A stretch of 64,000 nt of DNA. Origin: Antedon mediterranea. Its lineage: Eukaryota > Animalia > Echinodermata. The DNA lies in the NCBI RefSeq assembly GCF_964355755.1, contig NC_092677.1:23671175-23735174 (forward strand), read 5' to 3'. Both the position numbers and the translations under genes were made by a program. Of this stretch, positions 1 to 64,000 are shown one piece after another. Within the stretch, counting starts at the first letter, position 1; each line of letters starts with the position of its first letter. A model generated the notes under the pieces. That model was not told the origin of the DNA. It made no database searches and was given only the letters and a program-made list of their open reading frames with translations.

Positions 1-334
1 TGGTAGCGCAAAAGACTTTTAATCTGAGGTCAAGGGTTAAAGCCCGTTATTCGGCGTATTCCTTTTTGGCTTCCATTATCGTTCAAGTCAATTTTATACC
101 TTAGGCCAATAGAAGTAAAAAAAAAACGTCTAAGACTGAGAACAAGGTATTTATATGAAGCCCGGTTAGTTCAGTTGGTAGAGCATCAGACTTTTAATCT
201 GAGGTCAAGGGTTAAAGCCCGTTATTGGGCGTATTCCTTTTTTGCTTCCATTATCGTTCAAGTCAATTTTATTCTTTAGGCCAATAGAAATAAAAAAAAA
301 ACGTCTAAGAATGAGAACAAGATATTTATATGAA

Positions 335-407
335 GCCCGGTTAGCTCAGTTGGTAGAGCATCAGACTTTTAATCTGAGGGTCAAGGGTTCAAGTCCCTTA
401 TTGGGCG
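335..407 (+). tRNA. tRNA-Lys(UUU), array consensus copy
   Basis: GCCCGGTTAGCTCAGTTGGTAGAGCATCAGACTTTTAATCTGAGGGTCAAGGGTTCAAGTCCCTTATTGGGCG: 73 nt cloverleaf, anticodon loop CT-TTT-AA, A and B boxes, downstream T-run Pol III terminator. Confidence 0.95.
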
Positions 408-1040
408 TATTTGTTTTTTGCTTCCATTATTTTTCAAGTCAATTTTATACTTTAGGTTAATTGAAATTTAAAAAAAATGTCTAAGAATGAGAACAAGGTA
501 GTTATATGAAGCCCGGTTAGCGCAGTTGGTAGAGCATCAGACGTTTAAACTGAGGGTCAAGGGTTCAAGTCCCTTAATGGGCGTATTTGTTTTTTGCTTC
601 CATTATCTTTGAAGTCAATTTTATACTTTAGGCCAATAGAAATTTTTAAAAAAACGTCTAAGAATGAGAACCAGGTATTTATATGAAGCCCGGTTAGCTC
701 AGTTGGTAGAGCATCAGACTTTTAATCTGAGGGTTAAGGGTTCAAGTCCCTTAATGGGCATATTTGTTTTTTGCTTCCATTATCTTTCAAGTCAATTTTA
801 TACTTTAGGCCAATTGAAATTTTAAAAAAAACGTCTAAGAATGAGAACAAGGTAGTTATATGAAGCCCGGTTAGCTCAGTTGGTAGAGCATCAGACTTTT
901 AAGCTGAGGGTCAAGGTTTCAAGTCCCTTATTGGGCGTATTTGTTTTTTGCTTCCATTATCTTTCAAGTCAATTTTATACTTTAGGCCAATAAAATTATT
1001 AAGAAAAAGTCTAAGAATGAGAACAAGTTGTTTATATGAA

Positions 1041-1113
1041 GCCCGGTTAGCTCAGTTGGTAGAGCATCAGACTTTTAATCTGAGGGTCAAGGGTTCAAAT
1101 CCCTTATTGGGCA
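1041..1113 (+). tRNA. tRNA-Lys(UUU), fold intact, discriminator A
   Basis: Consensus except T-loop GTTCAAAT and final A. Confidence 0.8.
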
Positions 1114-1389
1114 TATTCGTTTTTGCTTCCATTATCTTTCAAGTTTTTTTTATACTTTAGGCCAATTGAAATAAAACAAACGTCTAAGAATAAGAACATG
1201 GCTTTTATATGAAGCCCGGTTAGCTCAGTTGGTAGAGCATCAGACTTTTAAACTGAGGGTCAAGGGTTCAAGTCCCTTAATGGGCGTATTTGTTTTTTGC
1301 TTCCATTATCTTTGAAGTCAATTTTATACTTTAGGCCAATTGAAATTTTAAAAAAACGTCTAAGAATGAGAACAAGGTATTTATATGAA

Positions 1390-1462
1390 GCCCGGTTAGC
1401 TCAGTTGGTAGAGCATCAGACTTTTAATCTGAGGGTCAAGGGTTCAAATCCCTTATTGGGCG
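1390..1462 (+). tRNA. tRNA-Lys(UUU)
   Basis: Consensus except T-loop GTTCAAAT; all stems intact. Confidence 0.9.
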
Positions 1463-1739
1463 TATATGTTTTTTGCTTCCATTATCTTTGAAGTCAATTT
1501 TATACTTTAGGCCAATAGAAATTTAAAAAAAACGTCTAAGAATGAGAACAAGGTATTTATAAGAAGCCCGGTTACCTCAGTTGGTAGAGCATCAGACTTT
1601 TAATCTGAGGGTAAAGGGTTCAAATCCTTTATTGGGCTTATTCGAGTTTTGCTTCCATTATCGTTCAAGTCAATTTTATACTTTAGGCCAATTGAAATAA
1701 AACAAACTTCTGAGAATGAGAACAAGGTATTTATATGAG

Positions 1740-1811
1740 GCTCGGTTAGCTCAGTTGGTAGCGCAAAAGACTTTTAATCTGAGGTCAAGGGTTAAAGCCC
1801 GTTATTCGGCG
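1740..1811 (+). pseudogene. Degenerate tRNA-Lys copy (recurring variant class)
   Basis: GCGCAAAAGA replaces GAGCATCAGA (breaks D and anticodon stems), 1-nt deletion in the variable region, B box GTTAAAG. Same variant at 1-56 and 3317-3388. Confidence 0.85.
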
Positions 1812-1914
1812 TATTCCTTTTTGGCTTCCATTATCGTTCAAGTCAATTTTATACCTTAGGCCAATAGAAGTTAAAAAAAAACGTCTAAGAATGAGAACAA
1901 GGTATTTATATGAA

Positions 1915-1987
1915 GCCCGGTTAGCTCAGTTGGTAGAGCATCAGACTTTTAATCTGAGGGTCAAGGGTTCAAATCCCTTATTGGGCG
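1915..1987 (+). tRNA. tRNA-Lys(UUU)
   Basis: Consensus except GTTCAAAT; stems intact. Confidence 0.9.
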
Positions 1988-2086
1988 TATTCGTTTTTGC
2001 TTCCATTATATTTCAAGTCTATTTTATACTTTAGGCCAATTGAAATAAAAAAACGTCTAAGAATGAGAACAAGATATTTATATGAA

Positions 2087-2159
2087 GCTCGGTTAGCTCA
2101 GTTGGTAGAGCATCAGACTTTTAATCTGAGGGTCAAGGGTTCAAGTCCCTTATTGGGCG
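2087..2159 (+). tRNA. tRNA-Lys(UUU), C3T variant
   Basis: Starts GCTCGG (gives a U-G wobble in the acceptor stem); otherwise consensus. Confidence 0.8.
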
Positions 2160-3316
2160 TATTTGTTTTTTGCTTCCATTATCTTTCAAGTCAATTTTAT
2201 ACTTTAGGCCAATTGAAATTTAAAAAAAATGTCTAAGAATGAGAACAAGGCAGTTCTATGAAGCCCGGTTAGCTCAGTTGGTAGAGCATCAGGCTTTTAA
2301 ACCGAGGGTCAAGGGTTCAAGTCCCTTATTGGGCGTATTTGTTTGTTGCTTCCATTATCTTTGAAGTTAATTTTATACTTTAGGCCAATAGAAATTTTTA
2401 AGAAAAAGTCAAAGAATGAGAACAAGTTGTTTATATGAAGCCCGGTTAGCTCAGTTGGTAGAGCATCAGACTTTTAATCTGAGGGTCAAGGGTTCAAGTC
2501 CCTTATTGGGTGTATTGGTTTTTTGCTTCCATTATCTTTCAAGTCAATTATACTTTAGGCCAATTGAAATTTAAAAAAAATGTCTAAGAATGAGAACAAG
2601 GTATTTATATGAAGCCCGGTTAGCACAGTTGGTAGAGCATCAGACTTTTAATCTGAGGGTCAAGGGTTCAAGTCCCTTATTCGGTGTATTGGTTTTTTGC
2701 TTCCATTATCTTTCAAGTCAATTTTACACTTTAGGCCAATTGAAATTTAAAAAAAATTTCGAAGAATAAGAACAAGGTAGTTATATGAAGCCCGGTTAGC
2801 TCAGTTCGTAGAACATCAGACTTTTAAACTGAGGGTCAAGGGTTCAAGTCCCTTAATGGGCGTATATGTTCTTTGCTTCCATTATCTTTGAAGTCAATTT
2901 TATACTTTAGGCCAATAGAAATTAAAAAAAAAACGTCTAAGAATGAGAACAAGGTATTTATATGAAGCCCGGTTAGCTCAGTTGGTAGAGCATCAGACTT
3001 TTAATCTGAGGGTCAAGGGTTCAAGTCCCTTATTGGGAGTATTTGTTTTTTGCTTCCATTATCTTTCAAGTCAATTTTATACTTTAGGCCAATTGAAATT
3101 TAAAAAAAACGTCTAAGAATGAGAACAAGGTGTTTATATGAAGCCCGGTTAGCTCAGTTGGTAGAGCATCAGACTTTTAATCTGAGGGTCAAGTGTTCAA
3201 ATCCCTTATTGGGCTTATTCGAGTTTTGCTTCCATTATCGTTCAAGTCAATTTTATACTTTAGGCCAATTGAAATAAAACAAACTTCTAAGAATGAGAAC
3301 AAGGTATTTATATGAA

Positions 3317-3388
3317 GCTCGGTTAGCTCAGTTGGTAGCGCAAAAGACTTCTAATCTGAGGTCAAGGGTTAAAGCCCGTTATTGGGCG
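3317..3388 (+). pseudogene. Degenerate tRNA-Lys copy with loop CT-TCT-AA
   Basis: Same broken-stem and B-box variant as 1740-1811, plus a TTT to TCT anticodon change. Confidence 0.85.
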
Positions 3389-3493
3389 TATTCCTTTTTC
3401 GCTTCCATTATCGTTCAAGTCAATTTTATACTTTAGGCCAATTGAAATTTAAAAAAAAAACGTCTAAGAATGAGAACATGGTAGTTATATGAA

Positions 3494-3566
3494 GCCCGGT
3501 TAGCTCAGTTGGTAGAGCATCAGACTTTTAATCTGAGGGTCAAGGGTTCAAGTCCCTTATTGGGCG
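3494..3566 (+). tRNA. tRNA-Lys(UUU), array consensus copy
   Basis: Identical to 335-407. Confidence 0.95.
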
Positions 3567-3667
3567 TATATGTTTTTTGCTTCCATTATCTTTGAAGTCA
3601 ATTTTATACTTCAGGCCAATTGAAATAAAACAAACGTCTAAGAATGAGAACAAGTTATTTACATGAA

Positions 3668-3740
3668 GCCCGGTTAGCTCAGTTGGTAGAGCATCAGACT
3701 CTTAATCTGAGGGTCAAGGGTTCAAGTCCCTTATTGGACG
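3668..3740 (+). tRNA. tRNA-Lys body with CUU anticodon (isoacceptor switch); acceptor-stem mismatch
   Basis: Loop reads CT-CTT-AA; 3' end TTGGACG gives a C2-A71 mismatch. Confidence 0.6.
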
Positions 3741-3842
3741 TATTTGTTTTTTGCTTCCATTATCTTTCAAGTCAATGTTATACTTTAGGCCAATTGAAAT
3801 AAAAAACAACTTCTAAGAATGAGAACAAGGAATTTTTATGAA

Positions 3843-3915
3843 GCCCGGTTAGCTCAGTTGGTAGAGCATCAGACTTTTAATCTGAGGGTCAAGGGTTCAA
3901 GTCCCTTATTGGGCT
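3843..3915 (+). tRNA. tRNA-Lys(UUU), last copy of the array, discriminator T
   Basis: Consensus except final GGGCT. Confidence 0.75.
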
Positions 3916-5709
3916 TATTCGAGTTTTGCTTCCATTATCGTTCAAGTCAATTTTATACTTTAGGCCAATTGAAATAAAACAAACTTCTATGAATGAGAAC
4001 AAGGTACAAGTCAATTGTATACTTTCTTTAATTCATCGTTATTATTTTAATTGGCATTGGCCACGCGTAGTAAAAATAATGATAACAAACTTATTTTGCA
4101 ATTAGTAGCATTTTATTCTTTGTGGTAATAATTACGATACAAAACTATAATAACAATTAAAAAAGAAGAAATAACCCTCTGTCTAATTGGTGTCTTTGAT
4201 TATTAGTATTCCAATGTTGACTATGTTGACTATCGGAAACTAATCAACATAGACAAATGAAGAGAAACATGATTTTAAAGCTTATTTCTGTGAGTGTGAC
4301 CAATATCAGGAATTGTAGGAATAATTATGAAAAATAATGATTCTGATTATGATTTACATTTTATCGGATCATAACTGGCGGTAAAAAACACATACACCGA
4401 TATCTAATATCTAAACATACTTACGACAACAGTCAAGGCTAAATACTTCAATTCATTTCCATAGTTTGTAATTGTAATTAAAGTTTTGCATGATTTTAAT
4501 CATAGTCCTGTTTGAGGTAACACATTGAAGGCATAATCGTTTTAATAGAAAATAGAACGTTTGATTTTTTACAGCTAAAAGTGTTTTACGACTTTTCAAA
4601 TATTACTAACAAATATGAATATTTGAAGAAAACAGCACAAATATATATACGGTAAATCGTTTTTTCTTTTTGCGTAGCGCCACTAACGGGTGTTCCGTCT
4701 CTTATCTGTTTAGGTCTGATACCGTTACGTCATTTATGCACTGCATGATGGTTAATTTAAAAACACATTAAGAATTCGGTCTGTCCATACGTCTAATAAA
4801 AAGCACGATCATGCCAGACTCATGCAAGCGATAAACAGTCGGACTTTCTAGTCCCTACATAAACATTCAGGAAAGTAGACAATTTTGGCTCTGTAGATAT
4901 TTGTGCTGTGTTCTGAATGTTTCCGCGAATACGTTGTATGTAGTTGTAATTGCATTTTTGGCGGCGATTGCCTTCCATAGTCATGTGTTACATGGTAGAG
5001 CTATTTATACCTCAGTGGTTACATGAGTAATTAATTAAGAGAATGAAGTACAATGCGACATAATAAATACTGAGAAAGATTCGTTTAGTACCCCGGGTTC
5101 ATTGCTGATACGGGGACCAGTGTACCTTATTCTATTGGAGCAAACCAGATTTGTCAAGTAGGCCTATGAATTAATTGAGATGATTGTCATATTTAGTTAG
5201 ACGATTATTGACCGACATCATAGTCTTGTTATGAACCTAACTCTCTATACTAATACCCATAGTTACCGTATCTTTTCATACATACTGCGGCCAAAATGCG
5301 TATTTTACATGATTTGTGATCATATGTGGCAGCTCAATTAACCAATACAGAAAACATTTTCGGTAAATTGTAAACAATGGTGTAGGCCTATGCCTAAGGT
5401 GAAAAAGAAGCTGGCGTTGGAATATAAATGCAACAGAACAATAATTGTGTACAAATACACTGTATCAATATTGCTAACGTCCAAAGTAGCCTAAACCAAT
5501 CATCCTTAACCTTTTCTATGGAATGTGTTCCGTTATAAAATACTGAGATTACTACCGGAATGGTCATAAAAAATAGGAAAATACATCTAGTGAAAAACAA
5601 TTGATATTACATCTACATTATGAAAACTCTTAAAAAAGTAACTCCATCAATTTACTCTGTAAAGACTTTGGTTTGTTTTGCCCTTTCCTGAGTAGCTTTT
5701 CTGAGGTTT

Positions 5710-6021
5710 TTACTGAGGTATACTAACCACCGTCGACGATTCTTGTTTTTCTTCAGAGGTAGATTTTGCTTGCGGAATAAGCTTAGTACTTTGAGCTTGG
5801 ACATCGTCTTGTGCTTCAGACGGTTCTCCTATATCGTGACTTGTACTCGCTTCATCAAATAAAGGCCGACGACGGCGAGTTTCTGAGTTGCTATTGTCGT
5901 CGCCAGAATCGGACGAAACGCTAGATTCGGCTTGTAACCAAATGTGACTTTGGCCTCCAATCATATGGCGGAATTGTTGTATTACACGATTCCCGACGGA
6001 GTTGTACTTTTCAGTTATTGC
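5710..6021 (-). CDS. SAM-SAM-aspartic protease gene, exon 5 (last): protease C-terminal part plus acidic Ser-rich tail
   Basis: Acceptor ttttcag|GCA, phase 0. AITEKYNSVGNRVIQQF.. (SVG occupies the position of the retropepsin ILG motif), then SSVSSDSGDD..RRRRP..; stop TAA at 5712-5710. Confidence 0.8.
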   Translation of the reverse strand, partial: AITEKYNSVGNRVIQQFRHMIGGQSHIWLQAESSVSSDSGDDNSNSETRRRRPLFDEASTSHDIGEPSEAQDDVQAQSTKLIPQAKSTSEEKQESSTVVSIPQ

Positions 6022-6647
6022 CTGAAAATAAAAAAACAGTTGCATAACCATTTTATTTAATAACTCTTAAAATGGCATTTTACAACAAGGAAATAATTGA
6101 CATTTATTTAATTAATTCACAGTTTTTGTTTGTGTTTATAAATATCGAGTTTTAAACAGGCCTATGACGTATCTTTGCCATTTCATTGTTTAAATATTTG
6201 GTGTTGTTGTGTCACATTGTGTCAAACAACTTGGGAGATGTTATACAAAACAAATAATAAATGTTTTATATGTAAGCATATTCGTGCTATGGTACAATTA
6301 ATTTCATTCGGTGAAATAAACCCCTTTCACCTCATGGAATTATTTGTACCATTGCACTCATAGAAATCCTTATTTGTATAATATTGCATGCGCAAGTATT
6401 ATACGTATGAAACGCCATATGTGCCAACATATTTATCTTTTTTACTAATAATACTAATTCGAAACCCAGTCTGGAACCTAGACTAGCACAATGTAAATGA
6501 GTTGACCAGTCATCAGGCTGCAGCAGTTGGGATGATCCATCGCGTCGTAATTGGTCAAATTACTCGCGGTGCGCTTCTATATTGTGTTTTTGTTTTGTGG
6601 GAAAATGTTGCATGTATAGGTTCTGGTAGGCCTAAACAAATTCTTAC

Positions 6648-6820
6648 CTCGACTTCAATTTCTGTGTCCTGACCAAACACAAGAAATGCCTTGTATAAAT
6701 CTTTATCTACAGTGGTATGGACACCTCGACTTTTGATGGGTGCTATATAGTCTAAGTGTAAGCGTGCAAACAACTCTGGTTTCAAGGTAACCACATCGCT
6801 GCCACTGTCTACCATAAACT
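6648..6820 (-). CDS. SAM-SAM-aspartic protease gene, exon 4: catalytic DSGS motif
   Basis: Acceptor ttttag|AG, donor GAG|gtaag, phase 1 to 0. (E)FMVDSGSDVVTLKPELFARLHLDY..SRGV..LYKAFLVFG..IEVE fits the clan AA hydrophobic-D-[ST]-G-[AS] motif. Confidence 0.85.
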
Positions 6821-6844
6821 CTAAAATAAGAGAACATATTATTT

Positions 6845-6950
6845 TTAAGATGTATTTTCTCCCAAAACATAAAAAATGAAGATTAATAAAATCATATTTT
6901 GAATAGTCCATTTTGTAGTTTTAATAAAGTTAATCACTTCCAAAGGAAAA
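6845..6950 (+). mobile_element. Truncated copy of the AGATGTATTGTCC MITE family in intron 3 of the protease gene
   Basis: Matches the 5' part of 49365-49709 (AAAATGAAGATTAAT..TTTGTAGTTTTAATAAAGTTAATCACTTCCA). Confidence 0.75.
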
Positions 6951-6990
6951 AAAAACGAAAAAAAAAAAAACAAACAAAAAAACAAATTAC

Positions 6991-7152
6991 CTAAGTCTTC
7001 AAATTTCGGATCCCCTGGGTGTCGTGATTTTAAAGTTGCTCGAACACACAGGAAGTCATGAGGGGAGTCCTTTAGTTCATTCGGTCTTCCCCAGTATCCA
7101 ATTGTAATTACTTTTTCATAGTCCGTTTTATGTTTTTTTCGCAAATTACTAA
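6991..7152 (-). CDS. SAM-SAM-aspartic protease gene, exon 3
   Basis: Acceptor tctcttttag|TT, donor TAG|gtaat, 162 nt, phase 1-1. (V)SNLRKKHKTDYEKVITIGYWGRPNELKDSPHDFLCVRATLKSRHPGDPKFEDL. Confidence 0.8.
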
Positions 7153-10100
7153 CTAAAAGAGAAAACAAAACAAAACGTTCCATGAAAAATTTAGTAATAT
7201 TATCCCCAATACCCGTGCTGAAGCGACAGGTAGATCTCTCAGAAACGCAAACAAAATATCCCAAATTAAATGTAGAACAGAAAGATTTAAGAAATCCACA
7301 CTCCCATTCCTGATTAACAATGACCTTATAGTGCAATAATATATATATATGAAATTCTTAATTTTGATAGGCCTACGGATAATTAATAATTTTACTCGCA
7401 GTTTTTAAATTTGTAATTGTATATTCTTTATTTTTTTTTTTTATGAATTTATGTGTATATATATATTTTTATATTAGATGGTTGTGTAATTTTGCTCGTT
7501 TTTGATATATATCTTTGTAAGTTTGTAATTGTATATTCTTTATTTTTTTTTAATGCATTTTGTATATATATATATATATTTTTATATTGAATGTTTATGT
7601 TACTGGACGCAATTCAGTTTTGTACTGCCATGTCTTTGTTTTTAATAAACCAGAATAAATAAATAAATAAATAAACGTTTATCTTAAATCTAGTAAACAG
7701 CAACATCTTTCTAATTAATGAATTATTGAATTATTAATTCATTATTTTATAATTTTATTTTGCCAAGGAAAGATTTTAAAAGGAACAAACAATAATGATG
7801 TTCCCCAACGGTTGTATTTTATTCTTTATAACTCATTAAACAATTCAACAAGTTGTAGATATTATATCAAAAAGAAGCCCATCTCGAAAAGAAGCCCACT
7901 TTGAAAAGTAGCCCACCCAAGAGCACTAAAAAAAAAGGGCTTCTTTCAAACTAGGAACAAGGCCATATACATGACTGTCCCAGTCGCGTGTTTGAATTAA
8001 GCTTGGTTGTCACTAGCGACGCAACGTAACGCAATCTACGCAACGAACGTAAGAAAATGCCCTTCCAAACATTTTTTTTTCTTGTGTGGGTTCGTCCCAC
8101 TTTTATTATAGTTCTCTGTTATAAATATAATAATATATATATATGCACATTTATATATTTCTCTTATTTATAAGGTACATTGCTAAAAAATACATATCTT
8201 TTAAACAGTATATACATAGGCTAAGATTATCTGTGTAAAATCTAGTTTGTAATACAGTACCAGAAAATTCATATTTAATAAATATCGATTAAGCCTTTAT
8301 TTCCAGTGTCAAAGACTGAGTAGGTCTATTATTTAAACAAAATGAACGAATTTATTTTATCAGGTTTAAATAATATCATCGAGACAAGCTTTATATATAT
8401 TGTTGTCAATACAAGAAGATATGTTTATGCTGTTTACCTAATATGGTGACGACGTCACGCTGGTAACTCAAGCCACAACTTGGCAAATCATGTACACTAT
8501 ATCATATTTATTCTATTCATGAAAAATCGAAGAGCGCCATGAAGACTGAAATTATACAGCAGACTACGGTAAATGATGTAACGCCCGATGTAACGACAGC
8601 CTACTTAGAAAATGAGCAAAGCTAGGTTGTAAACAATGAATGACTCATAATATTACTTTAATGCATTGCTACATGAGTCACATTTTGCTGTGAATATTAG
8701 CAATAAATTTTGAAACTGTCACAATATCGCACAGCTGATCGTCACTCCAGTGACAATTGTAAGTTCGTTATGAGTTCAGATTCATAATGCCGCGTTTTAT
8801 AACAAAATTAACGACGGTAATCTAGTAGCGCCCGCATCGGTTAGATGAATCCAAAACTTTTTCGAGCGTTGCTCACATTGGCACAGTTAGAACAACATGA
8901 CACGTTAACAGTTAGAACAAGAGCTAATCCAGGGCTAGCTGATCACCAAGAATAATTCTGGGGCGGAAAATAATCGTAGGACCGAAAGAAATAAATGAAT
9001 GACCAAACTTTTTTCTCAATATATGCTCCATCTCATCGCCTTTGTCCCTCTCTTGAAACTTCGAACATTTACCCATTTTGAATTCTTTTATAATTTATTA
9101 AAAAATCTACTTAAAATCCAGGAGACGATGCGCCTTTGATCATTTTTTTAAATTGGCGCAATAATATATAAAAGGTTTGATTATTATGATCTTTTCACGT
9201 CGGTTACATACCAATCTGTAAACGACATTAATGGCTATTGAGTAAGATTCCCATACATACACAAGACTTACTTATTTAAATTAATACTTTGAATAAATTG
9301 AATTTATTTTAAACCTGATGATTATTTAACTAAGTGATATCCCTTTTCCGTGTTTTATTGTTTTGTATCGTGGTCCAATTTCACAAACGCGGTCGATCAC
9401 ATTTCATATAATTACTTATGAGTCAGAAAGAAACGCAATTTAGTTTACAGGTGGTAACCAGGAGATATATTACGCATGCGTAGAGTATGAACACAGAGCA
9501 CGCATACAATAACCAGACGAAAATGAACTACATTGTGCGGTATACGCGCCAAGTATTGTATTATCAGTATAGCTAATTCTCATATATCTCGTTAATATTG
9601 GGTTGTGAAAAAAGATTTGACCTCGAAAAAATTAAAATATTCGTAAGGAGAAAACAAAATGAAATGGAATTGCACTTTTGTTTATTAAACAGCGTGCATA
9701 GTTGGTTGACCTACCTGCTTCGTATTAGTATATTCAGAAATAAACTACTTATGATGGATAATACTTAAAGATCTACTGTTGAAAATAAATAAAATCAGAC
9801 TTTGAATAGGCCTATGCCTTATTGTATTATATTCACTTCTGTTAAAAAATAAATAATGATTTCAGGATTAATAATAGTCAGTAATTGTTTGTAACCACTG
9901 TACTGTGGAGTAGCTTTGCATCAGGGTGTTGAGTAATTGGTCAGGCACCCGGAAATGACATGCGTATTCTCAATTTACAATTACGTCAGAGTAGGGCAAA
10001 ACATCTGACCAATAATGGTTTCAATTTAAAAAAACAAAATTAAACGAGTAGGCTAAATGAAACAAAAAATGTTTCATCTTATCTTATTTGAAATGCTTAG

Positions 10101-10703
10101 TTATTTTTTAATTGATGTACAAAATATTACATTACGTTTTGGCGCGGCCATACAAACAGCTCAGGTGGTACATTCTAGTCATTGGAAGTTTCTATCAGCA
10201 GGCCTTAGAATGACTTATACTTATACTATACTTGGTTTATACGTATTATTTATCCTCAAACCCCACTTGGACATGCGCAACTGGATTAAATCGTGTGTTG
10301 AATGAGTTTGAAAGGACAAGGACATTATAAACAATTAATAAGATAGTTTATTTTGAGAAATTTGAAATTATAAACTATAAATTATTAATGAGTAATTGGA
10401 ATATTGTAATAAAGGCTGTCCAGATAGCGCACTGTAGATAGTTTAGGCCGCACAGTGTCAGTTTAGGCCGCACAGTGTCCAGTAAAAGCATCGATGGCTA
10501 TAAATCGTGCCCACTTAGGCATGACCAGAGACCCCCGGTCACAGAATGTCCAAGAAGTAGGGCAGAGTGGTGTTGGCGCACATTGGCAATATCAGGCCTG
10601 AACTCTTTCCCTGTACATTGTGGGTGCATGCATGGAAAACGAATTTGAAGGAGAGGGATTTAGGGGTTGGGGCTCACCGGACTACTCTCTTTTAAGAGAT
10701 AAA

Positions 10704-11305
10704 AGCCTGGTTCCCACTAGGCTGCAATGCAAAGATGAAGTAGATGTAACGGAGAACACTGGGATACAATGCAAGAATGACGCAAAGTGCCGTAAGAACA
10801 AACCGTACAGTACGATAACGTTGCGTGTCAGACGTGAGAACCGACGACGTAACGTTGGTTTACACTGTGATGCAACGCAAGAATGCCGCAAAGTGCCGTA
10901 AGAACAAATCGTACAATAACCTTGCGTGTCAGACGTGAGAACCGACGACGTAACGTTAGTTTACACTGGGATGTAACGCAAGAATGACGCAAAGTGCTGT
11001 AGGCCTAAGAACAAACCGTACAGTAACCTTGGGTGTCACACGTGAGAACCGACAACGTAGAGGTTGGTTCCAAGGATGAAACGTAACAACGATGAATCGC
11101 TAAAGTGTGGTTCCCACTTGAACGCAACGCAATGTAACGCAGCGACGTATCGACGCAAAGTGTATTGCGTAATCACAAGTGGGAACCGACGACGCAATAG
11201 TACTGCAAACATCGTAGGTTTGATTTCAAGCAGGCGGGGCAAAAACAATGATTGGAAGGCATTTTCTTACGTTGCGTAGATTGCGTCGCTAGTGGGAACC
11301 AAGCT
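10704..11305. mobile_element. MITE (PIF/Harbinger-like) with AGCYTGGTTCCCACTAG TIRs and three internal ~92-bp tandem units
   Basis: AGCCTGGTTCCCACTAG ... CTAGTGGGAACCAAGCT|TTA; internal unit GCAAGAATGACGCAAAGTGCCGTAAGAACAAACCGTACA..CGTGAGAACCGACGACGTAACGTT. Relatives at ~8000-8070 and 20356-20489. Confidence 0.75.
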
Positions 11306-11404
11306 TTACCTTTGGTGGTCAATTCACTTGCTTAGCGCGCCTCGTACTTTTGCGTCCCGTCAGTGGGAAGCAAGCTATAGGGCCTAACAAACACACATTC
11401 TTAC

Positions 11405-11602
11405 CTGCTTCTCGCAAGCGTTTACGGTGACTTGGTAAATGTATTTCTAGATCGTGCAAAGTATTCTCATTCACTTCTAAATCGCTAGCTGATCTTAATG
11501 TGTCTATATCAGAATTCACAAAGTTCGTAAAGTAATAATCTAGACCATTTCTTCGCAGCCATGAAAAAACTTCAAAATATTCTGACGGTTGATATACTTG
11601 CG
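11405..11602 (-). CDS. SAM-SAM-aspartic protease gene, exon 2: second SAM domain
   Basis: Acceptor tatcttttcag|CG, donor CAG|gtaag, 198 nt, phase 1-1. VFSWLRRNGLDYYFTNFVNSDIDTL..LHDLEIHLPSHRKRLREA fits the SAM pattern V..WL..GL..Y...F....ID....L..L.I...GHR.+L. Confidence 0.85.
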
Positions 11603-12227
11603 CTGAAAAGATAAATAGATTACTTATTAATTGACTGACTGCACGAGGTAATAATATGTGTTTTTGTTAAATACCGTATCATTGATATATTTGGTTTCAC
11701 TTCACCTACAGAGTGGATATAGGTGCTTCTAGAATGTTTTTATTCTGCAGGCCTAGCAAAATGTTTAGAAGGGTTGGATTAGACGGTTGTTACTATTTTA
11801 AGTCATCTAGGCGTAGGCCTATGAAATAAACTTAATTGACTGGAATTGGTTGTTTTCCTTAACCTTTCATGTGACTTATGAATTCATATTCATGTGAAAT
11901 AAGAAGACCTGCGATGTAACATAAATGACTGCGGTTAAAAATAATGGGTCACTGTGATGATTGAGGCCCAACAACTTTACTGTGCATGCGATGCTGTAAT
12001 GTATTCTTTTTTAGTCCCCATGTTTATTTGTTCGTTTATTCATTCAATTAAAAAAAATCATAATAATAATTACTGCACAAAAATAACAAGATTACAAAAA
12101 TGATATGTTTACAACAGAGTTGTACGAAGTATTTATCTTGATACCAACACTTAATTGACTATCTGGAATAGGTTGATTTCCCCTGCATTAATAAACATTA
12201 GTTAAAAGCAAATAATAACCTGGATTA

Positions 12228-12524
12228 AGCTCTGTCAACACATATCAAACATAATGTGACAAAAAAATGTGATGTGCCCATGGACATGATGATGTCATAT
12301 CACTACCATATTCAAGCATATCACAACCATATTTGGGCATATCACACTTTTTTTCAAACTAGTTTGATAGTGTAGAGAGCTTTAAGCTATATCTACACTA
12401 TCAAACTAGTTTGACAAACAAAGTGTAATGTGCCCAAATATGGTAGTGATATGACATCATTATGTCCATATATGGAAACATCACATTTTTTTGTCACATA
12501 AAGTTTGATAGTGTAGACAGAGCT
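12228..12524. mobile_element. Two abutting inverted copies of an AGCTCTGTCTACAC-TIR MITE
   Basis: Copy 1 at 12228-12381 and copy 2 at 12385-12524, separated by TTA. Other copies at ~20099-20170, 41624-42186 and 53898-54372. Confidence 0.8.
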
Positions 12525-15500
12525 TTAGGCATGTTATGCAAATTGTCCATAACATAGACTGAGATGCGCCTACTCTAGGAAATCCATGGTTTAAAAACAA
12601 TTTAATGCTAGTGAATTACATATTTAATTACATACGAAATAAATCCGTAATGAGTAAATTAAATGCAACCGATCACCGCGTTAAAGCAATTGCTAATTAC
12701 AAATATAACATTAGGCATGCCATGTGAACGAGTCATAACAATGTGATCGCGTCATAGACAGTTGATGGTGACGCAATTAAAGTGTCAAATCACACACATT
12801 GAACTCATATGTAACGCATTTAAACTGACAGCAAACGCATTGTCAGTGAATCAGATTGATGTAATACGTTCTGGATTCACTGAAAACGCGTTTGTTAAGA
12901 TTTATTTATTTATTTGAAACTTGTTTTACATGGATGACATTTTCATTAAAATAATTACAAATGGCCCATGATGATGATAGATAGCTTTGATGTATCATAT
13001 CCAAAGAGTGTAATACAACACGCAATAAAATAAACCAATAGAATATTAGTCATTTCAAGACATTATCCGAAAAATGTATTTTTATACATTTGTAATAACT
13101 GGTTAAACATTCAAAATATGATTCACAACGAGGTACTAAACGTCTTGTCATTTTATCGATTGTCGAAGGTATAGACATAATCATCTCAATTCCATGACCA
13201 CGTGTCTATAACTCGAGGCAGGTTATCGCACTGATAATCCGTTGATAATAAAGTAATATAAATAAAGACATTTGCACGGAGGCCTCAAGGACACAATTCA
13301 ATAAAGTTTAAACTAACAATGTAGTAGACCTAATTAAATTTCAGTTCTGTAAATATTATCTTTAAATTGAGAAAAGATTCACTTTCAAATCAAAGAAAGA
13401 GAGATTTGACACAATGCAGAAGGACCAACAAAAACCGACTCACAAAGCGCCCGATCAGGCTTAGTTTTAATTACACCCGTGTATACTCGAACAACCAAAT
13501 GTTTTTTTTTTCTCTTTTGTGGGTTTCCCACTTTTATTTCATCACCAGCATTGTTTCATTCATTGTGATTTTTAAAAATTTATTTTACATTTATTCACCA
13601 AAGTTATAGTGATTGGCCCATGAATCCAGTTCAGAATCCCCGAATAAATAGTTCCAGGCGTTTTAATACCATGTCGTGGGCCCGTCGGGCAAGCATTCTA
13701 TTTCTGTATATGGGCCTGTAATAAATTGTTTTTGACTGAAAAAAGGCGCGATTCCACAAGCAACAGAATATAGAAAATGTTGAACATTTTACACGCTACA
13801 AAATATGAAGGAATTAATAGGCTTTTGTAGTCACATCTATGTCACATGTGTTTAAAGAGAATAGCAGGTCACAACGAAAATTCAGACACTGATTAATTAA
13901 TAATAATATATATAATATATATGTAGGCCTACACAAATTAGAGGTCTAAATGCTAGGTAGGCATTAATTTGCATTTATCGATTACTGTATACCCCTAACA
14001 AACTTCGAAGTATTATGGAACAAATGGCTTGCCCCACACACCTTTATTTAAGTGTTAGTACCTTATAAAAAGCATTGATTGTATTTCAAGTTAAAGTATG
14101 TGTTTAGTAATTCCCCTTTCTTCTGCAAACATTAACAAATATTTTAAATTTACACTTGATACTGGTATATAATAAACATTTATCTTCTAATTTAACGATT
14201 TATGTTACCAATGATTGATTGAGATAAGTATAAAGTGATGTTAATTTTTCCAAAAATGTAATTTTAACCCTTTTAAATATCTAAACAATTTTCCTTGTTT
14301 TTTTTTATTGTTTTCTCTTATATATTTAAATTTGTTTGTGTCTTTTGTGAGATTCACTCACTTTTATTTCATTCTTTACAATTGTTACAATAATCTATAT
14401 CAATTTTGTTTCAGTAGAAAACTATCTCTGCAGCTTAACGTGTTTTGTTTTTCTTTTTTTACATATATACATATATACAAATTTAGAGCATTTAAAAAAT
14501 AGACAGAAGTTATATATAAATATACATCACATAATATAGGTTCACAATTGCCATTAGAACATCAACAACAAAAAAATACTGTAACTCATATACCACCAGT
14601 AAATAAAACTAGTAACTCTTATATATTTGCTAGCTGAATTTTAGTATACTAGATGGTACGCTCGCTTCGCTCGCGTACCATCTAGGTCGTGCCCACAGAT
14701 GGTTCTCGAATAGACAGTAATTTCAGCGTAACAAAACTGGCGATTTCAAATGTACCGCAGGACTATAATACATTGTCGTTTACAGAAACGAATAAATAGA
14801 CACGATGATTTATGTAGTTAACTAAAATTAGCACCCTTGGAATTACTTCCGAAAGAGAAACTTATCACAAAATGAGTCCAAATTTTTGATTTGGACTCAT
14901 TTAAAGAAACCCAATTTGTGTTTTGTATGTAACATTAGGGTTGAGGGATGGGAAAGCGGATATGTACAAAGAGGAACAATTTTTAAATATAATCTTTATC
15001 CACTCAGTAACGAACTATTTTTTTCATGTAGGCCTATAAATAATATACCTCTAAATACAGTAAAACATTTGCGATTTAATACTTTGTTAAAACTGTCACT
15101 GTCATAATCGATTGAAATATTAAAGTACATGTCACGATACACCACTACGACGTTTATATTTTTGGTAATTATTAATTAATACAAACGTTGAGAAGGAACT
15201 GTTAGTATAAAGTTTATTTGTATATAATAATGTGTTTATATATTTAACAGTAGATCCTATCCACAATCTAAGTAATAAAGTTTATTTGTATATACTTTTA
15301 TATTACCAGTGGGAAAGCCACTTCGCGTTTTGACCGTTAAATCGTGTAAAATCGACTTACTTCCGCATTGACGATTTTGAAGCGCCACCTATCGTTGAAA
15401 ACTGAAACCACGATTTTTCGTCGCCTAGCAAATAAGTGCTGTTTTATTTTAAGCTCTCATGAATATTTAAGAACCGCCCAACATTACCTATTATGGTAAA

Positions 15501-15869
15501 AGCATTTCCTAATAAGTATAATTGAATAACCAATCGGTTTCTTTCAAAGAAACCGAAGCTAATACAATACATTCGGCGACTGAAGTCGGGACTCGTGAAA
15601 TTTATAAATGTGGTACGATTTGACTACTGTGTTGTTGTCCATTTTCTGAATAGTCGGAGGTGCATCCCAACAAATTAAAACAATTATAATCAATTGTTTT
15701 ATCAAGAATAATATTAGTTTAATCGAGTATGATATATTTCTATCCTGTTCAAAATTTGTTGGTGTATTCTCAGGCCTCGAAAGGTAGGTACATTTTCTAG
15801 CTGTGAGCGTGGTTTCGGCAACGCGAGACACGTGTGTCAGTATAGGCGATAGCGAGACGTGTGTTGTAC

Positions 15870-15902
15870 CATGGATTAAAGAATAGAATTCTTTAATCCA
15901 TG
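15870..15902. mobile_element. 33-bp palindromic mini-element with 7-bp TSD
   Basis: GTTGTAC|CATGGATTAAAGAAT-AGA-ATTCTTTAATCCATG|GTTGTAC. Confidence 0.7.
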
Positions 15903-18263
15903 GTTGTACTGTGTTGATGCTGATCCGATAGTCGTTAAGTTGTACTGATTACGAGTATCATTGGTCCTGGCCGGCCTAGCCTGGTGATCTGATCCCCCCC
16001 AAAAAATACTTTTTTTCAATCAGTATTAATATATTATTTGATTTATTAGGCTCAATAGATGCCTAGCTAGGCTACTAGTAGGCCTAGGCCTAGATTATAA
16101 ATAATAATAGTAAATACTGTAATTTAATTAATAAAATACAGCTTCCATTTGCCTTACTTTTATGTCATCATATAATATATTATAATTATATATACAACCA
16201 GACATTAAAATTTTTTAAAATAATATTTATTATTTTTTCTGACACTTTCAGGAATCGTTGATGATGCAGAGTTCTTTTTCTTTGTGACTTCAAACTGAGA
16301 GTGAAGTGGATAAAAAGATGACACTGTCATACCCAAACTATAATTTAATTATTTAAAACAAAATGTTGAATTACAAAAATGTATGTTGCAGAGGATTTAG
16401 ATGAATATTACAATACAAATATTTATGTTGAATGCAAACCTACTACACTATACTCTGTAAATTATGTTATTGTCATGTGGTAGACCTTAAAAATTGAATA
16501 TTTATTGTATGTTAGGGCTATTTTATATTTTATTATTATTAATACTGAATTAGTTTAATATTTATACTACAATGTATTAATTTATATTATAGTATACAGT
16601 ACTACTACTACTAGTTTGTACATGTTTTTACCCAAAAAAAATGAATAAATAATTTGTTATTCAATCTAATTGCTTGTTTGTTCATCAATAGCAAAACAAT
16701 TGTAAGCAAGTATATAACAGTTCTTGTTAGCCGCTTATTTCAGGTCATATTATTAGTATTAGCTAGGCCCGACGCGCCCGATCACAACGTCACTAAGTGA
16801 CTTTCCGCCCCTGGAACCATCGCTCGCTAATAGGGCTAGGCCTCGGACTCGTATAAAAGCTATTATAATAGTTATGATAAATATTCCTCAACTAAAATGT
16901 ATACTGTGATAAATAAACAAGTAATAATATACGTTGTATTGGAATGTATTTATTTATATGAATTCTTATATGCGGACAATTATAAACATCGCGTATATCG
17001 TTCGCTATAAATAAATTCATAAACACGATGACGATGAGTTTACAAAATGGCGGTTTCGCTAGTTTTCGATGGAACAAATAGTGGTACCTTTAGTTTGAAT
17101 AGTCGGAGCTGCATCCCAACCACCGAATTTTGTATCTTAATATCGTATTCTGTAGATTATTAATTTTTCTAACAGGGATTTTAAATTCAGGACTGTTCAA
17201 TTTTTCTAAACATTTTATTTTAATGATTTTCTAGGGTACAATTTCGGAAAAAAGACATTGGTTGATTTTGCCGTTAAATTACAGATTATCGTTTTGTTCA
17301 AATACATTTAATTTTACATGAGAATATATTAAAACCATTTATGAATTTATTTCACTAACAATATTTTTCCGATAATCAGCTAAATTTACAAATATTGTGT
17401 TTTTCCAACACCCTAAAATTGAGCAATTTTCAACTAAATTAGAAAAGTAGGGCGCCCTCTCCGAGTCGAAATTTGACACGATTTGTCGACTGGCTGTCCC
17501 ACTGTTACATCTAACAGTACGAACATTCACAGTAAGAAATGTTCGATTCAAATGAGGAACAAAAATAGTTAATAAATATTTACAGTATTGTCAAAGTATT
17601 GCAAGTTTATTCTCAAAGGGCCCATATATTTACCTACCGTATGTGTTAAACCAAGGGCTCATAAATTTACCTACAGTACTTGTGTTAAACCAAACTCTGG
17701 CAGACTGAGAGATTGGGATGTTCCATTCATCGCAAATCAATAGATTTGTATAATCGTATATTAAATCTATCAAAATAGTATTTTTTAAAGAAAATCGGCC
17801 TGTCTTCAACATTATGATGGTGTACTCTAGCTGTTCAACCGGTTTTCAGCTATTAAAAACAATTATCGTAGGAGGAGATAGGAAAATGCGAAGCCTCCTC
17901 GCATTTTTGTGGCGGGTATTTTTCAAGATGGACATCCATTAGACAGTGTATACCACGGTCGGAAAACACCCCTATTTGGGGCAAATCGTTGAACCTAAAT
18001 TCGTTTTAATCGTCAATAACTAATTATCTAACTTAATTTAATTAGTAAATAGGGTTACATCAGGTGGTTAAAATCAGTACCGAAAGTACGAACCAACTCT
18101 ACATACCATCGAGTCAAAATTCTAGAAGTAAGGCGCGATTTATCGAATTTTGCCCTTACGTAAATTTATATATAGATCCTTTTGTGAGAGATAATTATCC
18201 TGCCTCATTGTACTAATTGTCATGCCTACATTTTGTCAATAATAATAATAATAATAATGATAT

Positions 18264-18452
18264 TATAAGGTTTATCGCAAATAGCGTACGCGATGCATGG
18301 TGGGAAGGATTTGGAAGCAGACGTCACGACGCGTACATACGTAATTTGTTGTTTGTACGTCGTACACGTGACGTCTGCTTCCAAACACATCGCATCATGT
18401 ATTGTGCAATGACGTTCCTTGTGAAATCAACCTATTTGCGATAAATGACTTA
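18264..18452. mobile_element. Foldback MITE
   Basis: TTTATCGCAAATAG ... CTATTTGCGATAAA termini; inner IR TTTGGAAGCAGACGTCACG / CGTGACGTCTGCTTCCAAA. Confidence 0.7.
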
Positions 18453-20355
18453 TTATTGACAATTAGTTAGTATACTGTAAACAATACCTATTTCACCATA
18501 TTATGGTGGATTAAATAATGATGTTTGATTCTTTGCAAGCAAACAACAAATTTTCTTAAATATGTACATACATTTAAAAATAGATACAAAATAAATGGAA
18601 AAATGCAAATGCTTGGTGAGGCGTTTTGTTAAATGCGGAACAGCTTCAACAGTTTAAAGAAAATCTTTATCTAAATAGATTCAAAGGCATTTCAGTCTAG
18701 AATTGCGCAGAAGAAAAAATTCCTGAGTCATTTAAAACAATCCATGCATCGAGAGTTACACAAATTATATATAAATATATAAATGTACGAATAAAATAAA
18801 ACACGATATACTATTAATTATCCAATATTTGTAAAATTCAACGTGGAGATAAAATCATCGTAAATGTTAGTCGTAATGTAATGTGAACTAATATTAATAA
18901 CCATGAGGAAAGAGTGTGGGTACGTACATGAACAACTCTTGAGAACCTCAGCCTTTTTACATGGTATTTTTTTTTCGCGCGAATCAATCGTGGACTAGGG
19001 AAAGCCTTTTCATTAGCGAATACATTCGCTGGAATCGAACATTCTTGAATTTTGATTGGTTGCGCATTTTTTTACGTCACACAAAGTATTACATGTCACA
19101 TGCGCAATAGTCAACAGTTTCGATTCACGCGAATAAATTCGTTTATGTCTCCATGGAAAACCGGCTTAATGCGCATGCGTAACTTCATATAAAAAGTACG
19201 CAAACCAATCAGATGTCGAGAACATTTGATACGTAGTTAGAATCCCTCTTTCAGGACACATCTATTAAGGGGACACCCTTATTAAGGGGACACCCTTATT
19301 AAGGGACACCGTGAAACGAACAGCAGATGGTTTTACACAGTGCTGCCAGTTTTTGTTTAGTGGAACCCCTAAATAGGGACACTTTATTGGGTCCCTAACG
19401 TGTCACCTTAGGTTTTGCATCAAAGGTTACAACGCGTGGCATCGATTACCGTCATAATCAATGTGATCTCACTTCCTTATATGGTTATAAATATCATGAT
19501 TCTGTAACAATTATATAATTTCATTTTCGTCGAAACAGGATGCATGACCAGAGTATCTAATACGATTTCACGACTCAGTATGTTTTATTATTGGTGTATT
19601 CAATATATAATTTGTATCCACTCTCCACCCCCCCACCCCCCTTTTTTTTTTCCACAAACAATTGAATTGAAGTGTACATACACATTAATCTATAGAAACG
19701 TGTGTATTCCTCAACGACCAATATATCAATGAGTAAGCACAGAGGTTTAATTAACATAGAAACATCCTAACGATTTTAATAACGACGAAGGCAAAGTTCG
19801 ATGACTGTAAGGTCATTGAACTGAAAAATAGACAATGCTTGGAAAATACAGAATATGTATGATTCAAAATTAATCAGAATGAAATAAAAATTCTAATGAA
19901 ACAAAACAACAATTGTTTATGAGTCGAAGGGAAATTCAGTAAACTGTGACGTCATGATTGCCGTTCGTCATTTCTCAGTCTTGGCTCTATATATACAAAA
20001 TAAGTTTAGGCCTTACCTAATAATGTTTATTTTAAAAATATTTTATATGTTTTTTGAATTAAAGATACTGAGATACAACATTGTCGATAATGGTCTAAAG
20101 CTCTGTCTACACTACCGGGTATCACACTAGTTTGACAACAAATGTGCTCAAATATGGTAGTGATACATTTATCATTTTTGTTATCCGCCTTATTTATTTC
20201 ATTTTTAGTTATAAAAAAAAAACTCGTTGATACTAATTTGAATTGTGTTGCTAAATTTGTTTGGAATGATAAATACATAAAATAAAATTATTCATCCATT
20301 CTATTATACGACGTGAATATTCGAAGCCCCGGATGATGCACTCTATTTCGCCGTA

Positions 20356-20489
20356 AGCCTGGTTCCCACTAGGACGCAATCGAGTTGACCAATCACACGC
20401 GACTGTTCGTATAATCCATCGCTTGAGATTGGTCAAATTACTTTGCGTTGCGCTATTCCTTGCGTTGCGTCCTAGTGGGAACCAAGCCT
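20356..20489. mobile_element. MITE of the TGGTTCCCACTAG family
   Basis: AGCCTGGTTCCCACTAGGACGCAA ... TTGCGTCCTAGTGGGAACCAAGCCT. Confidence 0.75.
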
Positions 20490-23400
20490 TAGCACCAACT
20501 TGAGCTGCGCTGCCCTAAACTACGGAATTGTTTTAAAACCTATTTTCCAAACATTTCCACCAAACCTATCTTGTTCATACTAAGCACCACAGTAAAACAA
20601 TCTGCACAACCAACAACACTTCCCAAGTGTCGCAGCCAAATATTGCTTTTCCCACCAATTATTGTTACTCGCTAAGCGCCATGAAAACTTATATTATACA
20701 AAAAAGCAGTATTGCTTATGACATTGTAATACACTGTATAAAATTAATATTATTATTTCCTGGAATTTAATTTTAGAATGACCTATTATCATAATGGGCT
20801 GTGTTGAAACGCATTGTATCGACTACTGTATCATGCATATTGCATATTCCCCGTGCTCATAGGCTATGTTATCCGCTAAAGTGTTTCCTCGCTAGCGTCT
20901 CGGTCGGAAGAATATTGGTTATGACATTATGTAACATAGAATTAATAATGTAAATTTCCCGGAATTTTATTTTAGAACAACATTATTAATATGTCATGGT
21001 TGGTACTACTAACCATTAACCATTTTTGGAGACCTAATGGTCTAGCCGCAGTCGAAAAGCGCCGTGGCCTATCATGCGCATTCCCCGCGAGTTCCGCAGT
21101 TCAAAGCACCACAGTTTTTCACGCTAAGGCGCCTCGGAAACCACGACGTAGTTGATACCAAACAAGATTCATTGGTTATGACATTATGTAATATATAATA
21201 TAATTAATCACTATAAATTTCCTGGAACTTAACTTTAGAACAACCAATTTAATATCATTCAATCTTGCTTTGTTATCCATGCTGTGAATGCCCTATCTTA
21301 GCCTATACAGTTCCATTTCTTTATTAACAGCCTAGCTATTGTACAGATAACTTGGACGAATTCTATATGTAACACGACTAAGTAAATAAATACCACAAAA
21401 ATAAAATTGCAAATTTTATTGCATACTAAATTTGGAACTAGTGGAAATTCCGTAATTAACAAAAATCAATATCATGGAACCGGTCGGTGCGGTATCGCTT
21501 TTGATAGAACATTAGCCTATAGACACGAGTCAGAAAGCAAGTTGAGTGTTCTATTTGCTAGAATACATAATATATTAATAACAATAGGCCTATAGGGCTA
21601 ATAATAAATATCTCTTCACAAGCACCCCTATTAGTGTTAGATAGCCCTGGTTTGGAAAGCCATGGTACTTCGTTTTCTTTACTTTTTAGGCCTATCATTT
21701 GATTTCGCTTTCTGCTTTTTATTAATTTGTATCTACATTGATTCAGTCACTCCATATCACTTCCCAGTAATTTGTCTTTGAATAGAGGCCTAATCCAATA
21801 TAATAATACAATAAAAAAGCCCAATTGATGATATGTTATAATTTTATTTAAAAATTATATTTTTCTAGGCAAAAATTGATTTGAATAGGCCTATCGACGA
21901 CACATGATAATATCGTAGGCCTATAACATAACATATTACGTAGGCCTACATAATGAATTAAAGACCTAATGATGATACCTAATACAGGCCTAACAGCATA
22001 CATACTCTTGACCGGTTATTTTAAGCCGGCCACCTTTACATTTATACAGTATTATGCTTAGTAATTACAACCATTACAGATATTTTATTGAAGTAAACCG
22101 ATGATCGAATATGATATTTTATCGAAACTTATGGACTCTTTTCTAAACATTATTGTGTAGGCGTAAAAATGTGCCATTTCCGTTTCATAACTATAAATCT
22201 CATGATCGCAATTATGCAATTATTTTATTAATTAATTAATTTAAAACAAAAATATATCAGAATCATTACAGATATTTTATTGAAGTAAACCGATGATCGA
22301 AACTTATGGACTCTTTTCTAAACATATTGTGTTTAGACGTAAAAATGTGCCATTTATTTTTTCATAACTATTATTATTAAATCTCATGATCGCAATTATT
22401 TTATTCATTTATTTAAAACATTTAGGATAAAAATATATTGGGTGTTAGGCCTATATGTAGGCTTATAGAAAATTTTTTAAATATGGTTCTGTGTTTCAAT
22501 ACTGTTAGGTTTAAACAAATACATCAAACACCTAAAAAATTGTAAAAATAAAAAAAAAAATGTTTAGGCCTAAATGAAAACAAAATAAAGCGTCTTAGTT
22601 TAAAGTAAACCTTGAAAATGATTGGAAACAAAAAATGTATAGGCATTAAATTAGCCAATAAAAAAAGGTGGCAGATGGGAGTGTCACACGGGTGAGGTGG
22701 TGTGGTGGGGACAGGGTTCAAATCAAATTGTACATGGACAATTGTTTTCCTTGACGACAGAAATAAAGTAAAACAAACAAAACATTACATGGATAATTTA
22801 AACTATTAACATTATAGTGCTTAACTACACTATAGTGTCCTATAGTATTTTGTTTGATTTATAGGCCTATGGGATCTGTGTGGGTCAAACTGCTCTTTTA
22901 CCGAATATTGTAATTATTATATTGTACCGAAAGATGTATTTCAACACTTTAAAAACGGATAATTATGAAGGCTCAAAACTAATATAATACGCAAAGCGAA
23001 GTATAATTATTATCAGCAAATATTGCTGACAGTCAATTATAATAATATAGGCCTAAATATAATTTATATAAAAGGTGTCTATTTTCAAAGCATCAATCAA
23101 TCGGAAGAAACTCGTGATTAGTGTGCACTATTTCATAATACGGTTCAGTTTAATGAATCATTGGCATCATATTATTGTTCTTAGGCCTGTGCCCGCAAAA
23201 AACGGACTGGTTGATGAATCACACAGTCGGGCCTGCAATAATACAGCCAACCACAGCATCTTCATTCAATACTTACTCAAACATTAATATTCATAGGGAT
23301 TTAATAGGGCTGAAAAATCCCACGTCCCTATTTATTATTTAAAAATAGAAAACGGACTTGGGTGTATAATTTTAAGCAATCGCACAATTGCCTACCGGTA

Positions 23401-24085
23401 TACTCTAAGCCAGGGGCCTAGATGCAGGCAAGTGTTTCGATGGTTTGGTCTTAAATAAATTGTTGATAAGTGTAGGCTATTGAACAATCGTTGTAGGTCT
23501 AGAGTTTTTAACACGTTTTTTCAAATACCACAATATAACATAAGTCTAAAATTATAGCTAACATAACTCGTCTGTGTAACTGATCTGTCGTGCGCACGTT
23601 CTTACTTTTTGTTATACGTTCTTACTTATTTAAACTAAATCATAAAGAGCTATAGGCTAGGCTATTGCCTGTCTACTTTTTAATAATAGGCCTATATTCA
23701 TATGATTTTTATATTCATTTTATAATATAATTGGTCTAACTAGAGGGGTTTACGCCTATCGTCGCCCACTCTCTGACAATAATGATTCATGCCATTTAAG
23801 TAACCTGCCCCATTTTTATAGGTCTAGGCTACATTATTTTTGTTCCATAACACAAGCCTTAGACTGCTAGGCCTAGCCTAGGCCCCTCATATAAAATCAA
23901 GCCAAAACATTTTATTAAAAATAATTGAGCACTTAAAAATTATTGGTACATTTAATACGGACATTGAAATAATTAATCAATAATTAAACTAGGCCTAATC
24001 ATAAAATACGTAAGTAAGGTTAGCCTATAATATAATTTAAAGACTTAGCCTAGGATTATAATAAAAAACAAATGACACTTCCTAC

Positions 24086-24260
24086 CTGCTTCTAAAATAA
24101 GTCTCCGATGTTCTTTGTTAAAAATTTTCATTTGATTTAAATCATCCTCATCCAAATTAGGAAAATCACTTTCAATGTCATATCCTTTAATTTTAAATAT
24201 CTCTTCGTACTGCATCAGTCCAATAGGATGTAGAAAGTTAGAGATGCCTTTAGAGTTCAT
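24086..24260 (-). CDS. SAM-SAM-aspartic protease gene, exon 1: first SAM domain
   Basis: ATG at 24260, donor CAG|gtagg, phase 1. ISNFLHPIGLMQYEEIFKIKGYD..FPNLDEDDLNQMKIFNKEHRRLILEA is a typical SAM domain. Confidence 0.85.
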
Positions 24261-24822
24261 TATCACGCTGTACAGTTAACTAAGTCCGAACGAGCTGTAC
24301 AAAAATATTCTTTTCAGTATCCAACCTCAACCGATTACAGATAATACGTCAGCACGGTGAGTGTCTATGAATGTATTATGTTCGAGAGAGAATCGAAAAA
24401 TACAATAATTCATTTCCCCTTAATTTATTGTGTTTTATAAACTCTATTAAATTTCTTGGGCATGTATTTACTTGAATGGTCCCAACGGCGCTTATTGGTG
24501 GAGTAAAGTAAGAAAGGCCTGATTCTTACTATGACGTCATCAAGAAGGCTTCTCCCAAAACCGGCTTGTCTGGACGTGCCCAAAGGAAGGTCGCGAACGA
24601 CGAATGCCTCTCTCTTTAATTAGCGTTAATATGACGTCATAATATTTTCAACGTATGACCTTTGACATGACATGTGTTTACAAACTTCACAATGTGAGCA
24701 TGCAGCAATTCAAGTCGCAGCGCCAGGCCGCACGGCGGCCACCCGGTTGTGTGGGCAGTGCACACACACCACAACCACGGTCCACGTCGCGCGACTGACT
24801 CGCTTTGTGTGTATGTTGAAAG
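24261..24822. promoter_or_regulatory. Probable bidirectional promoter between the SAM-protease gene and GMDS
   Basis: Divergent ATGs; locally GC/CpG-rich; TGACGTCA at 24532-24539 and 24632-24639; TGACCTtTGACAT (DR1-like) at 24656-24668; AAGATGGC (YY1-like) overlapping the GMDS ATG. Confidence 0.75.
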
Positions 24823-24912
24823 ATGGCAGCTAACATAAAGGACATGGACATTCCCACAGAAAGCAAGACAATCACCATGAAAACTGCACTTATAACCGGT
24901 ATCACTGGTCAG
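24823..24912 (+). CDS. GMDS: GDP-mannose 4,6-dehydratase, exon 1
   Basis: MAANIKDMDIPTESKTITMKTALITGITGQ|gtaaat; start of the Rossmann-fold GITGQDG motif. Confidence 0.95.
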
Positions 24913-25233
24913 GTAAATTTATATTTGATTCACTTTCAGTTCAGGCCTTGCTTGTTTTTTTGTTACTGCCTACCATGTGCACACCACGGAACAAAAGTGG
25001 GGCCTAGCTAGACTACTACTACTACTAGGCTAGGCCTAGGGTAGTACTAGACCTAGTACTAGTAGTACAGTAGTAGTAGTACTAACAGGCTAGACGCCTT
25101 GGTTGGTCGGGTCGTCTTGTATTAGGTCTCGAGGCCTAGAAGTATGCCTAAGCCTAGCATAGTTAGTATAGCCTGCTAATAATAATGCTATATTTATTAC
25201 TAAATAAATACTATAATTATTGTATATATTGTT

Positions 25234-25539
25234 ATGCACTTGTCAATTATATGACCCACTATACGACCCCTGGGAGACGTGCGTAATGGGTGCGTCATTT
25301 ACAAATAATTACTGATGCAGGGGTTCGTAAAAAAAACTAGATGTCCGTCATTTTACCCCCCACCATATCATGGTCCCAGTGTGTCAAAATGGGTGTGTCA
25401 TGTTAACGTAAATAAAGGTAAGTCAAATTTTTGACGTACAGGTGCGTCATATGGTATTCATAAGATATGACGCATATCGGGAAAAATAACGCACCTCTGC
25501 CAGGGGTTGTAGAGTGGGTCGTACAAATGACAAATGCAT
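25234..25539. mobile_element. MITE with ~50-bp imperfect TIRs in GMDS intron 1
   Basis: ATGCACTTGTCAATTATATGACCCACTATACGACCCCTGG ... CCAGGGGTTGTAGAGTGGGTCGTACAAATGACAAATGCAT; partial second copy at ~40643-40765. Confidence 0.7.
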
Positions 25540-26380
25540 TTTAATCTTACTACTAGACTAGCCGCTAGGGTAGTATACTAGGCATAGCAGGGGCATAGCA
25601 AGCAATGAAATTGATTGATTGATTGATTGAAATATATATTTTATATAAGTATTACTATTATTGAGTATTTTGCGAGCGAAGAGCGGGCAACAATGGGCCG
25701 GGGGCCCCATATACCTTTGACGTTTCATCTGGACAATCATATGATTTGAATCAGACCTACTGTACATGCTTATTTCTCACGCATGTTGTGCGTAATTTGA
25801 AATTGTGCAAGGAAATTTATGTTCACACACACTGGCCACAGAAAAATTTGGCTACCATTATTCAATCCTGGACCTTGCTAGGCAAGTACTGTAGTAGGCC
25901 TAGGCTAGTCCTCTTGAATGGCCTACTAGTACTAAGATAGGCCTAGTAAAAAAAATGATATCTAGCCAACAGACTAAAGATTGCACACTCATAACCTATG
26001 CCTAGTAATAATTAATTTTTAATAAGTTATTTTTTTGGATTGAAAATACAATCCATGTGATTTTGGGGAATGCGATAGAAGGATTGAGTCTTGCTCTTCA
26101 ACGTTGATAGAATCATTGTTAGAGACCACCACAGGTTTATTTGCTAATTATTGCCCAAACTTGCAGGCATATGTTTTCTTGTGTTTAAGTTTTTCTTTAG
26201 AATTACTTTAGTGCTCCATACAAAATATTAGAAGTTGATTCTATCGCGTCCAAGATAAAACAAATATCAGTCGTAAACCGATAGGGCTATGTTTATTAAC
26301 TGCTAGACTCTATATGCACTTGTCAAACAAAATATAAAAAAAAACAGTAACGGACAATTCTCATACCTCTTACAACCATA

Positions 26381-26744
26381 CCATGAATCTTCTAATCGTG
26401 ACCCTGGGTTATTATTCTTTGAGGGTTCAGGGTGGGTTACTATTAGAGTAGTGGGTTACTATTACTAATCTTAGGCACCTGAAAATAGTAACCAACCCCC
26501 CAACTTTTCCAATCGGCAACTCATAGCAAAATAATAAAACAGTAGGAATAAACAAATTTGGTTGAACTCAATCCTCCCCCACTCCCAAGATCAACATGAA
26601 TTATCTCCTTATTTTCAAAATACGTCTACATCATAAGTTTTTGTGATTCTAATAGGTTAATGGGTTACTATTAGCGTAGTGGGTTATTATTATAGATTGA
26701 CTTACCCTTGTATAAGGTGTGGGTTACTATTAGAAGATTTACGG
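26381..26744. mobile_element. TA-flanked Tc1/mariner-pogo-like MITE with internal GGGTTACTATT repeats
   Basis: TA|CCATGAATCTTCTAAT ... ATTAGAAGATTTACGG|TA. Confidence 0.7.
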
Positions 26745-28412
26745 TAAATAAAAATATATAATAATAGTATTAGGTGTAAGAGATGACAAATTGTTATATT
26801 TAATTTCTTACATTTACAAACAACCATATTTTCCTGTAATTGCGATTGCTATTTTAAGCACTATGATTATATTGATGCCTAATAATAAATATTGGATGTC
26901 AAGTTGACGTCAAGATGGATATATAATTCTGATTGAATCAGGTTTTATAATACTATGACAATCTTTTTCATCATTGACTGTCATTTCCGTTTGATCTCAG
27001 AGATACTGACATATTTTAAGACCTACTGTACTGTACCTAAGCATTTGATTGTTATGCAGTACATTATTAATAATATTAATTTAATATAATTATAAAAAAA
27101 TAAGATCCAATTCAATACGGTACCTGACTGTTGTAAAATAGATATTATATTAATTAAAGTCAACATTCAGTATGTACAGTAAGTAAGCAAGGGATCTTCT
27201 CAAAATTATTCAACTACAGTTACTGCAGTAAGTACATTTTTTACTGTACTAATGTGTGATTTATTTTTGTTTCAATGTACAGTAGATGTTTATTAGGCAG
27301 TCAGAAATAGTGTGTATGATTACTGTACTAAAAAAAGCTTGCTAAATTATTGCACTGCAGTAACTGCAGTAAAATAATTTTATCATTTTGTTTGACTGTA
27401 GACTGTGTCAAACAAAATATAGTTACTGCAGTAACTGCAGTAGAATAATTTACTACATTTTGTTTGACACAGTCTACAGTACTGTAATTACTGCAGTAAC
27501 TGCAGTAAATTAATTTTATCATTTTTTCTAAATTTAAATACAATTAGCATAATTACACAAAGAGAGAGGATGGTCGGTCAGGGCCGGAGGATGGTTGATG
27601 ATATCTATCACGACTGCGCCTTGCATAAATTTTTGTCTGTCACGAAGGATGAAAGTCATTTTCTTTTTGAGAGGATAAACTGTCACCTGATTGTGACAAG
27701 TGGTACCGTAGATATCTTCTGCCTTCCTCCCGCACTGAACGATATCGTCTCTCCTTCCTTCCACAAGCCATTTAACTTTTTAACAAAAATTAATACAAAC
27801 GATAATAATTATAAGAAATATACTGTATTTTAGTTTGCATTTTATTGTTTATATATATCTAGGATATATATATATATATCATATTCCAATATGTTTTATT
27901 GTAATGTAATTTCAATTGTATTGTAATTGTTCTGTAATTTTTAATGCAAGCAATGGAATTTCCAGAAATGGATAAGAATAAAGTTTGAATCTTGAATACT
28001 AATTGCGTAAATAAATACTTCCTTTGAATACAGGAATTAAAATAGTGTGTGAGGCACTGGCTGATTAGAGCCTACATTTGGCTAGGTAGCTATTTGATTT
28101 CTGGTTTAATTAATCTGTAAAAACAATAGAAAATATAGCTTTTTCATCTAAAATAACAATTACCATGTAAATCTTATGTAATATATAGGACATAAACAGT
28201 TTTATTTTGATCATTTTATTGTTTTATAATTTGCTAAAATAATTGGCTAATGTATGGACTTACAATTTTTGCCTTAGCGCGCATCCAGTAAAGTATTACA
28301 ATTTATTTAATTTATCTTAATTTAATTAATAATGTTTATAATTTTTAATAAATTATAATTTTAATAATATTATGTTAAGAATTCTATATTTTCAGTGCTG
28401 TACTGTAGTCAC

Positions 28413-28738
28413 AATTGTCCCCCTGAAACACTTTTTGTTGTTGGATGCCATTTTAATGTCACATAAAAGTTCCACTTTGAACAGAAATTTAATTGAAATG
28501 AAATAAAAATGTATTTTCCCCCAAAAACTTTAATTTATAGCAAAAAATAGTCAAATTGGCTGCCAGCCAATGGGTTTTTGGTTGACCATTTATTTTGTCA
28601 TTTTATATGAATAATCATTTTTTTTTACATCAGGGATTAACTTTGTTAAAACTACAAAATAACCTATTCAACGTCTTTTTAATAATCTTCTCTTTAATTA
28701 ATCTTCATTTTTTCATTTTTTTGGTGGACAATACATCT
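28413..28738 (-). mobile_element. AGATGTATTGTCC-family MITE copy
   Basis: Ends GGACAATACATCT|TTAA; internal GTCAAATTGGCTGCCAGCCAATGG shared with the 49-50 kb copies. Confidence 0.75.
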
Positions 28739-29164
28739 TTAAATAGCATAGCAGAATCATTTACTCATCCAATCATATAAATATAAGTATATACTTAATT
28801 GATATTTTTTCCATTTTCTAGTAACGATGGTAATATTCAAACACAAATAAAGCCTCGCTATCATTTCACAAAAGGACAAAATATTGCTAATAAAAAATAT
28901 ATTTTGTTACTGTAGATTGTAAACTCCTATAAAGAAACGCTTATAATTTTTAGTTATATTTCACAATTAACTACTGTATATGTATTATATAATATAATTA
29001 TTAATAGCACAATAGCTCAAACAAGTGGAGGCAAAATATTTTATTTTAAATGAACCAAAAAAAATACAATTCTCTGATAATGATATGTATGGGTTTGACA
29101 AAAATCAGAAAGTGCCTTTAAATATATCTAGAAATAATTCCTTAAAAATATATAATTCCTAGGA

Positions 29165-29370
29165 CTAGTGCTGTTCCGCCGTACCACGCCGAGAGTGTTA
29201 AAGAGTCGCTATCGAGTCGAGTTTGAACAATACCATGAAAGCCCCAGTGGTCTAATGGTTAGGACATCTGCATATCAAGCAGGCGGTCCGAGTTCTCGGT
29301 TGGGGCGACTTTTTTTCATTCACACAGATTTCCTCATCTTTATCGTTTCAAAATAATTAATTAAATTTCA
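29165..29370. mobile_element. Dispersed repeat containing a tRNA-like segment (29241-~29307)
   Basis: GCCCCAGTGGTCTAATGGTTAGGAC..GAGTTC..TGGGGC followed by a T-run; diverged second copy with the same flanks at ~40040-40222. Confidence 0.6.
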
Positions 29371-29476
29371 GTATATCACCGGGCGGTTTCGAATTAATGT
29401 TCATTGCCTAATGTCCTAATTGACAGGCAGCACTTGCCAACTCATATGCTATGACTTTATCCAAATTCCCTCACTT

Positions 29477-29513
29477 GCACTGATGAAGGGCTAGTGTTGC
29501 CCGAAAGCTCTGC
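29477..29513 (+). ncRNA. Minimal hammerhead ribozyme motif (Penelope-type)
   Basis: gca-CTGATGA-A-GGGC-tagtgtt-GCCC-GAAAGCTC-tgc: core boxes, stem II, palindromic AGCT in place of stem III, 3-bp stem I. Confidence 0.7.
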
Positions 29514-30002
29514 TAACTTTTCTGGCTGTTTACTTTATCGTTTTGATTTAGCTTAAATTCACTTTTTTTTTTGTATCTACATTGAGATCCAGCCACAGCA
29601 TTGTCATTTTTTTCAGTAATTTGCCTTTGGATTTATATATAAACACAGTAGGCAAAGAACATTATATATCACCGGGCGGTTTAGAATTACTGTTCTTTGC
29701 CTGATTGGTTTAATATATTGACCTTGGAATGGATTTTGATAATTTAAATTGTGGTACAATGATCATAATTTCAGTAATTATATCTTTTTGATTACCAATT
29801 GAAAGAAGGTATAATTGTATACCAACCAGTCAACTCTCACAACGCGTGATTCTCGCGCATGGCGGCCGATTTTGTATGCCTCGCGCGTACATGGCTATTT
29901 CTTATGTATCCATACAAATATTCAGAAAAAATATTATTTTGAAATGAACTTGTCTATAAGAAAATAGCCTAGGAGGACTCACTGCACAATATTGAATTAA
30001 TT

Positions 30003-30474
30003 ATGTCGTAAGGTAGTTTCCCGATTAATCGTACGATCAAACGGTACTGGGTATGATCAACTAGCGTTCGTGTTCCCACCTAATCATATATCTTTACTCT
30101 TTTTAAAAGTTTTACTAACGATTTTTATTTTATTTTATTGTAGGCTATTTATATTTTTGCTTTATGTACACGACAACTAACGATAAAATAACAGTTTTTC
30201 ACATCGCAACTTATACAACGTAATTTTGAAAATTACAACCATTTTTCTATATACATACAACGTACATTTCTAGTTTAACAAAAACATTTTTCTAAACTTT
30301 CTATTATTTAAAAGTCGAAGATAGCCAGGTCTCGGGTCCATTCTATTGTCGCCACAGATTGATATCTTCATCAGTACTTCTATGAATGGATGATTAGGTG
30401 GGAACACGAACGCTAGTTGATCATACCCAGTACCGTTTGATCGTACGATTAATCGGGAAACCACCTCACGACAT
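30003..30474. repeat. 85-bp inverted repeat (30003-30087 / 30390-30474) from a dispersed element
   Basis: Arms differ at only ~2 positions; diverged homolog at ~43060-43220. Confidence 0.85.
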
Positions 30475-31401
30475 TATGTGTACACCTGTATAGCATTCAA
30501 TCAGATTTGAGTAAGTTCCATAAACTGATCGTTAAATGTATTCCGACTAACGAAACACTACGGCCAGGTTTGCCCGAATGGTCAGACATAGTTATAGGAA
30601 CTCAGAACACGCTTGTTAATGAACTCATCTCTTTATTTACATTTAGTATTTACAAAACTTGCATTATTTATAAAACAAGCAAACCGATTGTCACTTGGAA
30701 TTTATTCAAGGTAGAACTAACAAATTTAATTTCAAATGAATACTTATGTAATCTAAACAAAGCAGAAAGAAAATGGAACGACGTTAAAGAAAAACTCCTT
30801 GAATCAATTATCTAAAAAGAAAAATAATAACCAATAAAATTTAATTTAATGAAGAAAAACACAAGAATAAACATAAATGTACGGTATACAGTATTTTCTT
30901 GATTTAGATCAATTAAATAAATAGTTTACCATCATTATTAAAATATTATTGTTTTCTAGGAGGCGCCCGAGTCCGGGATGACCGAGACGCAACTGGTGCT
31001 AGCCTATAAAATAAACCTGGCTAGCGACAAGGGCGTATCCCCATACTTCATATGGGTTTAGCTTTGCAATATTTATTAGTTTGTTATGTTATCATATGAT
31101 TCATGTAAATAATGAAAGCAATATTATGTTCAAAATGTAAAACTAAAAAATTTTATCAAAGTATTCAAACAAAACACAATCTTACAATGCATCAATATAC
31201 CGTTTTATCATTATTATATCAAATCTCTTTTTAATACTGAATATCAATCTCGTTTTAGCTCTGTAATATAAATTTTCTCTGTATACATATTTGTTTTATC
31301 TAGATTTCAACACAATATCAAAATATTTTATATAATCTTTTAACCTCAGGCTGTGTAATATCACTTGAATATTCATTGATAAATAGATAGAGAGACATAT
31401 A

Positions 31402-31915
31402 CCGTAAAACCTCGAAAAGAAGCCCATGGGCTTCTTCTTTTTTTAGTGCTCTTGGGTGGGCTTCTTTTTGAGATGAGCTTCTTTTCGAGATGGGCTTCTT
31501 TTCGAGAGTACTTTTGCAAACTTTTTCGAAATGAATGCTGTAAATTTAATTTACTAATTTAATAATTTAAATACAACAATGTGACTTTTGAGACATTTTT
31601 TCAACCATGAAATTATGTTTAATATACCAATTAAAAAACAATATAAAAAGCAAAAAAACAGTCCTATGATTCACCGTCAAATACAATAATTTTGTCATCA
31701 TCTCAATACAGTATGAGTAGTCTATCTCGAAATGAAGCCCATACTATCTTGAAAAGAAGCCCAGGGGGCTTCTTTTCGAGATGGGCGTCTTTTCGAGAGT
31801 ACTTTTGCAAACTGTAGAGGGGGCTTCTTTTCGAGATGGGCTTCTTTTCGAGGTTTAAGCCCATGGGCTTCTTTTCGAGGTTTAAGCCCATGGGCTTCTT
31901 TTTGAGGTTTTACGG
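31402..31915. mobile_element. TA-flanked pogo/Tc1-like MITE with many GGGCTTCTTTTCGAGAT subrepeats
   Basis: TA|CCGTAAAACCTCGAAAAGAAGCCCATGGGCTT ... AAGCCCATGGGCTTCTTTTTGAGGTTTTACGG|TA; fragment at ~7870-7950. Confidence 0.85.
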
Positions 31916-34900
31916 TATATATGTACTGTAACCTTTACCATATTGTTTATTATTGAAATAAAAGTGGGTTTCCCCCACAAAAGAGAAAAAAAAATTAATT
32001 AATTTAAGCATACAGATTATATTTATTTATTTTTTATGGTTGATGTAGTACAGGAAAGTCAATTGAAACTCAATTTGTCAATAAATTACATAGAGGGGGT
32101 TGCTTTATGTTTTGTTTTCAGGTTTGCAGGGGTTATCAGTTATTTTAAACATAACGTGATGTTTTACCCCAAAAATAAGTATTAAGAAAAACATTTAAAT
32201 TTGTTTTTGACTGACATACAAAGTAGTGAGTTGTACACTACATGATTAAATTACTTTTATTGGTTCATTGGGGTTTGCCATGTTTTGTTGTGGTTTTTAG
32301 CAAAATCCCCACACCAGCACAAAATATTCCCATCCCGTCAACGTTAAATTTTGTTTGTTTTCGTTTTCAATTTAATTTCTTTTTTTTTTGTATTTGCTAT
32401 TGAATACAAACCAAACACAAACCAAAACGCTCTCTAGAAACTAAACCACATAAAATTGCCACTTGCATTTGAGAAAAGTCCCGGACTCGTACAGGACCTG
32501 ACCTCAAGATATTTTAGATTAAAATCCGACATCTTCAAACCAGATCATCACATCTTTTTGGTACTATATTTCGGTATTGTTTTCATTAATTTTTTCCTGG
32601 ACACAGAATAGATCCGTCATAAGCTACATAATTGTATTGTGAATGCAATTGTACAGTACACTATATTGAAATCTCGTTAACAAAACGACTTATTATGTTT
32701 AATTGCATTTCCGGAAGTTTGCCAGGCTGAAATTTGAAACCGAAACCGTAAATTGCACAACAAATAACACATTGCACGACAAAGAGTCAAGTTTTTGTTT
32801 GTGGTCCGTCGTATATCTACAGTGTAAAAGTGTTGATTTAGTTAAAGCAATTGGCAGACAGCATGAAACAACAGGCTTTAGTTGGGGAAAGATGTAGGAA
32901 TTTGGCCGAAATGTGAAGAAATACAACAAGGTCTTATCCAAGAAATTGTTTAAAAAATGCTATCATAAGCTACAGTATGAAATGCCAAAAACATAAAAAA
33001 AAAACCATTTCATTTCATCAGTATTTATGGTCTGAAATTATGGAATGAGTATTGAGAGAAATTTTTAAATGATAACAATATAATATCAGATTATGCTAAA
33101 TAGATAAATAATATGTTTGCATTATCTGCTTTCGTATGGTACTCATATTCTGCTAAGAGGGATCGTATTTATAATTGATATGATATTTTGTTTATTCATT
33201 ATCAATAGATAAACTACAGATAAAATAATGTGTGTAGGTTAGCATAAAAAAAATAACTCAACAGCGTTTCTAAGTTTCAATAGGATACTGTCCCTCTTAA
33301 ATATTTCCATACAATGAGGTGCCTCATTTATGGGGTATATTTTTGTAGGCCTGGTAGTATAGGAAGGTACATAAATTATGGAGAGGTACAGCATTTATGG
33401 AATACATTTCTGAGGGGCAGGGATTTTAGTTATACTGGATGCTACTGTAAGCTTATCGCTAAAGGGGTCCTACCTTTAAATCAATGGAAACTGGTGACCA
33501 GTGTTATCGCAATTGTTTTCGAGGTGTTAAATGCTAGTTGAAAGTCTCCTTAAAACTACATATACAGTAGTTACTGTAAATACACCATGTTATGATAAAT
33601 AAAGTGTATACATAAATTGATTTTCACATTAATACAAAGGGCTGGACCGGATGCTAACTGTACAGACAACAAACAAATGTCCGTGGGCGGCGTCTAACTA
33701 AATAGTTAAGCAACATTTTTTCATTTCATTCTTCTATTAACAGTAGTAAATCATATCAAATTTCGGAAAGGAACCTAATCCCTTCTCAAACAGAGGTTCC
33801 GAATCTTATAGTATAGTTCCTGTTGTATTTTACGCCATGAGTATTTATAATCAGCTTCTTGTTAAAGTCCTGTAGGTTACTGGTGGATCGTATCACCGGT
33901 AAACCATTAAGTTGCCAAATTCATAATGCGGCTGTGTTAACTTCAGCATAATAATGTAATTTCCGGCCAACTAGAGATGCAATTTACCATGTTTTTATGT
34001 TTGAGAGTACCATTTCCTGCTATCTAGGGGTGTAATTTAACAAAATCTCTTTGCCACAGGCCCTGCCATGGGGTTGAAAATACTTGGTATCAAATTAGAA
34101 GCCCCTATACTGGCGGTTACTGTAAAAATAGTGATTGTTGACCAATTTAGATGAAAGGTTGCAATATGTGTAGTCCAAATAAACCCGGATTTGTTTTATT
34201 TTTACTTTTCAGTTAGAAGCAAACAATGTACCTCTGTGTTCAACAGAAACATGCTTAGGATAGATACAGATTCTTTGTGGGACAAATTATGCGGTTTTTA
34301 CTTCTCTGTGTGTGGCCTTTAGATGGCTTTTTAGATAGAGCATTCATTTTTTGACCTTATAAAAATATTCTCCCCATTCAATGAAAAAAGTTATTAATTG
34401 GATACTGAACTCTTGTATTCTCTCTGAATTCTACTTTGGTATCAAAACTGACAAGTAGCTTATTTTAATTATGAATCTCACTGTAGTACTGGTCATCAAT
34501 AACTTATATTTCTGTAAGACTAACTGTCCCTTTAGGTCAGTTAGCTTTGTGTGATGTTCTAGTTAAGAAAATTGTATTTTACTGCACCTAATTCTAGTTT
34601 TCGTAAAGTTGGTCATTAAAGTAGGTCGCATGTTAAATGTTCTATAAATTTTTTTTAACGACTGTACTTACAATACATTATATCATTTATTTTGCCATAT
34701 AGAAAACAAAAACGAACATACAGACAGAACAAATGTAAATCAATGAGGCAGGATTACCTAAATGTTATAAAAACAAAATAACAGTTGAGAGGCTCTCCAC
34801 AAAGAAATACATACAATATTATATTGTTAGTTACACTTTACACTACAGGTATTACAATATTTTAAAAAGGATTAAAATTGCATGAAAAATACATTTAAAT

Positions 34901-35155
34901 TAGTAAAATATTTCTTAATGAACTCAGTAAAAGAAAAATATTAATACTATGAAGCTGGAATATTGTATAAAAATAAAAAGAATTTGGATATGGTTTAAAA
35001 ACAAAGACTAGGTTCTTTCTATGATTTAAGTACAATAAATGTTGCGGATTATGGCTGGTTTTGCATTAAAAAAATACACCAGTTAAACACCCGATTCATC
35101 CTTATTGTAATCTGGTAGGGACGAAGTTAGACCAATACAATTATCTGCTATACAT

Positions 35156-35470
35156 TCATCATCAGCCGTTGTCAGTCCACTGCTGGAAGAAAGCCTCAGC
35201 ATGTTTCTGCCATAGTGAACGATCTCTAGCCGCTCCCTACCACTGCACTTTACCCCAATACTTGTCTATTTCATCTCGCCATCTCACTCTTTGCCTTCCT
35301 CTATTTCTCCTCCCATCCATCATGGGTGTCCATGATGTCATTAGCGAAGTGCATCTATTGTCTGTTCTCCTACTGATATGTCCAGCCCACTTCCACTTAC
35401 TTAATTTGATAGTTCTTATAATGTCTTGGACTTGTGTTTGTTTTCTTACCCATTTATTTGTTTTTCTGTT
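35156..35470 (-). mobile_element. 5'-truncated RTE-clade LINE 3' end
   Basis: Minus-strand RKTNKWVRKQTQVQDIIRTIKLSKWKWAGHISRRTDNR..GRRNRGRQRVRWRDEI..*..DRSLW..EAFFQQW; internal stop; (TGA)n tail. Confidence 0.9.
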
Positions 35471-36665
35471 GGTCTTGCAAAACTCCAAACAGTTATTAAT
35501 AATGAATATTACTGGTCTTGAAAATTTAATAATGTTGATTTTATTAAAATATGGAAATACCAGACTGTTTGCTCCTAAAAGGTCAAATTCATGAAAAAAA
35601 TTCACCTGCCTTGCTATCATTTCTGACACGGAAGTGTAAGAGAGTTAATTGATCACAAGAGCACAATACGTCGGTTGCAACTCTGATATGATTCGTATCG
35701 GAAGCTTAAATCTTATTCTATACAGGTGCAACTCTAATGTGTGTGAATCAGCTTATAAGAAAGAATTACAACCACTTTTAACCTGTGTCCACACTGGCAA
35801 AAAATGAACATCTGAACAAAATGTTTTATTCTTTTGTAAAAGTACATATGTACTGCGCCTATGAGCAATCACTGATTGGATATAAGGCGCATTATAAATT
35901 ATCATTATAAAATTATATATAATGGCTTGATTTATCAATTACATTATCTGAATGTTCATATTACTGTATTGTACAGTATAATGTACACAGATTTATGTAA
36001 CTAGGAATTTGAAACCATAAGCGATATCAAATCCAAGATCATATCGTGAGAGTGAAAATAGGTAATTTCCTGTGCGGTTTCCATAAAAAAATCACATGTT
36101 TTTTGTGTGTCCACACGTAAGGGATCAACGCCTCATTTATATGACAACCTTTCAATGTTTGCTTTGTTAATAATAATAATAATAATAATAATATTTATTC
36201 GGCAAAAGTTCATAAAGTACATTTTACAATTCATCTTGCCAGGAGCAAGTAATAGGCATGAGCCCAAACAGAAAACTGCTCTTACTCATTTACCTTATGC
36301 CATTAACATGTCTTTCTACATATGAATGTTTGTTTGTGGAGTCGAATTATATTACAGTAATACTAATAGTAATAGATTCTTTTTTTTTCTAAATGCCAAA
36401 CTGCTTTGAAACACCGGGCCCAGTTGCTTTCTTAGATTGGTCTCCATCTGGGGATATCGAGTGCTGTATACAGTAGACCAGAGTGTGATTGTGTAATGAT
36501 AATGTAATCAGACTGGCATATAATACAGTAGGCATGGGTTTGAGTCTTTCGTGCCATATTTTGTACCATGATGCTTTACTATCAACTCTCGTCCTTCAGA
36601 TGGAACATAAAGACATACAGTGCATGTTAAAGAACTTGGTAAACTACATTAAAAAAAAGGGAATT

Positions 36666-36733
36666 GTCTCCCGGTGTGCTGGTCTGAGTCTCCCGGTGTG
36701 CTGGTCTGAGTCTCCCGGTGTGCTGGTCTGAGT
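36666..36733 (+). repeat. 22-bp tandem x3 within a SINE-like relic
   Basis: (GTCTCCCGGTGTGCTGGTCTGA)3. Confidence 0.9.
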
Positions 36734-37090
36734 AGACTGCTTGCTGTCGTGATTCATAGAGCACCAAATTTCCTCAGTTTCCAGCTAAGCTTGAGGACAA
36801 TTTCAAATATTTTCAGTTAAACTTGTTTTCAACATTTTGAATATATATATATTGTTTTATAATAAGTGATATTTAATTGTAATTTTGTTTTAATATATTA
36901 ATTGTATGTTCTACCTTTCTAAATGTCTTTTATATTTTTATATTGCATTTTATTGTTCTGAGTGAAACGCTTATGTTAAACTTCAATCTTTCGTTTGATT
37001 GCAATAAAGTCCTATTCGTATTCGTAAATACCTAAATTTACCTTTTCATAATTTGTAAAGTTATATTTTGTAATTTTCTATGTTTTTCAG

Positions 37091-37135
37091 GATGGTTCCT
37101 ACTTGGCAGAGTTCTTGATTGAAAAAGGATACATG
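37091..37135 (+). CDS. GMDS: GDP-mannose 4,6-dehydratase, exon 2
   Basis: ttttcag|DGSYLAEFLIEKGYM|gtaat; 45 nt. Confidence 0.95.
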
Positions 37136-38345
37136 GTAATGTATTATTTTATATAAAACACAATAAAATGTCTTTAGAATATACATGTTTTAAATAATAG
37201 GGAGTTTCAAATGAAAATAAAGAGCTTTGGCAAAATAACATACTTTGTTTATGTAAGAATATTATATTAGTAAGAAACTAATATTAAACTGTATTCATAA
37301 TTTGATGTTGTGATTAATATCAAATTTGATGAATTTTTTGTCATAAATATCATATATAATTATACTTTAGCTTTTACAAAGGTCAAAGGTTAAACAAAGC
37401 ACCAGTTTTTTTATTTTATCGATTCCCGCACAGGAAGCAATTTGCATAGTAATACCTGGCTGCTTTATCGTTTATTTTGGTCTTGCCCATTTCGGGTCAT
37501 TCAATGCTTCTGGCGAAGGTGATTAATCTCTATAAGAGACCACATTTATGACACCGAAAAAATTTGTACAGAAAGATGCTTGTCTGCTTTGCAATTGCGA
37601 AGCGATTGTTCTTGGTGTGAAGCAATAGCGTGACGAATACTTTTCACCTATTCTGTCTCGTTTGTTATTCTAATTCAGAATTTGAAATTCTAATTTCTAC
37701 AACTACTGTAGTAAATCGTAATTAGTGTGCTGTTGGCTATTCTAAAGATATTGTGTTTCTGAAAATAGATTTATCATTTACAAAATGTTTTTAAAACGAG
37801 TTGAAAGTTTGACATTAAAACCTCTACAGAGATGATTAAAAGCTAGTAAAAAAATAAAATTAGTTTTAAAAATGATAAAAAAGACTTTCCATACAATTGT
37901 TGACGTTTTGTAAATATAATGCATATATTACTTTAAAAACATTAAACCATGAGATCATTACTTGTGTTAAATTGATGTTTTATGGTTAATGACGATAAAA
38001 AGAGGAAAACAATGCACTACCTATTAAGTAACTTGCGTCGTATGTCCTTTTGTGGACAATTTTGGGCCAGGCTTAGTTTTGTAGACCTAGCTGGTAAACA
38101 TCGGTACCGTACCAACATCGTATGCTACTGTAGCATAAGGCCTAGCCTGGAGTTGTCTAGTTGCTGTATTAATTGGACAAAGAGAAATATAAAGTTTTAA
38201 CGTTTTAGTACTTGTCTTCATGCAGTAGGACACCCATATTAAGGGCACATTTGGTTTGGCCCTGAAGGTGTCCCTTTAATAGCAATTCTCCTGTAGTTTG
38301 AAAAATCAACTAATAAGATTTGTTTTATATTGTATGTATCAACAG

Positions 38346-38433
38346 GTGCATGGTATTATACGACGGTCTAGTTCCTTCAACACAGGCCGAATCCAACACT
38401 TGTACAAAGATCCTGCTACACACAAATCTGGAG
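38346..38433 (+). CDS. GMDS: GDP-mannose 4,6-dehydratase, exon 3
   Basis: aacag|[29 protein letters not shown]|gttag; 88 nt. Confidence 0.95.
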
Positions 38434-40224
38434 GTTAGTAGGCAACAATAATCAGTGGCATACGGTGAAAAATCTATGTGTGATTAAAATGGAAGCTTTC
38501 AATTATTCCTAACCAACACATGTAACTCAACACTTGTATGGGCAGCCATTAGGGCCTAAATAAAGAAAATAGTGAATCATTTTATTCCTTATGATGATAT
38601 TTTTGTCTTTACGCCAACATTCAAACGTGTTTGTGTTTATTCAATTCAACAAACATTTATTTACAAAGAAACAGCATCAGTTAGTTTTATTCATCAGCAC
38701 AACATTATTTAACATACAGTAACCACACACCATCCCCTCAAAGTGCCTCAACTCTGTAATATTAATTTAAATCTCATGTTTTGCTAGTGATATTAACTAA
38801 ACCCCTTTTTGGTACCTAAACATCGTTATTACTCTTTGCTGGTTGACAAGTATCATAAGATGAGATATGATGATTTGATAGTTTGTGCTAAATGTCATTT
38901 ATTACATTACCATTCTCTATAATAGTATAACGTTCATTTTTAAAAGTACTGTAGTAATCTGTACAGTTTATTTCTTCATTACTGTTTAAAAGAAATAGAA
39001 TAGGACAACAATATTTAAAGTGCTGACCACTGAAAGATAAAAACATAATTTTTAGAATTATTTCTCATTTCTGTACCCTTTGATCTGAGAGATGTTCATA
39101 ATTAATAAGGTTAGTAAAATCATACCCTCTATTAAAAAGTATTTATGATTAAAAAGTGTTTAATAAATAATCCCCTAGTTAAAACTGTGTACAATCTGTA
39201 TGCACAAACCTAGTAAAGAAAATTAAATTGTTCAATTATTAATTTATTAATTATTAATCCGTCTTTTACCATAAACTTTTTTTTATTTAACTGTAATTTA
39301 GAAAATTTCTGTTAAATAAAATGTTTGTAATTGAGAAGTACATAATGAGAAGCCAGACAGTACTAACTTACACTAGGGTTTGGTCAACCAATAAAAACCA
39401 CATAATGCAGAGTCTTAGAATTTTAAGATAAAACTTTATCTTTGGTTCCTGGAATGTTCTAAACATGTAAATGTTGTTCGCACACCCCATGATTATCATC
39501 AAATAAACTCCATTTACTCTACTATCAACCTTATTACACTACACAGAATTGTCTAAATTTATTATCTCCGATTGTTTAGATAAAAAAAAAATGTTTGTAA
39601 CATTATTTATACTGTATAAACAATAAACAACAATGTTAACAAAACCTAATGTATTTTGATGATACTGAAGTATATTTAAAACAAAATGAATAATTGATAT
39701 TATTTCTGCTTGATACATTTATTCATTTTAGCAATTGAATAAAATCATAAATTTTAAATTTATTTAATTTGTATGCTATTCCTGTCCAATAATATTACCA
39801 GCCGCTATCTGTGTAGTTAATGTAAATTTCAAGGACCATATGCTATCATTTATTAACATTGTTTGTATGCTTTAGGCATCTATATCAGTATGACAACTGG
39901 TCTGTCATTTAAATAATGACGTTATTCCACTGTCAACTTCTTTTGAACCATAATTTGACCTGAATTTTTCCCAGTCAATTTGGACCATCTCATTCTCAGG
40001 TTTTACTGTAGTAAAAAGTATATAGTATATATCTTGCACTACAGTAGTGTTGTTCCACCGTACCACGCCAAGAGCGTTACAGAGTCCTACCTATTTTACC
40101 ATACTGTGAATGCCCAAGTGGTATAATGGCAGGATGTCAGAAGAAGATTTCAACTTCAAATCATGGTTATAATGACTTTTGCTCATTCTCACAGATTCTC
40201 TCATCATTACAGTGTTTCAAAATA

Positions 40225-40368
40225 CAGTAAAAACTCTCCCAATTCCGGACTTTTCTGAGGTCCCAAATTCTTTTTTACCATTATAAACACATTCTGAATC
40301 CTAGACTTTCCAGAAAACCAGACATATTCCAGCCCAAAGGAGGTGTCCGGTATAGGAAGAGTTGACTG
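40225..40368. mobile_element. TA-flanked Tc1/Tigger-like MITE with CAGT termini
   Basis: TA|CAGTAAAAACTCTCCCAATTCCGGAC ... GTCCGGTATAGGAAGAGTTGACTG|TA. Confidence 0.75.
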
Positions 40369-41637
40369 TATTATACATTTTTTTTTAGAAAGATAGAAAT
40401 TAAATTAAAATTAAAATTTTTGTTAACTGTTTTGAAATTCTTATTTGAGCTGACTGTTCTCCAGTCTATTTGCACTACTTCAAATTATTTGTTGACAATT
40501 AGAAAATGTAAATTTAGCATTTTAACTAGTACAGGTGATTTATATGAATTGTTGTGTGTATATTTTTAATTCTTCTCCATCTTGAGGTTAATTTTTGTAC
40601 AGTGTGTTAAATAGAAATTAGATTTTATTAGTTATAATCATGTTGTCAATTGTATGACCCACTATACTGTACAACCCGTGGGAGAGGTGTGTCATTTACA
40701 AATACTTATTGACAATTTAATAAAATCATAAATTTTATTAAAAGATGTGTAAAAAAACCTAGATTGTATAGAGTATCACGGTGCTGACGTCACGACGGTA
40801 GGTGGTGCTGCGTGGTTGCTAGCGCAACCAAAAATGCGTCAGCCTGCCTGAGTGACTCCAAGATCACCAATGGTTTGGAATTGGCTTATTGAAATAGTCA
40901 TTTTAAAACTTAATAATTTTCAATAAAACAAACTAAAATTTCAAAAGATCACTAAATATTTGTTTTTTAATAATCTATTTATTCTTCAACTACAGTTAAA
41001 GTTTAAAAAAATCAAGCTAAGGTAGATAATTTGATAGAAATACAGATCTTCACTGTTTATCAACATAGTAGCGCTGAACGCATTTTTTGGTTGTCACTTT
41101 TTAACGCAGGGATGCGTCATTGTATTCATAAAGCCGATTTTTCACTAGGAGAATTTGTTCCCGCGAATCGAAGGATTTTTAGGCTTACATTTATTTTGTT
41201 TATTAATATTTGGATATTAAATTATCTACGTATTATTACTTTAGGTTTTTAAAATTTTTTATCATCAACAGATTTCTCAATAATGCCTCTGTTGTAAATG
41301 AAGATCAATTAAATATTCAGTATTTATGAAAATGACTTCTAGGTATTTTGTAGGCTAAGTGCATTTCACACCTGGTCGCCTATTAAAAACCAACAAAGCA
41401 TCTTTATACCACCGGATGTCATCTGACAGCGGTGTTTAGCAAAATAAATCAAAGATTTTTTACAAAGTAATACTGTAGGTCTTTTGTAATTGGTCATAAT
41501 TTTTTTTTTTTAAATAAGATTTATTATTTAAGATCTTTAAATATTTCTTATTTAATTCCTCCTTGCTTTATTGTTTCCATCTGAATTCTTTTTTAAAATT
41601 AAAAGCAATTAATGATAATTATAAACTCTGTCTACAC

Positions 41638-41859
41638 CAGCGTTCCTCAACCTTTTTTGACCGTGACCCATGATCCTATTTTTGGAATTCTCGCGACCCA
41701 AACAAAAAACAACTGTAGATTTAAAATCAGTGTTGTAGATTCTACAAAACTGAGAACATACAGTATCACATATAGATCAGTGTATAATTGATAACAAGTT
41801 TCAGTATCAAACAATTTCGCGACCCATCAATTTTTTTTTTCATAGGTTGCGAAACGGCG
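41638..41859. mobile_element. hAT-like MITE nested in an AGCTCTGTCTACAC element
   Basis: CAGCGTTCCTCAACCT ... AGGTTGCGAAACGGCG imperfect TIRs; internal GYGACCCA repeats; directly follows CTCTGTCTACAC. Confidence 0.55.
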
Positions 41860-43969
41860 GTTTATTTGGCCCAAAAAATGTGAATTGTCCATATATGTAG
41901 ATGACAAATTTCGTTTTTGTAAAAGCACAAGTTAACGGAGTACTTACTCGAACGTTTCGATCTCTATCAGAGATCCTTCTCAACTGACTGCGGAGTGTTA
42001 ATGCAGCTTGGTCATTCTTGACGTCGTCTGTTGATGACGTCGTACGCCTCCGGTTGTATGTTGGAGGTTGTCCATATATGAACATGATGATGTCATATCA
42101 CTACTATATTAGGGCATATAACTATCATATTTGGGCACATCACACTGTTTTTTTTTCCAAATTAGTTTGATAGTGAAAACAGAGCTTAAGAGCATTTAAT
42201 CCTTACTGTACTGTATATGGACATAAGTAGACCTATATTGGTTGTCTATTTTTCATGTCAAAAATCTGTTGCATTTTGTATTAAAAGCAGGCACCTTTTG
42301 ACCATAAATTATGATTTTTTTGTACTTTTCTTACACTTCCATGTAAAGGCAAAACATTATTCTCCTGCATTTTTTTTTTCTATGCTAATTTTCTCCGTCC
42401 ATTTAGCAAGATTATTTTGAATGGCCTAATCATAAACATTTAAATCATTAGTTACGGTATTACAATTAAAAAAATGTTGTAACTGCAGTAGAATAATCTT
42501 AACATGATCCCTAAATATTTTTTCCACTCAGTTCTTAAAATATTATTTATATATTCTTATATTATTCATTAAATTATAAATATTTTTAAACATTTGTGTA
42601 TTTGCAAAAAAAAATTCTGTTAAAATTGAATAGTAATCTATCATAGTTGTCTAAAAATAAATTTTTATTTTTTCTTTTCACGTAAAAATATAATTAGGTT
42701 TAAAATATTTTTACACTAAATAAATAATTGATGTTGTGAATTGGACATTTTATCTGTTTACAACTTATCTTATTTTACATTTAATATTAAAATTTAAATA
42801 TATATTTCAAACTAATTTTAAATTGAATTATATTATAGTTTGTTAACACTATCACTATGATACTTAGTATTGTATATTAGGAACAGCCGCGCTCTTCCTT
42901 ATATCTTATTCTTATTAACACAAAATTATTTATACTATGACTAACAAACATTACTATTTATATGCCTAGTGTGTAAACATTATTGACATAATTTCATTAA
43001 ACATCCACATACAGTACAACTCTTCTTAACAAACTTTTTTTCAATCTTCTATCTACTAAAAGTCGTTGTTAGTCATGTCTCGGGTCACATTCTATGGTCA
43101 CCGTACAGATAGGCTAGTACATCAGTACTTCTATGAATGAATGACTAGTTGGTGACAAGAATGCTAGTTGGTCATACCCAGTACCGTTTTGATTTTACGA
43201 TCATTTGGGAAACCACCTCAGGAATAAAACAAAATATAACATAATAATTAATATACAATGAAGTTAATCATATTACAAAATTTGCAGATGGAAAACAAAG
43301 AGGTTAATTCATGAGTGGAGTGCAGTTGTGTCTTTTTTCATGTTTAATATTAAAATTTAAATATTTATTTCAGACAAAATTTAAATGTAACTACTGTATT
43401 TGTTTTTCTCTGTTTACAAGTGTGTAATGTTAGGATATACAGTATAATAATTATAACAATTTTATATACAAATATTAAAATAAATATATTAATTATTAGA
43501 TAACATTCGTCTCTATTTATTTGTTTATTTGAAGTTTACATTATTTAAAAATGTTCAGGAGGAAAACAAAGAGTGGAGTTGTGGCGTGGTGGTTATTATG
43601 CTTGCCAAGTCCTGTCATATGTTTTCTAATGACAAATTATAAGTCCACTCCAAAAGACTTGTAATAAGACTTTGTTTATATAGAGCATCTAGTGCATGAT
43701 TGTGAACAAGATTGCCACATTTAAGAAGGATAATATTGTAGGATAGAATAGGATAATAGTTCATAGTATGCACTATTGAACGGTCGTTCAGTAGTACTAA
43801 ACTTTTTCTTGTATGGAAAAAATTTACGACCATTAGTGTAATTTTGAACGTAAAATCCAACACCGCCGCCTATTTTTTAAAACAATAATAACAAATATTG
43901 AGACATTGAACTCCCGTTTCATTCATTATTTGTATACTAAAAATCATGTGTGGTTTTTATCTTCTATAG

Positions 43970-44079
43970 CTATGAAGCTTCATTACGGTGATTTGACAGA
44001 TAGTACATGTCTTGTGAAGATCATTAGCCAAGTGCAGCCAGACGAGATCTATAATCTAGGTGCACAGAGCCATGTTAAG
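43970..44079 (+). CDS. GMDS: GDP-mannose 4,6-dehydratase, exon 4
   Basis: ctatag|(A)MKLHYGDLTDSTCLVKIISQVQPDEIYNLGAQSHVK|gtgat; 110 nt. Confidence 0.95.
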
Positions 44080-45263
44080 GTGATTGCGCATTCATTACAA
44101 TTTGCGACTGGCACTGCACATCATGCCACCTCTCCGTATAAGGCATTGTTTTTCACAATTGTGGTGTTGTGGTTAAACGATAACAGGATTGATGGCATTA
44201 CATAAGAACCGTATACAAAGGGACATGTGTTTAAAGTTATTTTGAATTTTTCCCAAGCCATTTCTTTTATTTACCCAAAATAAATCATAAACATGGTAAA
44301 TAAATTTCCATATCCCCATGATCTATACATAAAATATGTAAATAAAATATAATATATATCATGGGAAGGGCTAAAAATCATCCCCTAAAAATTGAATAAT
44401 ACATACTTAAATAGAAGGGATAACACTTAAATATACTTTATATAGATTTGTCCCCCAAAAACATGAAAAATAAAGATTAATAAAATCAGACTTTGAATAG
44501 GCCATTTTTTAGTTTTAATAAAGATATATTCACTTCTGTAGACGAAAAAGAAAATAATAATTGTTTCACTTAATAAAAAGTGATCCAGTTTTTGGTCAAA
44601 ATGAATAACTATTATGTTACATTAAAATGGCAAAAAAAGATAAAAATTATTTTTTTAGGGGGACAATATATCTTATAATAAAACAATATTAAAACGCTAG
44701 GATAATTAAATAAATGACAATAAAAAATATTAATTAATACAAATATTTCATTCAAAAGTTTCCAAGTTCACCCATTATTGAATATTACAGCGTGTTATCA
44801 CTGGATGGTTAATAATAATAGTTTCTCTCATACACATACTTGACATTGCAATTTTTATCCTAACAGATTAGGATGATAAGCCTACTCTACACAGAGTGAA
44901 GATTTGTTTGTGTGTGCAATGAACAGATTTATTGAGAACATGAGAGTGGAGTGTTGCGGAATGATTTAATGTATAGATTGATAGGGGATATGGAAACGAT
45001 CATTTTAATAGCAACTACTGTACAGTATCTAATAGATACTGTGAATTCTATAGATTAGTGTTAACATAATGGGATGGAGGTAATTTTGCAACGTTCTAGA
45101 GTACGTTTACAAGGTCGTTACACATGCGTCAAAGAGGAAACAAATGTTATTGATAACTTTTCTTTTTTTTTATAACAGTTTCTTGTCAAATTGATGGCCA
45201 AATTCTGAATTCTGATAGACCTGTTTGTGAAATTGGTTTAAGAAATACATTATTTTAGTTTAA

Positions 45264-45332
45264 GGACGTGTGGCGCAGTGTTGGACGTTGAACTACTGAT
45301 TGTGAGATCGAGGTTCGAATCCAACTCTAGCC
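45264..45332 (+). mobile_element. tRNA-derived SINE head
   Basis: A box TGGCGCAGTGTTGG (45271) and B box GGTTCGAATCC (45312), without a complete cloverleaf. Confidence 0.6.
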
Positions 45333-48300
45333 GCAACATTCAGCTCTCCCTAGAGATGCACTGGTTTCAAGTACACACATGAGTGTACAGTGACAAGCCA
45401 GATTTATACACGGGGCCTCCATTTTTAAGTCTTGTCTGAAAAGACTTGTTCTACCACTAGAACTGTTTCTATTTGATGGGTGTGGTCTTCGACACCTCTT
45501 AGGCAGACTATCTTTAAGGTCCTGATCGAGCACTGATTAGCTTTGTTTGAACCTAACATTGAAGATAATCAGATATCAGTGTCTCCAATTTTTGTAAGAC
45601 ATTTGATTCTATTAGTGTGGGTGTCAGGTGGTGCAGATATACAGTAATGAAATAAATGTGAGTGGAATAATGCCAGAAAAAGAATGAAAAAGAGAATGAA
45701 ATTAGACCAGTCGCAAAAATAAACCAAGCTACAATAGAGACGACACCCCTTTCCTGTAGTTTTTTTACTTCCAAATAAATGTTCTTGGTTCCTTATTTGC
45801 TGCTTTCTGTGCTCGATTTCTGCTTAATTTATACACTTTATCAATAATTCTCCCCCCCCCCTTTTTTTTTCATTTGTTTTTTTTATGAAATATTATTATC
45901 GCATATAATGTAATCAAAACATCTTTACCCTATTTATTTTTTCATAAATTGTTATTATGTCACTTTATTTTATGTTTCAGGCTTGCCCAACACAAGTCCT
46001 CCTTCATCGGGATCAAGCCTTCTTTCAATGTTACTTTGTCATATTATGTATCTCCTTTTATTTTGTTACTGTCATTGAAAGTAAATAAATGTTTAACAAG
46101 GCCAACAGCCATAAGTCGCGTGCTAATAAAACGCATAGTGATACCTGACCGACAGACCGACATAGTGAACTATAGATTCGCGTCCACGCGACTAAAAATG
46201 CTTTAACACTACAGTACGTTTAAACCTCCAATATTAAGACACCCTATAATTTCTTTGGTCCTAAAGTGTACCTGTTTGTAGTGACACTATGAACACATCG
46301 TATCATATGTGAGATATATATCCCTTCAATAGTATTTAACTTTAAGTCAATTAAAATTTTAACGGTTTTCCTATTTTAGTAAATTCTTTTAATGATAAGT
46401 CGTTCCTCTCCCTAAACCAATGCTTACCAATCCTAGTATTATGTGTTAAAATCTTTTTTCATTATCAGAATTTTGTTCTAGCCACGTAATGAGAAACCCT
46501 GGCTTTAATTCTTATCGGATAAATACACACTATCGGATGTGTGCTGAAGTCATTATATTTCTTATAATACGTAGGCGTTTTTTAACTGATATTTGTAACG
46601 ACTAACGACATGCAAATACTATAATTTGAACCGACAAACGATTTATATCATTGCGACTAAACAAACATAAATCATTGGAAATAAAATTTAAATATACCAA
46701 TGGATCTACTCAACAATTAATACAGAAACGACTTTAAAGTAAATATTTGAATGATATATCAAGTATTCAAGGTATCTGTCTAATTCAGCAATCTGAAAAA
46801 TTATATAAATTATATAGTATTGTAGATTAAAAGATGTTTTTCATAATTTATGTCATTTAGATTAAGTTTAATGATATTTCGACGTATTGCTTCATTAAAT
46901 TATAAACCTTTAGAGTATATAAAGATGGTCCCTGGTGTTTGATTACTAAAGACACTCAACTAAGTTCCGGTGTTAAATTATTTCTTTACAGACCACTTCC
47001 TTGATAGAAATACCGTAATACGAGGATTAACATATGGGTAATGATGTTATTGACAACTTAAAAAACATGTGGAAACATTAATAATGTGTTAATTGGTATT
47101 TGAACCCTGATGTACGCCTAACAAGGGTACTTGTTTACCGACATGTGTATAAACCCACCCTCCATAGGATACAATTTTGTATCCCATCCTAAATTTGGCA
47201 AAATTATTATTTTTATTTGATATCTGGTGATTTTTAGTACAAAGTCAATATTTTGCCAATCTGATTTTTGATGGTTCAACAATAAACCGTCAAGTGAGAA
47301 AAACGCAAGAAAAACGAACTAAATGCTCTACATAGACGTACAACATTCTGAGTTTATCCAAAATGTATTTACTGTATATAGTGTTTGAACCCAGATGTAT
47401 GCCTAGCATAATCGGTACTTGTCTAACACATGTTTTAACTCTTCGGGATACAGTATCCCACCCTATATGTGGCATGATTTGATTTAAGGTTATATGTGAG
47501 GAGAGACTACTTGACCGGGTGGAGAGTCTCTTGACTGTGTGGAGATCTTCTTAACTTTATGGAAAGTATTTCAAGTGTTAAAGTTACTCATTTCATTTTT
47601 GCTATTTTGTAAATATATATAAATAATAACAGTACTGTAGATAAAATTGATGTTTTCTGTTTAAACATAGCTTTTAAAGCTCATTTAACCCCATACCCCT
47701 TCACATTAAGCATGTTGTTTTGCAATAAAACGGTTTTAATACTGTTGTATACTGTTTGTGTAAACACTGTATACCAGTGTTTAGGGTTGACACCATTCAC
47801 ATTCAGTTCCTGGTGTGTCCTTGAATCAGTCAGTTGTTAAACCCCAGTGTTTCAAACTATGAAGTTGTTTTATTTTTTAAATCACCCCAAACAATTAAAT
47901 GGTTGTGCTAAAGCTTCAGTGTGGAACTTCCAGAGTGCCTCCATTTTTTTTCTAGGCGATGTGATATAGGTACAATAATGCATTACAAATCCTTGGGCTG
48001 GCCCAAAAAAAGCCAAGATGCAAATAGAGTAGGAAAAACTATGCAAGCTTTCAGGTCCTATTTGTTGTTATTTTTTTGTAATAAGTTATAAGGTATAACA
48101 TTGTGTGTTACAACCACGTACCCTATTCAGTCATGCATACCATTGCGATCCGATTGATTTGGTTATAAACCAGTGGTTGTATTTATAATTTTGTTCATAT
48201 AACTTGAATATTGTTACCTGAAAGCTCTGCAATTTATTTCTAGCTGTTTACTTTATCGTTCTGATTTAGCTTTTGAATTATTTGATTTGTATAGCCTCTC

Positions 48301-48511
48301 ATAATTTGCCTTTGGATTTATTACTTGCGTTTCTTATTTATTTGAAGCTTACTGTTTAAAGATTATCTCTAAAATATTAATCCACGGTTCTCAAACTTTT
48401 GATTATAATATAGAGGGCAGTATACTATTTTGTTGGAAATACTGGAGAAATAACATAGGCCTACATTATTATTGGATCTACCTCATAATATTGAAACTTT
48501 TTATATTACAG

Positions 48512-48704
48512 GTTTCTTTTGATATGGGAGAATATACAGCAAATGTAGATGGTGTTGGGACACTTCGTCTTCTTGACGCTGTACGGACATGTGGTCTTGA
48601 TCAGAAAGTACGGTTCTACCAAGCATCTACAAGTGAGATGTACGGCAAAGTTCAGGAGATTCCACAAAAGGAGACGACACCATTCTATCCACGTTCTCCC
48701 TATG
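48512..48704 (+). CDS. GMDS: GDP-mannose 4,6-dehydratase, exon 5
   Basis: ttacag|[64 protein letters not shown]|gtaag; 193 nt. Confidence 0.97.
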
Positions 48705-49364
48705 GTAAGTTTATGTACTATTCAAAGTAAATAATTTAATTAAAAGCAGTATGACATGGAAGGTGACCAAAGTAAGTTGTAAGTAAGTAAGTCATATTTA
48801 GTAATCATAAATTTTCACGTCTTAGTTTGAATACCCAGACAGGCGAGAAAACTACTGTAAGAAAACAGTATTTGAATTCCAAATGAATGCTAACTATGCC
48901 TTTAGGTTTAAAATCTTGTTTAAACCTAAAGGGGAACAACCAGTATATACAGTAGACTATAAAATATTTGACATTTATCTGTACGTTGGTTCCCTCCGTG
49001 AATTAAATAAAAGTACAAATAAATTTACAAATTAAACATGTAACCATATTTTCCTATCAACTATACTCAATTCATTAATACAAAATGCATTAAATAAAAA
49101 AAAAAATTGAATTGAAGGTGTATAATCGGCAGTAACAATGCAACCTTCTATTGTGGATCTATTGTATTGTATTGTAGATATAAACAAGTCCGCCCAACAT
49201 TGTTATCTGCCATCTACGAATGGTAGAGTCCATTATGGGTCGTTATTAGTCAGGCTGATATGTTGTGAATATCATATCTGATGTAATCGACTCCTAATGA
49301 AATCTTTTAAATTTACTTCTATTAATGATTTTGTATAAATATTTTGTATGCAAGTTAAATTTAA

Positions 49365-49709
49365 AGATGCATTTTCCCCCAAAAACATGAAAAATGAAGA
49401 TTAATTAAATCAGACTTTGAATAGGTTATTTTGTAGTTTTAATAAAGTTAATCACTTCCATAGAAAAAAAAATGGGAAAAAAAATGTTTACGCTTATAAA
49501 ATGACAAAGTAAATGGTTAATTTCAACCAAAAATCCATTGGCTGGCAGCCAATTTGACCATTTTTTGCTTTAAACTACATTTTTTCAGTTAAATACATTT
49601 GTTTTCGATCCAATTTTTGGTCAAAATGGATAACTATTATGTTACATTAAAATGGAATATTCAACAAACATTTTTTACAGAATTATTTTTTCAGGGGGAC
49701 AATACATCT
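49365..49709 (+). mobile_element. TTAA-flanked (Kolobok/T2-like) MITE
   Basis: TTAA|AGATGCATTTTCCCCC ... GGGGGACAATACATCT|TAAA; further copies at ~44440-44672 and ~60295-60580. Confidence 0.8.
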
Positions 49710-49963
49710 TAAAGGAATGTAATCTAACTTTTCCAATTTATACATTGTAAAGTCTCCCAATAATCATGGGTGCTTCCCTATATTTCATTGTCAAGAAAAA
49801 ATTTGTATTGTATATTAAATAATAACCTATTGTTTGAAACAAACATTCTTACTATTGAATGTTTGTTTCAAACACTTTCAAACAAGAATTTCAATTCTAT
49901 TCAATGTGGCTGCACATCGATATAAAAGTTGTAATTTAGACTTCAACTTTTCATTTCGCTTAA

Positions 49964-50220
49964 AGATGTATTGTCCGCTGAATTGGATCGAAAATAAAAG
50001 TATGTACCTAAAAAAAACTGTCATTTAAAGCAAAAAATGGTCAAATTGGCTGCCAGTCAATGGGTTTTGGTTGAATTTAACCATTTATTTTGTCATTTTA
50101 TAAGTGAAAACATTTTTTTTTCTACTGAAGTGATTAACTTTGTTAAAACTACAAAATAACATATTAAAAGTCTGATTTAATTAATCTTCATTTTTCATGT
50201 TTTTGAGGGACAATACATCT
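49964..50220 (-). mobile_element. TTAA-flanked (Kolobok/T2-like) MITE, inverted relative to 49365-49709
   Basis: TTAA|AGATGTATTGTCC ... GGACAATACATCT|TTAA; perfect TIR and TSD. Confidence 0.85.
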
Positions 50221-51146
50221 TTAAAACTTTTGAGAATTAAATCATGCCGTTAACAAATGGAGAAGAAGAACAAGAACGCTATCGTCAGAAACTTAAAAAT
50301 ACAGGTAAGAATGACGAATACCTGAAGAATTAAAATAATTGAATGAAGGAGAAAAGAAAGAATCTAACCACCGTCCAGTTGGTAAATCTACGAAGAGCAG
50401 AACGAGTTCGTCAAAGAAAGCCGTTACAAAAAGAGGAATTTCAGAATATGGCTATACAGAAGAATATTTGGTTACTGCTGTGTGGAGTGGTTAAAAAAAA
50501 GTACCTCTGAATTTGATAGCAAAACATAGTTCAGAGCTTTGATTGGACACAATCGTTTAACCAAGAGGTTAGGCAATTGTGCAGAGTTCAAGTCCTTTAA
50601 AACTCCTATCAATTGGCTTCTTCAATAGGGTAACTGTTGCGTGTCTAATATTAAAGGTTGAAGAATCTACTACAGTAATTCAGGAATCTGTAACTCTGCA
50701 ACAGTGTATTTGCAAGTTAAGTAAACATCTTCCAAAGTTCTGGAGATACCCACAAACATTCGAATCGTCCACACATTCATTAAAAGGAAACTGTCTCTGT
50801 TCTTTGTTGTTATATTTGTAATTTTTGTACAAATTCTGCAATTAAGCGTTTTATACTCCAAAGTATATTTTTTTATTGATTGATTGAATAAACATACCAA
50901 ATATATAAACACATCCTTTTACTGTAAAAAGCTGACGCTGATTCCTGTTAGGTCATTCAAGTTGACTTTGGAGAGAACTTTTCAATTATTGACCAAAATG
51001 AAATCCATATCTTGCTAGCTTGCTCATATCACGGCTTAGGGAATCTCAAATCCTACACTGTGACAAATTAACCCACGAAAAGACTATGAATCTTTTCCTA
51101 ACTTCTTCATAAAATATATTGTTCAGGTTTGCATGGCGAAATCAAA

Positions 51147-51335
51147 TGTTGATATAAAGTTTGCAGTACACCACGTATATTAGTTCTGAAAAGAACTGTT
51201 TCATGACGTTTCGATCAATATGCTTTGATCGTCAAGAGTGCTGAAGACGATCAAAGCATATAGATCGAAACGTCGAGAAGCTCAACAGTTCTTTTCAAAA
51301 CTATACATGGTGTACCGCAAACTTTATATCAACAT
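51147..51335. mobile_element. Palindromic Penelope-like fragment with a hammerhead core at 51241-51274
   Basis: Arms ATGTTGATATAAAGTTTGCAGTACACCA / TGGTGTACCGCAAACTTTATATCAACAT; core CTGAAGA-C-GATC-aaagcatata-GATC-GAAACGTC. Confidence 0.7.
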
Positions 51336-51447
51336 TAATCATAAAAGATGTAAAAGATTTATGCCCAGAACTTGACTGCCCTTTGTTCCGATGGATTAAA
51401 AATATAATGCAGTTCAAACATAAGCGAGCATTGATGCTTTTATTTAA

Positions 51448-51993
51448 AGATGTATTGTCCCTTGAAACACAAAAAACAAAAAAATAAATATTCTAAATTT
51501 AAATTAGCCATATCAAAGTAATATTAAAGTTATTCACTTTAAGTTGAAAAATCGAGCCAAAAACAACAAGTTTACGTAATTAACAGGTAAATTAATTAGA
51601 TTACATTTCGTCTGGGAAATCGTCGCAAGCGAAAGTAAACAAAGATTTCAAACCATGAGTATGCATTATGCATGATGCTAATTAGGATTGTTTACAACTC
51701 GTCACGGTTGAGAAGGTGTTTTCACACAGATCGCGAAGAAGTTTTATGATTATGCATACAGAGTAGCCAAACAAGCGCGTTGCATTATGAGATATGTTTT
51801 GATTGAAAACTTTGACTGGAAGTCAAAGTTATTTTTTGAACAAAAAAACATCTGTATTTCGGTTAAAAAATTTTTTTTTTCGACTAATTTTTGGTGAAAG
51901 TTAATAACTATTATGATACTTCAAAATGACCCCCTTTTTTTCAAAATATAAAAAAAAAATTTTTTGGGAATTAGTCAAAGGGACAATACATCT
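51448..51993. mobile_element. Longer TTAA-type MITE sharing the AGATGTATTGTCCC TIR but with a different interior
   Basis: TTAA|AGATGTATTGTCCCTT ... AAGGGACAATACATCT|TCAA. Confidence 0.8.
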
Positions 51994-52672
51994 TCAAAAA
52001 ATGAAAATTCATTTTACAGGTAATTAAAAGTAACATTGCAATGCACACATTAATGTTATTTGTTTTACATTTTTAAATAAAGTTTTGTACTGTATATTAT
52101 GTTTGAAAAATTAAAATTTGTGAGTTTCATTATTTTGTGTTTGCTGCCCTCTTTTGTTCAAATTGTTATTTTTGGCCTGTATGACATTCATGTTTGTGTT
52201 TTTGTCGCATTTTATTCATTATTTATCAAGTAATTTTATTTTTTTTAAAAGTACATATTTCAACGGATAACTTTGAGATTAATTTACCAACTATGTAATT
52301 TTTTTCCCTATATCATTGTGCAGACTGGTACTGGTACTCGTTCAAATAACCGTCTCACAGAGACATCTGGTCATTAGTATAATGACCATACCCATTTTAA
52401 TAATTGTTAATGTTATATAATGTACCAGCTTATTAAACCATCACCTTTCAAAAATTAAACTATAGCTTGATTATCAATCCAGTGGTCCAATCTATTAGGC
52501 CTGAGAATTAATTAATTAATATATAAGTGTGGCTAAAGCAAAGAGAGTGCCTGATTTGTTAAAAAATACATCCACAATCGTATGCACAAAGGTGTACTGT
52601 AACACAGGGTACAAAGGCCCCTAGTTTAGCACTATTGAGGGCCCTCTAACACTGGGTAGTTGTATTGGACTA

Positions 52673-52741
52673 CTCATGCTCTAAGGCCCCTTAAGCTCAT
52701 GCTCTAAGGCCCCTTAAGCTCATGCTCTAAGGCCCCTTAAG
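52673..52741 (+). repeat. 23-bp tandem x3
   Basis: (CTCATGCTCTAAGGCCCCTTAAG)3. Confidence 0.9.
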
Positions 52742-53959
52742 CTCTGGGTTTAGCCAGTTAGTGCTTATACTGTAGTCATTGTCTACATGCTTCGCATCAT
52801 CATCTATAGAAAACTATGGGTATTCCTGCTTCTTTTCATATTTCTCATTAATTTAATATTAAATATGATACAACTACAGTTTGGGAGTCTGGAAATCAAT
52901 AATGTTAATCAGATTTCCATGAAATAAAATTAAACAGCGCAAAAAAAAAAAAAAAAGAAACTCTTAAACCGAAGCTCTCTTCTTTATCATTATTGAATGA
53001 AATGATTTGTAAATGGTATTGTATAACTTTTAGTTGTCATCATCTGTGTATAAAATATATATTATACTGTATTTTATTGTTTTTACTTATTATTAAACAC
53101 ATTGTTATGGACAATATAAATTACTAATATAATTATTTTTTAATATTAGATGATTTTGGTTATTATCGTATTAATTTTAAATATTAAAATTAGTCTTGTC
53201 TTTATTTCATTTTATTTTAATATCAAGTTGGGCAAAGATTATGCTAATGTTATCGATTGTGACATGGTTGACTCACCGTCCTAAGTTTGCGCTTCACGTT
53301 ATTGATTCACTCATGAACGATCGGAATTGTAAAAACATGATTAACCATCAAAAATAATATCATCACTGCTAACTGCCAATGAACATGATAAATTAGACTT
53401 GATAGTCCAGCAAAAGTATTTAGTATGTTATCTTTAGCGTTTTCGTCATCGCTTTAAGATGGCGTCGAGACATGTAGTCGGACACATATTAAGCGGTTGT
53501 CGTTTAACTGAGCGAATGCGTTGTTTTTTTAACCTTGGCTATATCACACGTTCACTTAATCGAGTGTAATACTGTTTACTAATTAATAAAAATGAATCAA
53601 GTTATGAAAAACTTGATTTCTTATATGTATTTTGATATGATTTCAAAAATTGCTATCATCAATCATTAAAAGTTGCTATTTTGAGTTGTTATTTCTACCC
53701 ACAATCTAAAGTGAGTTTCTGCTGCGAAAAGAAATAACTGATTAATAACTTTAATTACCCATGATTTTTTTGGCAGCAGTAAATGGCAGCGTGAAAATAA
53801 TGGTTAAATGCCATTTAACTGGTAACTGTCAACAATTGGTAGTATTATAGTATTGTAATTAGAGAATCTTAATTCTTTCAGTTTTGGTTTTTGTAAAGCT
53901 CTGTCTACACTATCAAATTAGTTTAACAAATAAAATGCCCAAATATGGTAGTGATATCA

Positions 53960-54310
53960 ACCAACTTAAAGTTTGTTATAATGATGCTTTCTGGAGGTTG
54001 TTGGGACAACCCAAATTTATTAGTGCGAGGAATTTATTTGTGGAAAACAATATTCGATGATTTTATGAATATTTGAGGATTTCGACTTACTGATTTCTTA
54101 CAAGAATAATGAAAAGCGAAAACAGCATGTGTATATATAAATATTTGTTGATGGATTCAAACATGTACTACAAATGGAGAGAGGCATTATAGTGTATACC
54201 AATAGATAAAAATGTTGGTCTTCATTTCCTTAATCTTTTTTTTTTGTAATGTATATACCATATGGACAATTGTCTGAAATAAAAGTTGAATTGAATTGAA
54301 TTGAAATTGA
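53960..54310 (+). mobile_element. LINE 3' end nested in an AGCTCTGTCTACAC MITE
   Basis: Degenerate LKVCYNDAFWRLLGQPKFISARNLFVENNIR*; AATAAA then (TTGAA)n tail; MITE TIRs at 53898 and 54372. Confidence 0.7.
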
Positions 54311-55167
54311 AAATATGGTACTAACATGTCAATATAGGGGAGCATCACATTTTTGATAGTGTAGACAGAGCTAAAGTTAGTTCTTATTTTTAGCCTAAAT
54401 ATTAAATTAAATAGACTTACCGATTTTGTATTATAAAACTATTGTCCATTTAAATATATTTCTCAGCTGTTATTCCTTTTTCCTCCATTTTCTTGTATTC
54501 TTATTTTACATTTTATAATGTGGTCTACATTGTTGATCTTTTTTATTTGAAATGAATTATGATATTTGAAATAAAGAATTAATGATTTTAAAAGAGTAAA
54601 TATTAATTTTTAACTAAACACTCAATACAAAGGCAGACAATGCAATTTACTGTGGAGTTATATTTTCTATTTGCTGCCCTCTGTTGTTAGTTTTGTGAAG
54701 CCAGGACTATACTGTTTTTTGAACGCACATTATAGTAAAAAAATATAATATAAAATATTTAAAATATACTTTGTACGGTTGGGATTCTACAATTTTTCCG
54801 AAAATTACCCATTACATTTATCCACAGAAATCATTAAAAAAAATTACTGTACGATAGAAGTACTGTACACATATTCTCAGGAGACACCACATCCAAACAA
54901 AATGTCTCCTTCATAGGAGTGTCCAGAAGTACAGTTCTACTGTAATTAAGAAATTATATTAATTATATATAAAAGTAGTTAAAGCCATATTATGTTTATA
55001 TAACTGATTATGTTGTTACATTCTGGCCTAGTAAATGTTTAATACTTTCTAGCCATTTTCCAGTTTTTTATTTACTTTGTTGATGTTACTGTTTATACTA
55101 ACTGTACGATTTTTGTTGAAAGGATGACAAATTGGAAATTATAAAAGAAGTTACAAGTGTATTTTAA

Positions 55168-55290
<123 letters not shown>

Positions 55291-58200
55291 TAGTAAATGC
55301 ACTTTAGAGAGTTTTCAGCATAAACTTTAACCTTATAACATTATTTACCAACATTTAACATTAAGAACAAATTAAAATTCTCATGTCCATATTACCTTTA
55401 CAAGATCAAAGCGCTTTACAAGAACCAATTTTTTGATGAACATAATTTTGTTTTTTTGTAAATAAATTTATCTGCGTACATCGGTGATGTAGGTTGAAGG
55501 AATGATCTTGAAAATCACAAAGGTTACACACTTTACATGGATAACCAATAATTAAGATATGGATAATTAATAGATGGTTTATATTCATACAAAACCATAC
55601 AACATGTACATGTAAAGATACAATTAGAAATTACACTATATTCTTGGTAACCTTTGTGCAAAAAAAGAAATTGAATTGAATAAAACCATACAGTATTGTA
55701 ATTAAAATGATTATATTTCTAACAAGTTATTCATAATCACCTCACTGTTGTACAACTTGAAATGTATATGTATTATTCTTCAAGGGAAACTTTGCATTAA
55801 ATTCAGTTGATTAGAAGGTTTGGCAACCTTACAATTACCACAATGGGGATCAATATATCGGAAGTCACAGAAATAGGTTTTGTGCTTTCAGAAGAAACAT
55901 TACAATGAAAAAAATGTTAAATTTTATTTTCTTTTCTTTTTGTGTACCGACAACTTGCATCATAGGCCGGCTTCCTTGTAAGTCTGAAAATATATTAAAA
56001 ATATATACAGAGTATGGAGGGTGAAATAAAGCCAACTAAAATAAGAGTGTTGAAGATGATTTTGAAATTATTAGGTCATTTGATTAAATTTGTTTAATTT
56101 AAAAGCAGCTAACAATAACATTTGTTTGTAATTACTAAAATTATTTGATATTTTTACAACATATTTAAATGGAAAAGAGAAAGATATGAAAAGCGACCTT
56201 TTTTTTAGAATTGGAATTCTTAACTATTTTACTGTATGTTCATTGTTAATATTATTATTTTTGAAACACAAAATGCTTAGGTTATTTCTTTTATAACATT
56301 ATTGATTGTTTTATGTTTATTTATCATTTTTTTTTGTATTATTCTCCCGTTTATTTAGAGGTTTTTTAATTTAATAAATCATTTTACCCAAGTAATATTT
56401 ACAGTACTTGGCATTTTGTTTTACATTTTAAATGTCCTGCTATATTTGTTATATAAACACCTAAATTGTGAGAATAGATCCAAATAATACATGGTACGCG
56501 ATATATAATCAAACAATCAAATTACAAAGCTTATACCTAATATATGTGGTATATTTATTTGTTTATATGATAATGGCATAGTTACGGAATTGCTTGTCTA
56601 CAGGCCTAGTTTCATCACATACTTGATTGCTGTACGTAGGCCCATTCCGTCATGACCCTCTCAGATATCCCGCTGTTGGAGGAAGTTACATGTTGGCCGA
56701 ACACTTAACTGTTTAAAACCAATTAGTTCATATAACTTGCAACTATTTGCTGGCCAAATTGCCATCAAGACACAACCTTGCGCAGATTACTAGCTGCATT
56801 ATGGGAGTATGTTTCCATACGTGTTTGATCCAAAAAATTACTGGTGTATTAATGTTCAGTGCTGAGATGTTTCACAACATTAGGCACTATATAAATCCAG
56901 GATATTATTATTATTATTATTATTAAATTATGTTTCCATACTTGTTTGATCCAAAAAAATGACTGGGGTAATAATGTTCAGCTTAGAGGTTCACAACAAG
57001 GCGCTATATAAATCCAGAATATTATTATTATTATTTAAATAAACTACCTTAAAGTATTTTGAAGATACTGCAAATAATGTTTAAAAAATGACTGTTTTGT
57101 AGTATTAATTGGGAACAATATTGTCACATAAATTCGATGATTGACTGTACTATATAACATGGTAAAGAATAAAAAACATTCATTATTTATTTGATAACAC
57201 CGCTGTTCTAAAGTAAACTTTTATTCAATTACTCCACGGCACTGAAAATTTGACCATCAAGTTAAACAGTTACAAATGGTCCCTCCATAGGTTGTTTTTC
57301 AGACGCTATTACATTGTATCACACAACAATCTCAATATTTATGAAAAGCTGAACATTTCTGCATAGATCTTGCATGGTTTTTCGATTGTAATACTATGGG
57401 GTATTTTGATTGAGACGCTAAAGCGAGAGATATATCTTTTGTCGTGGGGTTGCTTTGCGAATTAACAGATTATAAAGTGGCTCGTAGGTTTAGTAAACAC
57501 TGTTGTTACCAGCTTTTAAAAACTTCATCAGAAGTTTTAAAAATAATATAATTATGTATGCAAATAAGATTATTAATTAATAATAATACAGCTGCTATTC
57601 TGATTATTTTCTGCCTCCAGTTTATTCCATTTTGAAGCAGATAAGCATGGGCATATACATTTTATTATAATATATTATTTTATTTAGAAATACTTATTAT
57701 AAATTGCAAATGTTTAATACAATTAGATTATTGTGATAAATGCTAAATTATAATACCGAATAAAATCTATGGTGGAAAATGTCAATCACAAAATCCTAAT
57801 GCCTACTGTGTTTTTTGCTATTATATGAATTGTGGAATAATTATAAATATCCCAAACCATATATAAATATTTAAATTTTAGCTGTCACTAATTAAAAAAT
57901 TAAAAATGTCCATATTGGAATATAGTTATTATGTGTATATTGGGTTTAATAGACCAGTGGCCATATTCACCAATCACACTTAAGTGAGATATTTTCTAGT
58001 ATTTCACTTAACTCAATAACTTATTTCCCTTAAGTTGTATTCACTTAGATAGAGATTTTTTAAATTTTAAGGGTAAGTGTTTTCCTAGCCTAAGTGTGAA
58101 TGGTGAATACAGCCACAAGGATTTGGCTTGTGAAAGTACTGTATAGGAGTGGGTTTCAGGATAAGTTGGTATAAAATAAAACAGTACTTTTCAGGTACAC

Positions 58201-59779
58201 AGACTAGGTTTTCTTGGGTGGGTGCTATGTTGAAATTTGATTGAAATGCTGGTTGGTGGAAGAGCTATATAAGCTTTCGACATGGTATGATCATGTTTTA
58301 TTTTGTAAAACCATGCATAGTAAAACATTATTTTGATCCATGAATAGATAAAGATAATGATAAATAAAGTGATGTACAGTATGGCAAGCCACTTTGGTGT
58401 TTATGTATCTACCTATTCTTGATGTGATTATTGCAAGATGTTTCATGCCCAACTTACCTGGATAAACCGACAATAGTCCTTTCTCCTCAAAGATGACTCC
58501 CCTTCTATTACGTTTATGAACCGTAAAAGTTTATACAGTACGTGCGGAAGTTATCAATCTTTAATTTACTCTCGCTTTTTATTAGGCCTAAACAAAATTG
58601 TTTAGTTGCTCAAGCACAACATCAATTGAAAATAAGGTGAATCAGATATTTAACAATTCTAACAAGTTCTATAATACTTTAGAGTAGGGAAGGGGATTCC
58701 TGGAAGCTCCACCGTTTTAGATAGTTTTTACTACCTAAATATATGCTGCATCAACCTTGTAGTCATTTTAATTGTTAAGTTTCTAAAAATTAGTTAACAA
58801 ATGATTTTTTATAAAACCAATTCTCAACCAATTACAATAGAATAATTAGTATAACTTTTACTTTATATCATAAAATAAAAAGAAGATTGATTAATATTTT
58901 ATTAGTGAACTTATTGGCGCAAAACCAAGCGTCTTTTTCAGAAGGAATTGTTTTATCCTTGTACATTGTAAATATTGTGCTTGCCGATTTTAAATTTTTC
59001 GACGTATCCTGCCAATTGGCAGATGAAAAGGTAGACAAGGTAAGGTAGGTAGTATGTTTAATAGTTTTTATAAGAAATTACAAAACTTTATAATGACCTA
59101 TTTATGCATTGGTATTACTGCTTAATAAGTCATGGTTGACTTGGATGTGGAATAAAGAATGCAAAAAACAATAGTATAATAACGTCCATACAAGCAATTT
59201 GCCCTCTGGGCGGTTTCTACAGCCCGCATGTGCCAATTTATTTTGGCTTCAATTTGCGCCACGCGTAACTCTCACATGTATAATGAGTTTGTCGAATTGA
59301 TCTATTTTGATAAGGACTTAGTACCTAACAAGGTTGTTGTTTTCTTAGCAAAGAATTTGATTTGCGTTTACAGTGCTAATATCGGGTCGTCATTGATTTT
59401 GTCAGCAAAGGGAAGAGAATGTTCACGGATATTGACTGCTATATGTACGCTTATTTCAACTAATCTGTCTTTTGTCTTTCTGCCAGTCAGCATTATAAAG
59501 GGAAACACCTTTTTGATGTTGTAGCCAAATACTCTAAATGTCAGTCATTGTTTTGATAACTTTAAAGTTCAAACTTTAATACGATAAAAATAAACTCATT
59601 TTAAATTTTTACCATAAAATAACAAATAATTAAACAACTGTATATTACTAAGTAATTTAAATCATTTTTTGGAAAAAACCTTAATGGTTATGTAACAAGC
59701 CTTTCAATTAACAATAGCTTCAGTAAATGAAGTTTTTTGGACCAGTAGTTCTCGAGAAAATGCAATTTAAGTTTACTGG

Positions 59780-60053
59780 TTACTTTAAGACTGCTCGCCG
59801 GCGTTTGAAAAATTTTGTCTTATCTTTTAGCACTAGCAGGTCTGAAAAGTATACTCAAAAAGTGGTCCAGAATTGGAACCATGGTCCCAAATGGTCCCAA
59901 AATTTAATGGAATGGTCCTTGACCACATATCTATAGCCTGTATATTTATTTTGATAAAGATCTTGTAATTACTTTTTGAGTAATCCTGCTAAAAAACAAA
60001 CAAACAAACAAACACACGCTACTGATTACATATACCTCCTTGGCGGAGGTAAA
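59780..60053 (+). mobile_element. HINE/DINE-like (Helentron-associated) element end
   Basis: (ACAA)n microsatellite followed by terminal stem-loop ACCTCC-TTGGC-GGAGGT; analogous GACAGACCGAC..TCGCGTCCACGCGA end at ~46150-46197. Confidence 0.55.
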
Positions 60054-60683
60054 TTATGCTGATTTACTACTTACAACTAACAGCGTTTGCTGTTGAAGCC
60101 AGCCTAGAAGTTGTAGTGCAAACATGTTGTTTGTCTTGTATGGCGTTCCATCATTTGATGACTTTGTTAGAAAGGTAGTTTTTAGTTTAAAAAATGAGTC
60201 AATATGATTATTATAAACAAATTAGTTTGATCTGAAATCCACACCGAAATGATATCCGGTTGTATACTGTATGTTTATTTTATTTTTTGCTTAAAGATGG
60301 TCTAACCCCCCCTCCCCCCCAAAATGAAGATTAATATAAATTTTACTTTGGATAGGTTATTTTGTAGTTTTAATAAAGTTAATCACTTCCATAGAAAAAA
60401 AAAATGTTTTCACTGGCAGCCAATTTGACTACTTTTTGCTTTAAATTACAGTTTTTTAGGTAAATACATTTTTTCTCTCGATCCACATTTTGGTTGAAGT
60501 GGATAACTATTATGACATTAAAATGGCATATTCAACAACAAAATATTTACGAATTATTTTTTCAGGTGGACAATATATCTATTTGGACATAATGGATGTA
60601 TAACAAAACCATAAAATTATAAGTGAACTTACAGATAACAAAGCTTTCTTTTTGTAAAATAAATTAAAATTGTATCTTTTTAG

Positions 60684-60811
60684 GTGAAACATTTGTAACT
60701 CGCAAGATCACAAGAGCTGTTGCTAAGATTCATATGAAACTAGGAGAAGATGTTTGTCTTGGAAATCTGGATGCACAAAGAGATTGGGGTCATGCAAAAG
60801 ATTATGTTGAG
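60684..60811 (+). CDS. GMDS: GDP-mannose 4,6-dehydratase, exon 7 (later exons lie beyond the window)
   Basis: tttttag|(G)[42 protein letters not shown]|gtaat; 128 nt. Confidence 0.96.
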
Positions 60812-61456
60812 GTAATAATGAGGATATTTTTTTATCTGAACCAAACATATATATTTACCTGTGGAGAAAGTTGTTCGCTGGTGCAACCCTAACCCACAAC
60901 CTGCCTACCTTTTATACTGAACATCTAATCTATCTTGCACTTGATGGTAGATGTAAAAGTATTATTTTCAAAATTGCAAACTTTGAAGAAATAGCCAAAT
61001 CCATCAACAATTACAACTTCAAGAATTAAAAAAAACATTATCTAAACTCACTTGATTTAAATTTAGATATAAAATTCATAAAAAGACAAAAATTAAATAA
61101 ATATAAAAAATGAAAATTTACCTTTTGGTTAAAAATTTAAGATAAACATTTATGATTACAAGGCTTTACATGTAGCCAGGGATTTTTTTAACAAGTTAAA
61201 AATAAGAAAGTTTGTTAATATCTGTAATAATATGAATACTAAAATGGACAGAAGAACTCATCAATGTAAGTTAATTTATTTTGATTTAAAAGTCAGTTCT
61301 TATATCAATAAAAAAAGCAATTCTACAAACCAAAGCAAAATATGTTTTGCATATTCAATGTATTACGAACTATTAAATACTTCTTTTAAATATTCTTATT
61401 CTTATTCTTTTATTGCCAAATATAAAATACATGAAAAACATGACATACAAAAAAAA

Positions 61457-61729
61457 AACAATAGACCCAACTGAGTGAGCTGGCATTGGACACAAAAGCG
61501 AACCTAATCACTATGACTTAAAGCCTGTGTTCCCCACTCACCCAGTTAACAATAGAACCAACTGAGTGAGCTGGCATGGGACACAAAAGCGAACCTAATC
61601 ACTATGACTTAAAGCCTGTGTTCCCCACTCACCCAGTTAACAATAGAACCAACTGAGTGAGCTGGCATGGGACACAAAAGCGAACCTAATCACTATGACT
61701 TAAAGCCTGTGTTCCCCACTCACCCAGTT
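61457..61729. repeat. 91-bp tandem x3 of a hairpin-forming unit in a probable minus-strand LINE 3' UTR
   Basis: Unit starts at 61457, 61548, 61639; AACTGAGTGAG..CTCACCCAGTT; minus-strand AATAAA(GAATAA)n tail at ~61391-61414. Confidence 0.85.
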
Positions 61730-63219
61730 TCACAAGCAATGATTATACCATCTTAAAATATAATATATCAAATATATTCTAATAATGACAATATTATAAA
61801 CTATTAAATGCTAACTTAAAATACAAAAAAGCTAATTATAGTCCATTTGCATACAATTTGGAATTATTAAAGTGAATTATCTAGTACAAATAACAATAAC
61901 ATTTAACGATAATTGAGAGGAATTAGTTAGAAAAAGAATAAATGGTTTTATATTCTGTACAAACATAATTATAGCAATTACTAGTCATGCATCCAAACCA
62001 TTATAATTCTAGTTCTATTTTTATATTATAGCTAATAAAAACATTGTAAAAAAGTCCAGCACATTGCACAGGGCATACGTCAGGCTTTCAAACTAGAGAA
62101 ATTATAATACAAATTGTAATGATGGTATTAGTTTATTCTATAAGCAAACGGCACAAGATAAGTCAACAATACGTATGTTATTACAACATACTAACTCAAC
62201 CGCAGCCAATATTGTAGCCCTATCTACCATCTCATCCTAAGTACTATAAACTCTATAATTATTGCATGGATAAATAAATGTTACTTTTCTTTACTAACAC
62301 CAGTTATTTACTTACAATACAGTAGGGCCACGCGAACAAGCTTCCATAAATACCGGCTTGTTATAAGAGTTGTTAAGTACATATTATGATTTTACTGAAA
62401 TCTAAACAAGGGATATGATTAAAGACCACTGCGAAAATTATTTCAGAAAACAACAGAGTCGTAACTCAATCTGTGCATTTGTGTGTGTGTATATATTGCA
62501 ACTAGTTTACTCAAATCATATACCAAATAGTTTTTCTCGGTACAGTAGTATCATCACCATCATGTACGAATGTTTTTAGTTAACAGGATATATATTCATT
62601 CACTGGATAGTTACGAATTTTATTAAGCAAGTAAGAGTTTTTCTAGATTAGTTTAATTTATAATTAAAATCATATTATTTTCGAATAGTTTTTTGAAATG
62701 TTTTAAACCAGTTTAACGCAGACAATTTCTAAAAAATGATTAAAATAGAAACCAGACTTTTTTAAATAAGTTAATTATATTTACTGCGCTTATAAACTTG
62801 TCTGCATTTTTTTCCCTACTTTAAATCTGAATTTTAAAAATTAGAAATGAATGTTTAATTCAGTGTTGTGTATTTTTATAGTGTGTATCCATTTAATGTA
62901 TGCGAAAATTTAATCCATTTAATGTCATATTCACAATTATTAATTGATGTAAACATTGAGCTAATATAACCGAGTTGCTATTTATATGTAGTTAATTATT
63001 TATTATAAAATACCAAATTAGGAACCAAATAAACCAGAAGCTAATACAATAAAAAAAAAAATCTTTTTATAAAATTATTCTTTCCATGCATTTGTTAATC
63101 AAATGATATTTATCCAGTGGCAAATTGATAAAAAAAAAATTATACCAATGTTGAATATACAGTTTGAAATGTGGAACTTTTTCTCAGTCTAAATGTAAAT
63201 TAGGCCTGCTAAATAGACC

Positions 63220-63328
63220 TAATTTAGAATGATCCTTAAACTTGAAAGCATTTCAATATGAATTAAAATGTCTGATTCATTTTAATTCATATTGAAATGC
63301 TTTCAAGTTTAAGGATCATTCTAAATTA
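63220..63328. repeat. Perfect 51-bp inverted repeat with 7-nt loop
   Basis: 63220-63270 is the exact reverse complement of 63278-63328. Confidence 0.95.
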
Positions 63329-63406
63329 ATGCATGCATTCTAGACATGCAAATTAAGCGGTACTGTTATCCTGTATCATGTACTGTACAATATCAGTATG
63401 CCTTAT

Positions 63407-63725
63407 TAGATTTGGACCATGACCATCTACTGGTAAGGAAGAGAGCCTTCCAACTGCACCATATTCTGTCGCAATGTTAATCAATGGTTTGATTCAATGC
63501 ATTAACAATTCACTAAAAACAGTGGTCTATGGTTTGCATGATCCATAATATCAGATTTGGACCATGACCATCTACTGGTAAGGAAGAGAGGCTTCCAACT
63601 GCACCACATTCTGTCTCAATGTTAATCAATTGTTTGATTCAAATGCTCCGCATGATCCATTATCAGATTTGGACCTTGACCATTTACTGGTAAGGAAAAA
63701 ACCCTGCCATTGTACCACATTCTTT
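63407..63725 (+). repeat. Three diverged tandem units (~110-145 bp)
   Basis: AGATTTGGACCWTGACCATYTACTGGTAAGGAA at ~63408, ~63554, ~63665. Confidence 0.85.
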
Positions 63726-64000
63726 CAAAATGCGATTTAAATGGTTTTAATTATGAAGCATTCTAATTGGCTATTTAAGACCAAGATCAATTTAATGATA
63801 CATCCTTGGTACATTATCATGCGCTACAATGACTGTGAATGTTAGTGCCGAAAGGCTATCAAACACAGTGCAACCTTCTAGGTGTCTCTTTTTAGTTCAT
63901 TAACCTGCCATGAAGGACACCTTACTCATTACGTCCATATCTTTCAATGAAATATTTTTTCGAAAATTTATTTATTTAGAAATTTGTAATTTTAAAGATT

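Follow-up and report, generated by a model that had tools for sequence, protein, structure and literature searches.

Few intracellular retropepsins are, to our knowledge, known in animals, and those studied come largely from vertebrates or yeast. Many cellular retropepsins, such as Ddi1, form stable dimers unaided. Retropepsins are described as active as homodimers (PMC11402058). The SAM filament of tankyrase places the catalytic domain beside it so that activating contacts can form (PMC9712121), and SAM assembly likewise positions the neighboring catalytic domain of SARM1 (PMC10252437). Among tandem-SAM scaffolds, CASKIN2 is reported to pair its SAM1 with the SAM2 of another chain (PMC4994250). 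In the literature searched, we found no paper on an architecture joining two SAM domains to a retropepsin domain, which is the layout described here.

Gene and transcript

The gene is real, as its exon structure, the identity of its product with a database protein, and a spliced contig attest. The window, a 64-kb stretch of DNA from the crinoid Antedon mediterranea, contains five minus-strand exons at the coordinates given in the initial annotation; all introns are GT..AG, with cumulative phases of 1,1,1,0. The join of 1020 nt encodes 339 aa, with a single, terminal stop, and this product is identical in 339/339 residues to P0001, an NCBI "uncharacterised protein" of the same species. Coding exon 1 (24086..24260, minus strand, as are all features here) encodes residues 1-59, with the bulk of SAM1 and its acidic mid-loop surface. 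The 5' untranslated part of this exon extends at least over 24261..24453, and in-frame stops are present upstream of the ATG. Exon 2 (11405..11602; residues 59-125) supplies a 4-residue linker and the bulk of SAM2, including the basic end-helix. Exon 3 (6991..7152; residues 125-179) carries the end of SAM2 helix 5, a basic patch, and the first protease strands, and exon 4 (6648..6820; residues 179-236) the catalytic D-S-G loop and the flap region. The codon of the predicted catalytic Asp183 is GAC at 6807..6809, as previously assigned. Exon 5 (5710..6021; residues 237-339 and the stop) comprises the G-loop, the C-terminal strands with the invariant F253, and a tail predicted to be disordered from about residue 270. 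This tail had been called acidic; it is mildly so, but mainly S/T-rich (residues 270-339: 14 D/E, 7 K/R, 20 S/T), and a conserved acidic tail was rejected, given its column conservation of 0.20. Within the species, 3/3 differences in the core were synonymous and 4/6 in the tail non-synonymous, numbers too small for a test.

The proposal that the SAM and protease exons share one transcript is borne out by a single contig of run X1 spliced across the gene (1042 nt; depth 28.3, not read as an expression level). X1, from one study, is probably RNA, a software guess; no listed run is recorded as RNA. Record 1-367 of this contig corresponds to 24453-24086, stopping at the exon 1 donor, and records 564-724, 725-901, and 902-1042 correspond to exons 3, 4, and 5. 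Exon 2 is probably included, because the record gap of 196 nt equals its 198 nt minus a 2-nt AG overlap. One joint in the contig skips 626 nt and ends CT..AC; runs X2 and X3 contained 0 such joints and continue through the intron borders. Another X1 contig (1387 nt) spans 5000-5909, with a 30-nt overlap with the spliced contig, and marks a probable 3' untranslated region at 5000..5709, possibly reaching to about 4500; the contigs carry no strand information.

An animal family with a retropepsin domain

About 45 named species from 8 animal phyla carry the SAM-SAM-retropepsin layout, among them sponge, sea anemones (Nematostella), molluscs, Lingula, sea urchin, and amphioxus. This is an old animal family. 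A tree built by a quick method largely follows the animal phyla, and the two introns that split the protease domain are common to the family (98/120 partial matches end no more than 4 positions from them). The family looks conserved, and most named species seem to have one gene, in contrast to expanded invertebrate immune families. Nothing was found that speaks for a role in innate immunity or cell death, raised initially as a possibility. Among the matches looked up, a set that took in the smaller part of the short ones, none bore the name of a vertebrate, arthropod, or nematode. Pfam detected SAM in 29 of the 38 matches scanned; the other nine are fragments, a false match, one prokaryote-type protein, or divergent forms.

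In the window protein, Pfam recognized a SAM domain in exon 1 (E 4e-11) and another in exon 2 (E 6e-6), with Asp_protease_2 in exon 4 under its cut-off (E 2e-4; 22.4 versus 24.3 bits). Only 3/29 SAM-bearing members pass this cut-off, and because the protease domain of most members scores beneath it, databases name the SAMs alone ("SAM protein"). Each chain has one catalytic motif, which in the window protein is the clan AA catalytic loop D183-S184-G185. Conservation of Asp183, on which the protease assignment had depended, was found in 103 of the 104 aligned matches spanning the column, after removal of P0042 (an insect allergen repeat) as a false match; two of these rows, P0134 and P0148, the sole non-Asp row among them, look like off-target alignments to tails. 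D-[ST]-G occurs in 94 of the 104 and D-S-A in 4, and a D-T-L variant also exists. The G-loop Gly246 is invariant (28/28 members) and preceded by a hydrophobic residue, with a small residue, mostly Ser, at the first position, a departure from the hydrophobic-hydrophobic-Gly described for clan AA (PMC11313796). G143, W145, H255, H262, and W264 are family-specific invariant residues, and column conservation is highest in the protease domain (0.59, against 0.47/0.53 in the SAMs). The protein is likely to be an active protease.

Prediction of the structure agrees with the retropepsin fold proposed earlier: AlphaFold models of the window protein (Z 10.5, rmsd 2.9 Å, 109 aligned) and of a Nematostella homologue (Z 11.1, rmsd 3.0 Å, 115 aligned) both match Rickettsia APRc (PDB 5C9B/5C9F), at pTM values of 0.43 and 0.60 from shallow alignments. 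Toxoplasma Ddi1 also matched (Z 9.3, rmsd 3.1 Å, 102 aligned); no Ddi1 was among the best 50 matches listed for the window-protein model, which excludes nothing. The protease profile gave nothing significant against sequences of solved structures (best E 0.17, a foamy-virus protease). With the cellular retropepsins Ddi1/Ddi2, ASPRV1, and APRc, the Antedon family shares the single-lobe clan AA fold, D-[ST]-G, and extra N- and C-terminal strands, but only 14-20% identity, and it has two N-terminal SAMs instead of other accessory parts: ubiquitin-like, UBA, gag-like, and membrane parts were not found in the members scanned, and a hydrophobic stretch of transmembrane level was absent in 7/7 members checked. 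Membership in Ddi1/Ddi2 was rejected, as Pfam returned SAM and weak aspartyl-protease models with no ubiquitin-like family, and residues 1-133 model as two SAMs.

The nearest ESM Atlas clusters are prokaryotic stand-alone clan AA proteases, TIGR03698-like (features 0.90-0.91, structure TM 0.71-0.78), in a resource that covers large clusters only and gives no proof of transfer. With hhalign, P0147 reached 96.9% and the L001 protease 95.6%. Membership in TIGR03698 itself was rejected: 0/5 members match, and 5/12 divergent ones match weakly, at 13-25 bits, well beneath the cut-off of 57.35. A word-limited search of 185,579 prokaryotic genomes returned 33 pattern matches and 0 close relatives; viral contigs yielded one weak match (1/28), to a stand-alone protease adjoining a DUF5678 gene, and BFVD only distant matches of 7-22% identity.

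SAM assembly and its alternatives

The SAM domains match those of ANKS1B, Caskin, and SHIP2/Eph chimeras (E 1e-11 to 2e-13), with the tandem SAMs of ANKS1A/B (Odin, AIDA-1) and CASKIN1/2 as best matches (E 2e-13 to 5e-11), whereas tankyrase matched at E 0.004 and SARM1 no better than E 0.0045. They thus resemble the ANKS1/Caskin/SHIP2-EphA2 type rather than SARM1. No ankyrin, PTB, or SH3 domain was found by Pfam in the members scanned and an enzyme domain is present, and therefore some database names ('ANKS1A-like') are misleading. The parallel with SARM1 drawn initially was not supported: the modelled tandem differs from that of SARM1 by 11.5 Å, no ARM or TIR domain of the ARM-SAM-SAM-TIR layout was found, and a SARM1-like ring was rejected. 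Tankyrase and SARM1, whose enzymes are of a different class, serve as an analogy only for the SAM assembly predicted here from surface complementarity.

The SAM1 mid-loop is negatively charged in 28/28 members (mean net charge -5.6) and the SAM2 end-helix positively charged in 28/28 (mean +3.4), an acidic mid-loop (ML)/basic end-helix (EH) combination described for SHIP2-ML/EphA2-EH (PMC10935306). R120 never varies and H117 hardly does. Helix 5 has its Gly in SAM2 of 22/28 members and in SAM1 of 2/28; at the SAM2 end-helix position, 6/28 members have Ser or Ala, the window protein Ser, which may weaken EH-ML binding. The linker between the SAMs is shorter than in ANKS1/Caskin, by 6 residues in the Lingula member relative to Caskin-1 and by another 4-6 in cnidarian-type members, and 4 and 1 residues separate the SAM helices in the two models. 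At modest inter-domain confidence in both models, the tandem of the window protein fails to superpose on those already known (rmsd 9.7-11.7 Å), and that of Nematostella gave superposition of a single SAM or 11.6 Å. The models tentatively predict a tandem that differs from the compact SAM pairs seen in ANKS1B, Caskin, and SARM1.

We tentatively favor, as a reading of sequence and models that may quite possibly be right, an intracellular aspartic protease working as a homodimer, in which the SAMs would join chains head-to-tail and cluster the protease domains into dimers. The SAM2 end-helix of one chain would bind the SAM1 mid-loop of another, two chains would each supply one Asp183, as in the wider enzyme family, and this inter-chain assembly would raise proteolysis in the manner of the tankyrase SAM filament. 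Since both complementary surfaces sit in one chain in 28/28 members, from sponge to amphioxus, self-pairing is the simpler account of them. Assembly-driven activation is plausible and has a structural argument in its favor, in that the models leave these surfaces unpaired within one chain. As many cellular retropepsins are stable dimers unaided, however, SAM gating is perhaps unnecessary.

A constitutive protease dimer with SAMs as targeting adaptors, which would recruit substrates or scaffolds that carry SAMs to the active site, is a somewhat unlikely but serious competitor. The SAM1 mid-loop would then bind Eph-type end-helices, and the SAM2 end-helix SHIP2/Odin/SAMD5-type mid-loops. The top solved-structure matches of the SAMs, namely, engineered Odin-EphA6, SHIP2-EphA2, and Caskin1-EphA6 fusions and single heterotypic SAMs, fit this idea, a dimer would expose four free SAM surfaces, and the charged surfaces suit other SAM proteins equally well; what counts against it is the simpler explanation by self-pairing.

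It is improbable that the SAMs form an inhibitory or localization switch, in which the SAM2 helix-5 basic motif and the patch following it would be a nuclear localization signal (NLS) masked by SAM pairing and the protease would act once imported or self-cleaved free. ANKS1B, whose NLS is located in SAM2 helix 5 (PMC10252437) and for which masking by SAM pairing has been proposed, is among the two best structure matches, ASPRV1 is described as activated through self-cleavage (PMC11402058), and the conservation of R120 and H117 would suit such a motif. Yet the patch after SAM2 varies from -2 to +7, with cnidarian-type, sponge, and some mollusc members showing little or none of it, the helix-5 motif is accounted for as an ordinary EH surface, and the models show no closed pair of the ANKS1B type (rmsd 11.5 Å).

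Quite improbable, too, is a retropepsin domain serving the SAM scaffold as a non-catalytic dimerization or peptide-binding module. Such a role would agree with the few members above the Pfam protease cut-off, the D-S-A and D-T-L variants, and the occurrence of this fold in a mitoribosomal subunit (7ane_ao). Dead protease copies usually lose the catalytic Asp, however, and here it persists almost throughout alongside Ser/Thr, Gly, and the G-loop Gly.

Although retroviral and foamy-virus proteases are among the fold matches, an origin as the remnant of a recent retroelement, or from unrelated exons brought together by chance, is effectively refuted by the single spliced contig, the family-wide introns, the phylum-like tree, the lack of a second copy inside the 64-kb window, and an identity to viral proteases of 8-19% (VIA rows of the structure matches), and the locus, which has GDP-mannose dehydratase exons and a tRNA-Lys array rather than gag, RT, or integrase for neighbors, is a host gene, as first suggested.

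A retropepsin lineage kept since early animal evolution

The Antedon-type proteins form a separate retropepsin lineage, kept from an early stage of animal evolution onward. This lineage stayed hidden because the protease domain commonly scores below the Pfam cut-off and no homologue surfaced in standard model animals. Dimer gating by SAM assembly is directly testable, with a core of about 260 residues that is predicted to be soluble and is carried by Nematostella, sea urchin, and amphioxus. If it holds, the family would provide a second solution to the caspases' logic of an assembly module plus a dimer-activated protease. It is tempting, though this is somewhat unlikely, to envisage a proximity-activated protease as old as animals, in which head-to-tail SAM polymers between chains would drive the retropepsin halves together as active dimers. 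Sponges, cnidarians, molluscs, echinoderms, and amphioxus would then possess a caspase-like switch whose aspartic protease is of a prokaryote-like type; vertebrates, flies, and worms seem to have lost it, which would be why it was missed.

Gene structure and genomic surroundings

All five minus-strand exons proposed in the initial annotation (window 24260-24086, 11602-11405, 7152-6991, 6820-6648, and 6021-5710) were recovered, with GT..AG introns in phases 1, 1, 1, and 0, and joining them gave the expected open 339-aa product without internal stop. An independent gene model agrees: NCBI has an "uncharacterized protein" from the crinoid Antedon mediterranea, P0001, to which this product is equal at 339/339 residues. 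When the whole 64 kb was searched with the family profile, the five exon stretches matched and no further match was found in the window. In X1, a sequencing run from one study that is probably RNA, a 1042-nt contig (depth 28.3) covers exon 1 to its donor and, in uninterrupted record coordinates, exons 3, 4, and 5. Its exon 4/5 joint has CT..AC ends and is not in runs X2 or X3, both of which read through the intron borders. The presence of exon 2 in the transcript is inferred from arithmetic, as it fits a 196-nt gap in the contig record.

A tandem array of 20 tRNA-Lys genes (19 TTT, 1 CTT; window 160-3916; spacing ~175 bp) ends close to the probable 3' end of the gene, and the exons of a neighboring GDP-mannose 4,6-dehydratase gene lie at 43837-48730 (+). 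Three copies of an intronic repeat (~101-107 bp) and a 46-nt inverted-repeat element are found within 10756-11072 and 12280-12469; the runs cover the inverted-repeat region at very high depth, and the element is therefore likely a high-copy MITE-like repeat. A 135-aa open stretch at 35237-35644 (-), which we take to resemble the C terminus of a LINE reverse-transcriptase protein, matched no Pfam family.

Distribution of the protein family

A protease-domain profile search over 1.84 billion representatives (E up to 0.001) returned 148 matches. SAM was present in 29 of the 38 scanned, the other nine being fragments, one false match, one prokaryote-type protein, and divergent forms, and no other partner domain was detected among the 38. 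Just 3/29 SAM-bearing members reach the Pfam cut-off for the protease; this accounts for database names such as "SAM domain-containing" or "ANKS1A-like". Named members represent ~45 species and include one sponge (Oscarella) and five cnidarians; the others are molluscs (gastropods, bivalves, cephalopods, and a chiton), Lingula, two nemerteans, all five echinoderm classes, three hemichordates, and amphioxus. None of these named species is a vertebrate, tunicate, arthropod, nematode, annelid, or flatworm; absence from these groups is provisional, because names were looked up for 30 of the 148 matches and the remainder are mostly short unnamed fragments.

A quick tree of 50 rows, rooted at the midpoint and with a long branch to the sponge, groups echinoderms (96), hemichordates (95), and molluscs (97). 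All seven full-length rows without name look-up fall among the molluscs, and the cnidarians form two lineages (P0034 and P0043 versus P0049, P0067, and P0076); the genus label of P0004 in this tree is presumed. In 98 of 120 partial matches, all inner ends lie ≤4 positions from the two protease introns of the window's gene, and 152/176 ends fall within this distance versus ~27 expected. Although gene callers starting at Met just past the first protease intron contribute to this signal, it indicates that exon borders are common to family members. The models of P0016, P0032, P0173, P0035, and P0051 miss exactly one exon's worth (SAM2 or the first protease strands) and could be isoforms or gene-model errors.

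Predicted protease fold and catalytic residues

Pfam and the model place SAM1 at residues ~2-61, SAM2 at ~66-133, and the protease domain at ~138-266, and a disordered tail is predicted from residue ~270. Almost all of each SAM lies in a single exon, and the protease domain is split over three. The protein is likely intracellular and soluble, since no strongly hydrophobic stretch was found in 7/7 family members checked.

The AlphaFold model of the window's protein (10 sequences, pLDDT 74.7, pTM 0.43) best matched APRc (Z 10.5, rmsd 2.9 A, 109 residues), followed by foamy, HTLV, EIAV, and FIV proteases (Z 9.6-9.8). That of a Nematostella homologue (32 sequences, pLDDT 92.2, pTM 0.60) matched APRc (Z 11.1), EIAV (10.3), XMRV (9.9), and Ddi1 (9.3), with identity ≤20% throughout. 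Judged from these matches, the domain is of clan AA, yet near no solved member. In the ESM Atlas, the nearest large clusters (TM 0.71-0.78) consist of stand-alone clan AA proteases from bacteria and archaea. Two prokaryote-type proteins, P0147 and a stand-alone clan AA aspartyl protease whose gene follows a DUF5678 gene on an IMG/VR contig (L001, 2619-3366), align at 95.6-96.9% probability. Family members score far under the TIGR03698 cut-off, and a word-limited search of 185,579 prokaryotic genomes found no close relative; a prokaryote-like origin of the domain is a lead, not a result.

After removal of a false match (P0042, an insect allergen repeat), 104 matches spanned the catalytic column, with Asp in 103 (the single exception looks off-target) and D-[ST]-G in 94. 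This loop and a hydrophobic-hydrophobic-Gly loop are described as defining the acid-protease core (PMC11313796). Invariant in 28 full-length members are D183, the predicted catalytic residue, S186, and the G-loop G246, together with G143, W145, F253, H255, I257, H262, and W264 of the terminal strands, which by analogy would form the dimer sheet. The active form of retropepsins is described as a homodimer (PMC11402058).

Possible SAM pairing and modes of action

ANKS1B, Caskin-1/2, and SHIP2/Odin-Eph chimeras are closest in SAM sequence (E 2e-13 to 5e-11); the proposed likeness to the tandem SAMs of SARM1 was not supported, SARM1 being matched only at E 0.0045. The SAM1 mid-loop is acidic (mean -5.6) and the SAM2 end-helix basic (mean +3.4) in 28/28 members, in which the SAM1 end-helix is neutral (mean +0.1) and the SAM2 mid-loop acidic (mean -4.6); a helix-5 Gly occurs in SAM2 of 22/28 and SAM1 of 2/28. 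The EphA2-EH/SHIP2-ML (end-helix/mid-loop) complex is described with the same charge and Gly pattern (PMC10935306). EH/ML-type pairs are reported closed inside one chain in ANKS1B and CASKIN1 (PMC10252437) and exchanged between chains in CASKIN2 (PMC4994250). The inter-SAM linker of Caskin-1 is 6 residues longer than that of the Lingula member, cnidarian-type members having one 4-6 residues shorter still, and neither model superposes on known tandem SAMs. We infer that the SAM2 end-helix would be free for trans binding, with either a second copy of the protein or a different SAM protein as partner. At the SAM2 helix-5 Gly position the window's own protein carries Ser, which may weaken such binding.

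We tentatively prefer a reading in which the SAMs would link separate chains and the linked chains would cluster their protease domains into active dimers, analogous to the activation of tankyrase by SAM filaments (PMC9712121). If the trans partner were another SAM protein, a constitutive protease dimer might be targeted heterotypically through its SAMs, a possibility to which we give less weight. That the SAMs serve as a localization or autoinhibition switch seems improbable. A non-catalytic scaffold, which the near-universal Asp speaks against, is about as doubtful; against competence are the small first position of the G-loop and the D-S-A (cnidarians Actinia and Actinostola) and D-T-L variants of the catalytic loop. 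D-T-L replaces D-[ST]-G in four divergent relatives (P0091, P0178, P0179, and P0106), the three full-length ones having Pro at the G-loop Gly position and no recognizable SAM, and these are possibly a dead, SAM-less paralogue. A retroelement relic is very improbable: as the initial annotation proposed, this is a host gene, old and vertically inherited according to the tree and the shared exon borders.

Nothing in the analysis ties the gene to innate immunity or cell death, roles that the initial annotation had named as possible. The open-access main texts searched yielded nothing on the family or on SAM combined with a retropepsin or aspartic protease. The combination and the family appear to be uncharacterized, their parts and an analogous mechanism being already known.
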